A DNA stretch of 64,000 nt from NCBI GenBank assembly GCA_945864585.1, contig CAMBCF010000001.1, positions 3,825 through 67,824 on the forward strand, given 5' to 3'. This DNA is from Bordetella parapertussis (lineage in GTDB: Bacteria > Pseudomonadota > Gammaproteobacteria > Burkholderiales > SG8-41). The position numbers were made by a program, and so were the translations under genes. Numbering within the stretch: position 1 is the stretch's first letter; each line of letters opens with the position of its first letter. A model generated the notes under the pieces. It saw only the letters and a program-made list of their open reading frames with translations, searched no databases and was not told where the DNA came from. Positions 1 through 64,000 of this stretch are shown piece by piece.

Positions 1-130
1 TGGCTTTTTCGGCGGCGGGCACGGTGTCTTCAAGGTCGAAGATGAAACCGTCGGCAGGCAAGGTATGCAGCTTGTCGAGCATACGCCGCTGATTGGCGGG
101 AACGAATAACAGACTGCGCCATAGATGCAT
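1..130 (-). CDS. HpcH/HpaI aldolase / citrate lyase beta (CitE)-like lyase, N-terminal part (runs off window)
   Basis: Reverse ATG at 130. Translation MHLWRSLLFVPANQRRMLDKLHTLPADGFIFDLEDTVPAAEKA fits the family N-terminus (LFVP...D..I.DLED). It lies downstream of a CoA-transferase on the same strand. Confidence 0.6.
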   Translation of the reverse strand, partial: MHLWRSLLFVPANQRRMLDKLHTLPADGFIFDLEDTVPAAEKA

Positions 131-165
131 GGGGTGCTCCTCAGTAGAGGTCAAGAACTTTTTTG

Positions 166-235
166 CCACAGATAAACACAGATTAAACCCGCTTTGTCTT
201 TGATCTTAAACGTGTAAATCTGTGTTCATCTGTGG
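166..235. repeat. Intergenic hairpin: 19-bp inverted repeat (1 mismatch), 32-nt loop
   Basis: ccacagataaacacagatt (166-184) pairs with aatctgtgttcatctgtgg (217-235). It lies between the CoA-transferase stop and the CitE-like start. Confidence 0.7.
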
Positions 236-252
236 CTAAATATTTTTTGTTC

Positions 253-1452
253 TTACTTCGCCAACATCACCACGCCCGCCTCGGCAAGCGCCGCAATCTG
301 CGCATCACTATGCCCCAGCTCGCGCAGTATCTGCGCCGAGTGCTGGCCCAGCAAAGGCGCGGGCAGCCGCAGGGTCGGGCTGTTGGCATCAAATAACACC
401 GGGTTACGCACCGCCGGTGTCTTGCCCATCACCGGATGCTCGATTTCCTGGAGTACGTTACGCGCCTTGATATGCGGGTCGTCGAACACGTCTTTGTAAT
501 CATTGACCAGCGAACACGGCACGCCCGCCTGCATCAGCAGGTGTTCGAGTTCAGCGGCGCTGCGCGATTGCACGGCGGGGGTGACCACATGCAGCAGGCC
601 TGGCTCGTTTTGTTTGCGCAACGCGTAGCTGACGAAGCGTGCATCGGTGAGATGACTTTCCAGTCCCAGCACCGTCATGAAGCGCTTGAACAATTCGTCG
701 TTGGGTGTTCCGATGGCGATGTATTTGGCGTCGCTGGTTTCAAACAGCTGGTAGGGCGCATTGAGCCGGTGTTGGTGGCCGAGGCGCACCGGCACATCGC
801 CGGTGGCGAGATAGTAGGCGGTTTCCCACGCTGCGGCCGAGATCGAGGCTTCGACCAGCGATACATCGGCGATGCGGCCGCCTTTGCCCTTCATTACGCT
901 GATGAGGCCGGTTAGCACGGCGTAGGTCGCGAACATCGCGCCGAAGATGTCGGCGGTTTGCAGGCCGGGGCGCATCGGCATGTCGCCGGGCGAGCCGGTG
1001 ACCGACAGCGCGCCGGAAAAGGCTTCGACGATCAGGTTGACGCCCGCGCGGCGGCGATAGGGCCCGGTCTGGCCGAAGCCGGATGCGGACACGTAAACGA
1101 TATCGGGATTGACCGCGCGCAGGTGTTGCGGTCCGAGGCCGACGCTTTCGAGCGCGCCAGGGCGATTGTTTTCCAGCAACACGTCACTTTTCCTGGCCAG
1201 CGCCAGCACCACATCGCGCGCGGCCTGCTGTTTGAGATCAAGCACCAGGCTGCGCTTGTTGCGATTGAGTGCGGCGAAGCTGGCGCTTTCGCCGTTGACC
1301 AATGGCGGCATGGCGCGCGTCTGATCACCACGCGTGGGACGCTCGATCTTGATCACATCCGCACCCATGTCGCCCAGCAGCATGCCGCAAAAAGGGCCGG
1401 CGATGAAGTTGCCCAATTCCAATACTTTGATGCCTTCCAGCGGTTGGGACAC
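253..1452 (-). CDS. Family III CoA-transferase (CaiB/BaiF type)
   Basis: N-terminus SQPLEGIKVLELGNFIAGPFCGMLLGDMGADVIKIERP is the classic family III signature. GTG start with AGGAG 8 nt upstream. Confidence 0.9.
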   Translation of the reverse strand: MSQPLEGIKVLELGNFIAGPFCGMLLGDMGADVIKIERPTRGDQTRAMPPLVNGESASFAALNRNKRSLVLDLKQQAARDVVLALARKSDVLLENNRPGALESVGLGPQHLRAVNPDIVYVSASGFGQTGPYRRRAGVNLIVEAFSGALSVTGSPGDMPMRPGLQTADIFGAMFATYAVLTGLISVMKGKGGRIADVSLVEASISAAAWETAYYLATGDVPVRLGHQHRLNAPYQLFETSDAKYIAIGTPNDELFKRFMTVLGLESHLTDARFVSYALRKQNEPGLLHVVTPAVQSRSAAELEHLLMQAGVPCSLVNDYKDVFDDPHIKARNVLQEIEHPVMGKTPAVRNPVLFDANSPTLRLPAPLLGQHSAQILRELGHSDAQIAALAEAGVVMLAK

Positions 1453-1552
1453 TACGCACTCCTGACACGAGACAGTTACTGATTATAAGCGGGCGCATCG
1501 TCAATGCGGACGGTCGCCGCGCCCGCGAACCGGGATGGCGTAAAATTCAAGC

Positions 1553-2530
1553 TTGAAATCCTTTATTGCATCGTTGTGTATGGTGTTCGCAGCCGCTGCC
1601 AACGCCGCACCCGCGCCTGACGCCACGACAAAATTTCCCCCGGGTTATCCCAGTAAGCCGATACGCCTGCTGGTATCCGGTGTTGGCGGCGCGGGTGATT
1701 TCGCCGGGCGTTTGATCGCAACGGAACTCACGCTGCGGCTCGGCCAGCAAGTCGTGATCGACAATCGCCCCGGCGGCGTCACGCCCGGCGAGATCCTGGT
1801 CAAAGCGCAGCCCGACGGTTACACCCTGATGATGGTGGGTTTCGTCATCTGGCTGTCGCCGTTCATGCGTGAGGGCGTGCCGTTTGATCCACTGCGTGAT
1901 TTCATGCCGGTGTCGCTGGCGATCAGCTCGCCCAATGTGCTGGTGGTGCATCCTTCGCTGCGCGTGAAATCGGTGCCGGATTTGATCGCACTCGCCAAAC
2001 AAAAACCCGGCGCACTCAACTATGGCGTGTCGGGCATCGGCAACTCCAATCACCTTGCCGGCGAAATGTTCAAGGCGATGACCGGTGTGAACATCGCAGC
2101 CGTGTATTACCGCGGCGCGGCGCTGGCATTGACCGATGTGGTGGGCGGCAGAGTCGAAATGATATTCGCTACCGCTAACGCCTCGGGCCCGCACGTTAGC
2201 GCGGGTCGCCTGATTGCGCTTGCGGTAACCTCCGCGCAGCCGTCGCCGGTAGCGCCGGGTCTGCCGACGGTGGCGTCCACGGGATTGCCCGGATACGAAT
2301 GCGCGGCAACCATAGGCATACTCGCGCGCGCGGGTACACCACTCGCCGTGGTGAATTTGCTGCATCGCGAAGTTGCGCGCTATTTGCACACGCCGCAAGC
2401 GAAAGAGCGTTTGCTCAGAGCGGGCATCGAAGCCGTCGGTAACACGCCCGCGGAATTCGCCGCGATTATGCGTGAGGACATGGCGCGCAAAGGCAAAATC
2501 ATCCGCGATGCGGGGATACGGATGGAGTAA
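1553..2530 (+). CDS. Bug-family (TctC-like) tripartite tricarboxylate transporter substrate-binding protein
   Basis: Signal peptide, then YPSKPIRLLV...GGAGD...LGQQVVIDNRPG and ...LNYGVSGIGNSNHLAGE motifs. TTG start. Confidence 0.9.
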   Translation: MKSFIASLCMVFAAAANAAPAPDATTKFPPGYPSKPIRLLVSGVGGAGDFAGRLIATELTLRLGQQVVIDNRPGGVTPGEILVKAQPDGYTLMMVGFVIWLSPFMREGVPFDPLRDFMPVSLAISSPNVLVVHPSLRVKSVPDLIALAKQKPGALNYGVSGIGNSNHLAGEMFKAMTGVNIAAVYYRGAALALTDVVGGRVEMIFATANASGPHVSAGRLIALAVTSAQPSPVAPGLPTVASTGLPGYECAATIGILARAGTPLAVVNLLHREVARYLHTPQAKERLLRAGIEAVGNTPAEFAAIMREDMARKGKIIRDAGIRME

Positions 2531-2539
2531 CTTCACAGC

Positions 2540-3724
2540 ATGACCACTCGCTACATTGCGCATCTCGATATGGATGCGTTCTACGCCTCCGTCGAATTGC
2601 TGCGCTATCCGCAACTGCGCGGGCAGCCCGCGGTGGTGGGGGGGCGGCGGCGCGGCGCCGAGCCTGTTTCGCCGGACGTATCGTTTCCCACGCTGCGCAC
2701 CTACAGCGGACGCGGCGTCATCACCACCGCTACTTACGAAGCACGCGCATTGGGCGTGCATTCGGGCATGGGCTTGATGAAGGCGGCAAAGCTCGCGCCC
2801 GATGCGTGGCTGCTGCCTGCGGATTTTGATCAATACCGGCGTTACTCGCGCCTGTTCAAGGAGGCCGTACGCGAGGTAGCGCCGCTGGTTGAAGATCGCG
2901 GCATCGACGAGATTTATATCGATCTCACCGCATTGGTAGCGCAAGGTGAGCCCAGCGATCCGTGGGCGCGCGCTCGCGAGATCGCGCTGCAACTGCAAAG
3001 CGCGGTGCGTGTCGCGACGGGCTTGTCGTGTTCAATTGGTGTCACACCCAACAAGCTGCTGTCGAAAATTGCCTCGGACCTGCACAAGCCCGGCGGCGTA
3101 ACGGTGCTAACCACGGACGACATACCTGCACGCATCTGGCCGCTGCCGGCGCGAAAGATCAACGGCATCGGCCCGAAAGCGAGTGCGCGGCTGGAAGCGC
3201 TGGGCATACGCACGGTCGGCGAGTTGGCCCGCGCCGATCCCGCGTTGCTGATCGAAAACTTCGGCAAAAATTACGGCGCGTGGATGCACGATGCGGCGCA
3301 CGGGCGCGACGCACGCGTGGTGGTCACCTACAGCGAACCCAAATCCATCAGCCGTGAAACCACCTTTGAGGATGATCTGCATGCGGTGCGCGATCGCGAA
3401 AAACTCTCGCGCATCTTCACGGATCTGTGCCTGCGCGTGGCGGATGATTTAAAGCGCAAAGGCGTGGTCGGCAAAACGATTGGTCTGAAACTGCGTTACG
3501 ACAATTTCAAAACGGTGACGCGTGATCGCACGATAGACGAGCCCACCGGTGATGCAGCGACCATACGCCGCGCGGCGGGCGAGTGTTTAAAGCGCGTGCC
3601 GCTGGACCGGCGCATACGCTTGCTGGGGGTGCGCGTGGGTGCTTTGAGTAAGCCCGGTGCGCCCAGGGTCAGCGCGAAATCAGCGCCTGCCACGCCTGCG
3701 CCAATGCTGTTTGATGATATGTAA
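2540..3724 (+). CDS. dinB: DNA polymerase IV (Y-family)
   Basis: IAHLDMDAFYASVE catalytic motif, SCSIGVTPNKLLSKIASD, and typical length of 394 aa. Confidence 0.93.
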   Translation: MTTRYIAHLDMDAFYASVELLRYPQLRGQPAVVGGRRRGAEPVSPDVSFPTLRTYSGRGVITTATYEARALGVHSGMGLMKAAKLAPDAWLLPADFDQYRRYSRLFKEAVREVAPLVEDRGIDEIYIDLTALVAQGEPSDPWARAREIALQLQSAVRVATGLSCSIGVTPNKLLSKIASDLHKPGGVTVLTTDDIPARIWPLPARKINGIGPKASARLEALGIRTVGELARADPALLIENFGKNYGAWMHDAAHGRDARVVVTYSEPKSISRETTFEDDLHAVRDREKLSRIFTDLCLRVADDLKRKGVVGKTIGLKLRYDNFKTVTRDRTIDEPTGDAATIRRAAGECLKRVPLDRRIRLLGVRVGALSKPGAPRVSAKSAPATPAPMLFDDM

Positions 3725-3740
3725 CTATTTGTTTTTAATA
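3722..3740 (+). promoter_or_regulatory. AT-rich box copy 1 (TAACTATTTGTTTTTAATA)
   Basis: Member of a 9-copy conserved box. Its TAA is the dinB stop codon. It lies in the 23-nt dinB-MATE spacer. Confidence 0.5.
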
Positions 3741-3747
3741 ATCTTTT

Positions 3748-5067
3748 TTGACTACCACAACATCACGCACCAGCACCCACCGCCAAGTGTGGGCGATGGC
3801 GTGGCCGATCATCCTCGCCAATATCACGGTACCGCTACTGGGCGCGGTCGATACGGCCGTTGTCGGGCACCTGCCGGAACCCTATTACATCGGCGCGGTG
3901 GCGATCGGTGCGATGCTGTTCAACTACATCTACCACCTGTTCAACTGCCTGCGCATGGGCACCACCGCGCCCACGGCGCAGGCGCGCGGCGCGGGCGACT
4001 ACCCGCAAGTGCGTGCGATGATTGCCCGCGCACTGCTGCTGGCGGGGGTCATTGGCAGCGTGATCATTGTGCTGCAACTGCCGATCATCAACTTCGCGTT
4101 CTGGATTATCAAAGCCAGCGCTCAGGTCGAACACTACGCGCGCGAGTATTTTTTGATCCGAGTGTGGTCGATGCCGGCGGTGCTCGGCTCCTACGCCATC
4201 ATCGGCTGGTTTTATGGTCTGCGCAATGTGCGCACGCCGCTGCTGATACAGGTATTTGTCAATTGCCTGAATATCGTGCTGGCGCTGGTTTTTGTGTTTG
4301 TGTTTCACTGGGACGTGCCTGGTGTTGCCGCAGCGTCGCTGATCGCCGAATATATGGGCCTGCTGATCGGACTGTACTGCGTGTGGCGCACCTTGCGTGA
4401 ACTGCCGGACGATGGCAAGCGCGCCAGGCTGCTTGACCCCGCGCAACTCAAACGCATGGTGACGATCAACGGCGATATCGTATTGCGCACCATCTGCGTG
4501 GTCTCAGTGCTGGGCTTTTTCATGGCGAAAAGCGCCGAACTTGGCGATGTGCAATTGGCGGCCAATCAGGTATTGCATCATTTTCTGATCTTTACCTCCT
4601 ATGCGCTCGACGGCGTAGCACATGCCGCCGAAGCCATACTCGGCGAATCGGTGGGGCGGCGTGACCGCGCAGCGTTTATGCATGACAGGCGCGTGGTGTT
4701 CCTGTGGTCTGGTGTGGTGGGTTTAATCAACATCGTGATTTACGCCGTGGCGGGGCATGCCATCATCGCGCTGATGACCAGTATTCCCGAAGTGCGCGCA
4801 GCGGCTGCAAGCTACCTGTGGTGGCCGGTGCTGATGCCGCTGGCGTCGGTGTGGGCGTACACCTACGACGGTGTTTATCTGGCCGCCACACGCACGCGCA
4901 TCATGCGCAACACCGTGATCGCCTCGTTCATGATATTTTTGACCTTGCTTTATACCCTGATGCCTTTAATCGGCAACGCGGGATTGTGGATCGCGGTCGG
5001 TGGTTTTCTGGCGGGGCGCGGCGTGTTGCTGCATATTTTCTATCCGCGTGTGTTGCGGGCGATTTGA
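3748..5067 (+). CDS. dinF: MATE family efflux transporter, DinF-like
   Basis: 12-TM-like hydrophobic profile. N-terminal WPIILANITVPLLGAVDTAVVGHL is typical of DinF-type MATE proteins. It sits directly after dinB. TTG start. Confidence 0.8.
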   Translation: MTTTTSRTSTHRQVWAMAWPIILANITVPLLGAVDTAVVGHLPEPYYIGAVAIGAMLFNYIYHLFNCLRMGTTAPTAQARGAGDYPQVRAMIARALLLAGVIGSVIIVLQLPIINFAFWIIKASAQVEHYAREYFLIRVWSMPAVLGSYAIIGWFYGLRNVRTPLLIQVFVNCLNIVLALVFVFVFHWDVPGVAAASLIAEYMGLLIGLYCVWRTLRELPDDGKRARLLDPAQLKRMVTINGDIVLRTICVVSVLGFFMAKSAELGDVQLAANQVLHHFLIFTSYALDGVAHAAEAILGESVGRRDRAAFMHDRRVVFLWSGVVGLINIVIYAVAGHAIIALMTSIPEVRAAAASYLWWPVLMPLASVWAYTYDGVYLAATRTRIMRNTVIASFMIFLTLLYTLMPLIGNAGLWIAVGGFLAGRGVLLHIFYPRVLRAI

Positions 5068-5308
5068 CCCACCGCGGCAACTACGCAAGCGCGCGCTCAA
5101 GTCACCGGAGATCGTTGAGGCATTGAACGCAGACTCGGGCGGATCTATTTTGTGCGCCCTTAACGTCTTGGTGAACGGCGGTCAGCGATGATCATCGATT
5201 TTGCCGCGGCGCTGGCGGCCCGTCCGTTCCACCTAAACACCCAATCTACACCACCGGCATGCGCCAATACGACGGCAGGACGCAGCTTGGACGAAGAAAG
5301 ATCCGAGA

Positions 5309-5479
5309 ATGGGAAACGAACGAAAACGACTAAACCCGGGGCAAGTGCTCAAGCCAGTGGCAACCACAACGCTCGATGAAGTCATCGGCTGCACCGGCTA
5401 CACCGGCAATGCCCATAGCATTGAGGACATGGATGCAGCCATTACCGCGGGAATAAAGTCTCGCCATGCGCGCGGTTGA
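5309..5479 (+). pseudogene. Remnant of an AbrB/SpoVT-type antitoxin (C-terminal part only)
   Basis: 56-codon ORF below the track cutoff. ...TLDEVIGCTGYTGNAHSIEDMDAAITAGIKSR resembles the C-terminal tail of VapB-like antitoxins. The N-terminal DNA-binding part is absent. It overlaps the following PIN fragment by 14 nt. Confidence 0.4.
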
Positions 5480-5597
5480 TAGCAACGTATTGGTAAGGTT
5501 GCTCACGGAGGACGATGTTGCGCAAACGAAGCGCGCTGCAGCGCTTTTTAAGAAATCAGCGCCCGGGGAAATTAAGTCATCGATTTTGCTGCTGTAA
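5466..5597 (+). pseudogene. Truncated PIN-domain (VapC-like) toxin, first ~40 codons only
   Basis: MRAVDSNVLVRLLTEDDVAQTKRAAALF matches the PIN N-terminus (first acidic residue D5) and then stops after 43 aa. Full-length members are about 130-140 aa. Confidence 0.6.
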
Positions 5598-5620
5598 TCC
5601 GATGTAGTAAGTAGGGCGCA

Positions 5621-5706
5621 ATCCCTATTGCGCCACAGGGCTGCTTTGCGATTTGCGTTCGGCGCAATGGGACAAGGGAACACTTGAAGCGAAGCATTGC
5701 GCCCTA
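5621..5706. repeat. REPIN-like structured element with GTAG...CTAC termini
   Basis: gtagggcgcaat (5621-5632) pairs with attgcgccctac (5695-5706). It contains a 22-mer, ggacaagggaacacttgaagcg (5670-5691), whose exact reverse complement recurs at 8310-8331. Confidence 0.6.
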
Positions 5707-6348
5707 CGCCGCCTTCGCAAACTCGTCCATCACCCGCTTTTCATGCGCAACCAGCTTCTGCACGCTGGCGCGTTGCTGCATGCGCTCGCAATGCGCCATG
5801 CAGTTCCTGAACTGCGACAGCTCGAGCTTGAACGAAACCGCGCGCCGGAAGCACCAGAAGAAATACGCGTCGGGTGCAGTGAAATGATCGAAGAACCACT
5901 CGCGCCCTGCGAGCAGGTTTTCCACCACAGCAAAGTCTTCGAACAGCAGCTTGTTGCCGACGCGTTTGACACTTTCCGCCGAGCCGGGCAGGTCGCAGTA
6001 GTTTTCGGGGCGCGCGTTGGGCGTGAGATGCGGATGGATGCCGGAACCGAAAAAAGACATCAGAGACAGCGCCTTGATTTCCAGCGCCGGGTCGGTGGGC
6101 AGCAGTTTTGCCGCCGGAAAATGGCGTGCAATCCACACTTGCAGCGCCAGATTTTCGGTGAGCGCTTCGCCATCGATAATCAGCACCGGCACTTTGTGCT
6201 TGGGGTTGAGCCGCAGAAACTCCGGCGACTTCAACTGGCCTGCGCGGGAATTCAGATTTTGCACTTCGAAATCTGCACCGGCTTCAGTGAGGGTGATAAA
6301 TGGCACGGTGGCGCAGGTTTGCGGGGCGTAGCAGAGCGTGAGTTTCAT
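5704..6348 (-). CDS. Glutathione S-transferase
   Basis: MKLTLCYAP...LNPKHKVPVLIIDGEALTENLALQVWIA is a thioredoxin-like N-domain, followed by a helical C-domain. Confidence 0.9.
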   Translation of the reverse strand: MKLTLCYAPQTCATVPFITLTEAGADFEVQNLNSRAGQLKSPEFLRLNPKHKVPVLIIDGEALTENLALQVWIARHFPAAKLLPTDPALEIKALSLMSFFGSGIHPHLTPNARPENYCDLPGSAESVKRVGNKLLFEDFAVVENLLAGREWFFDHFTAPDAYFFWCFRRAVSFKLELSQFRNCMAHCERMQQRASVQKLVAHEKRVMDEFAKAA

Positions 6349-6490
6349 GGCGGGATCTTCCGGGAATTGTTTGCGTTGTAAACCATCGCTGCCGTTCCCG
6401 CCCTCGAATGCTTTAATCGGGGGCGGAAATGACAGAGGAGATATTTACGCATGTTAAGCCAAATCCACGAGTTCGAGCTATAGTCACCAC

Positions 6491-7450
6491 ATGAAATGTT
6501 TCGCCCTTTGTCTCGCTCTGGTTGCGCCATTAAGCGCAGTGACCGCTGCCGAAAAATTCCCCACGCGCCCGATCCGTCTGATTATTCCCAGCGGCGCAGG
6601 CGGCATTACCGACATCCTCGCGCGCAATATCGCGCCCAAGTTGAGTGACGCGCTGGGGCAGCAGGTGGTCATCGACAACCGGCCCGGCGCCAGCGGCATC
6701 GTCGGCTCGTTGATCGTCGCCAAGTCCGCAGCGGATGGGCATACGCTGCTGATGGCGTTTCCATCGCATGTGGTGAATCAGAGCCTGTTTCCCGATATGC
6801 CCTACGACACCGCCACCGCCTTCGCGCCGGTCACTCTGGTGAGCGCGGTGTCGCCGGTGTTGATCGTCGGCAGCCAGTCTCCGGCGCGCTCGGTGGCGGA
6901 ACTTATTGCGTTGGCGAAGGCCAGGCCGGGGCAGCTTAATCACGGCTCAACCGGCGCCGGCAGCATGGGTTCGCTGGGAGCGGATTTATTTGGTGCTATG
7001 GCGGGCATCAAATTCACGCAGGTGGTGTACAAGGGCGCACCGCAGGCACTGACCGCGCTGATGTCGGGTGAAATTGAATTTTATCTGATCGGTTCGGTGG
7101 GCACGGCGGTAGCGCAGGTGAAGGCGGGCCGTATACGCGCGCTGGGCGTCGGCGCGAAACAGCGCAATGCATCGTTGCCGGATGTGCCGCCGATTGCCGA
7201 CACGCTGCCGGGTTACGAGGCGCGCGGCTGGAACGGCATACTCGCGCCGGCTGGCACGCCACGCGCCATCGTTGAGCGGCTCAATCAGACGCTGGTAAAA
7301 ATTATTCGCTCGCCTGACATGGCGCCGGCGCTGGCGGGTGAAGGCGCGATTGCGGTCGGCAACACGCCTGCTGAATTCGACGCGATCATCCGCGCGGACA
7401 TTGCGAAGTGGGCGAAGATCATCAGCGACAGCAAATCCCGCTCTAAATAA
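6491..7450 (+). CDS. Bug-family (TctC-like) substrate-binding protein
   Basis: Signal peptide, FPTRPIRLIIPSGAGGITD, LGQQVVIDNRPGASG. Confidence 0.9.
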   Translation: MKCFALCLALVAPLSAVTAAEKFPTRPIRLIIPSGAGGITDILARNIAPKLSDALGQQVVIDNRPGASGIVGSLIVAKSAADGHTLLMAFPSHVVNQSLFPDMPYDTATAFAPVTLVSAVSPVLIVGSQSPARSVAELIALAKARPGQLNHGSTGAGSMGSLGADLFGAMAGIKFTQVVYKGAPQALTALMSGEIEFYLIGSVGTAVAQVKAGRIRALGVGAKQRNASLPDVPPIADTLPGYEARGWNGILAPAGTPRAIVERLNQTLVKIIRSPDMAPALAGEGAIAVGNTPAEFDAIIRADIAKWAKIISDSKSRSK

Positions 7451-7455
7451 TTTAT

Positions 7456-7475
7456 TCAATAAAAACAATGCCTTA
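7456..7475 (-). promoter_or_regulatory. AT-rich box copy 2 (TAAGGCATTGTTTTTATTGA on minus strand)
   Basis: Lies between the Bug stop (7450) and the hydrolase ATG (7468). The ATG lies inside the box. Confidence 0.5.
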
Positions 7476-8268
7476 CATTGCCGCAGCAGAGTGCAGGCTG
7501 TACTACGAAATCCACGACTACAGCGATCCGTGGACCACGCCGGAATCCGTGCTGCTGATCCACGGCTTCACCGAAAGCACGCCCGCGTGGCGGGCGTGGG
7601 TGCCGCATCTGGCGCGGCGCTATCGCGTGATCCGTTTTGATCAGCAGGGCTTCGGGCGATCGAGCTCGGTGCCGGATGAATCTGCATTCAGCACGCGAAA
7701 GTTTGTTGATCATGCGGCAAAACTCATCAGCGAATTTGGGGGCGGGCGCGCGCATGTGATCGGCGCCAAAAGCGGCGGGTTGGTCACGATTGAACTTGCC
7801 CGTCTCAAACCGGAGTTGGTGAGAACCATCACACTCGCCTCTGTGCCGCTGGCGCCGCCGCAGCCGCAACAATGGTTGCAGCACATGGAGACGCATGGCG
7901 TAAAAAGCTGGGCGCGCGACACCATGCCGCCGCGTCTCGGCAGCCGCATGCCGCCGGAAGGGTTCGAGTGGTGGGTCGATCTGATGGGGTCCACCCGCAT
8001 AGAAACGGCGCGCGCCTACATGCGCTGGGTGAGCAACATCGACGTCGGCGCCACGCTGCATGAAGTGAAGTGCCCCGCGCTGGTGATTACCACTGAGTCA
8101 CCGCGCCGTGGCTACAGCCGTAGCGATAGCGATTTATATCGCGAGAAATTGCCGCAGGCGGAAATTGTCGCGCTGGCGGTGGATGGTTATCACGTGGGCG
8201 CCACCGACCCGGATGAATGTGCGCGGATTACTTTAGATTTTCTGGCGCGGCATGGCGAGCGTATATAG
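7468..8268 (+). CDS. Alpha/beta-fold hydrolase
   Basis: LLIHGFTES..., nucleophile elbow HVIGAKSGG, 266 aa. Confidence 0.85.
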   Translation: MPYIAAAECRLYYEIHDYSDPWTTPESVLLIHGFTESTPAWRAWVPHLARRYRVIRFDQQGFGRSSSVPDESAFSTRKFVDHAAKLISEFGGGRAHVIGAKSGGLVTIELARLKPELVRTITLASVPLAPPQPQQWLQHMETHGVKSWARDTMPPRLGSRMPPEGFEWWVDLMGSTRIETARAYMRWVSNIDVGATLHEVKCPALVITTESPRRGYSRSDSDLYREKLPQAEIVALAVDGYHVGATDPDECARITLDFLARHGERI

Positions 8269-8299
8269 CGACGCGACCATGCACGCCCCCTCACCCTAA

Positions 8300-8368
8300 C
8301 CCTCTGCTCCGCTTCAAGTGTTCCCTTGTCCCCGTAAACGGGGCGAGGGAACTTGATTGTGAAGGGTG
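8300..8368. repeat. REP-like imperfect hairpin between convergent genes
   Basis: cgcttcaagtgttcccttgtccccg / cggggcgagggaacttgattgtgaag arms. It shares an exact 22-mer with the 5621-5706 element. Confidence 0.5.
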
Positions 8369-8371
8369 TTC

Positions 8372-9349
8372 CTACTCGTTGCGAATATTCGCAACCTTCG
8401 CCGCTTTCCCCCACTGCTCGCGCTCGGATTTCAGGAACGCCGTGAATTGCTCCGGTGAACTGCCGACGCCCTCGGTGCCGTCCAGCGCGAGGCGCGACGC
8501 CACTTCCGGTTTTTGCACCGCCTTCACCAATTCGCGATACAGCCTATCGACGATGGGCCGAGGCACGCCGCGCGGCGCCATCAGGCCGTGCCATTGTGTG
8601 ACCACATAACCGGGCACGCCGGCTTCAATCATCGTCGGCAGATCGGGCGCGGCTTTGGTGCGCGCGGCGCTGGCGATGGCGAGTGCGCGCAGTTTTTGCG
8701 AGCGCACCTGGCTGTAGACCGAGCCGCCGCTAAAAAAGCTCATTTGAATTTGTCCGGACAGCAACTCGGTCAGGGCCGCGCCGACGCCCTTGTAGGGCAC
8801 GTGCGTGAGCCTTGTGCCCGTCGCACTGGCGAGCAATTCGGTTGCCAAATGCGCCAATGATGCATTGCCGGTCGAGGCATAACTCAATTTCGTGGGATAG
8901 GCTTGCGCGTAGGCGACCAGTTCTTTCACCGATTTAACCGGCAGCGATGGATGCACGGTGAGGATGTAGGGGCTCGCGCCCACCTGGGATATGGCATCGA
9001 AATCGCGATAAATATCGTAGCGTGTCTTGTTGACGATGCCGTACACCACCAGGCTTGCCGACAGCATCATCAGGGTGTAGCCGTCCGCCGGCGCCAGCGC
9101 GGTAATCTCGGCGGCAATGCTGCCGCTGGCGCCCGCGCGATTGTCCACCACCACGCTTTGCCCAAGCGCTTCGGACATCGGCATGGCCGCCAGACGCGAC
9201 ACAAAATCAAGACCGCCGCCGGCGCCGGAAGAAACCGTCATGCGGATGGGTTTGGTGGGGTAGTTCGCGGTGGACTGTGCGGCGGCGTGCAGCGCGGCGA
9301 ACGCCAATGTCAGCGCCATGACCAGGCCAGTGTGTGCAGCAGCTTTCAA
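8372..9349 (-). CDS. Bug-family (TctC-like) substrate-binding protein
   Basis: YPTKPIRMTVSSGAGGGLD, LGQSVVVDNRAGASG. I prefer the TTG at 9349 (GGGAGA 7 nt upstream, gives a normal signal peptide) over the track start at 9430. Confidence 0.85.
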   Translation of the reverse strand: MKAAAHTGLVMALTLAFAALHAAAQSTANYPTKPIRMTVSSGAGGGLDFVSRLAAMPMSEALGQSVVVDNRAGASGSIAAEITALAPADGYTLMMLSASLVVYGIVNKTRYDIYRDFDAISQVGASPYILTVHPSLPVKSVKELVAYAQAYPTKLSYASTGNASLAHLATELLASATGTRLTHVPYKGVGAALTELLSGQIQMSFFSGGSVYSQVRSQKLRALAIASAARTKAAPDLPTMIEAGVPGYVVTQWHGLMAPRGVPRPIVDRLYRELVKAVQKPEVASRLALDGTEGVGSSPEQFTAFLKSEREQWGKAAKVANIRNE

Positions 9350-9447
9350 TTGAGCGTCTCCCGAAACATCACGTTTGCGCAATGGTAGGTGAAGGCTGCG
9401 CGGAAAACCAGATACAATTTCATAATTCACTGAAATAGGGAGCGCCG

Positions 9448-10224
9448 ATGTCCGCAGTGCCGGTATTTGCCGCAGGCAACTATCGCTTTATCAAAGCGGT
9501 GTTCCAGTATTCCGGCGGTGTCGCGGCCGAGCCGGGCTATGAGATTGAGCGCGCGCGGTTTTCCAGGCCGCTGCGGCTGGCGGACGCGTTTGCAGCAGTG
9601 GAGGCGCATTTCAAAAGCATCGCGCGGCCCAATACCGCGTTTGCCGCGTGCGAGTTGCGCTCGCCCGCGCCGTTTACCGAGCAGGGGTTTTACGACTTCA
9701 ATAAAGCGTATGTGACTACGCTCGAACGCTGGGGCATTTATCAAGGCGCTCACGGTAACGAGGGGCCGCTGAATCCGGTGGCGCGCACCAATGTATGTCC
9801 GATGTATGGCGCACCGGCTGAGGCGGTGATGGCGGCGTTTTCCTATACGGTGCCGGCGCCGCGCGGCGTATCGTCGCGCGGAACGTTCATACTCGCCGGT
9901 GGCGGCGAAGCGCGCGCGCAACGTGGCGCCGATGGTGAACGCATCGTACGCCTTCGCGACACCTCAACCGAAGGCCTGCGCGAAAAAGTGCTGTATGTGG
10001 TGGCGGAAATGGAGCGGCGTCTGAGTCTGCTGGGCTTTACCTGGGGGGACGCTGTTTCCACGCAGGCCTACACCGTGCAGAATATCGGACACTTGGTGGG
10101 TGAGGTGCTGGCAGCGCGTGGCGCGTGCGCGCAGGGCCTGACATGGCACTACGCACGGCCGCCGGTAATCGATCTGGAATTCGAGATGGATGTGCGCGGC
10201 GCGGTGCGCGAGATTATTTTGTAG
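9448..10224 (+). CDS. Conserved hypothetical protein with RidA/YjgF-like C-terminal half
   Basis: Good SD (GGGAG). The C-terminal ...PPVIDLEFEMDVRG resembles the RidA-fold terminus. Function is not assignable from sequence alone. Confidence 0.5.
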   Translation: MSAVPVFAAGNYRFIKAVFQYSGGVAAEPGYEIERARFSRPLRLADAFAAVEAHFKSIARPNTAFAACELRSPAPFTEQGFYDFNKAYVTTLERWGIYQGAHGNEGPLNPVARTNVCPMYGAPAEAVMAAFSYTVPAPRGVSSRGTFILAGGGEARAQRGADGERIVRLRDTSTEGLREKVLYVVAEMERRLSLLGFTWGDAVSTQAYTVQNIGHLVGEVLAARGACAQGLTWHYARPPVIDLEFEMDVRGAVREIIL

Positions 10225-10246
10225 CTTAACAACCAGCGGGGTATTT

Positions 10247-11068
10247 ATGCATCAGCTTACCAGCAACGTCTTCGTCGAAACGCAAATTCGCGGCTGCAAT
10301 CACGGCTTCGTGACCACGTCCGACGGCATCGTCCTGATCGACACGCCGCACAAGCCGAGCGACGCGGTGAAACTAAAAGCCGAGATCGCCCGGCGCGGCA
10401 AGTTGCGCTACATCATCAACACCGAACCGCACGGTGACCATTGGACCGGCAATGCGTTTTTTGATGTGCCGGTGATTGCTCACGAAGGCGTGCGCACGCG
10501 TATCCTCACTACCGATTTGCAGGCGCACGTGGCGCGCGTAGCCACCTTTGGCCCTGAAGAGCCGGGGTTGCTTGCGGGTTACCGCCCCAATGCCCCGATC
10601 ATCACCTTCAAGAACGGCATGACGCTGCACGTGGGCAATCACACTTTCGAGATGATCCACATGCCGGGGCATACCATGTCCCAGGCGGCAATCTGCGTCA
10701 AGGAGGAAGGAGTGGTGTTCACCAGCGACAATATTTTTCACAAGGTGCAGACCTGGCTGCAGGAGGCCAACCCGGACCTGTGGCTGATGTCGCTGGAATC
10801 ACTGCGCAAACTCAAGGAAGAAATATTTGTGCCTGGCCACGGCGCGATTTGCGGCAAGGATTACCTTAACGAACAAGGCGCCTTCATTCAGGAGTGGAAA
10901 ACGTACGTGAAAGACGGCATAGATCGCGGCATGACGCGCGACGAAGCGATTCTGCGCCTGACGGCAATGACTGACCGCTATCCGATGGATATTGGTCAGG
11001 ACGGCATGTCGCCTGCGGTGATGAAAATGAACGTAGGGAATTTGTATAACTATCTGACCGGGGCGTGA
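10247..11068 (+). CDS. MBL-fold metallo-hydrolase
   Basis: TEPHGDHWTGN (HxHxDH-type metal motif), MPGHT. Start taken at MHQLTSNVFVE (ATG 10247), downstream of the previous gene's stop. Confidence 0.85.
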   Translation: MHQLTSNVFVETQIRGCNHGFVTTSDGIVLIDTPHKPSDAVKLKAEIARRGKLRYIINTEPHGDHWTGNAFFDVPVIAHEGVRTRILTTDLQAHVARVATFGPEEPGLLAGYRPNAPIITFKNGMTLHVGNHTFEMIHMPGHTMSQAAICVKEEGVVFTSDNIFHKVQTWLQEANPDLWLMSLESLRKLKEEIFVPGHGAICGKDYLNEQGAFIQEWKTYVKDGIDRGMTRDEAILRLTAMTDRYPMDIGQDGMSPAVMKMNVGNLYNYLTGA

Positions 11069-11084
11069 ACGACGATGTGCGCTC

Positions 11085-11741
11085 ATGGCTGATCCGCCAG
11101 ACGCGACCCGTGTGTTATGGGGCATCGGCACCTCACGCACCCTGCGTGCACACTGGATATTGAGTGAACTGGATTTGCCTTATGAACGGCGGCCGATTAC
11201 TTCGCGTTCGGGTGCGACGCTGACGCCGCAGTACTCGCAGCTCAATCCCAGCCAGAAAATTCCCACGCTGCAGGACGGCGCTTTTGTGCTGACCGAAAGC
11301 GCGGCGATTGTGAATTACCTTGCCACGGCCTACGGTGCCGAGCGTGATCTGTGCCCGCCGGTGTCACCGCGCGAGCGCGCGCGCTACGATCAATGGTGTT
11401 TTTTTGCGATGATGGAACTAGATGCCAACACGCTGTATGTGATTCGCAAGCACGAGGACCTGCACGCTATCTACGGCGAGGCGCCGAATGCGCTGCAAGC
11501 CGCCCGCGATGGTTTTGCGCGCCAGGCGCGCGCCGCCGAACTGCGCCTCGCGGAGTGCGGGCCGTATGTGCTAGGCGAGAAATTCAGCGGCGCTGATATT
11601 TTGCTCACGACATGCCTGAGTGGCGCCATACGCCGCAAGATTGAATTGCCCGATGCGCTGCATGCGTATTTGCAGCGTACCACCGCGCGCGCGGCGTATC
11701 AGCGCGCTTTACAAATCAATCAGCGCAGCGCGGAAAGCTGA
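11085..11741 (+). CDS. Glutathione S-transferase family protein
   Basis: LNPSQKIPTLQDGAFVLTESAAIVNYLA is the GST N-domain motif. Confidence 0.85.
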   Translation: MADPPDATRVLWGIGTSRTLRAHWILSELDLPYERRPITSRSGATLTPQYSQLNPSQKIPTLQDGAFVLTESAAIVNYLATAYGAERDLCPPVSPRERARYDQWCFFAMMELDANTLYVIRKHEDLHAIYGEAPNALQAARDGFARQARAAELRLAECGPYVLGEKFSGADILLTTCLSGAIRRKIELPDALHAYLQRTTARAAYQRALQINQRSAES

Positions 11742-11746
11742 AAACG

Positions 11747-12220
11747 CTATTTTTTATCCGGATGATCCGCGCTCATGATGGCGCGGAAGGTGAGCACCGG
11801 AATCGACGAACGATGCAACACGCGGCTCGCTTCGCTGCCCATCAGCAGCGCGGCCAGGCCCTTGCGATGGCGCGCCGTCATCACAATCAGATCGCAGCCG
11901 CGCGCGTTGGCGGTATCGACAATCGCGTCGTACGGGTGATGGCCCTTGGCCACCAAAGTATCGCACGACACGCCGGCGACATCGGCGGCCTTCTGCACGA
12001 AGGCGAGAAAGCTTGCCGCCTGATCGCGCGCCTGCTTGTCCATCTGCTCTTCCATGCCCGGTGGCACCATGCCTTCGGAAGCCATCATCATCTGATAATC
12101 CTGCATCACGTGGATGCCGGTGACTTTGGCGCCGCACAATTTTGCCAGCTCGATTCCGCGCTCCATCGCGCGCTCGGAATGGGCTGACCCATCCGTAGGC
12201 ATCAATATATGTTTAAACAT
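11747..12220 (-). CDS. Universal stress protein (UspA family)
   Basis: MFKHILMPTDGSAHSERA...DLIVMTARHRKGLAALLMGSEASRVLHRSSIPVL. Strong SD GAGGAGGG. Confidence 0.9.
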   Translation of the reverse strand: MFKHILMPTDGSAHSERAMERGIELAKLCGAKVTGIHVMQDYQMMMASEGMVPPGMEEQMDKQARDQAASFLAFVQKAADVAGVSCDTLVAKGHHPYDAIVDTANARGCDLIVMTARHRKGLAALLMGSEASRVLHRSSIPVLTFRAIMSADHPDKK

Positions 12221-12352
12221 AGACCCTCCTCAAGATCATGACTCAACACACTGCGTGACCTGTCTGCCAGAGTACGATTGCCTGAGCACCTTACCAGCAA
12301 TCCGTGGACTTGGCAGCAATATATGGGGACTCCGCTGGTGGGCCGTTTCGCT

Positions 12353-13375
12353 TCAGTCTGCCTTGGCCCCCGACAGTTTGACTACTTTAGCCCATTTGCT
12401 GATTTCCACGCGCAAAAAAGCGCTAAACGTATCCGGCGTATTGGCCGGTGCGGGTTCGAGGCCCACTTGGCCCAGCACGCGCACGACTTCGGCATGGGCC
12501 AACGCCTGCGTAATGTCGGCGTGCAGGCGCGGGATGATCTCCGGCGGCGTGCCTGTGCGCACCACCACGCCATACCAGCCGGTGACCTCAAAACCCTTGA
12601 GCCCGGCCTCGGCAAAGGTGGGTAATTCCGGCAGCAAGGTCGAGCGCGTTGCACTGGTAATCGCCAGCGCGCGCAGCCGTTTGGCCTGGAGTTGCGGTAC
12701 TACCGATGACAGACTCAGGAACGCAAGATCAATATGACCGCCGAGTAAATCCGTCACCGACGCGCCAGCGCCTTTGTAGGGAATGTGCGTGATATTCACA
12801 CCCGCCATGGTTTTGAACAACTCCCCGCTGAGGTGTGGCGTGGTGCCGTTGCCCGATGACGCGTAATTGAGTTGTCCCGGTTTTGTTTTCGCCAGCGCAA
12901 TGAATTCTTTTAACGTTTGCGCGGGCACCGACGGATGGACCACCAGCACGTTCGCACCCGTAGCCGCCAGCGTAACTGCCGTGAAATCGCGCAGCGGATC
13001 GTAAGTAAGTTTCTTGTAGAGGCTGACGTTGACGGTGAACGCGGGCTGTGCCATCAGCAAGGTGTAACCATCGGCGGGCGCCAGTGCCGCCGCCTCAAAC
13101 CCCACATTGCTGCCGCCGCCAGGCCGGTTATCCACCACCACTTGTTGCCCCCATATGACTGCGAGCCGCTGCGCCAGTGTGCGCGCGAGGATGTCGGTAG
13201 CGCCGCCGGGTGTGACCGGCACAATGATTCTAACGGTACGGGTCGGATAGCTCCCGAGTGAGCTAGCCGGAGCGTTTTGGGCATGCACTGACGCACAGCA
13301 CAACGCCAGCAATAATCCGCCAACGGCGCTTGCCGTGCGCGAGCGTGCGAATTTTCGTATCGACGATGAATACAT
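12353..13375 (-). CDS. Bug-family (TctC-like) substrate-binding protein
   Basis: YPTRTVRIIVPVTPGGATD, WGQQVVVDNRPGGG, LNYASSGNGTTPHLSGE. Confidence 0.9.
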   Translation of the reverse strand: MYSSSIRKFARSRTASAVGGLLLALCCASVHAQNAPASSLGSYPTRTVRIIVPVTPGGATDILARTLAQRLAVIWGQQVVVDNRPGGGSNVGFEAAALAPADGYTLLMAQPAFTVNVSLYKKLTYDPLRDFTAVTLAATGANVLVVHPSVPAQTLKEFIALAKTKPGQLNYASSGNGTTPHLSGELFKTMAGVNITHIPYKGAGASVTDLLGGHIDLAFLSLSSVVPQLQAKRLRALAITSATRSTLLPELPTFAEAGLKGFEVTGWYGVVVRTGTPPEIIPRLHADITQALAHAEVVRVLGQVGLEPAPANTPDTFSAFLRVEISKWAKVVKLSGAKAD

Positions 13376-13502
13376 GCCTGTAGTTTGTCTCGGAAGCGTA
13401 GTCGCAGCAACCTTGAATTCATGCCTGGCGTACCGTACTAATGTCTCGTTGCGTCAGGAAAGGGAGCAGCACAATGGAAAATATCAATTGTTGCGCCGGT
13501 GA

Positions 13503-14876
13503 CTATGGCGCGCACCCCGCCATCAATGCCTTAGCCGGCACGCTCTCCAGCCGTTCGAGCAATTCCTTCAGCGCTTGCGCACGCGCCGTGCCCAGTACGG
13601 CGCCGGCCAGCTTGTCGAATTTGGCGTCGAGCCGGGCGCCCTGCGCGGCGATGTCGGTTTCCGGAATGCTGGCGTCGTACGCGGCTTGCAACCGCCGGCC
13701 GTCACTGGTTTCGACTATAACTTCGGATTTCAGCGTGTGCTGGGGCCAGCCTTCGCGCACCAGTTCCACCGTCACCTTGTCGCGCATCGCCACCAGCGCG
13801 GCATCCGCGCAGCTTGCTTCGCTGTAGGTGTCGAGGCCGGCGGTATCCATTCCGAGCAGTGCTGCGGCCGCCATGAAACGCAGGCTGAATTTGGCTTCGA
13901 GGCCGGTGCGCGGATTCTGGATGTTGCACATGCTGTCGGCACTCTGCGCTACACGCACCACCGCGCGGCGGATCGCGCTGGCCGCAAACGCGTGACTCAC
14001 GCGCAGGTTACGTATGCACTCAACCGCCGAGTGCGTGCCGTAGCAGGCGGCGTGGTACTTGAACAGGTTGTCGCGAATGAAGTAGCGTTGCGGATCGGCC
14101 AGTGCTGCAGCGGGCTGAAAATCCGGGCTCAGCGTGGCGGCGAATCCACCGCGGCATTCGAGCATATCGATGCGGCTTTCCATGCCGCGCGCCGCCAGCA
14201 GCGTGGCGCGCAAACCGTTTTGTGCCGCGACACCCGCGTGAAACGGTTTGCACTGCGTGCCAAACTGGCTTTTGAGTCCCGAGGCTTGGGTGGCAGCGAT
14301 ACCGATGGCGCGTGCCGCCGCGTTGGCGTCCAGCCGCAGCAGGCGTGCGCAGCCTGCCGCGGCCGCTATCACGCCGATGGTGCAGGTGTTGTGGTAGCCG
14401 CGCGCATAGTGCCCCGGCGCCACCAGCAGGCCCACCCGCGCCGCGGTCTCGTAGCCTGCGACGAAGGCTGCGATAAGCTCCGCGCCACTGGCGTCACGCG
14501 TTTCCGCCAGCGCCAGCAGGGCGGGCAGTATCGCTGCGGTAGGGTGGCCGGTCATGCCGGTGTTGACATCGTCGTAGTCGAGCACATGCCCGGCGGCGCC
14601 GTTGATCAGCGCGGCCTGCAAGGGCGCAACGCGCTCGTGTTGCGCGACCATTGCGCAAGCGGGATAACCGCCTTCGTCCTGCGCCGCGCCGGTGAGGATG
14701 CGTATCAGCGGATCACTCGCCCCCGCCAGCGCCACCCCCATCCAGTCGAGCACGCAGCGGCGCGCGGCTTCGCGCACGTCAGCGGGTAGCCGCGCGGTGT
14801 CGCGTGCCAGTGCCCACTCGACCAGGGTTGCGGTGACAGCGGTAGCTTGTGTTTGCGTGGCTATTACAGCGGACAT
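13503..14876 (-). CDS. MmgE/PrpD family protein (2-methylcitrate dehydratase-like fold)
   Basis: 457 aa. ...GHVLDYDDV...GHPTAAILPALLA... are typical MmgE/PrpD N-domain motifs. Confidence 0.9.
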   Translation of the reverse strand: MSAVIATQTQATAVTATLVEWALARDTARLPADVREAARRCVLDWMGVALAGASDPLIRILTGAAQDEGGYPACAMVAQHERVAPLQAALINGAAGHVLDYDDVNTGMTGHPTAAILPALLALAETRDASGAELIAAFVAGYETAARVGLLVAPGHYARGYHNTCTIGVIAAAAGCARLLRLDANAAARAIGIAATQASGLKSQFGTQCKPFHAGVAAQNGLRATLLAARGMESRIDMLECRGGFAATLSPDFQPAAALADPQRYFIRDNLFKYHAACYGTHSAVECIRNLRVSHAFAASAIRRAVVRVAQSADSMCNIQNPRTGLEAKFSLRFMAAAALLGMDTAGLDTYSEASCADAALVAMRDKVTVELVREGWPQHTLKSEVIVETSDGRRLQAAYDASIPETDIAAQGARLDAKFDKLAGAVLGTARAQALKELLERLESVPAKALMAGCAP

Positions 14877-14892
14877 GATTTTCCTTAAGAAA

Positions 14893-14912
14893 TTATTAAA
14901 AACAAATGCTTA
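14893..14912 (-). promoter_or_regulatory. AT-rich box copy 3 (TAAGCATTTGTTTTTAATAA on minus strand)
   Basis: Its TAA is the stop of the EamA remnant. The box lies about 17 nt upstream of the MmgE/PrpD ATG. Confidence 0.5.
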
Positions 14913-15074
14913 TGTGGCCTTCGTGGCCTTCGTGCTTTGTGGCCGGACACGGATCATCAACACACCGGCCAGCACCAGGCCCGCACCCATCAACTGTATC
15001 AGTGTAATGCGCTCTGCCGAAAAAATCCGCCCGAAAATCATCGTCGACAGCGGCCCGATGCAGCCAGGTCTTTG
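14910..15074 (-). pseudogene. C-terminal remnant of an EamA/DMT-family transporter
   Basis: An alternative reverse frame reads ...GPLSTMIFGRIFSAERITLIQLMGAGLVLAGVLMIRVRPQSTKATKAT*. This is the last TM helices of the EamA fold. An in-frame stop lies upstream, so only about 54 codons remain. Confidence 0.55.
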
Positions 15075-15109
15075 TCAGGCTGGTCTTGAGCCTGGCATCG
15101 CTGAATTTC

Positions 15110-16852
15110 ATGCACGGATTTTACCTTGTATACTCCTCTCCTCCGGGAGCATGCCAACCAGTCGAAAGTACAATTGTGACAAACGAAACCGAACTGCATG
15201 TCTACGATGTTCTTGCGAAGGCCTTCATCCAGGAGGGCGTGCGCACCTGTTTTACGCTGATGGGTGATGCAAACATGAACTGGGCGGCCCGATTGGCCCA
15301 GCAGGGATGCCGCATGGTCTACGTCAGGCACGAACATTGCGCGGTCGCAGCCGCGATGGCCTATGCGCGCAAGACGTCGGAAGTGGGCGTTGCAACGGTC
15401 ACCTGCGGACCTGGCGTCACGCAATTGATCACGGCGCTCCCGGCGGCGGTGCGCGCGCATCTGTCGATGGTGGTGTTTGCCGGAGAGTCGCCGCTTAAGA
15501 TGGGTTGGTACAACCAGGAGCTCAATCAGGGGCCTATCATCACGGCAACGGGCGCGGCCTACCATCCCCTGCATCTGCCCGAGCGCATGCCGGTTGCGAT
15601 TCGTGATGCGTTCCTGCAGGCGCGCCGTGAACGCCGCCCGGTAGTGCTCGGCGTTCCGTTCGATCTGCAGGAACGTCCCTGGATCGGACCGCAGACCTTG
15701 CCGACGCCCTCGCACCAATTACTGCCGCGCATGTCGCCAATGCCACCGCATCCGGACGACGTGGCGAAGGCAGCGCAACTGGTTGCATCTGCCGAGCGCG
15801 TGGTGATCTTTGCCGGCCTGGGGGCGGTTGAAGCCAAAGCGGGGCCCGCGTGCCGCGCGCTGGCGGCAAAGACGGGCGCGCTGCTGACCACGTCGCTGCC
15901 CGCGCGGGGACTGTTCCACCAGGATCCTTACTGCATCGGCATCTCGGGCAGTTTCTCCACCGAGGCCGGGCTCGAGTACCTGGCGCAGGCCGACCTCGTC
16001 ATCGTGGTCGGCGGCTCCCTTGCTTTCCATGCCGGCGGCGGCGGTCAGCTCTGGCGCAAGGCGCAGATGCTGCACATCGACATCGATCCCGTCGCGGTGA
16101 ACCAGGGCCAGGAAGTGGCGCGCAACCACTTGCGCGCCGACGCGCGGCTGGGCGTGGAGGCACTGACGGCGGCATTGCCGGAGCGCAGCAATAAGTGGCG
16201 CACGGAGGCCATGGCCGCGCGCATCCGCGATACCAAGCCCGACAGCCATGTATTCGAGATCGAGCCGGAACTGCTGGACCCGCGCGACGTGGTCGCATCA
16301 CTCGAGAAAGCGTTGCCCACGGACTGGGAGCTGGTGAACTCCGGAGGCCACTGCTCGTGGTTCTTTGCGCAGATGCCGTCGCGCCCGAACGAACGTTTCC
16401 TCACCATCCGTGAGTTCGGCGCGATCGGCAACGGCATCTCATACGCCATGGGCGTGGCGGCGGCCCGACCGGACCGACCCGTGGTGCTGTTCGATGGTGA
16501 CGGCAGCCTGACGATGCATATCCAGGAATTCGAAACCATCAAACGTCACGGATTGAACATCCTGGTCATAGTCATAAACGACGGCGCCTACGGTTCCGAG
16601 GTGCACAAGCTGCGCTCGGAAGGGCTACCCGACACCGGGTCGGTGTTCGGCCGCCCCGATTTTGCCGCCATCGCGCGCGGCTTCGGGCTCGAAGGAAAAA
16701 CGTTCAAGAGCCTGGCCGATATACCCAAGCTGGTGCAGGAGTTCGCCAACAAGGGCGGCGCTGCCGTGTGGGACTTCCACGTGTCAGACCGAGTCGTGTC
16801 GCCGACAATCCGCCGCGCGCACCCAGCCAAGCACGCGGCGAAACACGCATAG
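15110..16852 (+). CDS. Thiamine-diphosphate-dependent enzyme (acetolactate synthase / benzoylformate decarboxylase-like)
   Basis: N-terminal Pyr domain (VTCGPGVTQL) and C-terminal GDGSLTM...NDGAYG TPP-binding motif. The start is uncertain: TTG 15086, ATG 15110 or GTG 15176. Confidence 0.85.
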   Translation: MHGFYLVYSSPPGACQPVESTIVTNETELHVYDVLAKAFIQEGVRTCFTLMGDANMNWAARLAQQGCRMVYVRHEHCAVAAAMAYARKTSEVGVATVTCGPGVTQLITALPAAVRAHLSMVVFAGESPLKMGWYNQELNQGPIITATGAAYHPLHLPERMPVAIRDAFLQARRERRPVVLGVPFDLQERPWIGPQTLPTPSHQLLPRMSPMPPHPDDVAKAAQLVASAERVVIFAGLGAVEAKAGPACRALAAKTGALLTTSLPARGLFHQDPYCIGISGSFSTEAGLEYLAQADLVIVVGGSLAFHAGGGGQLWRKAQMLHIDIDPVAVNQGQEVARNHLRADARLGVEALTAALPERSNKWRTEAMAARIRDTKPDSHVFEIEPELLDPRDVVASLEKALPTDWELVNSGGHCSWFFAQMPSRPNERFLTIREFGAIGNGISYAMGVAAARPDRPVVLFDGDGSLTMHIQEFETIKRHGLNILVIVINDGAYGSEVHKLRSEGLPDTGSVFGRPDFAAIARGFGLEGKTFKSLADIPKLVQEFANKGGAAVWDFHVSDRVVSPTIRRAHPAKHAAKHA

Positions 16853-16860
16853 GCGTAGAG

Positions 16861-17976
16861 CTAGCCAGAGCCGAGCACACGTTTTTTCACCGCCTGCGGC
16901 AAACCCTCGAGGTCCATGTCCGCCAGCGACGGCCTGCACTGCCACGGGTCGACGCCGAGCAGCACGCCGAGGATCTCCGCGAACGCGCGGTGCAGCGGCG
17001 TCGCGATTCCCGCCTGATCGGCAAGCCGCACGCAGGGCACGATGGCGTAGGGCAAATCGTCCGCTGCCCACACGCGCCAGATGTCGGGGTGGAAGGGCGG
17101 GAAAGACTTGTAGACTGGATTGTGCATGGCCTCGTAGAAAGTGCTACTGGTGTAGCCGTAGTATTGCTCGATCGCCTTCGCCATCGGTGTGTGCTCTACG
17201 CCGTAGGCCTCGCACACCAGCTTGCGTTCGGCATCCAGCGCGTCGCCGAGCACGCCCGCCGCCGGCACCACGCCCTCCTGATAAAAGCCGAATTGCCTGC
17301 CGTCGAGCTTCGCGCGTTCCATCGCGCCGACGTTCGGCAGCACCATCGCCGGATGCACGATCAGATTCAGGTTCTCCAGCCCGGTCTGCATCACCGACGT
17401 TGCCACCTCGAAATCGGGAAACACGGGCTTCAGCACCGCCAGCGCTTCGTTCGCCCGTGAAGCCGGCACCGTCGCGATGCGTATGCCCTTGCGCAGTCCC
17501 TTGGGTGTCACCACCGTGCCGTTGGTGCGCGCGGCATGTGTCGGTGCGGGCGCTTCGGTCACCAGCACGTCTTCGCGGCCGGCCTTACGCAACAGCGGTG
17601 TAAGGCGCGCAGCCGGCCAGTAGCCGTGGCTTTGCACATGCACCACGGCGCCGCGCGCGAACTCGGGAATCATCGCGCTGAACTTCGCTTCGAGCTGACG
17701 GATGTCAACTTCGATCAGCACAGCCTCGGCATCCTTCAATGCCTCCGCCGTGGTGTCGCAAATCCTTGCCAGTTTGGCGAAGCCGGTCTTCTTCGAGATC
17801 AGGTGTTCCGCTCCGCCGTCGATGGTGAATCCTCCCGCTTCGCGTACGCCCGGAAGCTGATCCTTCTGCTCCGCAAAGACCGTGAAGCTAACCTCGTGGC
17901 CCGACAAGGTGAAATCCGCCGCGCACACAGCGCCGATCGCGCGCGCGGTATTGCCGATGACTGCGATTCTTGACAT
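16861..17976 (-). CDS. NAD(P)-dependent octopine/nopaline (opine) dehydrogenase-family oxidoreductase
   Basis: N-terminal Rossmann MSRIAVIGNTARAIG. The length and C-terminal helical domain are consistent with the opine dehydrogenase family. Assignment is by resemblance only. Confidence 0.65.
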   Translation of the reverse strand: MSRIAVIGNTARAIGAVCAADFTLSGHEVSFTVFAEQKDQLPGVREAGGFTIDGGAEHLISKKTGFAKLARICDTTAEALKDAEAVLIEVDIRQLEAKFSAMIPEFARGAVVHVQSHGYWPAARLTPLLRKAGREDVLVTEAPAPTHAARTNGTVVTPKGLRKGIRIATVPASRANEALAVLKPVFPDFEVATSVMQTGLENLNLIVHPAMVLPNVGAMERAKLDGRQFGFYQEGVVPAAGVLGDALDAERKLVCEAYGVEHTPMAKAIEQYYGYTSSTFYEAMHNPVYKSFPPFHPDIWRVWAADDLPYAIVPCVRLADQAGIATPLHRAFAEILGVLLGVDPWQCRPSLADMDLEGLPQAVKKRVLGSG

Positions 17977-18170
17977 GCAACTGCTCCTTGATAAGGTCGT
18001 TAATGATAAGGGTCAGGATGGCACATGTTCAAGCGCGATGTCGCCGTGCGCCTTCACCCGCGAGCGCGCCGTCGACCCCTTCCGCTGGACCAACGATCTG
18101 AGCGACACTACAAGGGCGATGCTGATGCATCGGCACCCGCGCCCGGTCGCGGATTGAGGCCGGTGTACTT

Positions 18171-18410
18171 TTGCGCCGCTTGCAGGACGGCGAAAACATC
18201 CCGCTGCCGCATTCCCGCCTGATGCCGTCCATCGGCAAAGCGTGTCACGAATTGCGCATACAGGATGAGATGAAAACCTGGCGCATTGTTTACCATATTG
18301 ACATTGATGCCATAGCGATTCTCGTAGTGTTTTCCAAGGCAACGCAACAAACGCCCAAACTGGTTATTGACACCTGCAAGGCACGGTTGCGCCGTTACCA
18401 GTCCATTTGA
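18171..18410 (+). CDS. RelE/HigB-family toxin, apparently N-terminally truncated
   Basis: ...LQDGENIPLPHSRLMPSIGKACHELRIQDEMKTWRIVYHIDIDAIAILVVFSKATQQTPKLVIDTCKARLRRY matches the C-terminal two thirds of HigB-like toxins. The frame opens only at 18159 and the sole start is TTG. Confidence 0.55.
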   Translation: MRRLQDGENIPLPHSRLMPSIGKACHELRIQDEMKTWRIVYHIDIDAIAILVVFSKATQQTPKLVIDTCKARLRRYQSI

Positions 18411-18429
18411 ATTTGTGAGAGAAAAACTT

Positions 18430-18759
18430 ATGAACAAAGCAAGGCTCCAGAAACTTCAGGCGGCAGGCTGGAAGATTGGCAGCACCAGGGATTTTCTGAA
18501 ACTGAGTGACGAAGAAGTCATGCTGGTGGAGCTCAAGCTGTCGCTGACCAGCGTACTCAAGCAGGCGAGAGCAAAGCGCCGCTTGTCGCAAATTGATCTT
18601 GCGCAGCGCATGGGATCCAGCCAATCACGCGTGGCTAAAATCGAAGCCGGCGACCCGGCTGTGTCACTGGATTTGATCGTGCGCGCATTGTTGGCGGCAG
18701 GTGCTACACGGCAGGAGTTGCAACGCGCGTTTGTGCCCAAGGAAAAAATGGCTGCGTAA
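18430..18759 (+). CDS. XRE-family HTH antitoxin (HigA-like)
   Basis: MNKARLQKL...RRLSQIDLAQRMGSSQSRVAKIEAGDPAVSLDLIVRAL is an HTH_XRE. It starts 20 nt after the toxin stop. Confidence 0.8.
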   Translation: MNKARLQKLQAAGWKIGSTRDFLKLSDEEVMLVELKLSLTSVLKQARAKRRLSQIDLAQRMGSSQSRVAKIEAGDPAVSLDLIVRALLAAGATRQELQRAFVPKEKMAA

Positions 18760-18800
18760 TCCGCTCTGTACTGTACGATAATGAAAGTCCCTATATCGCC

Positions 18801-18883
18801 CTACGCAAGCTACGTTTGCTACTTTGCTAGACCTGACCCCTATGCAAGCTACGTTTGCTACTTTGCTAGACCTGACCCCTATG
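18801..18883. repeat. 39-bp direct tandem repeat, 2.1 copies (1 mismatch)
   Basis: ctaYgcaagctacgtttgctactttgctagacctgaccc at 18801-18839 and 18840-18878, then partial ctatg. Confidence 0.9.
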
Positions 18884-18978
18884 TTCAGAAATGGGAAATT
18901 GGCGACAAGAAGCCAAGCGGGCCGGCATTGAAGCTGCTTAATATCGTTGAGCGTAAGGGCTTGAAGGCACTGGCATAG
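18883..18978 (+). pseudogene. C-terminal remnant of an HTH antitoxin (NadS/MqsA-like tail)
   Basis: VQKWEIGDKKPSGPALKLLNIVERKGLKALA matches the ...WEQGRRxPsGpAxxLLxi... tail. The upstream part of the 65-aa ORF is only the translated tandem repeat. Confidence 0.5.
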
Positions 18979-19193
18979 GCGGAAATCGCGAATGTGATTT
19001 TGAAAGACCTAACCCCGTGACCGGACTGGACCGAAATTTAGCAAGGGCATGCACGCACGCATGGGGTCGCGTCTTGCCCATTGCCTATTCACTTATTATT
19101 TTCCTATTACTATTTTTGCCTATCGCGAGAGACGAGGTCTTTCATTACCACATCCCTTCGGTGTAAGCCTCAATAGCCTGAGAAATTCCGCAA

Positions 19194-19982
19194 TCAAAAC
19201 AGTCCCTTGGTTCCGCCGCCGTCGACCGAGATCGCCGCGCCCTGGATGTGGCTAGCGGCGGGAGAGACCAGGAAGAGCGCCAAGGCTGCAACATCCTCCG
19301 GCTGGCCCAGGCGGCGAACGCCGGCTTTCTTGGCTGTTTCAGCCGCGACCTGCTCAACCGTCTTGTTCTCGGCCGCGGCCTGCTGTTTGACGAGTTCGGC
19401 ATTGCGGTCGGTTTCAGTGCGGCCGGGATGAATGGTGTTGACATTGACACCGTCACGGATGCCGAGGCTCGACAAGCCCTTGCTAAAACTGGCCATGGCC
19501 GCGTTGACTGTGCTGCCGATCAAATTTCCGGGATTGGGAGTACGCGCCATGCCGCCGTCGATATTGACGATATTGCCCTGCGCCTCGACGAGCATCGGCC
19601 AGAACAGGCGCGACAGACGGACAGCGCCAAAGAATTTCAATGCGAAGCCGTCCATCCAGATTTCGTCGGACTGTTCAAGGAAATTGCCCGCCTTGGTTGC
19701 GCCGGCCGAGTTGACCAGGATGTCGCAACGGCCGTGCGCCTCTTTCACCTTTGCGAAAACCGCTTGGCAACCTTCAGGCGTGCCGAGGTCGGCGGCGACG
19801 ATGGTCGGCTTCAGGGCCTTGGTCGCGGCGATCTCGTCGGCGGTCTTCTTGAGATTGGCTTCCGACTTGGCAGCGAGCACCGTCTGCGCTCCCTGCGCGG
19901 CGAGGGCCTTGGCGATGGCGCGGCCGATGCCACGGCTGCCGCCGCTGATCACTGCAACTTTTCCGGACAATTCGTTCGACAT
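19194..19982 (-). CDS. SDR-family oxidoreductase (FabG-like)
   Basis: GKVAVISGGSRGIGRAIA (TGxxxGxG) and typical SDR length. Confidence 0.9.
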   Translation of the reverse strand: MSNELSGKVAVISGGSRGIGRAIAKALAAQGAQTVLAAKSEANLKKTADEIAATKALKPTIVAADLGTPEGCQAVFAKVKEAHGRCDILVNSAGATKAGNFLEQSDEIWMDGFALKFFGAVRLSRLFWPMLVEAQGNIVNIDGGMARTPNPGNLIGSTVNAAMASFSKGLSSLGIRDGVNVNTIHPGRTETDRNAELVKQQAAAENKTVEQVAAETAKKAGVRRLGQPEDVAALALFLVSPAASHIQGAAISVDGGGTKGLF

Positions 19983-20191
19983 GGGCTCATTCCTTCCTGA
20001 ATAGTTTTGACAAAGAGAAACAACTCGCGATTGTGGTTATGGTACCCACCTTAACTGCCTGAAAAGGCGACCGTCAACGAAGACGAGGCGGATCGCCGTG
20101 ATGCCGAGAAAATGCCGCGACGCTAGCCGCTTGCCGAAGAATAGCGCGTCCAACGCCAGTTCCGCAATGACCGCGGGGTTAGGCCAAGTAG

Positions 20192-20261
20192 CCCGTTCGG
20201 GCTGAGCTTGTCGAAGCCCGGTCTCATAGCAAGACCCTTCGACAAGCTCAGGGCGAACGGG
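20192..20261. repeat. REP-type hairpin (25-bp arms, 2 mismatches)
   Basis: cccgttcgggctgagcttgtcgaag (20192-20216) pairs with cttcgacaagctcagggcgaacggg (20237-20261). It is the widespread repeat that translates as ...PELVEG... in spurious ORFs. Confidence 0.75.
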
Positions 20262-20301
20262 GGTAACGCGAACAGTGTTGCGACCTACCCTCTTTGCTTC
20301 T

Positions 20302-20502
20302 CTACCTCGCCGCAGCCGGAAATGCGGGCAGTTTGCCAAGGTCGCGCGGGTCATGCTGGGTAATCACCGTGGCCTTGAGATTCGCCGTGAGTTTCTTGAC
20401 GCGATCAATCGAGGCTAGCGTTTCATCACGATTGACGTTGAAGGCGGGTACGCCGCTGCTTCCATAATTTTCACGGACTTGCGCAAGATCATCGCTCAAC
20501 AA
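20302..20502 (-). pseudogene. C-terminal fragment of an MBL-fold hydrolase (N-acyl-homoserine-lactonase-like)
   Basis: ...RENYGSSGVPAFNVNRDETLASIDRVKKLTANLKATVITQHDPRDLGKLPAFP resembles the family C-terminus. The N-terminal ~200 aa are missing, and it abuts the Bug gene. Confidence 0.45.
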
Positions 20503-20514
20503 CGCTCGCGATGC

Positions 20515-21531
20515 TCACTCCTGCTGGATCCCCGCCGATTTCATCACCTTTGCCCACTTGTCGAAGTCGCGCTTGATCTGTGCCGAGAAATCGGCGGGTG
20601 TTCCCGGCGTCGGCGTGGCACCCAGCGTGGCATAACGCTCCCGCACTTCCGCGAGGTTGAGCAGCCGGCTTACCTCGGTGTTGACCTGGCGCACCACGGC
20701 ATCCGGCATGCCCCTGGGGCCGACCAGGCCGTACCACACCAGCGCCTCAAAACCCGGCAGCCCCGATTCGGCGACTGTCGGCAGATTCGGCGCCAGCGGT
20801 GTGCGCGTGCTGCCACTGGTCGCCAGCGCGCGCAGGCGTCCGCTGGTGAGGTGCGGGTCTGAAATGGTGATGTCGCTGAATCCCAGTTGCACCTGTCCGC
20901 CGATAATATCCACCAGCGCAGGCGCAGCGCCCTTGTACGGCACATGGGTCAATTCCACCTTGGACAGCATCTTGAAAAGCTCGCTCGCCAGATGACTCGG
21001 CGTGCCGGCGCCGGCGGTGGCATAAGCGGCGGGGGTCGCACGCTTGCGCAGCCAGGTCACCAGCTCCGGCACCGTTTTGGCGTCTACCGACGGATGCACC
21101 ACCAGCAAATACGGACTGATCGACACCATGGCTATCGCCGTAAAGTCCCGAAACGGGTCGTACGGCAATGCGCGGTAGTAACTCGGCGCGATCACATGCG
21201 GCCCCGCCGCGGTCATGATCCACGTATAGCCATCGGGCGTCGCCTTCGCCGCGAGCGCGTTGCCCACGGTGCCGGCCGCGCCCGGACGATAATCGATGAC
21301 GATGGGCTGGCCGAATTTTTCTGTGAGATGATGCGTGAGCACCCTTGAGGTGACATCCGTGCCGCCGCCCGGCGCGAAGCCGATCAGCAAATGGATCGGT
21401 TTGACCGGATACGCCTGTCCTGCGCCCGTCGAAGCGGGCTGCGCGAATACGGCCGCTGCGCTCACTGCGAACGCGCCAAACAATAGCTTGATTTCCCGAT
21501 GCAAGAGGCCCCCTGCGCTCATGTTGAACAT
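20515..21531 (-). CDS. Bug-family (TctC-like) substrate-binding protein
   Basis: YPVKPIHLLIGFAPGGGTD, FGQPIVIDYRPGAAG. Confidence 0.9.
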   Translation of the reverse strand: MFNMSAGGLLHREIKLLFGAFAVSAAAVFAQPASTGAGQAYPVKPIHLLIGFAPGGGTDVTSRVLTHHLTEKFGQPIVIDYRPGAAGTVGNALAAKATPDGYTWIMTAAGPHVIAPSYYRALPYDPFRDFTAIAMVSISPYLLVVHPSVDAKTVPELVTWLRKRATPAAYATAGAGTPSHLASELFKMLSKVELTHVPYKGAAPALVDIIGGQVQLGFSDITISDPHLTSGRLRALATSGSTRTPLAPNLPTVAESGLPGFEALVWYGLVGPRGMPDAVVRQVNTEVSRLLNLAEVRERYATLGATPTPGTPADFSAQIKRDFDKWAKVMKSAGIQQE

Positions 21532-21576
21532 GAGTGAACAATGCTACCGGATTTATGCTTCGCTGGCGCCGAATTT

Positions 21577-22002
21577 CTATCCGGCACTCACCGGCAACTT
21601 GATCTGCTTCCCGGCCTTGATGAATCCTTGATCCAGCGACCATATTTTTCTGGCGCCGTGATTCGCCGCAACCGCCAGATGCAACGCATCTCCCGCCCGC
21701 AGTCCGGTCCTGGGTATGTCGAAAAATTTCGTGGCGGTTGCAAAGTCTGCCGCAGTGGGTAAGAGCAGCCTGAAAGACTCATCCAGAATTTTGCGCAGCT
21801 CGCGCCGCACGGCTTCGGCATCGGCCGCCGATAGCTCACCCATGCGCAGCTTGCGTGCCACGAGGCTGCCGAGTTCGATCTGCGTCCATAGGCTCGTTGT
21901 CAGTTCACCAGGTTTCACTTTCAGGACCATGGCCTCTACCGCTGCGCTGCTGTCCTCGGTAATCACCAGCGGGACGATGATGCTGGTATCCAGATAGATC
22001 AT
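21577..22002 (-). CDS. vapC: PIN-domain toxin VapC
   Basis: MIYLDTSIIVPL...GDALHLAVAANHGARKIWSLD carries the PIN acidic residues. Its ATG overlaps the antitoxin stop (ATGA). Confidence 0.9.
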   Translation of the reverse strand: MIYLDTSIIVPLVITEDSSAAVEAMVLKVKPGELTTSLWTQIELGSLVARKLRMGELSAADAEAVRRELRKILDESFRLLLPTAADFATATKFFDIPRTGLRAGDALHLAVAANHGARKIWSLDQGFIKAGKQIKLPVSAG

Positions 22003-22235
22003 CAATAGCCTTCATCCCGCAACCGTCGGATCAGATCCACGCTCGGCGTTTTGGCTTTTCGTAAGGTAGAGCGAAACGCAGCGCGAGACCGAAATGCTTT
22101 TTTCGACGCCGCAATAGGCACGAGTTTGGCGACAGCTTCACCGCGCCGCATGATGATGGTTTCTTCGCCGTTTTCAGCCTTGCTCACGAGCGCGCTCAGA
22201 TGGGCTTTGGCTTCGGCCAGATTGATGGCGGACAT
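22002..22235 (-). CDS. Phd/YefM-type antitoxin
   Basis: MSAINLAEAKAHLSALVSKAENGEETIIMRRGEAVAKLVPI is the canonical Phd/YefM N-terminus. Confidence 0.85.
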   Translation of the reverse strand: MSAINLAEAKAHLSALVSKAENGEETIIMRRGEAVAKLVPIAASKKAFRSRAAFRSTLRKAKTPSVDLIRRLRDEGY

Positions 22236-22344
22236 GGCGTGCTCCAGTTAGTCATGATGTTGGTCATATCATATAGGATTCAACGCGGCGGTGCAAAATC
22301 AAAGGGGCCAGGCTCGATAATCCCGCAGTGCCTGATCCAGCGTT

Positions 22345-22896
22345 TCACTTTTTCGCGAGTTGCGGATAAAGCCCCACATACCCCGCCTTAGCCCGATGCT
22401 CGGCGTTGGCCCTGGCGCGCTCGGGGCTCATCGGCACGAAGCCGTGACCGTGGATGATTTTGGACATGAACGTCATTCGCGCCGTGACCGCGACCGCGCT
22501 GTGGTAAGCCTGCTCGTCCCATCCGGCGGCGAACACGGCATCGGCGTCGCTCTGCGACACTGCGGTGGGCGTGAGCGCGAGCTTGCGCACCAATGCCAGC
22601 AGCGGCTTTAACTTCGCGCTGACCGGGGCGCTGGCAACATCCGCCACCAGTTTCTCAACCACGCCCGGTTCGATGCCGCGTGATACTGCGGCTGCGGTAT
22701 GCGCCACGTAGGCGAACTGGCAGTTGATGAGCCCGGCCACGAACGCCTGGATCATCTCGCGCTCGCCCGGCGACAGCGGTGACGGCCCATTGATCAGCGC
22801 CTGCCCCATCTCGGCCCAGTGGCGGTAAATCTCCGGGTACGCATGAAACACGTCGCCAGGTCCGGACTTTTCGTTGTGCGATTTCAGGAAGGGCAT
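22345..22896 (-). CDS. Carboxymuconolactone decarboxylase (AhpD-like) family, peroxidase-related enzyme
   Basis: LSPGEREMIQAFVAGLINCQFAYVAHTAAA is a CMD-domain motif. Start taken at MPFLK. Confidence 0.8.
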   Translation of the reverse strand: MPFLKSHNEKSGPGDVFHAYPEIYRHWAEMGQALINGPSPLSPGEREMIQAFVAGLINCQFAYVAHTAAAVSRGIEPGVVEKLVADVASAPVSAKLKPLLALVRKLALTPTAVSQSDADAVFAAGWDEQAYHSAVAVTARMTFMSKIIHGHGFVPMSPERARANAEHRAKAGYVGLYPQLAKK

Positions 22897-23004
22897 GGTG
22901 GTCTCCAAAGGTCAGTAGGGCGTTGGGGCAGGTCTTTTGTTATCGTACGCTTTGGGAAATATGGCCTGTGCGTAATCAAGCCGGCTTCGTATGCATCTTC
23001 AACC

Positions 23005-23269
23005 CTAGCGCCTTGCAGACTTTATCACCGTGGCAAAGCTGGGGTCACCGTCTGGTGAAAGCGCCTTGTAGAGCCCTTCACGCGTGAGGCCGGTATCGCG
23101 CGCCAATTGCATCATGCCACGCGCGCGCAATGTCGCCGAGCGCCGCGACGACCACCGCCGGTTCACCATCGGATTCGTCAATGGCGGCTTGCAGATAGAG
23201 CGCGCAATCTTTTTCGCTCTTGAGATACGCCGCAGCATCGTAGGGGCGGGTTTGCAGTTTCTTGGCCAT
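23005..23269 (-). pseudogene. Frameshifted addiction-module antidote protein (HigA family, TIGR02684-like)
   Basis: MAKKLQTRPYDAAAYLKSEKDCALYLQAAIDESDGEPAVVVAALGDIARA continues in another frame as RGMMQLARDTGLTREGLYKALSPDGDPSFATVIK. One frameshift lies near 23110-23120. Confidence 0.7.
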
Positions 23270-23271
23270 GA

Positions 23272-23334
23272 TTAGCTCCTATACCCATACGATGACGACC
23301 ACTCAGAAAAAACGACAGTCTCGCGGATTTCGAT
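23272..23334 (-). pseudogene. About 20-codon remnant of the cognate addiction-module killer (RelE-like, TIGR02683-like)
   Basis: IEIRETVVFSEW matches the family N-terminus (MIEIRxTxxFxxW). The start codon is lost (Cys codon) and the ORF stops after SSSYGYRS. Confidence 0.5.
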
Positions 23335-23540
23335 GCACTGGCCTCGATGAAGGCAAGCAGGCTGGTTGATGCCAGCTTGTAACGTGCAAGGCCGCCTTAC
23401 GCAGCCTGCGCCCATCCCCATGCTGGACACAGTGAAATGCCTACGCACAGAACGCGCGCCGAGATTCGCGAGCGGACAGCATTCCGGGTTCAGTGGATGG
23501 GAGTAGAATTCCCGCAACACAAATTCAGGGAGCGCCCGCC

Positions 23541-24392
23541 ATGGTAATCACCCTCGAACGTCAGACTTTTACCACCGAACCTTTGTCTCCCGTCCTCGGT
23601 GCTGCGATTGTGGGCCTGGATCTGCGCCAGCCGCTGGCAGAGGCCACGAAACGCGCGGTTTACGACGCCTTCGTCCAATATCACGTGCTGTGCTTTCGCG
23701 ATCAGCATCTGGATCAGGACCAGCAGATTGCCTTTACGCAACAATTCGGCACGCTGGAGCGCCACATCGCCAGCAATCGCGGCACGGTAAACCCGCTGGT
23801 GCATATCGTCACCAATCTGGGTGCTGACGGGAAACCCAGCGGCAAGGTCGCCTCCACCCGCTGGCATTCCGACAAATCGTTCCGCGCCCAGCCCTCGCTC
23901 GCAACCATTCTCCACGCTTTGGTGATGCCGCCGGATGGGGGAGAGACCTGTTTCGCTAACATGATCGCAGCGTACGAGGCGCTGCCGCAGGCCGAAAAGG
24001 CGGAACTCGATGGTGTGCGCGTGGTGCATAGCTGGGAGATTTCCCAGGCTCGCGCGGGGACCAAAGCCCCGCCGGAAGAAATCGCCGACGCCCCACCCAT
24101 GTCGCATCCACTGGTGCGCACGATCCAGGAAACCGGCAGCAAGGCGCTGTTCATGGGGGAACGCGCCGTCTTCTTCGAAGGCCATCCTGAGGAAGCTGGC
24201 CACGCGCGCCTGGAAAAACTGACCGCGCACGCGGTGGAGGAACGTTTCGTCTACCGCCACAAATGGATGGCGGGCGACCTGCTGATGTGGGATAACCGCT
24301 GCCTGCTGCATCGCGCCAACACCAATTTCGACGCGGCGCGCTACCCACGGGTGCTGCAGCGTACCTGTGTGCGCGGCACGGCGCCCGCCTGA
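23541..24392 (+). CDS. TauD/TfdA-family Fe(II)/2-oxoglutarate dioxygenase
   Basis: RWHSDKSF (HxD iron motif) and a C-terminal ...WDNRCLLHRA motif. Confidence 0.9.
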   Translation: MVITLERQTFTTEPLSPVLGAAIVGLDLRQPLAEATKRAVYDAFVQYHVLCFRDQHLDQDQQIAFTQQFGTLERHIASNRGTVNPLVHIVTNLGADGKPSGKVASTRWHSDKSFRAQPSLATILHALVMPPDGGETCFANMIAAYEALPQAEKAELDGVRVVHSWEISQARAGTKAPPEEIADAPPMSHPLVRTIQETGSKALFMGERAVFFEGHPEEAGHARLEKLTAHAVEERFVYRHKWMAGDLLMWDNRCLLHRANTNFDAARYPRVLQRTCVRGTAPA

Positions 24393-24432
24393 CTCGATAC
24401 TGCCTAGGCGAGGACCTTAAGGTCCAGTTCAG

Positions 24433-24511
24433 TAGGTTGGGCTGGTAAGCCCAACATCAGCGGTGTACGACATGCGAACGTTGGGGTTCGCTATGCTCAC
24501 CGCCAACCTAC
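24433..24511. repeat. REPIN-like element, GTAGGTTGG...CCAACCTAC
   Basis: The outer stem gtaggttgg / ccaacctac encloses an inner gttgggc/gcccaac hairpin. Confidence 0.6.
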
Positions 24512-24542
24512 GGCTGCATGACCGGGCTCGTGCAGGGTATGC

Positions 24543-24628
24543 GTAGCCCGGATGTAGGCCGAAGGCCGCAATCCGGGGAACAGCTTCCCCCCCCCCCAAG
24601 GGGATGCGCTGCGCTTCTTCCGGGCTAC
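24543..24628. repeat. REPIN-like element, GTAGCCCGGA...TCCGGGCTAC, containing a C11 tract
   Basis: Outer stem gtagcccgga / tccgggctac, inner ggccgaaggcc hairpin. A run of 11 C lies at 24587-24597. Confidence 0.6.
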
Positions 24629-24668
24629 GGGCTGGCTGATCAATTGCCTTTGCTTCGTCGCGCGTATC

Positions 24669-25457
24669 TCAGTCCTCTGCAACCACCTTGTTACGCAGTA
24701 TGCCGACGCCGGAGATGTCAACTTCGCACACATCGCCGGGCTTCATGTTGCGCGGCGAGCCATCGGTGCCCATCCACATCACGTCGCCCGGGTAGAGCGT
24801 GCAGTACTTGCTCACCTCGGCGATGTAGGTCTCGACGTCGTGGATCATGTCGGCGGTGCCAAAGCGATCGACTTCCTCGCCGTTCAGGCGCACCACGGTG
24901 GTCATCTTGCGGTAGTCAACGCCGGTGACGATCCACGGCCCCATCGGCTTGAAGCTGTCTGCGTTTTTTCCGCGCCACAGCGTGCGGTCGCCGCGCTGCC
25001 AGGTGCGCTCGCTGACATCGTTGCCGATGGTCCAGCCGAACACGTGGTCCAGCGCCTTGTCCGCGGGGATCTTTTTGCCCTGCTTGCCGATCACGGCGAC
25101 GAGTTCGCCTTCGTACTGAAATATCTCGCCGGCGTCTTTCGGCTTGACGATCGGATCGTCGTGCGCGCACAGCGCGTTGTTGGCGCGGTAGCCGATGTCC
25201 GGTCTTTGCGGGAATACCGGCTCGACACCCCGGCGCTTGGCTGCCTGGATGATGTGCTCGCGATAATTGATGCCCACGCAGTAGAACGTCGATGGCACCG
25301 TGGGAATCAACAGCTTCACCGACGACAACGCATGCCGCGTCGACGTTACCGTGTGAGCGCCCCAGGGCGCGCCGTCCACCGCGACGACGCTGTCACCGTC
25401 GATCCTGCCGTAGCACACCTTGTCAACTGCCTGAAACCTGCACCATTTCGTGCTCAT
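24669..25457 (-). CDS. Fumarylacetoacetate hydrolase (FAH) family protein
   Basis: ...YEGELVAVIGKQGKKI...GWTIGNDVSERTWQ...KNADSFKPMGPWIVT are typical FAH-domain motifs. Confidence 0.9.
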   Translation of the reverse strand: MSTKWCRFQAVDKVCYGRIDGDSVVAVDGAPWGAHTVTSTRHALSSVKLLIPTVPSTFYCVGINYREHIIQAAKRRGVEPVFPQRPDIGYRANNALCAHDDPIVKPKDAGEIFQYEGELVAVIGKQGKKIPADKALDHVFGWTIGNDVSERTWQRGDRTLWRGKNADSFKPMGPWIVTGVDYRKMTTVVRLNGEEVDRFGTADMIHDVETYIAEVSKYCTLYPGDVMWMGTDGSPRNMKPGDVCEVDISGVGILRNKVVAED

Positions 25458-25508
25458 GCTTAATCTCCCTTTGTGTTCAAACGAAAGCGGCTTCGCCCGT
25501 GATGACCG

Positions 25509-26453
25509 CTATAACGCGACGATCGGATCGCCCTCAACCGCCTTCGAGGGCTTGCCGTCCACGCCGACCGGCACATCACCGACCAGCGTGACACGATAGA
25601 ACTGGCGGTCGAAGTCCGAATCGAAGATATCCCTGGGCGCCAGGTGCGCGGTGGCGCGGTTATCCCAGAACGCGACGCTGCCTGGCGCCCAGCGAAAGCG
25701 CACGGTGAATTCCGGGCGCACGACATGCTCCCACAGGAATTCGAGCAGCACCTGGCTCTCGCGCGGCGACAAGCCGACAATCGACTTCAGGAACGACGGG
25801 CTCACGAACAGCGCCCGCTCGCCGGTTTCCGGATGCACTCTGACGATGGGGTGCTCGCTCACCAGGATGCGCTTGCGCATCAGTTCCCGATACTCCGGCG
25901 TCTCGTCCACGCCGGACGGCGGCGCGAATCGATGCACGCCGCGCAAGCCATCAGCGAATTTTTGCATCACCGGCGACAGCGCGTTGTAGGCTGCGACCAG
26001 ACTGGTGAACAGGGTGTCGCCGCCGTAGGGCGGCACGATATCGCCGCGCAGCATTGACGCCGCCGGCGGATTGATTGCCGCTGTGATGTCGGTGTGCCAA
26101 CCCGACCACGCGCGGAACAGGGTTTGACCCTGGAAGCGGTTGGCCTTGCGGTTCTTGGCCACCGAATAAATCTGCGGATACTCGCCGTCGCTGCCATAGA
26201 CGACGTGTCCGGCGGTGGTTTCGCCGAACTGGCGCGCGGCAGCGATATGCTTACCGTGATCGAGCGTCTGATTGTGAAAAAAGACTACCTTCCAGCGCAG
26301 TAGCGCCGTACGGATTGCACTCACCTGCTGCGGCGGCAACGGACGCGACAGATCGACACCGCGGATCTCGGCGCCGATATGAATTGCCATTGGAACGACA
26401 TCGACTGCCCCGGCTTGTTGCGCTACCGCTTCCCGCACCGCTGATACTGACAT
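25509..26453 (-). CDS. TauD/TfdA-family Fe(II)/2-oxoglutarate dioxygenase
   Basis: GWHTDITAAINPPAASMLRG (HxD) and ...WDNRATAHLA. Confidence 0.9.
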   Translation of the reverse strand: MSVSAVREAVAQQAGAVDVVPMAIHIGAEIRGVDLSRPLPPQQVSAIRTALLRWKVVFFHNQTLDHGKHIAAARQFGETTAGHVVYGSDGEYPQIYSVAKNRKANRFQGQTLFRAWSGWHTDITAAINPPAASMLRGDIVPPYGGDTLFTSLVAAYNALSPVMQKFADGLRGVHRFAPPSGVDETPEYRELMRKRILVSEHPIVRVHPETGERALFVSPSFLKSIVGLSPRESQVLLEFLWEHVVRPEFTVRFRWAPGSVAFWDNRATAHLAPRDIFDSDFDRQFYRVTLVGDVPVGVDGKPSKAVEGDPIVAL

Positions 26454-26577
26454 GGCTAGCTCTCCTTAGGGTTGATCCCAAACCCGATTCTGCGCGCAGT
26501 TCGGCCGCGAATGCAACTGGTAGCCGTTTCCAATATAGTGTGGGCTGGCGGAATGTAGCAGCGACCAGGGAGAATTC

Positions 26578-27546
26578 ATGGTGAGACCGTATTCAGCGTT
26601 ACGCGTGCTGGCGGCAGTTGTCGCGGCGTCGGGCGCGACAGCGCTGGCGCAGACCTACCCCAGCAAACCCATCCGCCTCGTCACCGCCGAGGCCGGTGGC
26701 GGTAACGACTTCACCGCGCGCGCTATTGTGCGGGGTCTGGGAGACAGCCTGGGTCAGCAACTGATCGTGGACAATCGCGGCGGCGCCGGCGGCATTATCG
26801 CCGCCGAAATCGCGGCGCGCGCGCCGCCTGACGGCTATACGCTGCTGGTTTACGCCAGCAATATCTGGATCATTCCGTTGTTGAAAAAAAATGTGCCCTA
26901 CGACATGGCGCGCGACTTTGTGCCGCTGACGTGGGCGGCGCGCTCGCCCAGTACGCTGGTGGTGCATCCCTCGCTGCCGGTAAAATCAGTCGGGGATCTC
27001 ATCGCGCTCGCCAAAGCCAAACCCGGCCAGCTCAACTATGGTTCGGGTGGTTCGGGCGCCACCACGCATGTTGCGGCCGAGCTGTTCAAGTCGATGGCGA
27101 AAGTCAATATTGTGCGCGTCACCTACCGCGGAAACGCACCCGCGATCAATGACCTGATCGCCGGACAAACACAGGTGATGTTTGCAACCGCAGGCGCCGT
27201 AGCGCCCCATACCGGATCAGGCCGATTGAGGGCATTGGCGGTTACCAGCGCGCGGCCGACGCCGCTGGCGCCCGGCCTGCCTACTGTGGCCTCGGCGGGC
27301 CTGCCGGGATATGAGTCGCTGTCTATCTATGGCGTGTTCGCGCCGTCAAAAACTTCCGCCGCGATCATTCAGCAACTGAATCGCGAGATCGTGCGGGTGC
27401 TGCACAGAGCTGACATGAAGGCGCTGTTTCTTAACGCCGGAATAGAGGCGGTCGGCAGTACACCGGAAGCGTTTGCAGCAGCGATAAAAGCCGATGTTGC
27501 ACGTATGAGCAAGGTGATCAACGAAGCAGGTATCCGTGAAGATTGA
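26578..27546 (+). CDS. Bug-family (TctC-like) substrate-binding protein
   Basis: YPSKPIRLVTAEAGGGND, LGQQLIVDNRGGAGG. Confidence 0.9.
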   Translation: MVRPYSALRVLAAVVAASGATALAQTYPSKPIRLVTAEAGGGNDFTARAIVRGLGDSLGQQLIVDNRGGAGGIIAAEIAARAPPDGYTLLVYASNIWIIPLLKKNVPYDMARDFVPLTWAARSPSTLVVHPSLPVKSVGDLIALAKAKPGQLNYGSGGSGATTHVAAELFKSMAKVNIVRVTYRGNAPAINDLIAGQTQVMFATAGAVAPHTGSGRLRALAVTSARPTPLAPGLPTVASAGLPGYESLSIYGVFAPSKTSAAIIQQLNREIVRVLHRADMKALFLNAGIEAVGSTPEAFAAAIKADVARMSKVINEAGIRED

Positions 27547-27559
27547 GGAGGAGACTATT

Positions 27560-28147
27560 ATGAAATCTGATTCCGTTACCGGTGGCACGCCGCGATTCAA
27601 GCCGCTGGCCGAAAGCGACATGAGCGAGGCGCAGCTTCAGGCTGCGCGCGAACTTGCCAGCGGCCCACGTGGCAAGCTGAACCCGGACGGGCCCAATGCC
27701 GTGCTGCTGCGCAGTCCTGATCTGATGAGCCGCACTCAAAAGGTCGGTGCGTATCTTCGCTACAGCAGCGCGCTGCCGGCGCGGCTTAACGAATTCGCTA
27801 TTATTATCACCGCACGCCAGTGGAATGCGCAGGTCGAATGGCTCGCCCACCAGCCACTGGCCCTGAAAGCCGGACTCAACCCGGCGGTGGCTGAAGACCT
27901 GGCGCGGGGCTTGCGCCCCACGGGCATGCAGGACGATGAAGCGATCATTTACCAATTTTGCACGGAACTGCATGAGACCAAGGGCGTCAGCGACGTCGCC
28001 TTCAAGGCGGTGGCGGACAAGTTTGGCGAGCGTGGTGTGGTGGACCTTATTGCATTGACCGGTTACTACACCATGCTGGCGATGGTGCTCAATGTGGCGC
28101 AGCAACCGTTGCCGGGAGGCGTGCCGCCGCCGTTAGCGCCGCTGTAG
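27560..28147 (+). CDS. Carboxymuconolactone decarboxylase family protein
   Basis: The CMD-like helical protein ...EFAIIITARQWNAQVEWLAH.... ATG 27560 is preceded by GAGGAGGAG. Confidence 0.75.
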   Translation: MKSDSVTGGTPRFKPLAESDMSEAQLQAARELASGPRGKLNPDGPNAVLLRSPDLMSRTQKVGAYLRYSSALPARLNEFAIIITARQWNAQVEWLAHQPLALKAGLNPAVAEDLARGLRPTGMQDDEAIIYQFCTELHETKGVSDVAFKAVADKFGERGVVDLIALTGYYTMLAMVLNVAQQPLPGGVPPPLAPL

Positions 28148-28193
28148 TGAGGCGGCCTGCGGTGTGGCGCGTGCGCGCTGTCCAGGCTAAAGC

Positions 28194-28221
28194 GCGCATA
28201 ACGCATAGCGCATAGCGCACG
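28194..28221. repeat. Heptamer tandem repeat (GCGCATA-like) x4
   Basis: gcgcata acgcata gcgcata gcgcacg, giving ATA(A/G) stop-containing heptads downstream of the CMD gene. Confidence 0.6.
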
Positions 28222-28262
28222 ACCAGGGCGACAACAGGCCGGCTGGCCCGTTATTGCCGCCC

Positions 28263-28700
28263 TCATGTTGCGCGGCGTGATTGTGTCCAAGCGACAAGAA
28301 TCCTGTCGCCAAGGTCGTCTCTAAAAAGCAGGCGGCGGCTGAAACCGGCAATATGCACCGCCACCCGATTCGCGAACCAAACCTTTACGTGTTCGCATCG
28401 TTCCACCGCGGACCACGGGATCACCAGCTGAGGATGCAGAAAACGGAAAGGAAACAGCACCGATAGCGCGAAGCACTTAGCGCCGACCGTGGCAAAAAGA
28501 GTGCTGCGGTAACTGACGGGGAACGCTTCCCACCCCATAGACCCCGAGCGAAAGCGAAATTGTTCGCCATCAAAGAGTTCATCGCTCTTAAACCGCGCGG
28601 CTAAGTGGAACCACCCGCCCAGAAGCGAAAGCACGCCGCAGATCACCAGCCACAACACTACGAAAGCAGGCAGGAACCAATCGGAATTCAGAAAGGGCAC
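28263..28700 (-). CDS. Hypothetical membrane protein
   Basis: An N-terminal TM helix (FLPAFVVLWLVICGVLSLLGGWF) and coding-like codon usage. No recognisable family. Confidence 0.45.
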   Translation of the reverse strand: MPFLNSDWFLPAFVVLWLVICGVLSLLGGWFHLAARFKSDELFDGEQFRFRSGSMGWEAFPVSYRSTLFATVGAKCFALSVLFPFRFLHPQLVIPWSAVERCEHVKVWFANRVAVHIAGFSRRLLFRDDLGDRILVAWTQSRRAT

Positions 28701-28736
28701 GATTTTTCTTCGTCGTCTAACGTTTAGGCAATCAAA

Positions 28737-30266
28737 TCAATCCGCCGCTGCGATCTCAGCCCCGTCATCGGTCGTATTCAGCCCGCTGATCTTCACGTCG
28801 TATCCTATCTTTTCCCAATCGCGGATTTCTGCGCCGAGCACGGTGTTGGTGAGCGGGTTGCGCAGCAGCCAGGCGGGGTCGATGGCGAGCCTGAATTTGC
28901 CTGCGCTGGCCTTGGCCGAAAGGATGCGCGGATTGTTCGCGGTGCGCCGCTGGCACAGCAACACCGCGATGCGCAGCGCGAATACGCTGCGCCAGTCTAT
29001 CGATTGATCCAGCTCGGGCAGCAGTTTTTTCAGTGAGCGCCGGTGCGCGAGCAGCAGTTGCGCGATGCGCTGCTGCTCTTCGCGCGTGAAGCCGGGCATG
29101 TCGGCGTTAGCGGCGATGTATGCAGCGTGGCGATGATAGCTGCTGTAAGCGACGGAGATGCCGATCTCGTGCAGTTGCGCGGCCCACGCCAGCTCGTGCG
29201 CGCCGCGCGCATCCTCGCCCGCCATCTGCTGGTATAGATTGAGCGCAAGCTGGCTTACGCGCCGCGCTTGCGGCGCATCGACATGGTAACGCTGCATGAA
29301 CTGGCTGACGGTGGCGTCGCGCGTATCGTGGTGGCTCTTGCGGCCCAGCATATCAAGCAGTATGCCTTCGCGCATGGCGCCATCGGCCACGGTCATGTGC
29401 GTGATGTCGAGTTCTGACAGCACCGCGCTCATGATGGCCAGGCCGCCGGGCAGCACCGATGCGCGCTCGTCGCGCAGACCTTCGATGCCGATGCGCGCCA
29501 TATGTGCCATGTCACCGGCCATGATCAACTGTGCGCGCAGCCGCTCCAGCCCGTCCGGGGTAATGCCCGATGCGCCCGCGTTATTCAGCCCATTCAGTTG
29601 CAACACCTGCGCCAGTGCGCGCGCGGTGCCGGATGAACCGACGGCGTGTTTCCAATTGCCATGTGAGAATCCCGCCACGATGTGCTGCAATTCGGCGCGC
29701 GCGGCAAGTTCGGCCTGTTTGAAAGCGCCTTTGCTGAGTTTGCCATCGCCAAAATAACGCCCGCTGAATGATACGCAGCCCATGTAAAGACTATCGAGGC
29801 GCTGCGGCTCGTAGCCTTCGCCGACGATACATTCGGTAGAGCCGCCACCGATATCCACCACCAGCCGCCGCTCATTGGAAACCGGCAGACTGTGCGCGAC
29901 ACCCAGATAAATCAGCCGTGCTTCTTCGCGGCCGGCAATGACCTCAATGGGAAAGCCGAGAGCGGCCTCGGCTTTTTTCAAAAACACCGCGGCGTTTTTC
30001 GCCACGCGCAAGGTGTTGGTACCGAGCGCGCTCACCTCACTGGCTTGAAAGCTGCGCAAGCGTTCGCCGAAGCGGTGCAGGCAGGCGATGGCGCGCGCTT
30101 GTGACGGCTCGTCAAGCATTTTATTGTCGTCAAGGCCTGCGCCCAGGCGCACCGGTTCGCGCAGGCCGTCGAGCGGGTAGGTTTGATTGCCATCCACGCG
30201 CGCGATCTGACAGTGAAACGAGTTCGAGCCCAGGTCCACGGCGGCGATCGTAGTGTACTCGGACAC
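28737..30266 (-). CDS. ppx: Exopolyphosphatase (Ppx/GppA family)
   Basis: IAAVDLGSNSFHCQIARV, ...VVDIGGGSTE..., C-terminal HD-like domain, 509 aa. Confidence 0.92.
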   Translation of the reverse strand: MSEYTTIAAVDLGSNSFHCQIARVDGNQTYPLDGLREPVRLGAGLDDNKMLDEPSQARAIACLHRFGERLRSFQASEVSALGTNTLRVAKNAAVFLKKAEAALGFPIEVIAGREEARLIYLGVAHSLPVSNERRLVVDIGGGSTECIVGEGYEPQRLDSLYMGCVSFSGRYFGDGKLSKGAFKQAELAARAELQHIVAGFSHGNWKHAVGSSGTARALAQVLQLNGLNNAGASGITPDGLERLRAQLIMAGDMAHMARIGIEGLRDERASVLPGGLAIMSAVLSELDITHMTVADGAMREGILLDMLGRKSHHDTRDATVSQFMQRYHVDAPQARRVSQLALNLYQQMAGEDARGAHELAWAAQLHEIGISVAYSSYHRHAAYIAANADMPGFTREEQQRIAQLLLAHRRSLKKLLPELDQSIDWRSVFALRIAVLLCQRRTANNPRILSAKASAGKFRLAIDPAWLLRNPLTNTVLGAEIRDWEKIGYDVKISGLNTTDDGAEIAAAD

Positions 30267-30271
30267 AGCAG

Positions 30272-30940
30272 TTAACTATTTGTTTTTATTATGGTTTTTA
30301 CATCGTCTGCGGTGCCCAGCAGTAACACGTCGGCACCGCGTCGCGCGAACAGGCCGTTGCTGACAACGCCGACAATTTGATTCAGTGCGGCCTCCAGCTC
30401 CATGGGTTTGGTGATCGACATATTGTGTATGTCGAGTATCAGGTTGCCGTTGTCGGTGGTGAAGCCCTGCCGCCACGCGGGCTGGCCGCCGAGCTTGACG
30501 ATCTCGCGCGCCACGTACGAGCGCGCCATGGAAACCACTTCCACCGGCAGCGGAAATTTGCCGAGCACATCCACCAGTTTCGATTGATCGGCGATACACA
30601 CGAATTTGCGCGCCACCGCGGCAACGATTTTCTCGCGCGTGAGCGCGCCGCCGCCGCCTTTGATCATCGCCAGGTGCGATGTGATTTCATCCGCGCCATC
30701 GACGTACAGCGGTAGATCCTTTACGCCGTTAAGATCATAAACCGCGATGCCCAGCGCTTTGAGTTTTTGCGCCGTGCTCTCGGAGCTGGCCACCGCGCCA
30801 TCGATGCGATGCCTGATTTTGCCCAGTGCGGTGATAAAAAAATCCGCGGTGGAGCCGGTGCCCACACCCACCACGCTGCCGTCTTCGACGTAGCGTATCG
30901 CAGCCTCGGCGGCTGCCTGTTTCATCTCATTTTGATTCAT
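30272..30940 (-). CDS. rpiA: Ribose-5-phosphate isomerase A
   Basis: [14 protein letters not shown], ...DGADEI...[14 protein letters not shown]. Confidence 0.95.
30273..30292 (+). promoter_or_regulatory. AT-rich box copy 4 (TAACTATTTGTTTTTATTAT)
   Basis: Overlaps the last codons and stop of rpiA on the opposite strand (encodes ...IIKTNS*). It lies 6 nt from the ppx start. Confidence 0.5.
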
Positions 30941-31023
30941 CCGCTAATGATAATCTTCAAAGGCTGCGCTGTACAGTCTGCAAGCGTGCATCCTAGCGCT
31001 GATTCCTGCTAACCTAGCGCACT

Positions 31024-32538
31024 ATGACAACTCCTGATTACCTCCGGCGCATACTCGGCGCGCGGGTTTACGACGTAGCCATCGAGTCGCCGCTGGATTT
31101 TGCGCCCAATTTGTCCCGGCGCCTCAACCATCGCGTGCTGATCAAGCGCGAGGATTTGCAGCCGGTGTTTTCGTTCAAGCTGCGCGGCGCGTACAACAAA
31201 ATGGTGCGCTTGCCGAAGGCGGCGCTGGATCGCGGCGTGATTGCCGCCTCCGCCGGCAACCACGCACAGGGGGTGGCGCTGGCGGCGCAAAAGCTGCGCG
31301 GCAAGGCAACGATAGTGATGCCGGTAACCACGCCGCAAATCAAGGTGGAAGCCGTGCGCGCGCGCGGCGCACGTGTGCTGCTGCATGGGGATAGCTACGA
31401 GGAATCCTACGCTCATGCGAAAATTATTGAACAAAAACAAAAACTTACGTTTGTACATCCGTACGACGATCCGGATGTGATCGCAGGCCAGGGCACCATC
31501 GGCATGGAAATTTTGCGCCAACACGCGGCGCCGATCGATGCGATTTTTGTGCCGGTCGGCGGCGGTGGTTTGATTGCCGGCATCGCCGCCTACGTCAAGC
31601 GGCTGCGGCCCGAGATCAAAGTGATAGGTGTTGAGCCGGAAGATGCCGACGCCATGTATCAGTCACTGAAAGCGGGGCGCCGCGTCAAGCTCGATCAGGT
31701 GGGATTGTTCGCCGATGGGGTGGCGGTCAGGCAGGTGGGTGCGGAAACCTTCCGCCTGTGCCGCACGCTGGTGGATGACATTATCCGCGTTGATACCGAC
31801 GCCATCTGCGCCGCGATCAAGGATGTGTTTACCGACACCCGCGTGATCCTCGAACCGGCGGGCGCGCTCGGCGTCGCCGGCGCGAAGACCTACGCCGCGA
31901 AAACCCGCGCGCGCGGACAAACGCTGATCACGGTCGCCAGCGGCGCCAATATGAATTTCGACCGCCTGCGTTTCGTGGCGGAACAAGCGGAACTCGGCGA
32001 GCACCGCGAAGCCATACTCGCCGTGACCATTCCCGAAAGACCCGGCAGTTTCAAGGCATTTTGCGAATTGCTGGGGCCGCGCAACGTCACCGAATTCAAT
32101 TACCGCTACGACGACCCTGCAGCCGCGCAGGTGTTTGTGGGTGTGCAGATTAAAAATCGCGACGAAACCGCGCGCCTCACGCGCGCCCTGCGCCGCGCCG
32201 GACTTAAAACCCACGACTTGAGCAACAACGATCTCGCCAAACTGCATGTGCGGCACACCGTGGGCGGCCACGCGCCGTCAGTGAATAATGAAATACTTTA
32301 CCGCTTTGAATTCCCCGAGCGCCCGGGCGCGCTGATGCGGTTTTTGACCAGCATGAGCCGCGGCTGGAACATCAGCCTGTTTCATTACCGTAACCACGGC
32401 GCCGACTACGGCCGCGTGCTGGTAGGCATGCAGGTGCCGCCACAGGACAAAAAGCAATTTCAGGCGTTTCTCGACAAGGTGGGTTATCCGTACTGCGATG
32501 AGAGCCGCAATCCGGCGTATCGACTCTTTCTTGGGTAG
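31024..32538 (+). CDS. ilvA: Threonine ammonia-lyase, biosynthetic (two ACT-like C-terminal domains)
   Basis: FSFKLRGAYN (PLP lysine), GNHAQGVALAA, 504 aa. Confidence 0.95.
   Translation: MTTPDYLRRILGARVYDVAIESPLDFAPNLSRRLNHRVLIKREDLQPVFSFKLRGAYNKMVRLPKAALDRGVIAASAGNHAQGVALAAQKLRGKATIVMPVTTPQIKVEAVRARGARVLLHGDSYEESYAHAKIIEQKQKLTFVHPYDDPDVIAGQGTIGMEILRQHAAPIDAIFVPVGGGGLIAGIAAYVKRLRPEIKVIGVEPEDADAMYQSLKAGRRVKLDQVGLFADGVAVRQVGAETFRLCRTLVDDIIRVDTDAICAAIKDVFTDTRVILEPAGALGVAGAKTYAAKTRARGQTLITVASGANMNFDRLRFVAEQAELGEHREAILAVTIPERPGSFKAFCELLGPRNVTEFNYRYDDPAAAQVFVGVQIKNRDETARLTRALRRAGLKTHDLSNNDLAKLHVRHTVGGHAPSVNNEILYRFEFPERPGALMRFLTSMSRGWNISLFHYRNHGADYGRVLVGMQVPPQDKKQFQAFLDKVGYPYCDESRNPAYRLFLG
31428..31447 (-). 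promoter_or_regulatory. AT-rich box copy 9, degenerate, inside ilvA coding sequence
   Basis: The minus strand reads TAAGTTTTTGTTTTTGTTCA. On the plus strand it encodes ...IEQKQKLT... of IlvA. Confidence 0.35.
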
Positions 32539-32547
32539 GGCTTTGCT

Positions 32548-32647
32548 CAGTGTTTAGTTTTGAGTGTTTAGTTTTGAGTTGAGAGCGGTCGGGAAGGAGA
32601 GCGATCCTGGCTGCGAAAACGCAACACTCAAAACTAAGCACTCAACA
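32548..32647. repeat. Heptad-repeat hairpin (TGTTTAG/TTTTGAG units) after ilvA
   Basis: The left arm, tgtttagttttgag x2 (32551-32585), pairs with aacactcaaaactaagcactcaaca (32623-32647). Confidence 0.7.
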
Positions 32648-32656
32648 TTCGATAGA

Positions 32657-34576
32657 ATGACCCACATGACACTCTCGAAAATACTTCCACTGCTGCTGCT
32701 CGCCGCCAACGCCTGCGCCGCAGCCGGCGATGATGATTTCCTGGCGATGCGCGAGGCCTTCCGTGTCAACGACACGCGCAAGCTGGAGCTTTACGCGCCG
32801 CGCCTGAAAGGCCATGTGCTGGAGCCGTATGCGGCGTACTGGCAACTGCGCTCGCGGCTGGAGGATGCCGCGCCGGAGACCGTGCGTGCGTTTCTGGCTG
32901 AATACAAGGATACCTTCGTTGCCGAGCGCATGCGCAGCGACTGGCTTAAACGGCTGGGCAACAGGCAGCAATGGGAGTTGTTCGAGGCGGAACGCGCGGC
33001 GCTGGTGGATGATGATGTGGACATTACCTGCTACGGATTGCAGGCGCGCGCGCGCACCGACGCCACTGCGGTACGCGAGGCGCGTTCGCTGTGGTTTACT
33101 GAAAAGGACACACCGGCAAGCTGCGCGCCGCTATTCGCTGCGCTGGCGGCGGCCAATCAACTGAGCGTGCAGGATGTGTGGGGGCGTGTGCGCATGGCGC
33201 TGGCGGCCGGGCAGGTGGGCGTGGCGAGCCGGGTGGCTGCCTATCTGCCCGCGGGTCAGGCGCCCAATCCCGCGCTGTTGTCCGCGGTCTCGCAAAATCC
33301 CGCGGCGCAGCTGGCGCGGCCCCTGGATGCAGGCAGCCGCGCCGCGCGCGAAACCACCATGTTCGCGGCCTACCGTCTGGCGCGCTCCGCGCCGCAACAG
33401 ACGGCCGCGCAGTGGTCGGCGATGGAAGCAAAATTCACCGAGGAAGAACGCGCATTTGTGTGGGGCCACATCGGCCTGCAGGGCGCGTTGCGGCATCGCC
33501 CGGAAACGCTGGCCTGGTACGCCAGAGCCGGCGATATGAACGATTATCAGTTGGAATGGAAAGCGCGCGCTGCATTGCGCGCCAGCGACTGGAAAACGCT
33601 GATTGCTGCGGTGGATGTGATGGTGGTGGAAGGTCAGGATTCGCCGTGGCGCTATTGGAAAGCGCGCGCCTTGAAAGCGACCGGGCGCGACGCCGAAGCG
33701 CTGGCACTGTTAAAGCCGTTGTCGCAGGAGTTCATTTTTTATGGGCAGTTGGCGCTGGAAGAACTGGGCGGCAAGGTGAGTGCGCCGCCCGCGGCCTACA
33801 CGCCGACGGCAGCGGAAATTCAGGCGATGAGTCAGAACCCCGGCATACGCCGCGCAATCGCGCTGTACGCGCTCGGCATGCGCGTGGAAGCAAACCGCGA
33901 ATGGATGTGGACGCTGCGTGACCTCGATGATCGCAAGCTGATTGCGGTGGCGGAAGTCGCCAAGCGCGCCGATCTTCCCGACCGGGTAATCAATACTGCG
34001 GAGAAAACACAGTCAGTGCATGATTTCCGCTTGCGCTATTTCGCGCCGTATCATGATGTTTTGAAAGTGCATGCCGCGCGCCAGGGCCTGGATGAAGCCT
34101 GGGTGCTGGGTTTGATCCGGCAGGAAAGCCGCTTCATGGCCGACGTGCGTTCCAGTGCCGGCGCGATGGGCCTGATGCAATTGATGCCGGGCACCGCGCA
34201 GTGGGTGGCGGGGAAAATGGGTCTCAAAAACTGGCGCTGGTCGGGCGTCACCGATGTCGATACCAATATCAGTTTGGGCACCTACTACCTGCGCCATGTG
34301 CTGGATTACCTCGATGGCAATCCGGCGCTTGCGTCCGCTGCCTACAACGCCGGGCCGGGACGCGCGCGCGCGTGGCGGCCCGAGCGCACGATGGAAGCCG
34401 CTGCGTGGGCGGAGACGATACCGTTCAATGAGACGCGGCACTACGTCAAACTGGTGATGGCCAACGCCAGTTATTACGCGAATCTACTTTCGCAGCAGGC
34501 GCAATCGCTGCGCGCACGCATCGGCGACGTGGGACCGGCACGACCAGCAGAAAAATCGCTGGGGGATACGCCTTGA
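32657..34576 (+). CDS. slt: Soluble lytic murein transglycosylase (Slt70-like)
   Basis: Signal peptide, superhelical N-domain, C-terminal SLT motif ESRFMADVRSSAGAMGLMQLMPGTA...AYNAG. Start at MTHMTLSKI. Confidence 0.9.
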   Translation: MTHMTLSKILPLLLLAANACAAAGDDDFLAMREAFRVNDTRKLELYAPRLKGHVLEPYAAYWQLRSRLEDAAPETVRAFLAEYKDTFVAERMRSDWLKRLGNRQQWELFEAERAALVDDDVDITCYGLQARARTDATAVREARSLWFTEKDTPASCAPLFAALAAANQLSVQDVWGRVRMALAAGQVGVASRVAAYLPAGQAPNPALLSAVSQNPAAQLARPLDAGSRAARETTMFAAYRLARSAPQQTAAQWSAMEAKFTEEERAFVWGHIGLQGALRHRPETLAWYARAGDMNDYQLEWKARAALRASDWKTLIAAVDVMVVEGQDSPWRYWKARALKATGRDAEALALLKPLSQEFIFYGQLALEELGGKVSAPPAAYTPTAAEIQAMSQNPGIRRAIALYALGMRVEANREWMWTLRDLDDRKLIAVAEVAKRADLPDRVINTAEKTQSVHDFRLRYFAPYHDVLKVHAARQGLDEAWVLGLIRQESRFMADVRSSAGAMGLMQLMPGTAQWVAGKMGLKNWRWSGVTDVDTNISLGTYYLRHVLDYLDGNPALASAAYNAGPGRARAWRPERTMEAAAWAETIPFNETRHYVKLVMANASYYANLLSQQAQSLRARIGDVGPARPAEKSLGDTP

Positions 34577-34580
34577 AGGG

Positions 34581-34608
34581 CGCGAGGCGTGAAGGGTGAG
34601 GCGTGAGG
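34581..34608. repeat. Heptamer tandem repeat (SGTGARG) x4 immediately after slt stop
   Basis: cgcgagg cgtgaag ggtgagg cgtgagg, with the slt TGA at 34574 in the same register. Confidence 0.6.
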
Positions 34609-34660
34609 AGGATGGGGTAAACTTGCCTCTCTCCAAGCCACTGTTTACCGATAGACCAAG

Positions 34661-35602
34661 ATGAGCATCACTACCATTTGTGTTTTGGGCGGATCGGGAT
34701 TTGTTGGCCGCCACGTGTGCGCGGCGCTGGCTGCGCGCGGGCTGCGGGTGCGCGTGCCCACGCGCAATCGCGAGCGCGCCAAGCATCTCACCCTGCTGCC
34801 GACGGTGGAACCGCTGACGGCCGACGTGCATGATGCGACCACGCTGACAGAAGTTGTGCGCGGCTGCGACGCGGTAATCAATCTGATCGGCGTGCTGCAT
34901 GACGGGCGCGGCAACGCAAGCTTTTCTGCCGCACATGTCGGATTGGCGCGCAAACTGGTGGCTGCCTGCCGCGAGACCGGTGTGCGGCGCTTGTTGCACA
35001 TGAGTTCTTTGAATGCGGCGGCCAATGCTCCGAGTGAATATCTGCGCAGCAAAGGTGAGGCCGAAGCCATCGTCCGCGCTTCCGGTCTGGATTTCACTCT
35101 ATTCAGGCCGTCGATTGTGTTTGGCCGGGAAGACAAATTTCTCAATATGTTCGCGGCGCTGCTCAAACGTTTTCCGCTGCTGATCGTGCCCGCCGCGCAC
35201 GCGCGGTTTCAACCGGTGTATGCGGGCGACGTGGCGCGGGTGTTCGCCGACGCGCTACAGCGCCAGGACAGCATCGGCCAAAGTTACGACCTGTGCGGCC
35301 CCACGGTCTACACCATGCAGGAACTCGCCGAGTTTGTGGCGAACACCACCGGGCACTGCCGCATGATTTTCGGCGCCGACAGCACGCTTACCAACATCAT
35401 GGCGTTTGCGATGGAATGTCTGCCAGGCCAAATGATGAGCCTCGACAATGTGCGTTCGATGACGCTCGACAGCGTGTGCCGGGATTGCACCTTGCCGTTT
35501 GGCATCGTGCCCGAAGCGCTGGCAGCGGTGGCGCCGGCGTGGCTCGCCTACCGCACGCCGCGCGGACGCTACGCGCACTTGCGCGACCGCACGCGAGTGT
35601 GA
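34661..35602 (+). CDS. NAD(P)H-binding, complex I NDUFA9-like / NmrA-like SDR family protein
   Basis: ICVLGGSGFVGRHV Rossmann motif, 313 aa. Confidence 0.8.
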   Translation: MSITTICVLGGSGFVGRHVCAALAARGLRVRVPTRNRERAKHLTLLPTVEPLTADVHDATTLTEVVRGCDAVINLIGVLHDGRGNASFSAAHVGLARKLVAACRETGVRRLLHMSSLNAAANAPSEYLRSKGEAEAIVRASGLDFTLFRPSIVFGREDKFLNMFAALLKRFPLLIVPAAHARFQPVYAGDVARVFADALQRQDSIGQSYDLCGPTVYTMQELAEFVANTTGHCRMIFGADSTLTNIMAFAMECLPGQMMSLDNVRSMTLDSVCRDCTLPFGIVPEALAAVAPAWLAYRTPRGRYAHLRDRTRV

Positions 35603-35620
35603 TGTAACAATCTGTTTTAA

Positions 35621-36850
35621 ATGAAAACTTACACCGTCGGCGGTGCGGTGCGCGATGAGCTGCTGGGTCTGCCGGTGGCGGATCGCGACTACGTGGTGAT
35701 CGGCGCCACGCCGCAACAGATGGCGGCACTGGGTTACAAAGCCGTGGGCCGCGATTTTCCGGTTTTTCTGCATCCGCAAACACACGAGGAATACGCGCTG
35801 GCGCGCACCGAGCGCAAAACCGCGCGCGGTTATCACGGTTTTGCGTTTCACGCCGCGCCCGAGGTCACGCTGGAGCAGGACCTTGCGCGGCGCGATCTCA
35901 CCATCAACGCCATGGCCAAAGATGAGCACGGTGCGCTGATCGATCCTTTCAACGGCGCGGCGGATCTCAGGGCGCGCGTGCTGCGCCATGTCAGCCCGGC
36001 GTTTGCCGAAGACCCGGTGCGTATTTTGCGGCTGGCGCGTTTTGCCGCGCGATTCGCACGCTTGGGATTTACGCTTGCCGACGAAACCCTGACCTTGATG
36101 CGGCACATGGTCAGAGAGGGTGAAGTGGACACACTGGTGGCTGAACGCGTGTGGCAGGAGCTCTCACGCGGCCTGATGGAGGCAAAACCCTCGCGCATGT
36201 TCGACACGCTGCGCGCGTGCGGCGCATTGGCGCGTGTGCTGCCGGAAGTGGATGCGCTTTTCGGCGTGCGGCAACGCGCCGATCATCATCCGGAAGTCGA
36301 TACCGGTGTGCATGTGATGATGGTGGTTGATTACGCGGCAGGCCGCGATTACGCGCTGGAGGTGCGCTTCGCGGCGCTGACCCACGATCTGGGCAAAGGC
36401 GTTACACCGCCGGCGGAGTGGCCGCGCCACATCGCGCATGAAGCACGCAGCGTTGAACGGGTGGCCGCACTGTGCGAAAGGTTGCGGGTACCGGCCGCCT
36501 GCCGCGACCTTGCGCTGATCATGGCGCAACAGCACGGCAACTTTCATCGTGCCGCGGAGTTGCGGCCCGGCACCATAGTGCAGTTGTTGCAAAGCGCCGA
36601 TGCCTTTCGTAAACCGCAGCGTTTTACACACCTGTTGCAGGCCTGCGAAAGCGATGCGCGCGGGCGGCTGGGGTTTAGCGACCGCCCGTACCCGCAGGCG
36701 CAGCGCCTGACGGCTGCGTTTGAGGCAGCGGCTGCGGTTGATTCGGGCGCCGTTGCAAAACAATACCAGGAACCCGAGCGCATCAAGGACGCCATCCATC
36801 AGGCGCGCGTCGCGGCGGTGCGTGCAGCGTTGCGTGAAACGGAAGATTGA
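35621..36850 (+). CDS. cca: Multifunctional CCA-adding tRNA nucleotidyltransferase (with HD domain)
   Basis: MKTYTVGGAVRDELLGLPVADRDYVV...RDLTINAMA, HD domain HDLGK. Confidence 0.93.
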   Translation: MKTYTVGGAVRDELLGLPVADRDYVVIGATPQQMAALGYKAVGRDFPVFLHPQTHEEYALARTERKTARGYHGFAFHAAPEVTLEQDLARRDLTINAMAKDEHGALIDPFNGAADLRARVLRHVSPAFAEDPVRILRLARFAARFARLGFTLADETLTLMRHMVREGEVDTLVAERVWQELSRGLMEAKPSRMFDTLRACGALARVLPEVDALFGVRQRADHHPEVDTGVHVMMVVDYAAGRDYALEVRFAALTHDLGKGVTPPAEWPRHIAHEARSVERVAALCERLRVPAACRDLALIMAQQHGNFHRAAELRPGTIVQLLQSADAFRKPQRFTHLLQACESDARGRLGFSDRPYPQAQRLTAAFEAAAAVDSGAVAKQYQEPERIKDAIHQARVAAVRAALRETED

Positions 36851-37066
36851 AACAAAGACCGGCTCTACCGGGTGCTGGACAATCACCTGAAACAGCATCA
36901 ATATTTGGCTGGCGAGTATTCGAAAGCCGACATGGCGACCTACCCATGGGTGGCGCGTTACGAGTGACACAAAACGGACCTGGCCTCGGTGCCGCATGTC
37001 AAACGCTGGTTCGACGCGATTTCGGCGCGGCCCGCGGTGCAACGCGGCATGGCGGTGCCGGGTTAA
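36851..37066 (+). pseudogene. C-terminal fragment of a YghU/Nu-class-like glutathione S-transferase with an internal stop
   Basis: The frame directly after the cca stop reads [73 protein letters not shown] at 36965-36967 sits where family members have Trp. Confidence 0.7.
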
Positions 37067-37092
37067 ACTGTTATGACCAAAAGGGGTGAGAC

Positions 37093-37581
37093 ATGAAACA
37101 CAACAAGTTTTCGCAGCGGCGCAGACAGGTGATGGCAATGGGTGCGGGCGCATTGACGGCGCCCGCGGTGGTGATGGCGGCGCCGGAACTGGAAGGGAAA
37201 CTGTCTCCGGCGGCAGACAGAATTATCGTTTCCGGCCGCATCCTCGGCGCCTCCGCCGGCCAACCGCTGGCGGGTGCGCAAGTGGAAATCTGGCAGGCCG
37301 ATGCCCGCGGCGTGCGTGCCGAACACACGCGCGAGGTCGTCACCGCCGATGGCGACGGACGCTATTTCGCGGCACTCAACGGCAATGCGCTGCGGCTGCA
37401 CTATCGCGTGAGCCATCAGGGTTACACCGCGCGCGTGACGCAATTGCACACCACCGGCACGCCACAGCGCTCGGTAACCTTGAGCCGCGATGATGCAGGC
37501 GCCACTCGCGCGGCGTTTGAATTGACCCTCGCGCCGGGCAACAAGCTGGCGTCGGCCGCGCCGGATTACATCGCGCTGTAG
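37093..37581 (+). CDS. Tat-signal protein, degenerate paralogue of the intradiol dioxygenase-like gene that follows
   Basis: The twin-arginine leader SQRRRQVMAMGAG. ...VSGRILGASAGQPLAGAQVEIWQAD...DGDGRY...LHYRVSH aligns to the downstream gene but lacks GPFY and RPRHIH. Confidence 0.6.
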   Translation: MKHNKFSQRRRQVMAMGAGALTAPAVVMAAPELEGKLSPAADRIIVSGRILGASAGQPLAGAQVEIWQADARGVRAEHTREVVTADGDGRYFAALNGNALRLHYRVSHQGYTARVTQLHTTGTPQRSVTLSRDDAGATRAAFELTLAPGNKLASAAPDYIAL

Positions 37582-37621
37582 ATACAAGGGCGGGTTAGGT
37601 GTAGCCGTAAACCGCCAACGC

Positions 37622-38197
37622 GTGCATACCCGCGATAACATTTCCCGCCGCCGCCGGCAACTGCTGTTCGCCGGCTGCGTGGGACTCGTCATTCTCCCGG
37701 CCGCTGCGCAGCAATGCCGCGGCACGCCGCGCGATCAACTCGGCCCGTTCTATACACGCGGCGCACCCGAGCAAAGCGAATTATGTGAGAGCGGCTCCGG
37801 CGGCAGGGAGCGGCTGATGGTTAGCGGGCGTGTCCTCGGCGCCGACTGCAAACCGCTTGCCGGCGCGCTGGTCGAGGTGTGGCACGCCGATGCCAACGGC
37901 GACTACAGCGAATTCACGCGCGGCAAGAAGGATGATCCCGCGTGCCTGTTGCGCGCGAGTCTCAAAACCGATGCCGACGGACGATACGTTTTTTCGAGCA
38001 TAGTGCCGGCGGAATACCCGGGACGCCCGCGCCACATCCACTATCGCGTGAGTCATGCGGCGCACGCCACGCTGGTGACGCAACTTTACTTTGGGCGCGA
38101 GCGTGGTGTGGCGGATGAACTCATCGCGAACTTGCAACGCGACGCCCAAGGCGCCGCGCGGGCGGCGTTTGACGTTACGTTGTCGCGGGCGGGCTAG
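37622..38197 (+). CDS. Intradiol ring-cleavage dioxygenase-family protein with Tat signal
   Basis: SRRRRQLLFAG leader, GPFY, VEVWHADANGDY, GRPRHIHYRV, LVTQLYF. GTG start. Confidence 0.8.
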   Translation: MHTRDNISRRRRQLLFAGCVGLVILPAAAQQCRGTPRDQLGPFYTRGAPEQSELCESGSGGRERLMVSGRVLGADCKPLAGALVEVWHADANGDYSEFTRGKKDDPACLLRASLKTDADGRYVFSSIVPAEYPGRPRHIHYRVSHAAHATLVTQLYFGRERGVADELIANLQRDAQGAARAAFDVTLSRAG

Positions 38198-38206
38198 TGC
38201 GCCGGT

Positions 38207-39124
38207 TCACTGTGCCGGCTCCGGATCAAACTCCGCCAGATTGCGGCTGGCCGACAGCCACGCGCCAAGCCAGCCGAGCGCGGCGGCGATCAGGAGCAGG
38301 CTTAGGGTGTCGGGCGTCGAGAGGTGATGCAGCTTGAGGTTCGCGCCATAAAATTCGGCGAGGCCGGCCAGGCGGCCATTCAGCAGATGCAGCCCGCCCC
38401 AGGTGATCAGCCAGCCGCTCGCGCCACCGGCCAGACCTAACACCGTGCCGTAGTACAAAAACGGGCGACGGATGAACGGGTTGGTGGCGCCTATCAATTT
38501 GGCGACTTCGATTTCGGCGCGCTGGGTAAGTATCTGCAGGCGGATGGTATTGAAGGTTACTGCCACCAGCGCGCATGCCAGCAATGCACCCAGCACCAGC
38601 ACCATCAGCCGGCCCAATTGCAATGTCGCATCCAGCCGCCGTGCCCATGCCGAATCCAGCTGCACATGTTCGATTTTGGGCCAGACTTTGAATTCATCAC
38701 GCAGTCGTTCGAGTGCGGCGACAGTGTTGTCTTTTGCGTCCACCACGAAACCATCCGGCAGCGGATTACGGCCGAGGCTGCTGATGACGTCGGTCAGCCC
38801 TGAACTGGCCTTTAAATCCTCCAGCGCCTGAGCGCGCGCGATGAATCTGAATTTGCTCACGCCGGCATGTCGTTGCAAACGGCTGGCGATCTCGCGCGTG
38901 TCGGTGTCCTGCGCTTCCAATAGCAGAAACAGGCTCACTTGCGGCGCGGGCGAGCTGTCGCGCGCGATGTCCTGCACATTCACCAGCACCACATAAAGCG
39001 CCAGCGGCAATGCCAGCGCTGCGCCGACCACGCCGATGTTAAGCAGGCTCGCCAACGGCGTGCGCGCGAGGCGCGCCAGCGTGGCGGCGAGACCCAGCCA
39101 GTGCTGGCGCAGCCAGTTTCTCAT
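38207..39124 (-). CDS. ftsX: Cell division permease-like protein FtsX
   Basis: 4-TM FtsX topology. It overlaps the ftsE stop by 4 nt. Confidence 0.9.
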   Translation of the reverse strand: MRNWLRQHWLGLAATLARLARTPLASLLNIGVVGAALALPLALYVVLVNVQDIARDSSPAPQVSLFLLLEAQDTDTREIASRLQRHAGVSKFRFIARAQALEDLKASSGLTDVISSLGRNPLPDGFVVDAKDNTVAALERLRDEFKVWPKIEHVQLDSAWARRLDATLQLGRLMVLVLGALLACALVAVTFNTIRLQILTQRAEIEVAKLIGATNPFIRRPFLYYGTVLGLAGGASGWLITWGGLHLLNGRLAGLAEFYGANLKLHHLSTPDTLSLLLIAAALGWLGAWLSASRNLAEFDPEPAQ

Positions 39125-39789
39125 GCAGTGGCCTCGCCTTGCACCAGCTTGCCGTGTTCGAGCGCGATGCAGCGCGGCTGCAAGCGCGCGGCGAGCCGTT
39201 CATCGTGCGTGGCGATAACCACCGTAACGCCGACCTGATGAAACGAGCGCAGCAACTCGCCGAGCTCCAGCGCATAGGCCGCGTCGAGATTCGCTGTGGG
39301 CTCGTCCGCCAGCAAAATCGCAGGCCGGTGCACTATGGCGCGCGCGATGGCGAGCCGTTGCTGCTCACCACCGGAGAGCGTGACCGGTAGCGACTTCTCT
39401 TTGCCCAGCAAACCCACTTTGTCGAGCGCGGCGCGTACCCGTCTGGCGGCGTCGGCGGCCTGATAGCCGATGATGTCCAGCGGCAGCATCACATTCTGGT
39501 ACACGTTACGGTCATACAGCAATTTGTGATCCTGAAACATCAGGCCAAAATTACGCCGCACATACGGAATCGCCGAAGCGCGCAGCGTGCCGACGTTCTG
39601 GCCCTTCACCAGCACCGTACCGGAATTGGGTCGCTCAATCGCCGCCATCAGTTTGAGTAGTGTGCTTTTGCCCGCGCCGGAGTGTCCGGTGATGCACACC
39701 ATTTCGCCGGCCTGAATTTCCAGCGTGACCGACTTCAGCGCCTCAAAGCCGCCGGGGTAGCGTTTGGTGACGTGGCTGAAAGAAATCAT
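39121..39789 (-). CDS. ftsE: Cell division ATP-binding protein FtsE
   Basis: [13 protein letters not shown] Walker [15 protein letters not shown] signature. Confidence 0.95.
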
Positions 39790-39794
39790 AAGGG

Positions 39795-39876
39795 CAGGAC
39801 TGAGGATTGAGGACTGAGGACTGAGTAACCTCTGCGCAGAGGTTACTCTATCCTAAGTCCTCAGTCCTCAGTCCTG
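39795..39876. repeat. 82-bp near-perfect palindrome built of TGAGGAC heptamers, between ftsY and ftsE
   Basis: The 40-nt arms match at 36/40 positions around the central ctctgCGcagag. The ftsY stop codon (39868-39870) lies inside one arm, and the ftsE ATG lies 6 nt beyond the other. Confidence 0.9.
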
Positions 39877-40872
39877 AAGTAAAGCCGCCACAAACTCAGC
39901 CGCTTTGAACGGACGTAAATCCTCTAACCCTTCGCCCACGCCGATAAAGCGCACGGGTATCGGTAGTGCGCCCGCTTTCCGCGCGCGCACATGCGCGATG
40001 GCGGCAATCACACCCCCCTTGGCGGTGCCGTCGAGCTTGGTCAACACCAGACCGGTGACGCCCAGCGTGTCATCAAACGCTTTCACCTGCGCCAGCGCGT
40101 TCTGGCCGTTGTTGGCGTCGAGCACGATCAGTATCTCGTGCGGCGCGCCGGGCAGCGCTTTGTCGATAACGCGCTTCACCTTTTTTATTTCATCCATCAG
40201 ATTCAGTTGCGTCGGCAGGCGTCCTGCGGTATCCGCCAGCACCACGTCGATACCGCGCGCCACCGCCGCATGCATCGCGTCAAACATCACCGCCGCTGCG
40301 TCACCCGAGGCCTGGCTGATGACCGCGACGTTGTTGCGTTCGCCCCACGCCATCAATTGTTCGCGCGCCGCCGCGCGAAAGGTGTCGCCTGCCGCGAGCA
40401 ACACTTTTTTGCCCTGCGCCTGATAGTAGTGCGCGAGCTTGCCTATCGAGGTGGTTTTACCGGCGCCGTTCACCCCCGCCAGCATGATGACAAATGGCTT
40501 GTGCGTGCCCACATCCAGCGGCTGCTCTATGGGCTTTAGCATCGCGGTGAGGTTTTCCGCCAGCGCCTGTTTGAGTTGCACGGCGTCGGTATAGCGTTCG
40601 CGCCGCGCTTGCGCGCGCAGGGCGTCTATCAGGAAAGCGGTGGCTGTCACGCCTACGTCGGCGGACAGCAGCACCGTTTCGAGTTCGAGGTAAAACGCCT
40701 CGTCGAGCTTGCGCCCCGCGCCAAACAGCCCGGCGACCTGTGCGCCGAGTTTTTCGCGCGTTTTTGCAAGCCCCGACTTCAGCCGCGTGAGCCAGCCGCC
40801 GGAAGGCGTGCCGGCTTCGCCAGCAACCGCGGGCGCCGCATCTTTGTCTTTGGATTTGAGGAAACCAAACAT
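39868..40872 (-). CDS. ftsY: Signal recognition particle receptor FtsY
   Basis: MFGFLKSKDKD..., GVNGAGKTTSIGKLA, DTAGRL, TKLDGTAKGG. This is only the 3-prime 1005 nt of the 949-aa track ORF. Confidence 0.93.
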   Translation of the reverse strand: MFGFLKSKDKDAAPAVAGEAGTPSGGWLTRLKSGLAKTREKLGAQVAGLFGAGRKLDEAFYLELETVLLSADVGVTATAFLIDALRAQARRERYTDAVQLKQALAENLTAMLKPIEQPLDVGTHKPFVIMLAGVNGAGKTTSIGKLAHYYQAQGKKVLLAAGDTFRAAAREQLMAWGERNNVAVISQASGDAAAVMFDAMHAAVARGIDVVLADTAGRLPTQLNLMDEIKKVKRVIDKALPGAPHEILIVLDANNGQNALAQVKAFDDTLGVTGLVLTKLDGTAKGGVIAAIAHVRARKAGALPIPVRFIGVGEGLEDLRPFKAAEFVAALLQD

Positions 40873-40983
40873 CGGAAGTCGTGTCAGAAGCGAAGTCGGG
40901 CGCCAAGAGGTGTTACTCGGCGCGCTGTAATTGGATACAATTCTACCCGAAACATTTTGCAGGTCTCTCCCCCGGTGGTGCTT

Positions 40984-42393
40984 ATGTTGAATAATCTGAA
41001 TAAATGGATGGCGCGGCATGTCGCGCTCGGCGTGGTTGCGTTTTGCGTGCAGGCGGGGCTGCCAGCCACGGTGCACGCTGCCGACGCCAGCGTGGGTGAA
41101 CACGTTCTCTCCAACGGCATGCGCGTGATCGTCAAGACCGACCGCCGTGCGCCGGTGGTGGTGTCTATGGTTTGGTACAAGGTGGGCAGTGTGGACGAGG
41201 TGAACGGCGTCACCGGCGTCGCGCATGTGCTTGAGCACATGATGTTCAAGGGTACCAAAACCAATCCCAAGGCGGATTTTTCCAAACTGGTGGCGGCGGT
41301 GGGCGGGCGCGACAACGCGTTTACCGGCCGCGATTACACCGGCTATTTTCAGACGGTGCAAAAATCGCAATTGCCGCTGATGCTCAGGATGGAGGCCGAT
41401 CGCATGGTCAACACCCTGATCACGCAGGAGGAATTCAGCAAGGAAATCAAAGTGGTGATGGAAGAGCGGCGCATGCGCACCGACGACCGCGCACGTTCCG
41501 TGGTGTATGAGCAATTGATGGCGACGGCTTTGCGTGCGCATCCCTACCGCGCGCCGGTGGTGGGCTGGATGAGCGACCTGCAAAGCATGAACGCCGAAGA
41601 CGCGCGCGCCTTCTATGAAAAATGGTACGCGCCCAACAACGCCACGCTGGTGGTGGTGGGCGACGTGTCGCATGACGAGGTGTTCAGGCTGGCGCAGGAA
41701 CATTTCGGGCCGCACAAAATCAAAACCTTGCCGCAGCGTAAACCGCAGGACGAGCCGCCGCAGACCGGCATCCGCCGCATCACCGTCAAAGCCCCCGCCG
41801 AACAGCCGTATTTTTTGATGGCGTACCGCGCGCCCAAACTGCTGGACCCCGAAAAAGACTGGGAGCCGTACGCACTCGACATGCTGGCCAGCGTGCTCGA
41901 CGGCAACGGCGCGTCGCGCTTCAGCCGCGAACTCATACGCGGCACACAAATCGCCAGCAGCGTGGATGCCAGCTACGATGGCGTGGGCCGCGGCCCGGCG
42001 TTCTTTTATTTTTCGGGTGTGCCCACCTCGGGCAAAACGCTGGCAGAACTGGAGCAGGCGGTGCGCGGCGAAGTCAAAAAAATCATCGACGACGGCGTCA
42101 CCGAAGATGAACTCAAGCGCATCAAGGCCCAGGTCATCGCCTCGCGCGTGTATGAACGCGATTCCATGTTTTTCCAGGCGCGCCAGATAGGCTCGATGGA
42201 AACCTCGGGCTATTCGTACAAGACGATTGATCTTATGACCGAAAAATTCAAAGCCGTCACCGCCGAACAAGTGCGCGAAGTTGCGCGCAAATATTTGATC
42301 GACGATGTGTTGACCGTGGCCTATCTCGATCCACAGCCGGCAGGCGAAAGAAAGCCCGCGGCGCCTACAGCCGGAGCACGTCATGCGCAGTAA
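40984..42393 (+). CDS. M16 (pitrilysin) family zinc peptidase, catalytic-type subunit
   Basis: The signal peptide and the HVLEHMMFKGT (HxxEH) motif. Start at MLNNLNKWM. Confidence 0.88.
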   Translation: MLNNLNKWMARHVALGVVAFCVQAGLPATVHAADASVGEHVLSNGMRVIVKTDRRAPVVVSMVWYKVGSVDEVNGVTGVAHVLEHMMFKGTKTNPKADFSKLVAAVGGRDNAFTGRDYTGYFQTVQKSQLPLMLRMEADRMVNTLITQEEFSKEIKVVMEERRMRTDDRARSVVYEQLMATALRAHPYRAPVVGWMSDLQSMNAEDARAFYEKWYAPNNATLVVVGDVSHDEVFRLAQEHFGPHKIKTLPQRKPQDEPPQTGIRRITVKAPAEQPYFLMAYRAPKLLDPEKDWEPYALDMLASVLDGNGASRFSRELIRGTQIASSVDASYDGVGRGPAFFYFSGVPTSGKTLAELEQAVRGEVKKIIDDGVTEDELKRIKAQVIASRVYERDSMFFQARQIGSMETSGYSYKTIDLMTEKFKAVTAEQVREVARKYLIDDVLTVAYLDPQPAGERKPAAPTAGARHAQ

Positions 42394-43720
42394 GTTATTG
42401 TTTTTATTAATTATTCTTGTTATTCCAGGCGCAGCGCAGGCCATTCTGCCGATCCAGCATTGGCAAACGGCCAATGGCGCACGCGTATATTTCGTCGCAA
42501 ACCGCGATCTGCCGATGCTCGATCTGAGCATCGATTTCGCTGCCGGCTCGGGCTTCGACCGCAGCGAAAAACCCGGCGTCGCGAGCATGACCAACCGCGT
42601 CATGCGCCTCGGCGCCGAGGGCATGACCGAAGACGAAATCGCCAGCAAAACCGCTGACGTGGGTGCGGGGATTTCAGGGCGTTTTGACAGCGACCGCGCG
42701 GGCCTCTCCCTGCGCACGCTGTCGAGCCGCGCGGAGCGCGAGCAGGCGCTGCAGGTCTACACGCGCATTTTGCACAAGCCGCTGTTTCCGCAACCTGCGT
42801 TTGAGCGTGAAAAAACGCGGCTCATCGGCGCGCTCAAGGAATCTGATATTCAGCCGGGCACCATAGCGGGACTGACGTTTAACCGCTTGATGTATAGCGC
42901 GCATCCCTACGGACTGCGTGCGTCGGGCGACGTTGAATCGGTGGGCAAAATTACCCGCGACGATCTTACTGCGTTTTACCGGCGTCACTACGTTGCGCGC
43001 AACGCCGTAATCGCCATCATGGGCGACGTTTCGCGTGATGAGGCCAACGCCATTGCCGAGCGCATCACCGCGGGTCTGCCCCAGCCGGACGGGCGTGTAG
43101 CGCCGGTGCTGCCGCCGGTGGAAGCGCAAGCGCAAAAGGTAACGCGCCTGATCCCGCATCACGCGTCGCAAAGCCACATCCTCATCGGCGCCATCGGCAT
43201 TGCGCGCAATGACCCGGATTATTTTCCCTTGTTCGTCGGCAACTACGTGCTGGGCGGCGGCGGATTTGCCTCGCGCATCAACGAAGAAGTGCGGCAAAAG
43301 CGCGGCCTCGCCTATTCGGCGTACAGTTATTTTTCGCCGTTGGCGCAAAAAGGCTCGTTCGTCATCGGCATGCAGACGCGCAAGGATCAGGCGCAGGAAG
43401 CGCTCGATGTCACGCTTAAAACCCTGCGCGATTTTGTGGCGCATGGCCCGACCGCGAAAGAACTGCAGGACGCCAAGGCCAACCTCATCGGCGGCTTTCC
43501 GTTGCGCATCGACAACAACCGCAAGATTCATGAATATCTGGGCGTGATCGGTTTCTACAATCTGCCGCTGAAGTATCTGGATGAATTTACCGGCAACATC
43601 GAGCGCGTAACCGCCGCCGACATCAAGCGCGCCTTTGCCGCGCGCATAGACCCCGACAAGCTGATCACGGTGGTGGTGGGTGCTGAAGGCGCTGAAAAAG
43701 CGGCAGCCGCGCCGAAATAA
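42383..43720 (+). CDS. M16 family peptidase-like protein (no HxxEH; non-catalytic partner)
   Basis: The M16 fold and length, with signal peptide MRSKLLFLLIILVIPGAAQA. It overlaps the upstream gene by 11 nt. Confidence 0.85.
   Translation: MRSKLLFLLIILVIPGAAQAILPIQHWQTANGARVYFVANRDLPMLDLSIDFAAGSGFDRSEKPGVASMTNRVMRLGAEGMTEDEIASKTADVGAGISGRFDSDRAGLSLRTLSSRAEREQALQVYTRILHKPLFPQPAFEREKTRLIGALKESDIQPGTIAGLTFNRLMYSAHPYGLRASGDVESVGKITRDDLTAFYRRHYVARNAVIAIMGDVSRDEANAIAERITAGLPQPDGRVAPVLPPVEAQAQKVTRLIPHHASQSHILIGAIGIARNDPDYFPLFVGNYVLGGGGFASRINEEVRQKRGLAYSAYSYFSPLAQKGSFVIGMQTRKDQAQEALDVTLKTLRDFVAHGPTAKELQDAKANLIGGFPLRIDNNRKIHEYLGVIGFYNLPLKYLDEFTGNIERVTAADIKRAFAARIDPDKLITVVVGAEGAEKAAAAPK
42391..42410 (+). 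promoter_or_regulatory. AT-rich box copy 5 (TAAGTTATTGTTTTTATTAA)
   Basis: Its TAA is the stop of the first M16 gene. The rest encodes KLLFLLI of the second gene's signal peptide. Confidence 0.5.
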
Positions 43721-43739
43721 GTGTCGTGACTGAAGCTGT

Positions 43740-45059
<1,320 letters not shown>

Positions 45060-45106
45060 TATAATTATGGGGCAAGAAGAACGCAGCCCGGTAAAAGTAA
45101 CGCCCT

Positions 45107-45676
45107 ATGAGTGCGACTGAAAAAGCCACGGACTCAATGCTAACCCGCGAAACGATACTTCGTGGGTTGCAGGCGTTGTCTGACGCATTGGAAAAACACG
45201 GCGTGACGGGTGAAGTTTGCCTGTTTGGCGGCACCGTCATGGTGCTGGCTTTTAGCGCGCGGCTGATGACGAAAGATGTGGATGCGCTATTCCAACCCAC
45301 CCGGACCATTCGCGAGCTCGCCCGCCGTATCGCAACGGAGCAACACCTGCCTGCCGATTGGCTCAATGATGGTGTCAAGGGTTATATATCAGCTCGCCAC
45401 GAGATCACAGCAGGAAATCTCCCCCAATTTACGCATCTGCGTTTAACCATGCCAGTGCCGGAGTACCTGCTTGCAATGAAATGTATGGCTGCCCGCATCG
45501 GCACGGCTGTGGGTGAACCGACAGATGTCGCCGATATAGTGTTTCTGATCCGCCATCTGAAACTTACATCCGCGCACGCAGTGATAGAGGGCGTAGCACG
45601 TTACTATCCCGCCAATCGCATTCCGTTGAAAACGCAGTATCTGGTGGAAGGGTTGTTCGACGAGGGGAAGGTATGA
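45107..45676 (+). CDS. Minimal nucleotidyltransferase-fold protein (DUF6036/AbiEii-like)
   Basis: The CLFGGTVMVLAFSARLMTKDVDALF motif (G-G...D-x-D NTase pattern), then ...DWLND... and ...YLLAMKCMAAR....D..DI. No annotated function known to me. Confidence 0.6.
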   Translation: MSATEKATDSMLTRETILRGLQALSDALEKHGVTGEVCLFGGTVMVLAFSARLMTKDVDALFQPTRTIRELARRIATEQHLPADWLNDGVKGYISARHEITAGNLPQFTHLRLTMPVPEYLLAMKCMAARIGTAVGEPTDVADIVFLIRHLKLTSAHAVIEGVARYYPANRIPLKTQYLVEGLFDEGKV

Positions 45677-46053
45677 GACCCAGTACCCTGCTGCAAGTCG
45701 CACAACGCGCGCATGATGGCGATGACTTCGACCGCTGCCTGGCCAATTTTCTCGATGCGTTTTACGCCGTGCCCAATGCGGAGGCGTTGTCGCCGGAACC
45801 GGCTCTGTTAGCGCCCACGCTGGGTGACCTGGGCCATGTGCAGGATGCATATCTCGCGGCAACGGCTGAGCACCTGGCTTGCCATTACGGCTTTGCCGTG
45901 CCCGCCTGGGTTGTGGCGGATGAACGCAAATTGCAGCGCCCGTGGTTTGCCTCGCAACTGGCGTCTTTGCGCGCGGTATTGCTTTTGGAAAGCCCCGTAG
46001 CGTTTCGTTCGCGCAATATTTTCATCAGTGAGAACGCCCTCTCACGCGCCTAA
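45673..46053 (+). CDS. Hypothetical protein, translationally coupled partner of the NTase
   Basis: Its ATG overlaps the NTase stop (ATGA). 126 aa, with coding-like composition. I recognise no family or motif. Confidence 0.5.
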   Translation: MRPSTLLQVAQRAHDGDDFDRCLANFLDAFYAVPNAEALSPEPALLAPTLGDLGHVQDAYLAATAEHLACHYGFAVPAWVVADERKLQRPWFASQLASLRAVLLLESPVAFRSRNIFISENALSRA

Positions 46054-46145
46054 GCCGCCAGCACCCAAGCCGTCAGCGGTGGCAGCCCCGGCGTTGCGGT
46101 GACAATTCACCGCGTTTCTGCGTAAAGACATTCAGGATTATTAAT

Positions 46146-47030
46146 ATGACACTTGCTAGCGGTATACCTGAACCGCCCGTTTGCCCCGGCCCCGATCTCA
46201 ACACGCGCAAACCGTCGTTCTCCCTGCCGCCGGGCGCCACCGACAGTCACGCCCATGTGTTTGGCGAGCGCGAAAAATACGCTTACGCCGCCGACCGGCA
46301 ATACACGCCGGCGCCGGTATTCCTGAAAGACTATCTTGCCATGCACGATGCGGTGGGCTTCACGCGCGGCGTGGTGGTGCAGTCGGGGGTGCATGGCACC
46401 AACAACAACGTAATCGTCGATGCCATCGCGCAGTCACATGGCCGGCTGCGCGGCATTGCGTTGCTGCGTGAGGATATTGCCGACGCTGAACTCGATGCGC
46501 TGGACCAAGCGGGCGTGCGCGGCTTTCGCGCGAATCTGGTGGCGAAAGTCGGTGTGCAATTCGACGCCGCAAAAAAACTCGCCGCGCGTGTTGCGCGTCT
46601 GGGCTGGCACGCGCAGTTTTTGCTGGATATCGAAAATTTTCCCGACTTCGACCGCATCGCCGCCGAGTTTCCCGCCAAAATGGTCATCGATCACATGGGC
46701 CGGCCGGATGTGGCGAAGGGCGTAAACGCGCCGGGCTTTCAGGCACTGATCCGCGCACTGCGTAGCGGGCGCGTGTGGACGAAACTGTCTGCGCCGTACC
46801 GTACTTCCCGCGCGCCGATACCCTACGACGATCTCACCCCGTTCGCACACGCGCTGGTGGCAGCGGCACCCCAGCAACTGGTGTTCGGCACCGACTGGCC
46901 GCATGTGATGATGGAAGGCGAAATGCCCAATACCGGCACGCTGGTGGAACAGCTTGCGGTGTGGGTGCCGGATGCTGTCATACGCACAAAAATACTCGTG
47001 AACAATCCCGTCCGTTTGTATCGTTTTTGA
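46146..47030 (+). CDS. Amidohydrolase-2 family (LigI / 2-pyrone-4,6-dicarboxylate lactonase-like)
   Basis: GATDSHAHVFG metal motif, ...IDHMGRPD..., ...FGTDWPH. Confidence 0.85.
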   Translation: MTLASGIPEPPVCPGPDLNTRKPSFSLPPGATDSHAHVFGEREKYAYAADRQYTPAPVFLKDYLAMHDAVGFTRGVVVQSGVHGTNNNVIVDAIAQSHGRLRGIALLREDIADAELDALDQAGVRGFRANLVAKVGVQFDAAKKLAARVARLGWHAQFLLDIENFPDFDRIAAEFPAKMVIDHMGRPDVAKGVNAPGFQALIRALRSGRVWTKLSAPYRTSRAPIPYDDLTPFAHALVAAAPQQLVFGTDWPHVMMEGEMPNTGTLVEQLAVWVPDAVIRTKILVNNPVRLYRF

Positions 47031-47106
47031 ATGTCGTTTTTGGGCAGGCTATAAGGCTAGAAATCATTGCATTCGAGTAGATCAGGATTAATCCGGCTGC
47101 CGCAAA

Positions 47107-47811
47107 TCAACTGAGCGCGGTCACCGGCACCGCAGCGCCATGCACGGCGCTTGCGGCATCTGACGCGAGGAACACGATCACGTTTGCCAAATCCGCCGGC
47201 GCGACCCACTTCGCCGGATTCGCCTTGGGCATCGCCGCGCGGTTTTCGGGCGTGTCGATAATGGTCGGCAGCACGCAATTGACGTTGATGTTCTTCTCAC
47301 GCAGTTCCGCTGCCATCGCCTCGGTCATCCGGATTACCGTGCCCTTCGACGCGGTGTAAGCGCCCATTTGCGCCACGCCCTTTTGCGCGGCAAAGGCGCC
47401 AATGTTGATGATCTTGCCGCTGCCTGCCGCTATCATGTGCGGCACCACGGCACGCACCGCGTGCAGCAGCGTGCGGGTGTTGATGTCGAACAGGAAGTTC
47501 CAGTTCTCGTCCGAGGTCTCATGCACCGTTTCGCCCATGCGGAATCCGCCGGCGATGTTGCACAGCACGTCGATGCGTCCGAAGCGCGCGAGTGCGGCTT
47601 GCGCAACAGCTGTCGCTCCGGCCATCTCGAGAAGATTCGCGGGCGCGAACGAGCGGTGTTCGCCCTCCTCTCCAAAGGCCGCCTGCAGACTCTCGCGTCT
47701 GAGATCCACCAGCATCAGGTCGGCGCCCAGATCGCCAAACGCCTTGGCCACGGCCTTGCCCAGATTGCCGGCCGCGCCGGTGACGATGACAGTTCGATTG
47801 CCAAAGCTCAT
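47107..47811 (-). CDS. SDR-family oxidoreductase
   Basis: The VIVTGAAGNLGKAVA motif. Start taken at MSFGNRT. Confidence 0.88.
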   Translation of the reverse strand: MSFGNRTVIVTGAAGNLGKAVAKAFGDLGADLMLVDLRRESLQAAFGEEGEHRSFAPANLLEMAGATAVAQAALARFGRIDVLCNIAGGFRMGETVHETSDENWNFLFDINTRTLLHAVRAVVPHMIAAGSGKIINIGAFAAQKGVAQMGAYTASKGTVIRMTEAMAAELREKNINVNCVLPTIIDTPENRAAMPKANPAKWVAPADLANVIVFLASDAASAVHGAAVPVTALS

Positions 47812-47869
47812 ATTCCTTCTCCCGAATGCGGTGTGGACAGTGTGTGCAGATTGCATTTTGCCACGCCGA

Positions 47870-48685
47870 TTAGCGTTGGCAGGTAGAGCAATAGAATGTC
47901 GACCGCTGTCCCTGCTGCAAGCGCTTAATCAGTGTACCGCAGCGGTTACACGGTTGCCCTTCGCGGTCATATACCGCGAAATTACTCTGAAAATTCCCCG
48001 CCATGCCGTCGCCGCCGACATAATCGCGAATGCTGCTGCCCCCCGCGGTGATGGCTGCGCTCAGGGTTTCCCGAATCGAATTGGCCAATGCGTCACAGCG
48101 CGCGCGGGTGAGCCGGCGCGCGGCGATACGCGGGCTGATGCCGGCACGGAACAGCGCTTCGCTGGCGTAGATGTTGCCCACGCCCACCACCACGTGGCTG
48201 TCCATGACGACAAGTTTGATGGCGGCGCTGCGCTTGCGTGTAACGTTGTAGAGCGCCGCGCCGCTGAAATCCGCGGACAGCGGTTCGGGGCCTAAAAGCG
48301 CGAACAACTTGTGCCGCAACACGTCCCCGCTATGCCACAGTACCAGGCCGAAGCGCCGCGGGTCGCGCAGGCGCACGGCTTTGCCGTTCGACAGCACCAG
48401 ATCGAAGTGATCGTGTTTTTCCGGCGGCGTGTCGCGATCCACCAGCCACAAGCGTCCCGACATGCCCAGATGCACAATCAAGGTGCCGGTGCCGCAATCG
48501 ATCAGCAAATATTTCGCGCGCCGTGTCAGTGCGCGTATGGTCAGGCCCGCCACGCACCGGGGTAACGCGCGCGGAATCGGCTGACGCATGCGCCGCTCGC
48601 GCACTACCGCGTGCGTGATGCGCACGCCCACCATCGCCGTGAGCAGACCGCGGCGCGTGGTTTCGACTTCGGGGAGTTCGGGCAT
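47870..48685 (-). CDS. mutM: Formamidopyrimidine-DNA glycosylase
   Basis: MPELPEVETTRRGL and a C-terminal zinc finger CNRCGTLI...YCSTCQ. Confidence 0.95.
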   Translation of the reverse strand: MPELPEVETTRRGLLTAMVGVRITHAVVRERRMRQPIPRALPRCVAGLTIRALTRRAKYLLIDCGTGTLIVHLGMSGRLWLVDRDTPPEKHDHFDLVLSNGKAVRLRDPRRFGLVLWHSGDVLRHKLFALLGPEPLSADFSGAALYNVTRKRSAAIKLVVMDSHVVVGVGNIYASEALFRAGISPRIAARRLTRARCDALANSIRETLSAAITAGGSSIRDYVGGDGMAGNFQSNFAVYDREGQPCNRCGTLIKRLQQGQRSTFYCSTCQR

Positions 48686-48695
48686 TTTAGAGTGA

Positions 48696-48758
48696 TGAGG
48701 ACTAAGGACTAAGGACTGAGGACTGAGGACTGAGGACTAAGGACTGAGGACTGAGGAG
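48696..48758. repeat. Heptamer tandem array (TRAGGAC) x9
   Basis: tgaggac taaggac taaggac tgaggac tgaggac tgaggac taaggac tgaggac tgaggag. It lies between the DUF4340 stop and the mutM start. Confidence 0.9.
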
Positions 48759-48783
48759 CGAAGGGGGTAACCTATTCACTCCT

Positions 48784-49617
48784 TCACCGCCCTACAGGCG
48801 CCGACATCATTTTTTTGCCTACGTCGCCAACGAAAACGAATTGCAGACCGAGGTCCGCGCGGCGCACAATGAGTTCCGGTTCGGATAGCACTATGCCGAG
48901 CGTGATCCTGGCGCCGTCTTTGAGTGTGATGTGAATTTCACTGGCCGGTTTGCGTACATCACTCGCTTCAGTGCGCAGCGCGCTGCCGTCGCGCCACTGC
49001 GCTACCCAGCGGTTGTAATCGTCTTGCGAGAGTTCGCCGGCGGACGGCGCGGTGCTCCATTTTTTTCCGTCGGTGGCGACAGTGAATGCGCCAAATTCAA
49101 AGCGCAGCGGCGCGTCATTGGGCGCCAGCACGCTGCGCCGCAACAGCGCCTGCGCATCTGCCGGCACGGCAGCGGCGAAGCGTAATTCCAGCAGGAAAAT
49201 CTGATTTTGCGTGAGCAGGTATTGTTCGCGCGTGACGGTGTTGATGGCGCCGAACGCAAACCGTTGATCGTTGATGATGAGTTCTGTCTGAGGTTGGTCG
49301 AGCTCGAATTTCGCGGCTTCCGATGCCGGGTACTGCAACGCGCTTTTGGCTTCAAGCACCGCCAGCAGCCGCAGCACCTGAAAATCGTCGGCGGGCGCCT
49401 GGACCGGCTCAGTCATGAACCACTGCGCATTGCGCTTTTCCAGCACCGCCAGCGTCTTGCCTTTACGCAGCACACGCAGCGTGCGCGCGTCAGCGGGCTT
49501 GAGTGCCGAGACCGCGTGCGCCGGGCCTTGCGGTTTAGGCGGCTTTAGCCACACCAACAAGCCCAGCGCGATGACGCAGGCGAACAGTGCGCCGAGGGTA
49601 ATCCAGCGTTTGCGCAC
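48784..49617 (-). CDS. DUF4340-like protein associated with GldG-type ABC systems
   Basis: An N-terminal TM anchor and the position directly after a GldG-like gene. The GTG at 49617 overlaps the upstream stop by 1 nt (the track start is 49644). Confidence 0.6.
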   Translation of the reverse strand: MRKRWITLGALFACVIALGLLVWLKPPKPQGPAHAVSALKPADARTLRVLRKGKTLAVLEKRNAQWFMTEPVQAPADDFQVLRLLAVLEAKSALQYPASEAAKFELDQPQTELIINDQRFAFGAINTVTREQYLLTQNQIFLLELRFAAAVPADAQALLRRSVLAPNDAPLRFEFGAFTVATDGKKWSTAPSAGELSQDDYNRWVAQWRDGSALRTEASDVRKPASEIHITLKDGARITLGIVLSEPELIVRRADLGLQFVFVGDVGKKMMSAPVGR

Positions 49618-50978
49618 TAGAACGCCTTGCGCCGCCGCCACCACACTACGATGCCGGTAATGGCGAACACCAGCGGCAGCACCAGCAGAAATGTAAACGC
49701 GATCGTATACAGCAAGGTCTGATCGATGCTGATCTGCACATCGGCGGCCGGACGCGGCGGGATCGCGATCAGCTTGTCGTCGCCGCTGAGCCAGTTGAGC
49801 ATCGCTACGCCCAATTGCAGATTGCCGCCGTTGCCCAAAAACGAATTCGACAAAAACGCGCCGTTGCCCACCACCACCACGCGCTGCTGCCGGTCGCCCG
49901 CGGTGCGTTCGAACGCGGTAGCAATATTAATCGGGCCCTGAAAATCACGATCTTTGTCAAACACGGGTTTGTCGTCGAGCTTGTCGGTTTCGACCCAGCC
50001 GCGTTGTGCGACTTCAATCAGCGGCGTCATGCGCCAGCCTTCGCGCTCGTCCGCGCCGATCTGGCGGCTGCCGGGAAACAGCGTGTTCAGGCGAAACGCG
50101 CCGGTGATGGCATGGCGCGCGTAGTTCGAACCGACCGCGAGCGTGGGCGGGCCGCTGCGCGGTTTCAACGACGGATCAACCACCGTGCCGGGTGTCAACA
50201 CCAGGCCTAGAAATTCCGCCACCGGCTCCAGGCCGTGCAAGGGTTCGGGATCCATCAACCATAGTAGATTACCGCCTGCCTCGACGTGCGCGCGCAGCTT
50301 CGCCACTTCACTCTCCTGCAAATTCGCTTGCGGGCTGGCGATGATCAGGGCGGCGGCATTGCGCGGCACATCCTGCGCGACCGACAGATTCAAACTGGAA
50401 AGCTTGTAACCTTTCAACTGCAACTGGCGGCCGAATTCACCGAGATCGTGATTGGCGACGCCATCGAGTTTGCGTTCACCGTGGCCATCGAGCCAGTACA
50501 GCACCGCGTTGCTGGTGCGCGTGAGACGTATCAGCGCGTTGACGAAATTCTGCTCGTTGAATTCACCCAGCGGCAGATGTTCGGTGCGGTTCTTATGCTC
50601 AATCACCAGTTCGTTGGGCGAACGCAGCCCTGCCGCGTTGGCGCGCTTGGGGTCGTCGCGCGGATCGACCAACGCCAACGAGAGATCGGGTTTTATGCGT
50701 TGCCATGGGCGCAATTTTTCCTGCACCAGTTTGTGGACATCGTTGCCGCTGCCGTCTTTTGCCATGGCGTAGGCGGTAACGTTGACCGGGCCGTCGAATT
50801 GCTTGAGCGCATCCTGCGTGCCCTGCGACAGCGTGTTGCGCGCGTTGGCGGTGACATCCCGCTCGACGCGATACTCCTGCGCCACCCACGCCAGCAGCAT
50901 CACCAGCGCGAGCAACAGCAGCGTGTAGATCAAGCCTTGCGCGAGCAACTGCGAGCGGACTTTGCGGTTAATGTTCAT
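49617..50978 (-). CDS. GldG-like ABC-transport auxiliary protein
   Basis: N- and C-terminal TM anchors flank a large periplasmic domain. It is the third gene after the ABC ATPase and ABC-2 permease. Start at MNINRKV. Confidence 0.75.
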   Translation of the reverse strand: MNINRKVRSQLLAQGLIYTLLLLALVMLLAWVAQEYRVERDVTANARNTLSQGTQDALKQFDGPVNVTAYAMAKDGSGNDVHKLVQEKLRPWQRIKPDLSLALVDPRDDPKRANAAGLRSPNELVIEHKNRTEHLPLGEFNEQNFVNALIRLTRTSNAVLYWLDGHGERKLDGVANHDLGEFGRQLQLKGYKLSSLNLSVAQDVPRNAAALIIASPQANLQESEVAKLRAHVEAGGNLLWLMDPEPLHGLEPVAEFLGLVLTPGTVVDPSLKPRSGPPTLAVGSNYARHAITGAFRLNTLFPGSRQIGADEREGWRMTPLIEVAQRGWVETDKLDDKPVFDKDRDFQGPINIATAFERTAGDRQQRVVVVGNGAFLSNSFLGNGGNLQLGVAMLNWLSGDDKLIAIPPRPAADVQISIDQTLLYTIAFTFLLVLPLVFAITGIVVWWRRRKAF

Positions 50979-50988
50979 GCCCGAACCA

Positions 50989-51759
50989 TTAGCCGCGCAG
51001 CCGCCGCGCTTCAAGCTGGCGCACGGTGAGCGCGAGAAACAGTGCGCTCAGCAACAGCAGGCAAATGATGGCGTAACTGTCGATCAAGCCGCGTCCCAGC
51101 GGTTCGAAATTTTTTAACGGCGAAAACACCTGCGCGAACGCTGCCAGCACACCGAGGCCGCGCGCCTGCAGGTTGTCGGCCACGTGTTCGCCCATGAACA
51201 CCATCGCCAGCAGCGCGCCGAACGCCCCCAGCGCCGCCACAATGGGCTGCGTGGTGAGACTCGACACATACAAACTCACCGCCGCAAACGCCGCCGCGGT
51301 TAGTGCAAGGCCGAGTACGATGCTGCCGATCAAACGGTAGTCGAGTTTCGTAGCCACACTAAGCGATAGTGGCATCAGCGTAACTAATGTTAATAGTATC
51401 AATAACATACCGAATAACGCTAAAAACTTTCCCAACACGATATCGCCCATCGAAATGGGCGCCGAGGTGAGCAGCACCATGGTTTGGTTGCGGCGCTCTT
51501 CGGCGATCAAGCGCATCGCCAGCAGCGGCACGGCGAACAACAGGATCGCCGCGGTGATGGAAAACGTCGGCGCCGCGACCAATTCGGTAAAGCCGGGCGG
51601 GCTGGGCAATTGCAGCAACTGCGGTTGTATCTGCAAAAAATCATCGAAGCGTTTGAGAAAGCCGTAACCGACGATGACCTGCACAAACGTCAGCACCACC
51701 CATGCGATGGGCGAAATAAACAGTGACCTCAGATCCTTGCCGGCGATGGTGAAGATCAT
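50989..51759 (-). CDS. ABC-2 type transporter permease (GldF-like)
   Basis: Six hydrophobic segments. It overlaps the ATPase stop by 4 nt. Confidence 0.85.
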   Translation of the reverse strand: MIFTIAGKDLRSLFISPIAWVVLTFVQVIVGYGFLKRFDDFLQIQPQLLQLPSPPGFTELVAAPTFSITAAILLFAVPLLAMRLIAEERRNQTMVLLTSAPISMGDIVLGKFLALFGMLLILLTLVTLMPLSLSVATKLDYRLIGSIVLGLALTAAAFAAVSLYVSSLTTQPIVAALGAFGALLAMVFMGEHVADNLQARGLGVLAAFAQVFSPLKNFEPLGRGLIDSYAIICLLLLSALFLALTVRQLEARRLRG

Positions 51760-52748
51760 GGCCGCCGGTTCCGGTGCGCGTTAGTCAACTCGTCACGTCG
51801 CGTGAGGTTGATAAACACATCTTCCAGATGGGTTTGCGCCGGGCCGATCTGGCGCAGCCCCCACTGACGCTCCGCAGCCAGCGCCACGATGCGCGCGGTG
51901 GGATCCGCCGCCGCCGTGACGCGCACGCGAAACAGGTTTTCAGCGGCAGGTCCAGCCTGTTCAACGTGCTCGACGCCGGGGATCAAGAGCAATTCTTCTA
52001 TTGCCGGTGGATGGTTCAACCCCACCAGCAGCGTGCGCCCGCTATGCAACTGTTTGAGCGCGCTGATGCTATCCGCATACACCATTTTGCCGTGATGCAT
52101 GATTTGCACGCGGTCGCAGATGGCTTCGACTTCGGACAGGATATGCGTGGACAGAATTACGCTGTGCGCGCTGCCGAGTTCGCGTATCAACGCGCGGATG
52201 TCGCGGATCTGATTGGGATCGAGACCCACGGTCGGCTCATCGAGAATAATCACATCGGGTTCGTGCACAATGGCTTGCGCAATACCCACACGCTGCTGGT
52301 AGCCTTTGGACAGCGTGCCGATCAGTTTGCGGCTGACGTCACCGAGACCGCAGCGTTCGCGCGCGCGATTGACAGCCGCAGTGCGGTGCGGCTTCGGCAC
52401 GCGATGCAGGCGCGCCGCGAAATCGAGATATTCGGTTACGGTAAGGTCGCGGTAGAGCGGCGGTATTTCGGGAAGGTAACCGATGTGCGCCTTGGCGGCT
52501 ACCGGGGCTTCGAGCATATCAACGCCGCAGATACTGACCGACCCCGTGGTGGGCGCCAGATTGCCGGTCAACATCTGCATGGTGGTGGTTTTGCCTGCGC
52601 CGTTGGGGCCCAGAAAACCCAGCACTTCGCCCTGCCGCAGCTGCAGATCAATGCCATCCACGGCAGCATGTGCGCCGAAGCGGCGAGACAAATCGCTGGC
52701 GTGGATGGTCGCCGCCACCGCGATCGGAGTTGGTGCTGAGGATGACAT
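51756..52748 (-). CDS. ABC transporter ATP-binding protein (GldA-like)
   Basis: GPNGAGKTTTMQML Walker A, LSKGYQQRVGIAQA signature, ILDEPT Walker B. Confidence 0.92.
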   Translation of the reverse strand: MSSSAPTPIAVAATIHASDLSRRFGAHAAVDGIDLQLRQGEVLGFLGPNGAGKTTTMQMLTGNLAPTTGSVSICGVDMLEAPVAAKAHIGYLPEIPPLYRDLTVTEYLDFAARLHRVPKPHRTAAVNRARERCGLGDVSRKLIGTLSKGYQQRVGIAQAIVHEPDVIILDEPTVGLDPNQIRDIRALIRELGSAHSVILSTHILSEVEAICDRVQIMHHGKMVYADSISALKQLHSGRTLLVGLNHPPAIEELLLIPGVEHVEQAGPAAENLFRVRVTAAADPTARIVALAAERQWGLRQIGPAQTHLEDVFINLTRRDELTNAHRNRRP

Positions 52749-52896
52749 TGATAATGTGGCTTTATAAGCGTCGCTTGTGGAGTGTGCGAAATATACCTAA
52801 ACTGTGAAACTTAATGAAGCGATGTTGCTCAAAACGCTCGAATAATCATTTGCTTATTTCATATTTATTGCTGTTGTCGCGAAACGCCTCGTCCTT

Positions 52897-54651
52897 ATGA
52901 CTTTACACAAAAACTGGCTTATTACAGCGCTGATAGTGGCATGGGCTGGCGCCGCGCCTGCCTTTGCGCAAGCGCCCGCCCCGTCGGCGCCCGCGACGCC
53001 GCGCGTGAAGCCCCAGTCACCCACAGCACCGGCGCTGCCGTTGGTGGATCTGTCGACAGAGCTACTCTACAAAATAATGCTGGCGGAAATCGCCCTGCAA
53101 CGCGGTTCGCCGCAGTTGGCGGCGCAAACCCTGCTCGAAGTCGCGCGCGAAACGCGCGATCCGCGGGTGGCGCAGCGTGCCACCGAAGTGGCGTGGAACG
53201 CGCGCTTAATGAAAGAGGCGCTCGAAGCCGCCAGTCTGTGGTTGAACATTGTTCCGCAATCGGCCCAGGCGCGGCAAGTGGTGGCGTCATTGCTGGTGAA
53301 TCAGGAAAATCTGGCCGAGGCGAAAGCGCCGCTGGAGCAATGGCTCGCCGGCGACAAGGCCAATGTGGCACGCAACTTCGCGCAAGTGGCGCAGTTGCTC
53401 ACGCGCCACAAAGATAAAAAAGCGGTGTTTGAGTTGCTGCGCGGGCTGGCGCGCCCGTATAACAGCAGCGCCGACGTGCGCCTGGCGGTGGCGCAAGCGG
53501 CGTGGAACGCCAATGATGTCGATGCCTCGCTGGCGGAATCGCGCGCGGCACTCGCTATCCAGCCGGATCTCGAACTGGCGGCGCTGTTTCACGCCCAGGC
53601 GTTGCAACGCCGTTCCCCCGCCGAGGCGTTGACGTATCTCGGTGATTATCTCAAACGTTTTCCGCAGGCAAAAGATGGGCGGCTCGCCTATGCGCGTTTG
53701 CTGGCGAGCGAAAAGCGTCAGGCGGATGCGCGCCAGCAGTTTGAAATTCTGGTGAAGGAAGCCCCCAACAATCCGGATATCGCGATGGCGGTGGCGTTGC
53801 TGGCGCTGCAGACCGGCGACCCGGATGCCGCTGAAAAGTACTTCAAAGGCGCGCTCGACGTCGGCCACAAAGAGCCCGACGCTATCTGGTTGTTTCTGGG
53901 CCAGATCAACGAAGATCGCAAAAATTATGAGGAGGCGCTTAAATGGTACGGCGGCGTCAGCAGCGGTGATCGCTATTTGAGCGCGCAGGCGCGTTACGCC
54001 AACGTGCTGGTCAAACAAGGCAAGCTGGACGCGGCGCGCAAGCACTTGCAATCGATAACACCGACCGACAACGCACAGCGCATCCATTTGGTGCAGGCCG
54101 AGGCCAATCTGCTGCGCGAGTCGCTGGCCTACAATGACGCCTATGATTTGCTGGGCAAGTCGCTCGAAGGCACGCCGGATTCGGTGGATCTGCTCTACGA
54201 CCAGGCGATGATCGCGGAGAAGCTCGACAAGCTCGATGTGCTGGAGCGCAATCTGCGCAAAATAATAGAGATCGACCCCAAACATGCGCACGCCTACAAC
54301 GCGCTCGGCTACACCCTGGCTGATCGCAACCAGCGCTTGCCCGAAGCGCGCAAACTCATCGAAAAAGCGCTTGAGCTATTACCGCAGGACGGCTACATCA
54401 TCGATAGCCTGGGCTGGGTGCTGTTTCGCATGGGGCACACGCGCGAGGCTGTGACACAGTTGCGCCGCGCATTCGAGCTGCGGCCCGAGGCTGAAGTCGG
54501 CGCGCATCTGGGTGAAGTATTGTGGGCCGATGGCAAGCGTGAAGAAGCGCTAAAAATCTGGTCTAACCTGTTAAAGGATGGCCCCGCCAACGACACTTTG
54601 CAAAGCACGGTAAAGCGTCTGGCGCCTTCGCTGCTGCCCGCTGTCAAGTAA
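52897..54651 (+). CDS. Tetratricopeptide-repeat protein (secreted), conserved upstream of lolB
   Basis: The signal peptide and multiple TPR-like A..Y..AL repeats, 584 aa. Confidence 0.85.
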   Translation: MTLHKNWLITALIVAWAGAAPAFAQAPAPSAPATPRVKPQSPTAPALPLVDLSTELLYKIMLAEIALQRGSPQLAAQTLLEVARETRDPRVAQRATEVAWNARLMKEALEAASLWLNIVPQSAQARQVVASLLVNQENLAEAKAPLEQWLAGDKANVARNFAQVAQLLTRHKDKKAVFELLRGLARPYNSSADVRLAVAQAAWNANDVDASLAESRAALAIQPDLELAALFHAQALQRRSPAEALTYLGDYLKRFPQAKDGRLAYARLLASEKRQADARQQFEILVKEAPNNPDIAMAVALLALQTGDPDAAEKYFKGALDVGHKEPDAIWLFLGQINEDRKNYEEALKWYGGVSSGDRYLSAQARYANVLVKQGKLDAARKHLQSITPTDNAQRIHLVQAEANLLRESLAYNDAYDLLGKSLEGTPDSVDLLYDQAMIAEKLDKLDVLERNLRKIIEIDPKHAHAYNALGYTLADRNQRLPEARKLIEKALELLPQDGYIIDSLGWVLFRMGHTREAVTQLRRAFELRPEAEVGAHLGEVLWADGKREEALKIWSNLLKDGPANDTLQSTVKRLAPSLLPAVK

Positions 54652-54660
54652 CTTCGGTAA

Positions 54661-55245
54661 ATGATCGTTTTTAATCGACGTCGTGCTCTACTGGCGGCCG
54701 CTGCCGGCTTACTTACCCTGGCCGGTTGCGCCAGCGTGCAGCCGGTGCCGGAAAAGGCCGGGCGCGCAGCACCCTTTGATGTATTGGGCCGGGTGTTGGT
54801 GCATTACGACGGCCGTGCATTTAGCGCCAATGTGCGCTGGCTGCACGGGGCAGATGCCGATGAGTTATTTCTGATGACACCCACCGGACAAGTGCTGGCG
54901 CAACTGCGCGAAGATGCCGAGGGAGCGGTATTTACCAGCGCGGACAAAAAGGAGTATCGCGGCGCGCGCGCGGAGTCGCTGACCAAACAGGCGTTGGGTT
55001 GGGAGTTGCCGCTGGCGCGCATGCAGCACTGGGTGCGCGGCGTGCCCGTGCCCAACTATCCTGCCGTGATTGATGAGCGCGATGCCGCCGGCAAAATCAG
55101 GCAGCTGACGCAAGACGGCTGGCAAATCACCTACGAATATTATGCTGCCGCCGAAAACGACGGTCTGCCGCGGCGCATGGAGGTGGTGGGCGAAAAACAA
55201 ACGATGCGGCTGGTGATTGATACCTGGCGCAAAGAAACACCGTAG
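54661..55245 (+). CDS. lolB: Outer-membrane lipoprotein insertion protein LolB
   Basis: The lipobox LLTLAGC, its size, and its position between the TPR gene and ispE. Confidence 0.85.
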   Translation: MIVFNRRRALLAAAAGLLTLAGCASVQPVPEKAGRAAPFDVLGRVLVHYDGRAFSANVRWLHGADADELFLMTPTGQVLAQLREDAEGAVFTSADKKEYRGARAESLTKQALGWELPLARMQHWVRGVPVPNYPAVIDERDAAGKIRQLTQDGWQITYEYYAAAENDGLPRRMEVVGEKQTMRLVIDTWRKETP

Positions 55246-55289
55246 TGTCGCGAACCGCGCGGCGCAAGGGAGGGAGCTAATTTCGCGCC

Positions 55290-56159
55290 ATGATGGATTT
55301 TTCAGCACCCTACCCCGCGCCCGCCAAACTTAACCTGATGCTGCGCGTAGTGGGCCGTCGTGCCGACGGCTACCACTTGCTGCAAACGGTATTGCGCTTC
55401 ATTGATTATGGCGACACGCTGCGTTTTCGTGTGCGCGGCGACGGCGTGATCACGCGCGTGAATGAGGTGCCCGGCGTACCTGCGGATGCCGACCTTTGCG
55501 TGCGCGCCGCGCGCTTGTTGCGCGAGGTGAGCGGCACTGCGCTGGGCGCGGATATTGCGCTTGAAAAGCGCCTGCCGCTGGGCGCTGGCTTGGGCGGCGG
55601 CAGTTCCGACGCAGCGACCACGCTGCTGGCCTTAAACGGTCTTTGGAAAACGGCTATTCCCAGATCACAACTTATTGAATTAGCAGTAAAAATTGGCGCG
55701 GACGTGGCGGTATTCGTGTTTGGTAAAAACGCCCTGGCCGAAGGCATCGGCGAGCAACTGCGAGCACTGGAATTGCCGCCGGCATGGTATGTGGTTTTAT
55801 GTCCGCCGGTGGTGGTGTCCACGGCTGCCGTTTTCAGTCACCCGGAATTGAAAAGGGACTCCAAAAAGGCTATAATTCTGGGCTTTTCCGGGGCTGCCGG
55901 TCGGTTACTTGCTGTTAACGATTTGCAGCCGCTGGTGGTAAAGCACTATCCCGAAGTCGCACAGCATTTAGCCTGGTTAGCGCAAAAAACCGCGCAACAC
56001 GGCTCCGCCAGGATGACCGGTTCGGGTGCGTGTGTGTTTGCGTCGTTTGAAAGTGAGGATGCCGCGCGTGCAGTGTTTGCGCAACGGCCTCCCGGCATGC
56101 AGGGCTTTGTCGCGCAAGGGTTGCCGAATCATCCGCTGCACGATCTGGGGATGCAGTAG
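55290..56159 (+). CDS. ispE: 4-(cytidine 5'-diphospho)-2-C-methyl-D-erythritol kinase
   Basis: PAPAKLNLMLRVVGRRADGYHLLQTV and the GHMP motif PLGAGLGGGSSDAA. Confidence 0.93.
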   Translation: MMDFSAPYPAPAKLNLMLRVVGRRADGYHLLQTVLRFIDYGDTLRFRVRGDGVITRVNEVPGVPADADLCVRAARLLREVSGTALGADIALEKRLPLGAGLGGGSSDAATTLLALNGLWKTAIPRSQLIELAVKIGADVAVFVFGKNALAEGIGEQLRALELPPAWYVVLCPPVVVSTAAVFSHPELKRDSKKAIILGFSGAAGRLLAVNDLQPLVVKHYPEVAQHLAWLAQKTAQHGSARMTGSGACVFASFESEDAARAVFAQRPPGMQGFVAQGLPNHPLHDLGMQ

Positions 56160-56179
56160 TAAGCCATTGTTTTTATTAT
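56160..56179 (+). promoter_or_regulatory. AT-rich box copy 7 (TAAGCCATTGTTTTTATTAT)
   Basis: Starts the base after the ispE TAG stop and ends 6 nt before tRNA-Gln. Confidence 0.5.
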
Positions 56180-56185
56180 TTTATT

Positions 56186-56260
56186 TGGGGAGTCGCCAAG
56201 TGGTAAGGCACCGGATTTTGATTCCGGCATTCGTAGGTTCGATCCCTACCTCCCCAGCCA
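56186..56260 (+). tRNA. tRNA-Gln (anticodon UUG)
   Basis: TGGGGAG...CTCCCCA acceptor stem with G discriminator and encoded CCA. Anticodon arm CCGGA-TTTTGAT-TCCGG. Near-identical in layout to E. coli tRNA-Gln. Confidence 0.95.
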
Positions 56261-56318
56261 GAATTTCTGCACGCTGCCGGATCTATCAACCGTGAATGAA
56301 TATCGGGGTTCCGCCGCA

Positions 56319-57266
56319 ATGCTTGATCGTCTGATGGTGTTTACCGGGAACTCAATTCCGAAGCTGGCGGCGGAGGTGGCGGAGCATTTGCATGTGACCA
56401 TGGGCCGCGCCAAAGTCGGACGTTTTTCCGACGGCGAGGTGATGGTTGAAATTCTCGAAAACGTGCGCGGACGCGACGTCTTTGTGTTGCAGTCGATTTG
56501 CCAGCCCACCAACGACACCTTGATGGAACTGCTGGTCATGGTCGATGGCTTAAAGCGCGCCTCGGCCGGGCGGGTTACGGCGGCGATTCCCTACATGGGC
56601 TACGCGCGGCAGGACCGGCGGCCCAGTTCGGCGCGGGTGCCGATTACCGCCAAAGTGGTGGCGAATATGCTGACCACGGTGGGCGTGGATCGTGTGCTGA
56701 CGATGGATTTGCATTCGGAACAGATACAGGGATTCTTTGATATACCGGTGGACAATATTTATTCGGGCCCGATTTTGCTCGGCGATGTCTGGAAAAAGAA
56801 TTTCACCGGGCTGGTGGTGGTGTCGCCCGACGTGGGTGGCGTGGTGCGCGCGCGGGCGCTGGCGAAGCGCCTAGAAGCGGATCTGGCAATTATCGACAAG
56901 CGCCGTCCGCGCCCCAATGTGGCGACGGTGATGAATATCATCGGTGAAGTCGAGGGCCGCACCTGCGTCATCGTGGATGATCTGGTCGACACCGCGAACA
57001 CCTTGTGCGAGGCGGCCGCGGCGCTGAAAAAAAGCGGCGCCGCGAGGGTGCTGGCGTATTGCACGCACCCGGTGCTGTCGGGCAAGGCCATAGAACGGAT
57101 CATGAGTTCAGAGCTGGATGAACTGGTGGTCACCGACACCATCCCGCTGCGCGAAGACGCCCAGGCTTGCAGCCGCATACGGGTGCTCAGCATCGCCGGC
57201 TTGTTCGCCGAGACGGTGCGGCGTATTAGTGCGGAGGATTCGGTGAGTTCGTTGTTTGTAGAATAG
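56319..57266 (+). CDS. prs: Ribose-phosphate pyrophosphokinase
   Basis: [46 protein letters not shown]. Confidence 0.95.
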
Positions 57267-57272
57267 ATTTTT

Positions 57273-57363
57273 CAGTGTTGAGTTTTAAGTGTTAAGTGTT
57301 GAGTTGGCGGCCACTACTACCGTTTAACTCAACACTCAAAACTCATCACTCAACACTGTTTTT
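57273..57363 (+). terminator. Long heptad-repeat hairpin plus T-run after prs (probable intrinsic terminator)
   Basis: cagtgttgagttttaagtgttaagtgttgagtt (57273-57305) pairs at 28/33 positions with aactcaacactcaaaactcatcactcaacactg (57326-57358), followed by ttttt. Confidence 0.7.
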
Positions 57364-57414
57364 AAAACCCCGGAACGATCTGGTCGCGGACGTTCCGAAT
57401 TTCAGGAGAATGTA

Positions 57415-58143
57415 ATGAAGATTGCTGTAACTGCCTACCCGCGTACGCTACAGGGCACGAGTGCGAGCCGCCGCCTGCGTACCAGCGGGCGCGTCCCCGG
57501 CATTATTTACGGGGCCGATCAACCGGTGCAAAAAGTGGAGCTCGATCAGGCCGCCGTATTGCGCCATCTCAAGCTGGAAGTGTTTCACGCATCGGTACTC
57601 GATTTGACCGTGGACGGTGTAACCACTCCTGCGCTGCTGCGCGATTTCCAGATGCATCCGTTCAAGCCGATAGCGCTGCACGTGGACTTCCAGCGTGTCG
57701 ACAAAAACAAGAAAATTCACATGAAAGTGCCGCTGCATTTCGTCAACACCGACATCTGCGTGGGCGTGAAAGTAGGCGGCGGTGTGGTGCAACACATCAT
57801 CAACGACCTTGAGATATTGTGTCTGCCGGACGATCTGCCCGAATACATCGAAGTCGATGTCACCAACCTGCAGGTTGCGCATTCGATGCATGTCAACGAC
57901 CTCGTGCTCCCCAAAGGCGTGGAGCCGATTCCGCGCTGGAAAAAAGAGAACCCCGGTGTGGTGACTGTGCAGTTGCCGAAAGAAGCGCCGGCCGAGGAAA
58001 CCGAAGTCGTCGCCAAAGCCACCGAGATCACCGGTCAGAAACCGGAAGACGCTGCTGCCGCAGCCGGCGGGAGCACCAAAGACGGCGTCAAGAAAGAAGC
58101 GCCCAAAAAAGAGCCGGCGGCGAAAAAAGAGGCTGGAAAGTAA
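57415..58143 (+). CDS. rplY: 50S ribosomal protein L25 / general stress protein Ctc (long form)
   Basis: GTSASRRLRTSGRVPGIIYG and a Lys/Ala/Glu-rich C-terminal tail. Confidence 0.93.
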   Translation: MKIAVTAYPRTLQGTSASRRLRTSGRVPGIIYGADQPVQKVELDQAAVLRHLKLEVFHASVLDLTVDGVTTPALLRDFQMHPFKPIALHVDFQRVDKNKKIHMKVPLHFVNTDICVGVKVGGGVVQHIINDLEILCLPDDLPEYIEVDVTNLQVAHSMHVNDLVLPKGVEPIPRWKKENPGVVTVQLPKEAPAEETEVVAKATEITGQKPEDAAAAAGGSTKDGVKKEAPKKEPAAKKEAGK

Positions 58144-58196
58144 GCAGCAAGTAGCCGCTGCTCCTGTCCAGATAGTAACCATTGCCGCTTACCGGC

Positions 58197-58233
58197 AAGC
58201 CCGCTTTGTCTTCTGGATAGGGCGGGCTTTTTC
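58197..58233 (+). terminator. Rho-independent terminator after rplY
   Basis: Stem gcccgc (58199-58204) / gcgggc (58222-58227), followed by ttttt. Confidence 0.7.
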
Positions 58234-58262
58234 TTTCACACTTTCTCATCACGCAGCGCTTC

Positions 58263-58841
58263 ATGAAACTCGTCGTCGGCCTCGGCAACCCCGGCAGCAA
58301 ATACGAAAAAACGCGTCACAACGCGGGCTTCTGGTGGCTGGACAGAATCGCCCATCAGGAGCGTGCGCAGTGCCGGCGCGAATCGCGATTTCAGGGTGCA
58401 GTGGCCAAAATTTCCACGAGCGCGGGGGAGCTTTGGCTGCTTAAACCGGAAACCTTCATGAACAACTCCGGGCAGGCGCTGGCGGCACTGGCGGGTTATT
58501 ACAAGATTGCTGCACAGGAAATTCTTGTTGCGCACGATGAACTTGATCTGCCGCCCGGCGGCGCGAAGCTCAAATTCGGCGGCGGCTTGTCGGGGCACAA
58601 TGGCCTGAAAAGCATCGCCGCCAACCTCGGCACGCAGGATTTCTGGCGCCTGCGGCTGGGCATAGGGCATCCGCGTGAAACGGTCGCATCGGAACAAGAA
58701 GTGGTTGACTATGTGCTGCATGCCCCGCGTGTGGAGGAGCAGCAAGCCATTGAAGACGCCATGGCGCGCGCGATGGAAATATGGCCGCTGATAGTTGCGG
58801 ATGAGATGGAAGCCGCAATGTTGAAGTTGCATACGCGATAG
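58263..58841 (+). CDS. pth: Peptidyl-tRNA hydrolase
   Basis: KLVVGLGNPGSKYEKTRHNAGFW. Confidence 0.95.
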   Translation: MKLVVGLGNPGSKYEKTRHNAGFWWLDRIAHQERAQCRRESRFQGAVAKISTSAGELWLLKPETFMNNSGQALAALAGYYKIAAQEILVAHDELDLPPGGAKLKFGGGLSGHNGLKSIAANLGTQDFWRLRLGIGHPRETVASEQEVVDYVLHAPRVEEQQAIEDAMARAMEIWPLIVADEMEAAMLKLHTR

Positions 58842-58857
58842 CTTTTAGGATAAAACC

Positions 58858-59952
58858 ATGTCCCTAAAATGTGGCATCGTCGGTCTGCCCAACGTCGGTA
58901 AATCCACGCTTTTTAACGCGCTGACCAAGGCGGGCATCGCGGCGGAAAACTATCCGTTCTGCACCATCGAGCCTAATGTTGGCATCGTCGAGGTGCCTGA
59001 TCCGCGGCTGGCAAAACTCGCTGCACTCGCCAAGCCGCAGAAGGTGCTGCCGGCGATTGTCGAGTTTGTCGATATCGCCGGGCTGGTGGCAGGGGCGTCC
59101 AAGGGCGAGGGTCTTGGCAATCAGTTTCTGGCGAACATCCGCGAGACCGATGCCATAGCACATGTGGTGCGCTGCTTCGACGATGAAAACGTGGTGCATG
59201 TTTCGGGCAGAATCGATCCGCTGTCCGATATCGAAACCATCAACACCGAACTGGCGCTCGCCGATTTGTCAGCGGTGGAGCGCCACATTACCAAATACGC
59301 CAAGCTGGCGAAGGCGGGGGGCGACAAGGAAGCGCAGCGCATGATGGCGGTGCTGGAAAAATGCCAAACGGTGTTGAACCAGGCCAGGCCGGTACGCTCG
59401 CTCGATCTCTACGAGGAGGAAAAAGCCATCCTCAAGCCGCTGTGCCTGCTCACCGCCAAGGCCGCGATGTTCGTCGCCAACGTCAAGGAAGGCGGTTTTG
59501 AAAACAACCCGCATCTCGATGTCGTGCGGCGTTACGCCGAAAGCGAACACGCGCCGGTGGTGGCGGTGTGCGCCGCGATCGAAGCCGAAATCGCCGACAT
59601 GAGCGACGAAGACAAGAACGTATTTTTGTGCGATCTCGGCATGACCGAGCCGGGTCTCGATCGCGTGATCAACGCAGGCTACGTGCTGCTCGGTTTGCAA
59701 ACCTACTTTACCGCCGGCCCGAAAGAAGTGCGCGCCTGGACCATCCACAAAGGCGACACCGCGCCCAAAGCCGCCGGCGCGATACATACCGATTTTGAAA
59801 AAGGCTTCATCCGCGCCGAAGTCATCGCGTTTAACGACTACATCGCGGGCAAGGGCGAGCACGGCGCAAAGGAGGCCGGCAAGATGCGTCTGGAGGGCAA
59901 GGAATACATCGTGAAAGACGGCGATGTAATGCATTTCAGGTTCAACGTATAA
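58858..59952 (+). CDS. ychF: Redox-regulated ribosome-binding ATPase YchF
   Basis: [18 protein letters not shown], ...DIAGLV..., C-terminal TGS-like domain, 364 aa. Confidence 0.95.
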
Positions 59953-60021
59953 CGCAAAGCGCGCCGCCGGGCGCAAAGTTTGGCTATACTCAGCCGCCAG
60001 GTTCATACAGAGGGACTTAAA

Positions 60022-60801
60022 ATGGGCAATAAATTCAAAAGCTTGTACCGCTATTTTCAACTGCTGGCGGCGCTGACCGCGGTGGTCGCGATCACCGGTT
60101 GTGCATCCAATCCCAGCGGCTTGCTGGATCCACAGGCGCTGGGTGGCGCGATAGCGATTGACGATGTGAGGCGAGTGCGCGCACTGGTGGAGGCGAACAC
60201 GATCACGGTAAACGACGTGGCTCCGGGCATCGGTTATGCGGCGACGCCGTTAATTACCGTGGCTGCGCGCAATGGGTCACTCAATGTGTTGCGTTATCTG
60301 ATCGCTGCCAAGGCGGATTTGAACGCGCGCACGCCCGATCGCGACACGGCGTTGATGCTCGCTGCTTTTTTCAGCGAAGAAGATCGCGAACGCAACAGCG
60401 TTTCAACGCTGCGTTACGATCAAGCCGCGCGCCTGCTGGTGGAAGCCGGCGCGAACCTCGAAAACATTGAAGCCAACGCCTACACGCCGCTCGCCTACGC
60501 CGCCTATGCGGGCCGTGAAAATATCGTGACTTATCTGCTGCAAAAAGGCGCGAAGCCGAATGCAACCGCGCAGGGCAGTGTGAGTTACACCAACACACCG
60601 CTGATGATGGCCGCCCAGCAAGGCCATCGCAACGTCGCGCTGCACCTGTTGCGCGCCGGCGCGGACGCCTCGGTGCGCGTGCAAAACGGCATGACCGCGC
60701 TGGAATTCACGCTAAAAAACAAGCATACCCACCTGGCAAAAGTGCTGCGCTGTGCGGAAGCGCTTAAACCGGGCGAGACTTTCCGGCAGCGCTGCGAATA
60801 G
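60022..60801 (+). CDS. Ankyrin-repeat lipoprotein
   Basis: The lipobox VAITGC and several ANK repeats (TPLMMAAQQGHRNVALHLLRAGAD). Confidence 0.85.
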   Translation: MGNKFKSLYRYFQLLAALTAVVAITGCASNPSGLLDPQALGGAIAIDDVRRVRALVEANTITVNDVAPGIGYAATPLITVAARNGSLNVLRYLIAAKADLNARTPDRDTALMLAAFFSEEDRERNSVSTLRYDQAARLLVEAGANLENIEANAYTPLAYAAYAGRENIVTYLLQKGAKPNATAQGSVSYTNTPLMMAAQQGHRNVALHLLRAGADASVRVQNGMTALEFTLKNKHTHLAKVLRCAEALKPGETFRQRCE

Positions 60802-60838
60802 CCGTCAGCAGTCGCGCCGCAACGCGCGGCGCTGCAAG

Positions 60839-61102
60839 CTATTTTATGCCCGAGAAATTCGTCGGGTCCATGAACACCGATTGCACTTTGGCGACCAGCG
60901 GTCCATTCGCCTCGGATGCGGCGCGCGTGGCGATCCAGTCTGCGCCTTTGCGGAAGGCATCCCAATTTCTGGTTGCGGCATCGCGGCTGGGGTGTGCGAT
61001 CAAATAGACAAGCGTATTCGGTTGCTCGCGCGGCACCCAGTAACCGATGTTGGTGAGGCCGTGCTTCTCGATGAAATTTGATTTCGTGTGTGCCGCCAGC
61101 AT
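60839..61102 (-). CDS. NIPSNAP-family protein, N-terminally short
   Basis: ...FIEKHGLTNIGYWVP...LVYLIAHPSRDAATRNWDAF...DP is NIPSNAP-like. About 20 N-terminal residues expected in the family are missing. The frame closes at 61126, inside the neighbouring gene end. Confidence 0.65.
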   Translation of the reverse strand: MLAAHTKSNFIEKHGLTNIGYWVPREQPNTLVYLIAHPSRDAATRNWDAFRKGADWIATRAASEANGPLVAKVQSVFMDPTNFSGIK

Positions 61103-61103
61103 A

Positions 61104-62507
61104 CTATGCCGCGCGCAGCCGTTGGCTCAGTTCGCGGAGCGAGGCGCTGGTATCGAGTTGGCCGACCGCGCGTGCAATGGCTGCGCTATCGACTTGCAGC
61201 GGCGACAATGCCGCCAGCCGCGCGAATTTAGCGGCAAGCTCGTCGTCGGAACACGGATCGGCGGGCGTGCCATGCGGGTCCAGCGTCAGCGCTTCTTTTA
61301 CCTCGCCGTTGGCAAGGTGCAGTTGCACGCGCGAGCCGAAGCGCTGCGGGTATACCGCTTCGCAGGCCTCATCGACACAGGTTTCTACACGCGCGGCGAG
61401 GCTGAGCAATTCCGGGTTATTGTAGCCGGCAGGCTCGAAAGCGCGCGGGTCGCCGGGGTCGCGCGTAAGCGCCAGTGCGGCGCAGTAGGGGATGCTGTAC
61501 TGCGCATCCATGGTGTCGGCGGGCGTGGCGTTGCTGTTGCTGTTGACGGCAAAGCGGCTGGTGCCCACGATGACTCGCTCGATCTGATTCCCGGCCAGAG
61601 GCTGTGAGCCGCCGATGTCACCACGCATGGCGCCCAGGAGCTGCACCACGCCCTGTATCCAGCCGCAAACCGGATAGACCTTGAACCACACGGCGTTAAT
61701 GGCCCAGCTATCGCCCAACCCTTGTGTCAGTGATGCGGGATGGGCCGCTACTCCGCCGAACACTTCGAGCAGCCCGTAGCGTCCATCCACGGCGCCGCTG
61801 GGCCCGGTGAAACCGTCGCGCGCCAGCAAGGCCGCGCGCACGCCCGATGATGCAGCCCAACCCGCGTGCATGCGCTTCACCATGCCGCCACCACCACTTG
61901 CGACATAACGCTTGATGCCGGACGCCATGGATGCCGCGATGCCTGCCGCGCAAGTGAGTTGCGCGGTGTTTAATCCCAATACGCAACCGGCGGCAATGGC
62001 CGAGGCGACCGGCCCCACCACACTGGTTTTGTGAAAGCCGTGGTGCGAAGCCTGCGTGCCCATGGCCACGCTGATGCGCGCGGTGATTTCGTAACCGATG
62101 ACGATGGCGCGCAGCAGTTGTTCGCCGCTTGCATCAACGCTTTGCGCAGCGGCCAACACCGCGGGAATAATCACCGTGCCGGGATGAATAATCGCTGCAG
62201 GCAACAAGTCGTCGAGCTCAAAGCCGTGTATCGCCGTGCCGTTGCACAATGCCGCCGCGCACGCCGCCAGCGGGGCGGCATGACCGAACACGGTGGATGC
62301 GCCCTGCGATTTTTCCGCGAACATTTGCGCCGACATCAGCGTTGACCAAGGCTGACTGGCGCCGAACAGACCGCAGCCAAGGGCATCGAGCAGGCAGCGT
62401 TTGGCATTGGCGTATGCCGCGTGCGGGATTGCCGCAGGCGTCAGAGTGGCTACGAATTCAATCAACCGAAGCGCGTGATTTTCATCGAAAGCGTTGTTAT
62501 TTTTCAT
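61104..62507 (-). CDS. MmgE/PrpD family protein (second copy in window)
   Basis: 467 aa, with ...GFELDDL...IHPGTVIIPAVLA... motifs. Confidence 0.9.
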   Translation of the reverse strand: MKNNNAFDENHALRLIEFVATLTPAAIPHAAYANAKRCLLDALGCGLFGASQPWSTLMSAQMFAEKSQGASTVFGHAAPLAACAAALCNGTAIHGFELDDLLPAAIIHPGTVIIPAVLAAAQSVDASGEQLLRAIVIGYEITARISVAMGTQASHHGFHKTSVVGPVASAIAAGCVLGLNTAQLTCAAGIAASMASGIKRYVASGGGGMVKRMHAGWAASSGVRAALLARDGFTGPSGAVDGRYGLLEVFGGVAAHPASLTQGLGDSWAINAVWFKVYPVCGWIQGVVQLLGAMRGDIGGSQPLAGNQIERVIVGTSRFAVNSNSNATPADTMDAQYSIPYCAALALTRDPGDPRAFEPAGYNNPELLSLAARVETCVDEACEAVYPQRFGSRVQLHLANGEVKEALTLDPHGTPADPCSDDELAAKFARLAALSPLQVDSAAIARAVGQLDTSASLRELSQRLRAA

Positions 62508-62525
62508 AATAAAAACAATAAGTTA
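62506..62525 (-). promoter_or_regulatory. AT-rich box copy 8 (TAACTTATTGTTTTTATTAT on minus strand)
   Basis: The MmgE/PrpD ATG (62507-62505) overlaps the end of the box. Confidence 0.5.
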
Positions 62526-62544
62526 CGTATACTATTCAACCATA

Positions 62545-62793
62545 TCACGCTATCGCGAACGGGTTGGTGCCCATCAACCGGTCGACGCCGCCGTAAGGTG
62601 CGACACGTGCTGTGGCATTGGTGGTGTGCATCGCGATAAAACCCTGACGCGCGGCGCGCTCCACGTAATACGCCAGGCGCCCCCTGAACCAGGTGTTGTT
62701 GGCGCATACCACCGCGACACCGTTGTTGCGCGCGATCTCCATGGCCTTGTCGATGGCGTGCAGGTAGATGGCGTCGGCGATCGTGAACTGCAT
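62545..62793 (-). pseudogene. Internal fragment of an Ldh_2 (malate/L-lactate/ureidoglycolate dehydrogenase type 2) family gene
   Basis: ...AIDKAMEIARNNGVAVVCANNTWFRGRLAYYVERAARQGFIAMHTTNATARVAPYGGVDRLMGTNPFAIA matches the central Ldh_2 region. Both ends are missing (the family is about 340-360 aa). Confidence 0.65.
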
Positions 62794-62885
62794 GGTGACC
62801 CGGTTCAGAAACAGTCGTCGAAGTTTACCGGGTACCCCCTGTGAGGGCGAGTGCGATTATCCCGAAAGCACCGGCATCCTACGGG

Positions 62886-63476
62886 CTATCGATGCGCTGT
62901 GATCGCCAGCGCACGCTTGTATTGCGCATGCGAGAAGGCGGGTTCAAACGCGCGGATTTCCGCTGGCGACATTCCCACCGCTGCGCTGGCCGCCAGTTTC
63001 TTCCAGCCACGCAGCGCGCTACAGATTTTCGCCAGATGTGCGCGTGCCTGTGCCGCGGTCAGGCGAAACAAACCGGCGGCTGCCATGGCGTCATCGACTG
63101 CACTCAAAGGGCCGGCTTCGGGACTAAGCCAGGTTTTCAGTTCCTGGTCTTTATCGGGCATGGGGTTCAAGTCAAAAGCCGGGGCCAAACGCCATTTGCC
63201 GCCACCGCTGTGCAATACGCCGTGGTTTTGCAAATGGTCGTCGACGTTGGTGATGAGCAGATTAAACACCATGCGCCGCCACAGCTCCGCCAAATCCGCT
63301 ACGGGACGTACGCCCAACACCAGCAGTTGCACGGCGATTTCCGCATTGGAAAATGCCGAGTTCTCGCGTGCGCCCTGTTTGGCGTAGTTGAGTGTGCCGA
63401 GCGGGTGTCTTGATTCACCCAGGGTGACACTTAATGCCCGATCTATTACACGGGTCACGACAGGCTGCTGCCGCAT
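62886..63476 (-). pseudogene. hipA: HipA-family kinase toxin, C-terminal half only
   Basis: ...ELWRRMVFNLLITNVDDHLQNHGVLHSGGGKWRLAPAFDLNP is the catalytic-loop region. The N-terminal ~220 aa (coupling and ATP-binding parts) are absent. Confidence 0.75.
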
Positions 63477-63814
63477 TAGAGCGCACCCGATGCGGATTTT
63501 ACAAATTTCGCAGAACGCTTGCGTATGCGTTTTCGCACCGCCTGATTCATGAGTTGCAACCCCAGATCATCGCCTGCCGTGTCGAGCAGATGCGCAAGCT
63601 TGTCCAACTCGCCCAGCACAAATAGTGCCTTCGCCACAGTGCCCACCGCAACGGTGGCATCACCTTTTTCGAGGCGTTGCACGGTCTTGAGTGAAACGCC
63701 CATGCGGGTTGCCATCGTTTGCATGGAAATTTCGCGACGCCGGCGCGCCAGCGAAATGTCTTCACCCAGAGGGATGAGCGCGTGCGCGAGTTGGGCATTC
63801 AGTGCGTCAGTCAT
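63476..63814 (-). CDS. hipB: XRE-family HTH antitoxin (HipB-like)
   Basis: ISMQTMATRMGVSLKTVQRLEKGDATVAVGTVAKALFVLG is an HTH. It overlaps the hipA remnant by 1 nt, and an AT-rich promoter region lies upstream. Confidence 0.8.
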   Translation of the reverse strand: MTDALNAQLAHALIPLGEDISLARRRREISMQTMATRMGVSLKTVQRLEKGDATVAVGTVAKALFVLGELDKLAHLLDTAGDDLGLQLMNQAVRKRIRKRSAKFVKSASGAL

Positions 63815-63928
63815 GGTGCGGATCGGTGTGTAAAAAAAAAGTCTTTTATTACCCTTTATAATTGTAACAGGCTATATAAAACTTTTAAACATTCCGTTTA
63901 AAGCAATAAAGGAACTGTTGGCGCGTCA

Positions 63929-64000
63929 CTACCGCGCGCGATGCGCCGCGATATGTTCCGCCGCCTGAAATCCGGTCACCGACGATTTGCTCAAGCCGCC
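63929..64000 (-). CDS. 3-prime end of an unidentified gene (runs off window)
   Basis: An open reverse frame ...GGLSKSSVTGFQAAEHIAAHRAR* ends at TAG 63931-63929. It is too short to assign. Confidence 0.3.
   Translation of the reverse strand, partial: GGLSKSSVTGFQAAEHIAAHRAR

Follow-up and report, generated by a model that had tools for sequence, protein, structure and literature searches.

A strictly conserved AT-rich box of about 30 bp adjoining stop codons in a GC-rich Burkholderiales genome and its relatives, a candidate site for a DNA-bending nucleoid protein

A strictly conserved AT-rich box of ~30 bp adjoins stop codons in a GC-rich Burkholderiales genome and in the relatives of this genome. 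The best explanation, held with moderate confidence from sequence comparisons, is that the box would be a stand-alone, high-affinity site for a sequence-specific nucleoid protein that bends DNA, most likely the IHF heterodimer, and that it would have evolved in place and proliferated within a single uncultured clade of Burkholderiales. IHF as the binding protein and the effect of the bend are the parts of this explanation that we infer.

In the window (the whole 64-kb stretch of DNA analysed), the 12-mer TTGTTTTTAWTA is found exactly seven times, where dinucleotide-preserving shuffles predict 0.01; a first-pass annotation had estimated that it should occur far less than once in 64 kb. The 19-mer TAANNNWTTGTTTTTAWTA, searched with up to two mismatches, gives 10 matches (0.00 expected), namely eight good copies and two degenerate ones. 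All nine copies reported earlier were found again, coordinates and sequences included; a tenth, degenerate one (54658–54676, + strand) had gone unlisted. Boxes make up 8 of the 12 AT-rich islands of the window, defined by at least 25 A/T per 30 nt. A box of ~20 bp had been described, and it exists, but the conserved unit is longer (~27–32 bp) and includes a loosely kept AWTWTTTT tail located 3′ of the 19-mer.

The motif dispersed throughout the clade is TAA-STAW-TTG-W-TTTTATT-R followed by a T-rich tail (ATATTTTT or AWTWTTTT), which in most copies starts 8–9 bp past TTGTTT. According to a leave-one-out analysis of 37 copies, TAA, TTG and TTTTATT are invariant, and position 11 alternates between T (26 copies) and A (11 copies). 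The 4-bp stretch separating TAA from TTG is fully variable in the window copies and shows an S-T-A-W preference in the relatives. Dialects are apparent, with TATTA and a free N4 in the window and TAAGTATTTG...TATTG in the relatives. The opposite strand, AAUAAAAACAAA, comprises four ARN triplets. The box is unstructured, with a minimum folding free energy of 0 kcal/mol for the consensus of either strand and no hairpin; it has neither dyad symmetry nor terminal repeats or terminal inverted repeats, and its 3′ boundary is fuzzy, without a defined end. The flanks of ~60 copies are unrelated to each other and become GC-rich ~5 nt before the box and ~12 nt after it.

In three window copies the box TAA is the true stop codon of a gene, as had rightly been stated. 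Copy 1 (3722–3740, + strand; TAACTATTTGTTTTTAATA, with a T-rich tail reaching ~3752) lies at the dinB/MatE junction and ends dinB (2540–3724). Copy 3 (14894–14912, − strand; TAAGCATTTGTTTTTAATA) ends an EamA C-terminal fragment (stop at 14910; Pfam EamA, E = 3e-6), and an MmgE/PrpD gene starts at 14876, 17 nt downstream of the box. Copy 5 (42391–42409, + strand; TAAGTTATTGTTTTTATTA) ends M16A, the first M16 gene, at 42393, and beyond its TAA it encodes KLLFLLI of the signal peptide of M16B, whose ATG is at 42383. Copy 7 (56160–56178, + strand; TAAGCCATTGTTTTTATTA) begins immediately past the ispE TAG stop (56159), as had been noted, and ends 7 nt before tRNA-Gln (56186).

Other copies contact start codons or run against their neighbours. 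Copy 2 (7457–7475, − strand; TAAGGCATTGTTTTTATTG), at the TctC/alpha/beta hydrolase junction, is reverse to its flanking + strand genes and contains the hydrolase ATG (7468), while the last A of copy 8 (62507–62525, − strand; TAACTTATTGTTTTTATTA) doubles as the first base of the ATG with which an MmgE/PrpD gene (61104–62507) starts; together with the start at 14876 near copy 3, these are the start-codon contacts claimed by the first-pass annotation. Upstream of copy 8, at 19 nt, is the end of an Ldh_2 fragment, and both copies 3 and 8 adjoin gene fragments. Copy 4 (30273–30291, + strand; TAACTATTTGTTTTTATTA) is reverse relative to the − strand rpiA/ppx genes, and the C-terminus of rpiA (..IIKTNS*) is encoded through it. 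Copy 6 (45041–45059, − strand; also TAACTATTTGTTTTTATTA) is in reverse orientation, and the complement of its 3′ end is the stop TAA of the ferredoxin gene (44786–45043). Two degenerate sequences, each with two mismatches, are uncertain members of the family: copy 9 (31429–31447, − strand), within the ilvA coding region where it encodes ..KIIEQKQKL.., and TAAATGATCGTTTTTAATC (54658–54676, + strand), at the junction between the stop of a TPR gene and the start of lolB, the ATG of which it includes.

Conservation in related genomes had been suggested as a check, and the pattern TAAnnnnTTGWTTTTA, with a density of 12.5 per 100 kb within the window, indeed reaches 8.4 per 100 kb in ingroup relatives. 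Across 846 kb from other GC-rich proteobacterial loci its frequency drops to 0.12 per 100 kb, and it is missing from two outgroup loci (L092 and L007). Overall, the box density is ~1 per 8–12 kb. The exact 19-mer TAAGTATTTGTTTTTATTG was also retrieved from metagenomes, where 60 of the 80 loci listed have a GC content of at least 55% and where the flanks are almost all unrelated, apart from a few near-duplicate contigs. Among the matches listed from named genomes, the best for Fpg are 65–67% identical.

The resemblance to IHF sites concerns the consensus TAAnnnnTTGATW (PMC10380432), equivalent to WATCAANNNNTTR (PMC5896051). The complement of the box agrees with the latter at 12 of 13 positions in every copy, as originally claimed. 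More generally, the T11 form matches at 12 of 13 positions, most copies having T at position 11 where the consensus has A, and the A11 form, found in 11 of the 37 leave-one-out copies (29%), matches at 13 of 13. Position by position, the invariant bases of the box are the ones that the IHF consensus specifies, and its 4 variable bp coincide with N4. Taken alone, the consensus match is weak, since a match with at most one mismatch is also reached in 8–20% of composition-matched 32-mer shuffles and the family counts as one observation. Extragenic architectural sites of the IHF type, proposed by the first-pass annotation, nevertheless remain the best explanation, which is partly supported and is strengthened by indirect evidence from the position-wise agreement, the perfect match of the A11 form, the T-tract and the viral contexts described below. 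The T-tract located 8–9 bp beyond the core resembles the layout of the lambda H′ site (PDB 1IHF). A tblastn search with E. coli IhfA and IhfB queries gave no ihfA or ihfB match in any of the retrieved loci.

The box also occurs at phage and integrative-element origins and attachment sites. In one contig (L304), two triplets of 9-nt iterons flank the same 19-mer on either side, by a Prim-Pol/DUF3987 primase-helicase gene; in another (L234), two copies stand by iterons and adjoin a homologous primase-helicase gene. Elsewhere, a box is found directly downstream of a DUF3987 gene (L330), flanked by GGTAACC repeats (L250), between an integrase gene and host DNA (L281) or between an integrase gene and the 3′ end of a tRNA (L256). 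These iteron-origin and integrase/att placements in GC-rich viral contigs are classical IHF contexts and argue for the best explanation.

The constraint on the box nonetheless extends beyond that of canonical IHF sites, for TTATT (positions 14–18) and the S-T-A-W preference in N4 are conserved outside the canonical requirement, and the reader of the site may consequently be another protein or an IHF with altered specificity. Two other readings allow for such a reader. In the first, which we consider unlikely, the box would be an undescribed form of genome punctuation, a non-palindromic and non-mobile recognition sequence of ~30 bp that would evolve in place through selection or molecular drive, mark hundreds of gene ends and be read by a re-specialised IHF or by a new protein. 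Such a sequence could override codon choice in signal peptides and supply the stop codons of its neighbours, with possible roles in insulating tightly packed genes from each other's supercoiling or transcription or in recognising self-DNA, as in uptake.

In the second, rather improbable in our view, the box would bind some other clade-specific protein (a nucleoid protein, an HU/IHF paralogue or a global regulator) and its likeness to IHF sites would be coincidental. The invariance of TTTTATT and the S-T-A-W preference, which exceed the IHF core, agree with this, as does the lack of significance of the consensus match when taken alone. IHF is universal in proteobacteria and is present in other GC-rich members of the phylum, yet these show no such expansion of the box, which is clade-specific. 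On the other hand, the invariant and variable positions align with the IHF consensus, the main variant (A11) is a perfect IHF site, and the att and ori contexts are typical of host bending factors. Furthermore, most dimeric regulators would need a dyad symmetry that the box does not have.

Placement is a DNA-level and not an RNA-level property, which supports reading the box as a protein-bound DNA site. The junction types among 95 boxes include 32 co-directional with a direct box, 22 co-directional with a reverse box, 15 divergent and 13 convergent. Boxes are nearer to stop codons than to start codons: within 10 nt, 38 of 94 (40%) have a gene 3′ end and 12 of 94 a called start, and 53 of 94 have a gene 3′ end when the distance is relaxed to 25 nt. 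Just 2 of the 95 are deep inside called genes, and some others overlap coding sequence. In the window, orientation is 4:4 despite a GC skew that is one-signed over most of its length (cumulative 0 to 0.54), which rules out a polar chromosome motif of the Chi or KOPS type. No intrinsic terminator-like site and no good promoter-like site was found at the three boxes and the degenerate copy of region 40000–59999, the sole promoter-like overlap in this region being a weak minus-strand match (9/12) that touches the last base and the tail of the 56160–56178 box. A strong sigma-70-like promoter within ispE (55848–55876) can serve tRNA-Gln, so that the box preceding this tRNA need not be a promoter. 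Sigma-54 promoters, with which IHF classically acts, show no enrichment in the vicinity of boxes (1 observed versus 0.6 expected), and this counts against the IHF reading. Among Rfam families, only the tRNA family is found in the window and none matches a box.

An AU-rich signal acting in RNA, whether an S1/ribosome standby site replacing the Shine–Dalgarno sequence, an RNase E cleavage site or an Hfq site, appears improbable in view of this distribution. Many copies do lie 0–20 nt before start codons without a visible Shine–Dalgarno sequence, one is 7 nt ahead of tRNA-Gln, and the box is unstructured. Moreover, a near-identical A-rich string figures among Hfq–Crc targets (PMC9890229); it was the sole exception in full-text literature searches with 12- and 13-mers of the box on both strands, which otherwise returned primers and unrelated eukaryotic or viral sequences. 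Strand specificity would, however, be expected of an RNA signal, and it is not seen in the ratio of direct to reverse copies nor at the convergent and divergent junctions, while the proximity to stops instead of starts, the same 19-mer in iteron clusters of replication origins and 15 invariant positions not needed by an AU-rich enhancer are also unfavourable. The translation enhancer that had been offered as an option therefore fits poorly, given both orientations and the 13 convergent junctions.

How copies come and go was followed at orthologous spacers with and without the box (M16A/M16B, DUF4340/fpg, ftsX/rpoH, fdx/next and ispE/tRNA). At M16A/M16B, the signal peptide carries L[FI]L[LF] (encoded by TTG-WTT-TTA-TTN) in 64 of 73 homologues sharing at least 67% identity and in 0 of 40 that are more distant, and the DNA of six relatives keeps the box invariant among variable codons; these comparisons suggest selection in place and are consistent with the best explanation. 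At DUF4340/fpg, the box is direct in two loci (L087 and L089), reverse in a third (L006) and absent from the window and a further locus (L086). The ftsX/rpoH spacer measures 121–149 nt with the box and 161 nt without it, and signal peptides with and without the box are of similar length. Simple insertion was considered and is unlikely, since box-bearing orthologous spacers show no gain in length.

These observations bear on a selfish or neutral miniature repeat, spread by copy-and-paste or left as the scar or target of a mobile element, without host function. A high-copy, dispersed sequence that is present, absent or even inverted at orthologous junctions (DUF4340/fpg), with two window copies beside gene fragments, might be so explained, but we find this very doubtful: no hairpin, terminal inverted repeat or defined 3′ end delimits the box, its variation is position-specific and not uniform, box-bearing spacers are no longer than their box-free orthologues, one copy is kept in frame in a signal peptide among homologues down to ~67% identity, and no associated transposase was found. 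For the same reasons (no hairpin, terminal repeat or net length gain, and position-specific variation), the footprint of a site-specific element, another early suggestion, is a poor fit. Least probable of all is a DNA uptake signal of the DUS/USS type accumulated through biased uptake and recombination in a competent lineage, which would account for the strict core and its dialects in different lineages, both orientations at any junction type, an apparent origin in place without net insertion and occasional copies in tolerant coding stretches, but which is opposed by a density roughly tenfold below that of known uptake sequences, by the near absence of the box from coding DNA and by its precise position amid the iterons and beside the integrases of mobile elements, where a structural role is suggested instead.

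If the box is indeed a stand-alone IHF-type site, its layout, with TAA, 4 semi-variable bp, TTG-W-TT, TTATTR, 8–9 bp and a T-tract, would mirror the three parts of an IHF site, namely TTR, WATCAA and the flanking A/T element. Once bound, the protein would wrap ~30 bp and impose a sharp bend within a short spacer by a gene 3′ end, and this bend may serve as architectural punctuation, for instance by delimiting supercoils or domains or by organising neighbouring transcription units. Copies would not be transposed; they would arise and persist in place through selection on the contact positions. They would be confined to the places where a compact GC-rich genome tolerates 30 bp of A+T, presumably just past stop codons in either orientation and occasionally in the codons of signal peptides or C-termini, and the TAA and TTA triplets of the box would thereby become stop codons of neighbouring genes.

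Should the boxes be IHF sites, they would provide a clean natural system for the function of IHF-binding repeats at gene ends, a question open for E. coli RIB/BIME-1 since 1993, and would do so standing out sharply in a genome of 60% GC without confounding REP palindromes. Their conservation over deep divergence allows gains, losses and inversions to be mapped at orthologous junctions. The box illustrates how a signal at the DNA level dictates protein sequence (signal peptides and C-termini) and the position of stop codons, and it offers a practical means of assigning metagenomic contigs, and possibly phages or integrative elements, to the lineage.

Among known systems, the DUS of Neisseriaceae and the USS of Pasteurellaceae share with the box a short strict core, dialects, occurrence in both orientations and an origin in place, and the USS also an AT-rich flank. 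DUS and USS reach roughly one copy per kb, many of them intragenic, whereas the box is ~tenfold sparser and nearly excluded from coding DNA. The Correia elements of Neisseria and QMITE1 of Coxiella (PMC5896051) likewise carry an IHF consensus on an interspersed repeat, but they are 100–400 bp long with terminal inverted repeats and target duplications, none of which the box has. The IHF sites of lambda attP (H′, H1 and H2), of plasmid and phage origins and of oriC, datA and DARS2 have the same consensus, TAAnnnnTTGATW, with an A/T tract (PMC10380432), and like these single sites the box itself occupies att- and origin-type positions in GC-rich viral contigs. Each attP or origin site is unique and works as one component of a larger nucleoprotein machine; boxes on the chromosome occur by themselves, in 20–150 bp spacers, and are multiplied genome-wide. 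Closest in placement is the BIME-1 (RIB/RIP) of E. coli, which contains an IHF site and is found at the 3′ ends of transcription units (PMC3333891, citing Boccard and Prentki 1993). Both are IHF-consensus sequences that recur, in either orientation, dozens to hundreds of times; the box too would be largely extragenic, with an apparent preference for gene 3′ ends and intergenic spacers. Despite the comparison drawn in the first-pass annotation, the box is not itself a RIP/BIME element: relative to BIME-1 it has no flanking palindromic REP units, inverted REP arms or hairpin and corresponds to the IHF-like part alone, ~30 bp long. There is no sign of a REP-associated transposase (RAYT) for it. 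Again unlike BIME-1, it belongs to a GC-rich betaproteobacterial clade, where it often overlaps stop and start codons and even encodes protein.

The AT-rich box is a real feature of the window: at 60% GC over 64 kb, the 12-mer TTGTTTTTAWTA occurs seven times versus 0.01 expected, in line with the first-pass annotation, which had judged it far rarer by chance than seen, and the 19-mer TAANNNWTTGTTTTTAWTA with at most two mismatches has 10 matches versus 0.00 expected, namely eight good copies, a degenerate copy in ilvA and a degenerate copy at 54658. The coordinates, strands and sequences of the copies listed in that annotation all agreed on re-check, but its ~20-bp unit captures the 19-mer core of a longer one: in flank alignments, weak conservation starts ~4 nt upstream, followed by the 19-mer and a loosely conserved T-rich tail (AWTWTTTT), beyond which the sequence switches abruptly back to GC-rich DNA. 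Boxes constitute eight of the 12 AT-rich islands of the window (at least 25 A/T per 30 nt). The only others are listed at 19086–19117, 63831–63902 and 52840–52870 (TAATCATTTGCTTATTT), the last of which, in a divergent ABC–TPR spacer, may be a decayed box; a tandem repeat with 2.2 copies of a 39-nt unit is also present, at 18799–18883. The ilvA stretch (31429–31447, minus strand) is unusually AT-rich within a GC-rich gene and encodes KIIEQKQKL; the likeness extends to its flank, AAAATTATT, which is similar to the copy 2 and copy 6 tails.

By ORF calling and Pfam, each of the eight good copies occupies a very short spacer between two co-directional genes, and this survey bears out the earlier placement of the boxes at gene junctions. 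The box is direct between dinB and MatE (box 1), where its TAA is the dinB stop; between an EamA fragment and MmgE-PrpD (box 3), where it is the stop of the fragment; between M16A and M16B (box 5), where it ends M16A and the remainder supplies the KLLFLLI codons of the M16B signal peptide; between ispE and tRNA-Gln (box 7), the tRNA beginning 7 nt after the box end; and between an Ldh_2 fragment and MmgE-PrpD (box 8), its end being overlapped by the downstream ATG. It is reversed between TctC and a hydrolase (box 2, which contains the downstream ATG), between rpiA and ppx (box 4, read through as the rpiA C-terminus) and between ferredoxin and a hypothetical gene (box 6), where the ferredoxin gene ends at a TAA supplied by the complementary strand of the box 3′ end. 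The EamA fragment (14910–15035, minus strand), the C-terminal end of a transporter, and the Ldh_2 fragment (62545–62793, minus strand), an internal piece covering profile positions 87–160 of 333, each sit shortly before a box, after which comes an MmgE/PrpD-family paralogue (13503–14876 and 61104–62507, respectively), which suggests past rearrangement at both sites. Adjoining the Ldh_2 fragment, an apparently truncated HipA_C-domain ORF (196 aa) and then an HTH_3 protein (62886–63814, minus strand) look like a degraded HipBA-type toxin–antitoxin module. Within the ispE coding region, ~310 nt before tRNA-Gln, lies a near-consensus sigma-70 promoter-like site (TTGAAA-17-TATAAT, 11/12; 55848–55876, plus strand), from which the tRNA and prs may be transcribed without any contribution of the box.

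The window derives from an uncultured member of the Burkholderiales. The ispE protein has matches on metagenome contigs only, the best Fpg matches among those listed for species-representative genomes are 65–67% identical ‘Burkholderiales bacterium’ MAGs, and M16B homologues range from 98% down to 64% identity. DNA was fetched around six M16B homologues. Loci L086–L091 (71–94% identity) carry boxes of a slightly different dialect, TAAGTATTTGTTTTTATTG then ATATTTTT, with as many as five boxes in 21 kb; locus L006 has one, and none was found in the 66% relative L092 or in MAG L007. The density of TAAnnnnTTGWTTTTA is 12.5 per 100 kb in the window, 8.4 in ingroup relatives and 0.12 in 846 kb of other GC-rich proteobacterial loci. 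The exact 19-mer occurs at no fewer than 80 loci in JGI metagenomes; among the matches listed, 60 of 80 have at least 55% GC, where it cannot be of chance origin, and the flanks of these are almost all mutually different, apart from a few near-duplicate contigs. Given these densities and differing flanks, the box is a dispersed, clade-conserved motif not confined to the window.

The IHF consensus reads TAAnnnnTTGATW when written along the box (PMC10380432; the equivalent form WATCAANNNNTTR is in PMC5896051). Its specified positions coincide exactly with the invariant box positions 1–3 and 8–13, its N4 falls on the variable block, and box position 11, the sole toggling position, gives a 12/13 match with T and 13/13 with A. 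A T-tract 8–9 bp farther on from the core is the counterpart of the A/T element of strong sites, e.g. lambda H′ (PDB 1IHF). The 12/13 match previously noted stands, but is weak by itself since 8–20% of composition-matched shuffles equal it. Independent support for an IHF-type reading comes from mobile elements. IMG/VR was scanned with TAASYAWTTGWTTTTATTR; the majority of matches, in AT-rich contigs, are probably chance, and eleven are in contigs of 55% GC or more, nine of them with the canonical A at position 11. These include classical host-bending-factor contexts: a box flanked by two triplets of 9-nt iterons (contig L304) and two copies beside iterons (L234), adjoining homologous primase-helicase genes; a box just downstream of a DUF3987 gene (L330); one flanked by GGTAACC repeats (L250); and boxes separating an integrase gene from a host gene (L281) or from a tRNA 3′ end (L256). 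The iteron regions (L304 13300–13550, TGCCCTATT; L234 2640–2900, AATAGTCGC) each hold arrays of 9-nt iterons in direct and inverted sets and an AT-rich stretch besides box sequence and adjoin the gene for a Prim-Pol/DUF3987 primase-helicase of 736 aa; in these GC-rich viral contigs they are probably where P4-like elements start replication.

The best explanation, with perhaps an even chance of being right, is that this clade has multiplied an architectural site of IHF type that stands alone. A bound IHF-type protein would bend spacer DNA beside gene ends, boxes would survive only at places tolerating 30 bp of A+T, and their TAA and TTA triplets would have been taken over as stop codons. Recognition by another DNA-binding protein is favored by the additional conservation of TTATT and by the clade specificity, but we consider it unlikely, though worth keeping in mind.

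Placement was classified for 95 boxes in 67 GC-rich sources after gene calling: 32 are direct and 22 reversed at co-directional junctions, 15 at divergent and 13 at convergent junctions, 11 at contig edges and two deep inside called genes, roughly the usual frequencies of junction types. No orientation rule emerges; orientation in the window is 4:4, and GC skew has one sign over most of it (cumulative 0 to 0.54). Boxes lie close to gene 3′ ends, on either side: in 10 of 50 cases the upstream gene stops at the box TAA, in ~24 of 37 a gene on the opposite strand ends at −20 to +9 nt of the box 3′ end, and 38 of 94 boxes have a gene 3′ end no more than 10 nt away, versus 12 of 94 for called starts, which are less reliable than stops. 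Some adjoin opposite-strand tRNA 3′ ends (loci L155, L043, L319 and L256). The box has no secondary structure (0 kcal/mol), no Rfam family matches any copy, and scanning 40000–59999 for promoter-like and terminator-like sites gave none of good quality at a box, the only contact being a weak 9/12 promoter-like minus-strand match that reaches the tail of the copy at 56160. Occurrence in both orientations at all junction types argues against a strand-specific RNA signal, a promoter or a terminator; an AU-rich element acting at the RNA level, opposed by box orientation and by boxes at convergent junctions, is improbable.

At the M16A–M16B junction, outgroup L092 reads ATGCGCAGTAAGGGCGGGCC... and ingroup genomes ATGCGCAGTAAGTATTTGTTTTTATTG..., the M16B signal peptide being of similar length with and without the box. 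A displacement of the box by 9 nt (L090) and 21 nt (L091) leaves it in the one open frame. L[FI]L[LF] occurs in the first 30 residues of 64 of 73 M16B homologues at ≥67% identity and of none of 40 more distant ones; a DNA motif has been maintained within a normally fast-evolving signal peptide. Between DUF4340 and fpg, L087 and L089 carry a direct box, L006 a reversed one and L091 a degenerate one, and the window, L086 and L092 have heptamer arrays in its place. Such tandem arrays (e.g. TGAGGAC ×8.9) are a second kind of junction element, found in the window at 48696–48757, 39796–39825 with 39851–39875, 57269–57304 with 57327–57357, 28194–28219 and 32549–32579, some as inverted pairs (ftsE–ftsY interval; after prs). 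The ftsX–rpoH spacers measure 121–149 nt with the box versus 161 nt in the box-free outgroup, i.e. no gain. Upstream of rpoH, an inverted repeat GGCACTCT-N-AGAGTGCTAA, conserved in 4/4 relatives including that outgroup (L089 5717–5837, L090 5771–5919, L091 5809–5952, L092 5695–5855), may be an rpoH regulatory element.

A leave-one-out tabulation with retrieval seeds removed shows no variation in TAA, TTG or TTTTATT; the four bases separating TAA from TTG vary, 26 copies have T and 11 have A at position 11, and position 19 is R. The box has neither terminal repeats nor a hairpin, and its 3′ edge is fuzzy. Together, this anatomy, the fuzzy edge, the spacer lengths and the position-specific variation point to boxes arising in place and retained because particular positions are under selection or drive, rather than to transposition. 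A selfish mini-repeat, at odds with both anatomy and position-specific constraint, is very improbable. An uptake signal is the least probable reading, box density being low and coding DNA nearly devoid of boxes.

No description of the motif was found in the literature. The closest known system is RIB/RIP (BIME-1) of E. coli, a class of repeats that bind IHF and are found at transcription-unit 3′ ends (PMC3333891). Because the flanking REP palindromes that define the class are absent, the box falls outside it, and the first-pass comparison with RIP/BIME is narrowed to a likeness: the box, a candidate IHF site, resembles the IHF-binding linker of that element.

Follow-up and report, generated by a model that had tools for sequence, protein, structure and literature searches.

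MenT and AbiEii are nucleotidyltransferase (NTase) toxins, a class of translation inhibitors that has come to be understood only recently. In the MntA-HepT layout, the NTase gene comes first and overlaps the gene of a small all-alpha partner. Three families, unrelated to one another, make up the known antitoxins of MenT/AbiEii NTase toxins (PMC11375011). In Mycobacterium tuberculosis, MenA1-MenT1 (Rv0078B/Rv0078A) represents the MenAT / DUF1814 NTase toxin-antitoxin family in its minimal form, and a COG5340 antitoxin is paired with a DUF1814 NTase toxin in AbiEi-AbiEii of Streptococcus agalactiae and in MenA3-MenT3. For MenA1/MenT1, MenA3/MenT3 and AbiEi/AbiEii, it has been shown that the antitoxin pushes the active-site loop of the toxin, which then auto-phosphorylates. 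The phosphoacceptor is T39 in MenT1 and S78 in MenT3, and the toxin-specific catalytic Lys/Asp residues are K137/D152 in MenT1 and K189/D211 in MenT3 (MenT numbering from PMC11375011 and PMC7450476).

The locus that we compared with these systems lies in a 64,000-nucleotide stretch of DNA (the window) and consists of two genes on the + strand. Gene A (45107..45676, +) encodes a minimal NTase of 189 aa from the DUF6036/DUF2204/AbiEii-MenT group, the proposed toxin, and gene B (45673..46053, +) encodes an all-alpha protein of 126 aa, proposed to be the antitoxin and to serve as an NTase-binding domain. The two open reading frames overlap as the initial annotation had reported: the start codon of B shares letters with the stop codon of A in the ATGA at 45673-45676. 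A GAGGGG inside the final codons of A (E-E-G-K) forms a Shine-Dalgarno site for B, and together with the ATGA it makes up a junction for translational coupling (45662..45676, +). The conserved flanks described for the pair were recovered in two near-identical contigs (L001 and L002), where genes for an RsmD-like protein (Cons_hypoth95), CoaD (CTP_transf_like) and a 4Fe-4S ferredoxin lie upstream, and Amidohydro_2, SDR and MutM genes lie downstream. The AT-rich spacer that had been noted before A is real and extends from the ferredoxin stop codon to the A start (45044..45106, +). It contains a perfect TATAAT (45060-45065, +) enclosed by the palindrome ATAGTTATATAATTAT (45053-45068, +), which may act as a weak promoter or operator. 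A simple sigma-70 scan of the spacer called no promoter, and no operator for the pair was identified there beyond the TATAAT within its palindrome. The upstream gap before A is as short as 12 bp in other genomes and the upstream neighbour is co-oriented with the module at 100 of 130 loci, suggesting that the module in many cases lacks a dedicated promoter region.

The cassette was originally described as inserted among housekeeping genes, a term that proved misleading. The same coaD-ferredoxin site is occupied by the module in four related Burkholderiales MAGs, and the divergence of the module is about that of the genes flanking it. The module is an old, vertically inherited resident of this site rather than a recent insertion. 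Its GC content (0.55-0.60) is near that of the flanks, and a foreign origin by composition was rejected. Fixed sites beside housekeeping genes, together with the flank-like divergence, indicate greater stability than is usual for selfish toxin-antitoxin pairs.

The product of gene A had been assigned to the DUF6036-like minimal NTases on the basis of a G-G ... D-x-D pattern. The pattern was confirmed and does not vary across the family, and homologues of A pass the Pfam cut-offs. Motif I, hG[GS], lies at codons G41-G42 (45227..45232, +) and is invariant in close and distant alignments. The family alignments place the metal-binding motif II, D-x-D, in T55-K56-D57-V58-D59 (45269..45283, +), a stretch that is invariant save for the deletion allele of locus L021 in one alignment. 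Metal and nucleotide binding is assigned to motifs I (hG[GS]) and II ([DE]x[DE]) (PMC7450476), and F40-G41-G42 and D57-V58-D59 supply, in close and distant members, the two motifs required of the DUF1814/AbiEii-MenT NTases. A motif IV-like segment, E119-R130 EYLLAMKCMAAR (45461..45496, +), was identified from the alignment; its residues E119, Y120, K125 and R130 are invariant, K125 is the candidate catalytic residue, and the segment is the part of the A homologues that matches the Pfam AbiEii model. In the same alignment, D140-D143 (45524..45535, +) holds two invariant acidic residues, D140 and D143. The catalytic residues of A are thus conserved, and its affiliation is with this group of NTase families.

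A itself scored 15.7 bits against Pfam DUF6036 (PF19502), below the gathering threshold of 23.6, and did not match Pfam AbiEii (PF08843) at E <= 1; its match to the PADLOC AbiEii model (E 0.013) was below threshold. Sub-threshold matches to both DUF6036 and DUF2204 were obtained in the same N-terminal region for 46 of 47 members of the A family, the best DUF6036 E-value among the 47 being 3.7e-4. Homologues at 38-41% identity, which hhalign joined to A with a probability of 99.9% (E 1e-31 to 1e-36), reached 25.0 and 22.7 bits for AbiEii (cut-off 22.5), 23.9 bits for DUF6036 (cut-off 23.6) and 27.3 bits for DUF2204 (cut-off 20.3). The DUF6036 cut-off was passed by the relatives L168 (31.2 bits), L169 (23.9) and L177 (29.1), and the putative DUF6036 membership of A is transitive only, via these three. 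Plasmid homologues at 33-39% identity bear the NCBI name 'DUF6036 family nucleotidyltransferase'. Its sequence places A within the DUF6036/DUF2204/AbiEii NTase group, as a divergent member. To our knowledge, Pfam DUF6036 and DUF2204 (PF09970) have no assigned function. A literature search found no paper mentioning DUF6036, and the match that it returned for DUF2204 concerned an unrelated topic.

When a broadened A profile was compared with 177,635 PDB sequences, the top match was MenT1 (8AN4), at a marginal E of 0.048 and over the C-terminal half only. In this marginal match, the A segment aligns with MenT1 'HLIAMKLLAR' and K125 falls on chain position 136; if a one-residue numbering offset is assumed, K125 would correspond to MenT1 K137 and D140 to D152. 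An N-terminal-only A profile did not retrieve MenT1 from the PDB, so T55 was not aligned to T39. T55 is nevertheless at -2 from D57, like T39 of MenT1 (T39-R40-D41) and S78 of MenT3 (S78, D80), a match by motif position that makes T55 the putative counterpart of the MenT phosphoacceptor. The AlphaFold2 model of A had a pLDDT of 67, which fell below 50 in the catalytic loop, and because the model is poor, its Foldseek matches to ANT(2'') and AbiEi at E ~1 are meaningless.

The partner, B, is novel. It matched nothing in Pfam, NCBIfam or PADLOC, narrow and broad sequence profiles retrieved nothing credible from the PDB, and every Foldseek match of its model to the PDB and BFVD had E > 1. The sole PDB profile match, a local one to eS19 (E 0.015), was judged to be due to chance. 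No conserved His and no Rx4-6H HEPN motif were found in the B family, nor was any HEPN match obtained in Pfam, the PDB or Foldseek. A domain search found no HTH in the B of the window, and AbiEi was matched neither in Pfam, NCBIfam and PADLOC nor, for 6Y8Q, by sequence or fold. The view that B is neither a HEPN protein nor an AbiEi-type wHTH protein was therefore upheld by the motif, Pfam, NCBIfam and PADLOC searches. An AbiEi-type or MenA1-type antitoxin identity for B was rejected, as no similarity was found. The B family comprises 1,628 representative clusters at 50% identity. The best-conserved stretch of the superfamily is at codons E106-R125 (ESPvAFRSRNiFiSeNALsR; 45988..46047, +), and the motif ESPxAFRRRxIFV was found again in distant members. 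This stretch is a candidate partner-binding tail; the monomer model of B has a pLDDT of 54-57 at residues 91-110 and below 50 at residues 114-126.

The linkage of A and B is obligate. B comes after A in 75 of 75 A-centred loci with any sequence downstream of A. Of the 78 B-centred loci that could be assessed, 52 have A adjoining B, and the ATGA junction is kept in 50 of the 52 intact pairs. The distances of the two proteins co-vary (r = 0.75, Mantel p = 0.001), and purifying selection acts on both genes, the dN/dS being ~0.11 for A and ~0.13 for B in a comparison in which synonymous sites are near saturation. The A family contains ~2,400 clusters and the B family ~1,700 clusters at 90% identity. 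The A-B family spans at least eight phyla and unrelated contexts, with 337 of 383 neighbour clusters being singletons. The pair shows the general layout of toxin-antitoxin systems, namely small, co-directional and coupled genes that move as a unit and are patchily distributed. The initial annotation had proposed a self-contained, uncharacterised two-gene module, to be abandoned if the homologues were not syntenic or if B belonged to a known housekeeping family. The homologues of A and B are syntenic, B matches no family in Pfam, NCBIfam or PADLOC, and nothing that could be tested among its grounds for refutation spoke against the module.

The loss of the two genes is one-sided. A has been lost or disrupted at 26 of 78 loci that keep an intact B (12 absent, 14 degraded), whereas among 64 loci with an intact A, B carries a frameshift in one and is missing from none (Fisher p = 5e-7), both surveys being biased to well-conserved copies of their query protein and based on different collections. 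Four independent in-frame deletions (L021, L035, L065 and L067) drop the catalytic core of A and retain the A start, the A 3' end and the coupling junction. In locus L016, A is reduced to an E-E-G-K-L-stop stub, the remainder having been deleted, and in M. extorquens AM1 an intact B-like gene is preceded by an ORF that is weakly A-like and apparently decayed and truncated. Orphan copies of B keep 46-49 of 49 conserved sites, suggesting that B serves some function even where no A is encoded in cis.

Sister clades of the family are organised differently. Distant B members carry an N-terminal HTH of the Xre (HipB/Y4mF) type or a wHTH ahead of the B domain, a DNA-binding antitoxin feature that is absent from the B of the window. 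These [HTH-]B genes lie directly upstream of A-like NTases, with an overlap of 4 bp in locus L169. The gene order that the initial annotation had called unusual, with the NTase first, is accordingly a property of one clade, and the sister clades have the canonical order of [HTH-]B followed by the NTase. Fusions occur in both orders, with P0249 being an A-B fusion, and P0371 and a 359-aa plasmid protein in L176 being B-A fusions. On mycobacterial plasmids, the pair is found beside ParDE or flanked by RES-Xre on one side and a PIN nuclease on the other. The HTH heads of its relatives, their position upstream of NTases and the plasmid toxin-antitoxin clusters together make B antitoxin-like. The literature search returned no title or abstract describing an NTase and Xre pairing of this kind, and the pairing of a DUF6036/DUF2204 NTase with a B-domain protein is unrecorded in the libraries searched.

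Collectively, the linkage, the toxin-group NTase, the antitoxin-like relatives of B and the one-sided loss are best fitted by a toxin-antitoxin reading, and the suspicion of a previously undescribed variant among the NTase toxin-antitoxin systems was well placed. We favour, with modest confidence, a chromosomal toxin-antitoxin-type module related to MenAT/AbiE, in which A is the toxin and B an antitoxin of a new family. This MenT/AbiEii-like polarity, rather than an MntA/HepT-like one, is the most likely. The toxicity of A, its tRNA target and the mechanism of its neutralisation are proposed by analogy with the described pairs. A would be a MenT1-like NTase that adds nucleotides to tRNA 3' ends and blocks translation. 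Translation of B would be coupled to that of A on a shared mRNA, and B would bind A and hold it inactive, either by sequestering it or by pushing its active-site loop so that A auto-phosphorylates Thr55 beside the catalytic Asp57. The antitoxin of this clade would have lost the DNA-binding head of the sister clades, the gene order would have been inverted to toxin first, and transcription of the pair would usually read through from a housekeeping gene upstream.

The pair shares with MenA1-MenT1 a small toxin (the MenT1 chain has 196 aa and A has 189 aa), the [ST]-[RK]-D-x-D pattern of what would be the active-site loop, the marginal top PDB match over the C-terminal half, and a small, helical antitoxin or proposed antitoxin without a DNA-binding domain or transcriptional autoregulation (for MenA1, PMC11375011). 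It differs in its partner, B having 126 aa and MenA1 7.4 kDa (PMC11375011) with no sequence or fold similarity, in the toxin-first order of this clade, and in that A scores on the DUF6036 and DUF2204 models and not on the DUF1814 model. AbiE and MenAT3 are likewise two-gene NTase toxin systems, and the Ser/Thr before the catalytic Asp is their antitoxin-induced auto-phosphorylation site. As in AbiE, the DNA-binding antitoxin gene of the sister clades is upstream of and overlaps the NTase gene, and homologues of A score above the Pfam AbiEii cut-off. In contrast, the HTH of the sister clades is mostly of the Xre type rather than the AbiEi wHTH, and neutralisation would fall to the B domain rather than to the AbiEi C-terminal domain, with no AbiEi match in Pfam or the PDB. 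A is about two-thirds of the size of the Pfam AbiEii model (189 aa vs 238 positions), and unlike in the AbiE/MenAT3 operons, the B of the window has no DNA-binding domain and is located downstream of A. Some observations weigh against the toxin-antitoxin reading. The Pfam and PADLOC scores of A itself are sub-threshold and its MenT1 match is marginal (E 0.048), the AlphaFold2 model of A is too poor to verify the fold, the stability of the module at its fixed sites is atypical of selfish pairs, and this clade shows no sign of autoregulation, B having no DNA-binding domain and no operator having been found. The one-sided loss also fits an A that is merely useless, and not harmful, without B.

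This last point applies equally to a non-toxic regulatory or enzymatic pair, an explanation that we consider unlikely. B would be the functional protein and A an NTase that modifies or regulates it, for example through nucleotidylation of the conserved tail at the C terminus of B, or the two would be subunits of one enzyme, and A would be lost neutrally when dispensable. The long vertical residence at coaD-fdx, ubiD and gatB-mur ligase sites with flank-like divergence, the strong purifying selection on both genes, the full conservation of orphan B and the lack of a defence or phage context are consistent with such a pair, and fusions in both orders are expected for subunits of one machine. However, the sole recognisable relatives of A are toxin NTases (Pfam AbiEii in its homologues, MenT1 at the top in the PDB), HTH-B proteins encoded upstream of an NTase are the classic antitoxin layout, and the pair occurs inside plasmid toxin-antitoxin clusters and is patchily distributed across phyla. 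That in-frame deletions have repeatedly removed precisely the catalytic core also looks more like selection against the activity than like random decay.

An AbiE-like abortive-infection system dedicated to phage defence is, in our view, quite improbable. AbiEii-family NTases are phage-defence toxins (PMC11375011), and the weak PADLOC AbiEii matches and patchy phyletic spread agree with such a role. Nevertheless, the best of these matches in the homologues had an E of 9e-4 and no PADLOC model was passed convincingly. The recurrent neighbours of the pair are housekeeping genes, such as UbiD, GatB and Mur ligase, and no defence genes recur beside it. Viral contigs contained no relative of B and one distant relative of A (L168), the ORF upstream of which is not B-like. 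The neighbour and viral-contig surveys thus found no defence-island or phage association, the module is long-lived at fixed chromosomal sites, and the suggestion that it might be a defence module gained no support. Defence may be one role of the same toxin-antitoxin mechanism. A reversed polarity as in type VII MntA-HepT, with an antitoxin NTase A inactivating a toxic B by nucleotidylation, shares the order of an NTase followed by an overlapping gene for an all-alpha partner of ~125 aa (126 aa for B), and the conserved Arg-rich tail of B could in principle be catalytic, but it is barely credible and the HEPN reading was rejected, since B has neither the Rx4-6H motif nor a HEPN match, persists intact in the 26 of 78 loci with a deleted or broken A, which would be lethal if B were the toxin, and has its domain fused to Xre/wHTH heads as antitoxins do, and A resembles MenT1 and AbiEii and not MntA, the comparative evidence pointing to the NTase as the harmful partner.

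If the toxin-antitoxin reading of the pair is true, B would be a fourth antitoxin family, absent from every domain library, and the uncharacterised DUF6036 and DUF2204 NTases would be tied to the MenT/AbiEii toxin class. The pair would provide a natural test of the generality of antitoxin-induced auto-phosphorylation among NTase toxins and a case of toxin-antitoxin domestication beside core genes. As a speculative extension, rather unlikely as a whole, the B domain, with or without an Xre or wHTH head, would be a so far unrecognised and very widespread neutraliser of NTase toxins that acts over the uncharted DUF6036/DUF2204 branch of MenT-like toxins by setting off auto-phosphorylation of the invariant Thr beside the catalytic Asp. 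The pair of this clade would have been domesticated, with no promoter of its own, housekeeping co-transcription and vertical inheritance over at least family-level timescales, and would act as a brake on translation, being neither a selfish nor a defence element. The family also extends to mobile replicons. Its plasmid carriers include the clinically relevant mycobacteria M. intracellulare, M. avium and M. kansasii, and the megaplasmid of the model organism M. extorquens AM1 carries the B-like gene of that strain.

A and B are adjacent plus-strand genes (ORF A, 45107..45676, 189 aa; ORF B, 45673..46053, 126 aa) that share an ATGA overlap at 45673-45676, where the stop codon of A meets the start codon of B. 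The 63-bp spacer preceding A is AT-rich and contains a perfect TATAAT (45060-45065) within a palindrome; a simple sigma-70 scan called no promoter in this spacer. In near-identical contigs, the pair is flanked upstream by genes for an RsmD-like protein, CoaD and a 4Fe-4S ferredoxin, and downstream by genes for an Amidohydro_2 protein, an SDR and MutM. The GC content of the cassette is unremarkable. The sequence observations of the initial annotation, including the ORFs, the ATGA overlap, the flanking genes and the AT-rich spacer, were all correct. A mechanical ORF list of the window also contains a 949-aa minus-strand ORF (39868-42717), the C-terminal part of which is an FtsY/SRP54 GTPase and the N-terminal part of which overlaps a plus-strand M16 peptidase gene. 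Since FtsY is called at 335 aa in contig L001, the long ORF is an artefact of using the first in-frame start.

Both protein families are large: at 90% identity, that of A comprises 2,388 clusters and that of B 1,700, and their members are all named 'hypothetical'. A scan centred on B, which covered one genome per species, gave 158 stretches; the 80 loci kept are all from MAGs, mostly of Verrucomicrobiota. The Beta-, Gamma- and Deltaproteobacteria, Planctomycetes, Acidobacteriota, Gemmatimonadota, Hydrogenedentota and Abditibacteriaceae were also represented, according to record titles that are in part clearly wrong. Several lake and soil MAG records (L008, L009, L018, L026, L028, L047 and others) bear implausible titles such as 'Bordetella parapertussis', 'Akkermansia muciniphila' or 'Bifidobacterium sp.', which makes title-derived taxa untrustworthy. 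L008, titled Bordetella parapertussis, is the nearest relative of the window, with flanking proteins 89-95% identical. Intact A adjoined B in 52 of 78 assessable B-centred loci, and the ATGA junction was kept in 50 of these pairs. The A-centred metagenome scan returned at least 574 stretches; in A-centred loci, B was intact in 63, cut by the contig end in 11, frameshifted in one and absent from none. The last codons of A (E-E-G-K, GAGGG) supply the ribosome-binding site of B. A-A distances are correlated with B-B distances (r = 0.75, Mantel p = 0.001), and both genes are under strong purifying selection (dN/dS ~0.11 for A and ~0.13 for B, with synonymous sites near saturation). Neighbouring genes are otherwise unrelated among loci, 337 of 383 neighbour clusters being singletons, and the module has no third gene. 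The two proteins also occur fused, as A-B in P0249 and as B with an NTase in P0371 and a 359-aa mycobacterial plasmid protein. The coaD-fdx site of the module is common to four Burkholderiales MAGs. Compared to the window, CoaD is 73% and both A and B 75% identical in L018, and CoaD and A are each 78% identical in L082. Module divergence thus follows flank divergence, and the cassette, previously described as inserted among housekeeping genes, is not a recent insertion.

A alone gave only sub-threshold matches, to DUF6036 (15.7 bits; cut-off 23.6), DUF2204 and PADLOC AbiEii, all in its N-terminal region and repeated in 46 of 47 family members. NTases encoded beside distant members of the B family share 38-41% identity with A (hhalign probability 99.9%, E 1e-31 to 1e-36) and passed the cut-offs for AbiEii (25.0 and 22.7 bits; cut-off 22.5), DUF6036 (23.9 bits) or DUF2204 (27.3 bits; cut-off 20.3). 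A 249-aa relative on a viral contig reached 31.2 bits against DUF6036, above the cut-off, and plasmid homologues carry the NCBI name 'DUF6036 family nucleotidyltransferase'. Since several homologues and profile matches bridge to these families, the assignment of A to this group of NTases is firm. The top PDB match of a broadened A profile was the toxin MenT1 (8AN4/8AN5, 196 aa), at a marginal E of 0.048; a profile of the N-terminal part of A alone did not retrieve MenT1. The broadened profile aligned 'EYLLAMKCMAAR...D' of A with 'HLIAMKLLAR...D' of MenT1, placing K125 on K137 and D140 on D152 if, for this marginal match, the chain numbering is taken to run one residue off that of the paper. 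K137 is catalytic in MenT1, and roles have been assigned to K137 and D152 (PMC11375011). G41, G42, R52, T55, D57, D59, W85, N87, E119, Y120, K125, R130, D140 and D143 are invariant in all members, actinobacterial plasmid copies included. T55-K-D57 resembles, as a motif, MenT1 T39-R40-D41 and MenT3 S78/D80, in which this Ser/Thr is auto-phosphorylated on antitoxin binding (PMC11375011, PMC7450476). The AlphaFold model of A was poor (pLDDT 67, with the catalytic loop <50).

B matched no domain in Pfam, NCBIfam or PADLOC and no PDB entry by sequence, and Foldseek of its model found no match in PDB or BFVD. The model is all-alpha and confident over the N-terminal 85 residues (pLDDT about 90), with confidence dropping in the C-terminal third and falling to <50 for residues 114-126. 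This low-confidence third contains the most conserved sequence of B (PWFAS...LLLESPxAFRSRNxFxSxNALxR), a pattern that, in a predicted structure, is typical of a segment folding on a partner. An exhaustive profile search enlarged the B family to 1,628 clusters at 50% identity, far above the close matches. An N-terminal HTH of Xre type, nearest to that of the HipB/Y4mF antitoxins, is found in P0321, P0336 and P0347, and P0370 has a winged HTH. A-like NTase genes lie directly 3' of these HTH-B genes, with a 4-bp overlap in L169. The standard antitoxin layout is a DNA-binding head and a partner-binding domain, encoded just 5' of the controlled enzyme. The clade of the window has dropped the DNA-binding head and inverted the gene order relative to its sister clades. 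A 437-kb plasmid of M. intracellulare encodes a 114-aa B-like 'hypothetical' (hhalign probability 97%) followed by a DUF6036 NTase, and these two are flanked by a RES-Xre pair on one side and a PIN nuclease on the other. In pFLAC0070_2, two hypothetical genes and ~1.8 kb separate ParD/ParE from a fused B-NTase downstream of them.

Three further observations concern the B family. A weak DDE_Tnp_1_2 fragment ~270 bp 5' of the pair in HTH-B and NTase loci found with P0447 (L171-L174:2463-2729) suggests transposon-associated mobility in that sister clade. In P0351 (384 aa), the B domain is N-terminal and the C-terminal part is a HAD-type hydrolase (HAD_2, E 1.6e-14), a fusion partner other than an NTase or a DNA-binding domain. 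The broad B profile has a central motif (DAYLAAvAEhLA....P.W; B residues ~44-87) that locally matches the N-terminus of the eukaryotic ribosomal protein eS19 from several organisms (best E 0.015). Although eS19 accounts for four of the six listed PDB matches, this is probably chance.

Decay of the pair is strongly asymmetric. With B intact, A was absent in 12 and degraded in 14 of 78 loci, whereas of 64 loci with A intact, one had a defective B (Fisher p = 5e-7). The degraded copies include frameshifts, which are possible assembly errors, but also four independent in-frame deletions, of residues 53-97 (L021), 44-130 (L035), 50-143 (L065) and 54-128 (L067). All four lost the catalytic loop, and three of them K125 too, while retaining the start and 3' end of A and the junction for B translation. 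In L016, which is related to the window's organism and likewise has the rsmD-coaD-fdx context, A is reduced to 'E-E-G-K-L-stop' before an intact B. The megaplasmid of M. extorquens AM1 carries a clear homologue of B (probability 99.8%) behind a weakly A-like ORF (hhalign probability 32%), in which the T-K-D-x-D loop is missing and K125 is replaced by Q. Orphan B copies, with no intact A beside them, keep 46-49 of 49 conserved sites, as do paired copies. This loss pattern is expected if A is harmful without B, and B is useful or at least harmless alone.

On balance, we favour a toxin-antitoxin pair. A would be a MenT1-like NTase toxin. MenT-type NTase toxins extend tRNA 3' ends with nucleotides (PMC7450476), and by analogy A may do the same, so that tRNAs would not be chargeable, although tRNA is a tentative choice of target. 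Translational coupling would allow B to be made in step with A. B would bind A, probably via its conserved C-terminal tail, and neutralise it by sequestration, induced T55 auto-phosphorylation, or both; induced phosphorylation is a somewhat doubtful route. Alternatively, A and B could be a non-toxic regulatory or two-subunit pair, in which B is the functional protein and A its modifier. This would account for the long vertical residence of the module, the functional orphan B and the A/B fusions in either order, and is compatible with the one-sided loss of A. It is nevertheless unlikely, as it leaves unexplained the toxin relatives of A, the HTH-B layout, the plasmid toxin-antitoxin neighbourhoods and the targeted excision of the catalytic core of A.

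Recurrent neighbours of the module were UbiD (15 loci), GatB (7), Mur ligase (5) and similar genes. The upstream neighbour has the same orientation in 100 of 130 loci, and in L005 A begins 12 bp past ubiD, so the pair is often carried on a transcript of the host. Among 2.9 million viral contigs, there was no B relative and only one distant A relative. The suggestion of a defence module is therefore not borne out: it has no defence-island support, the recurrent neighbours are housekeeping genes and the module is near-absent from viral contigs. A dedicated abortive-infection system, which overlaps with the toxin-antitoxin reading, finds no support in this context and is improbable. Reversed polarity, as in MntA-HepT, is more improbable still, as B has no HEPN motif and the orphan B copies contradict it. 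The viral-contig A relative (L168:4012-5654, IMG/VR contig IMGVR_UViG_3300045988_184161, 244 kb) is encoded by the second gene downstream of one for a HAD_SAK_2 protein (E 6e-20; a HAD domain known from 'Swiss Army Knife' RNA-repair proteins), and the 136-aa ORF between the two does not resemble B. This neighbourhood is a hint that the phage-borne DUF6036 NTase belongs to a setting of RNA-end modification or repair.

As a toxin-antitoxin pair, A-B would be a new variant within the NTase systems of MenAT/AbiE type, the underlying principle of which is already known. The MenA antitoxins have been divided into three unrelated families (PMC11375011), to which B would add another. In the paper collection searched, DUF6036 is mentioned nowhere, and no title or abstract among the matches describes a pairing of the A-B type. 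The family has many members over a broad phylogenetic range, occurs on mycobacterial plasmids and lends itself to experiment. At the AM1 locus (L178:1755-2962; Methylorubrum extorquens AM1 megaplasmid NC_012811.1, about 643.8-645.1 kb), the B homologue is 153 aa long and overlaps the stop of a 5' ORF resembling a truncated, catalytically dead A. The PLSDB gene table has a single feature for this entire record, and neither ORF is annotated in it. This locus offers a handy model-organism site for asking what an orphan B does.
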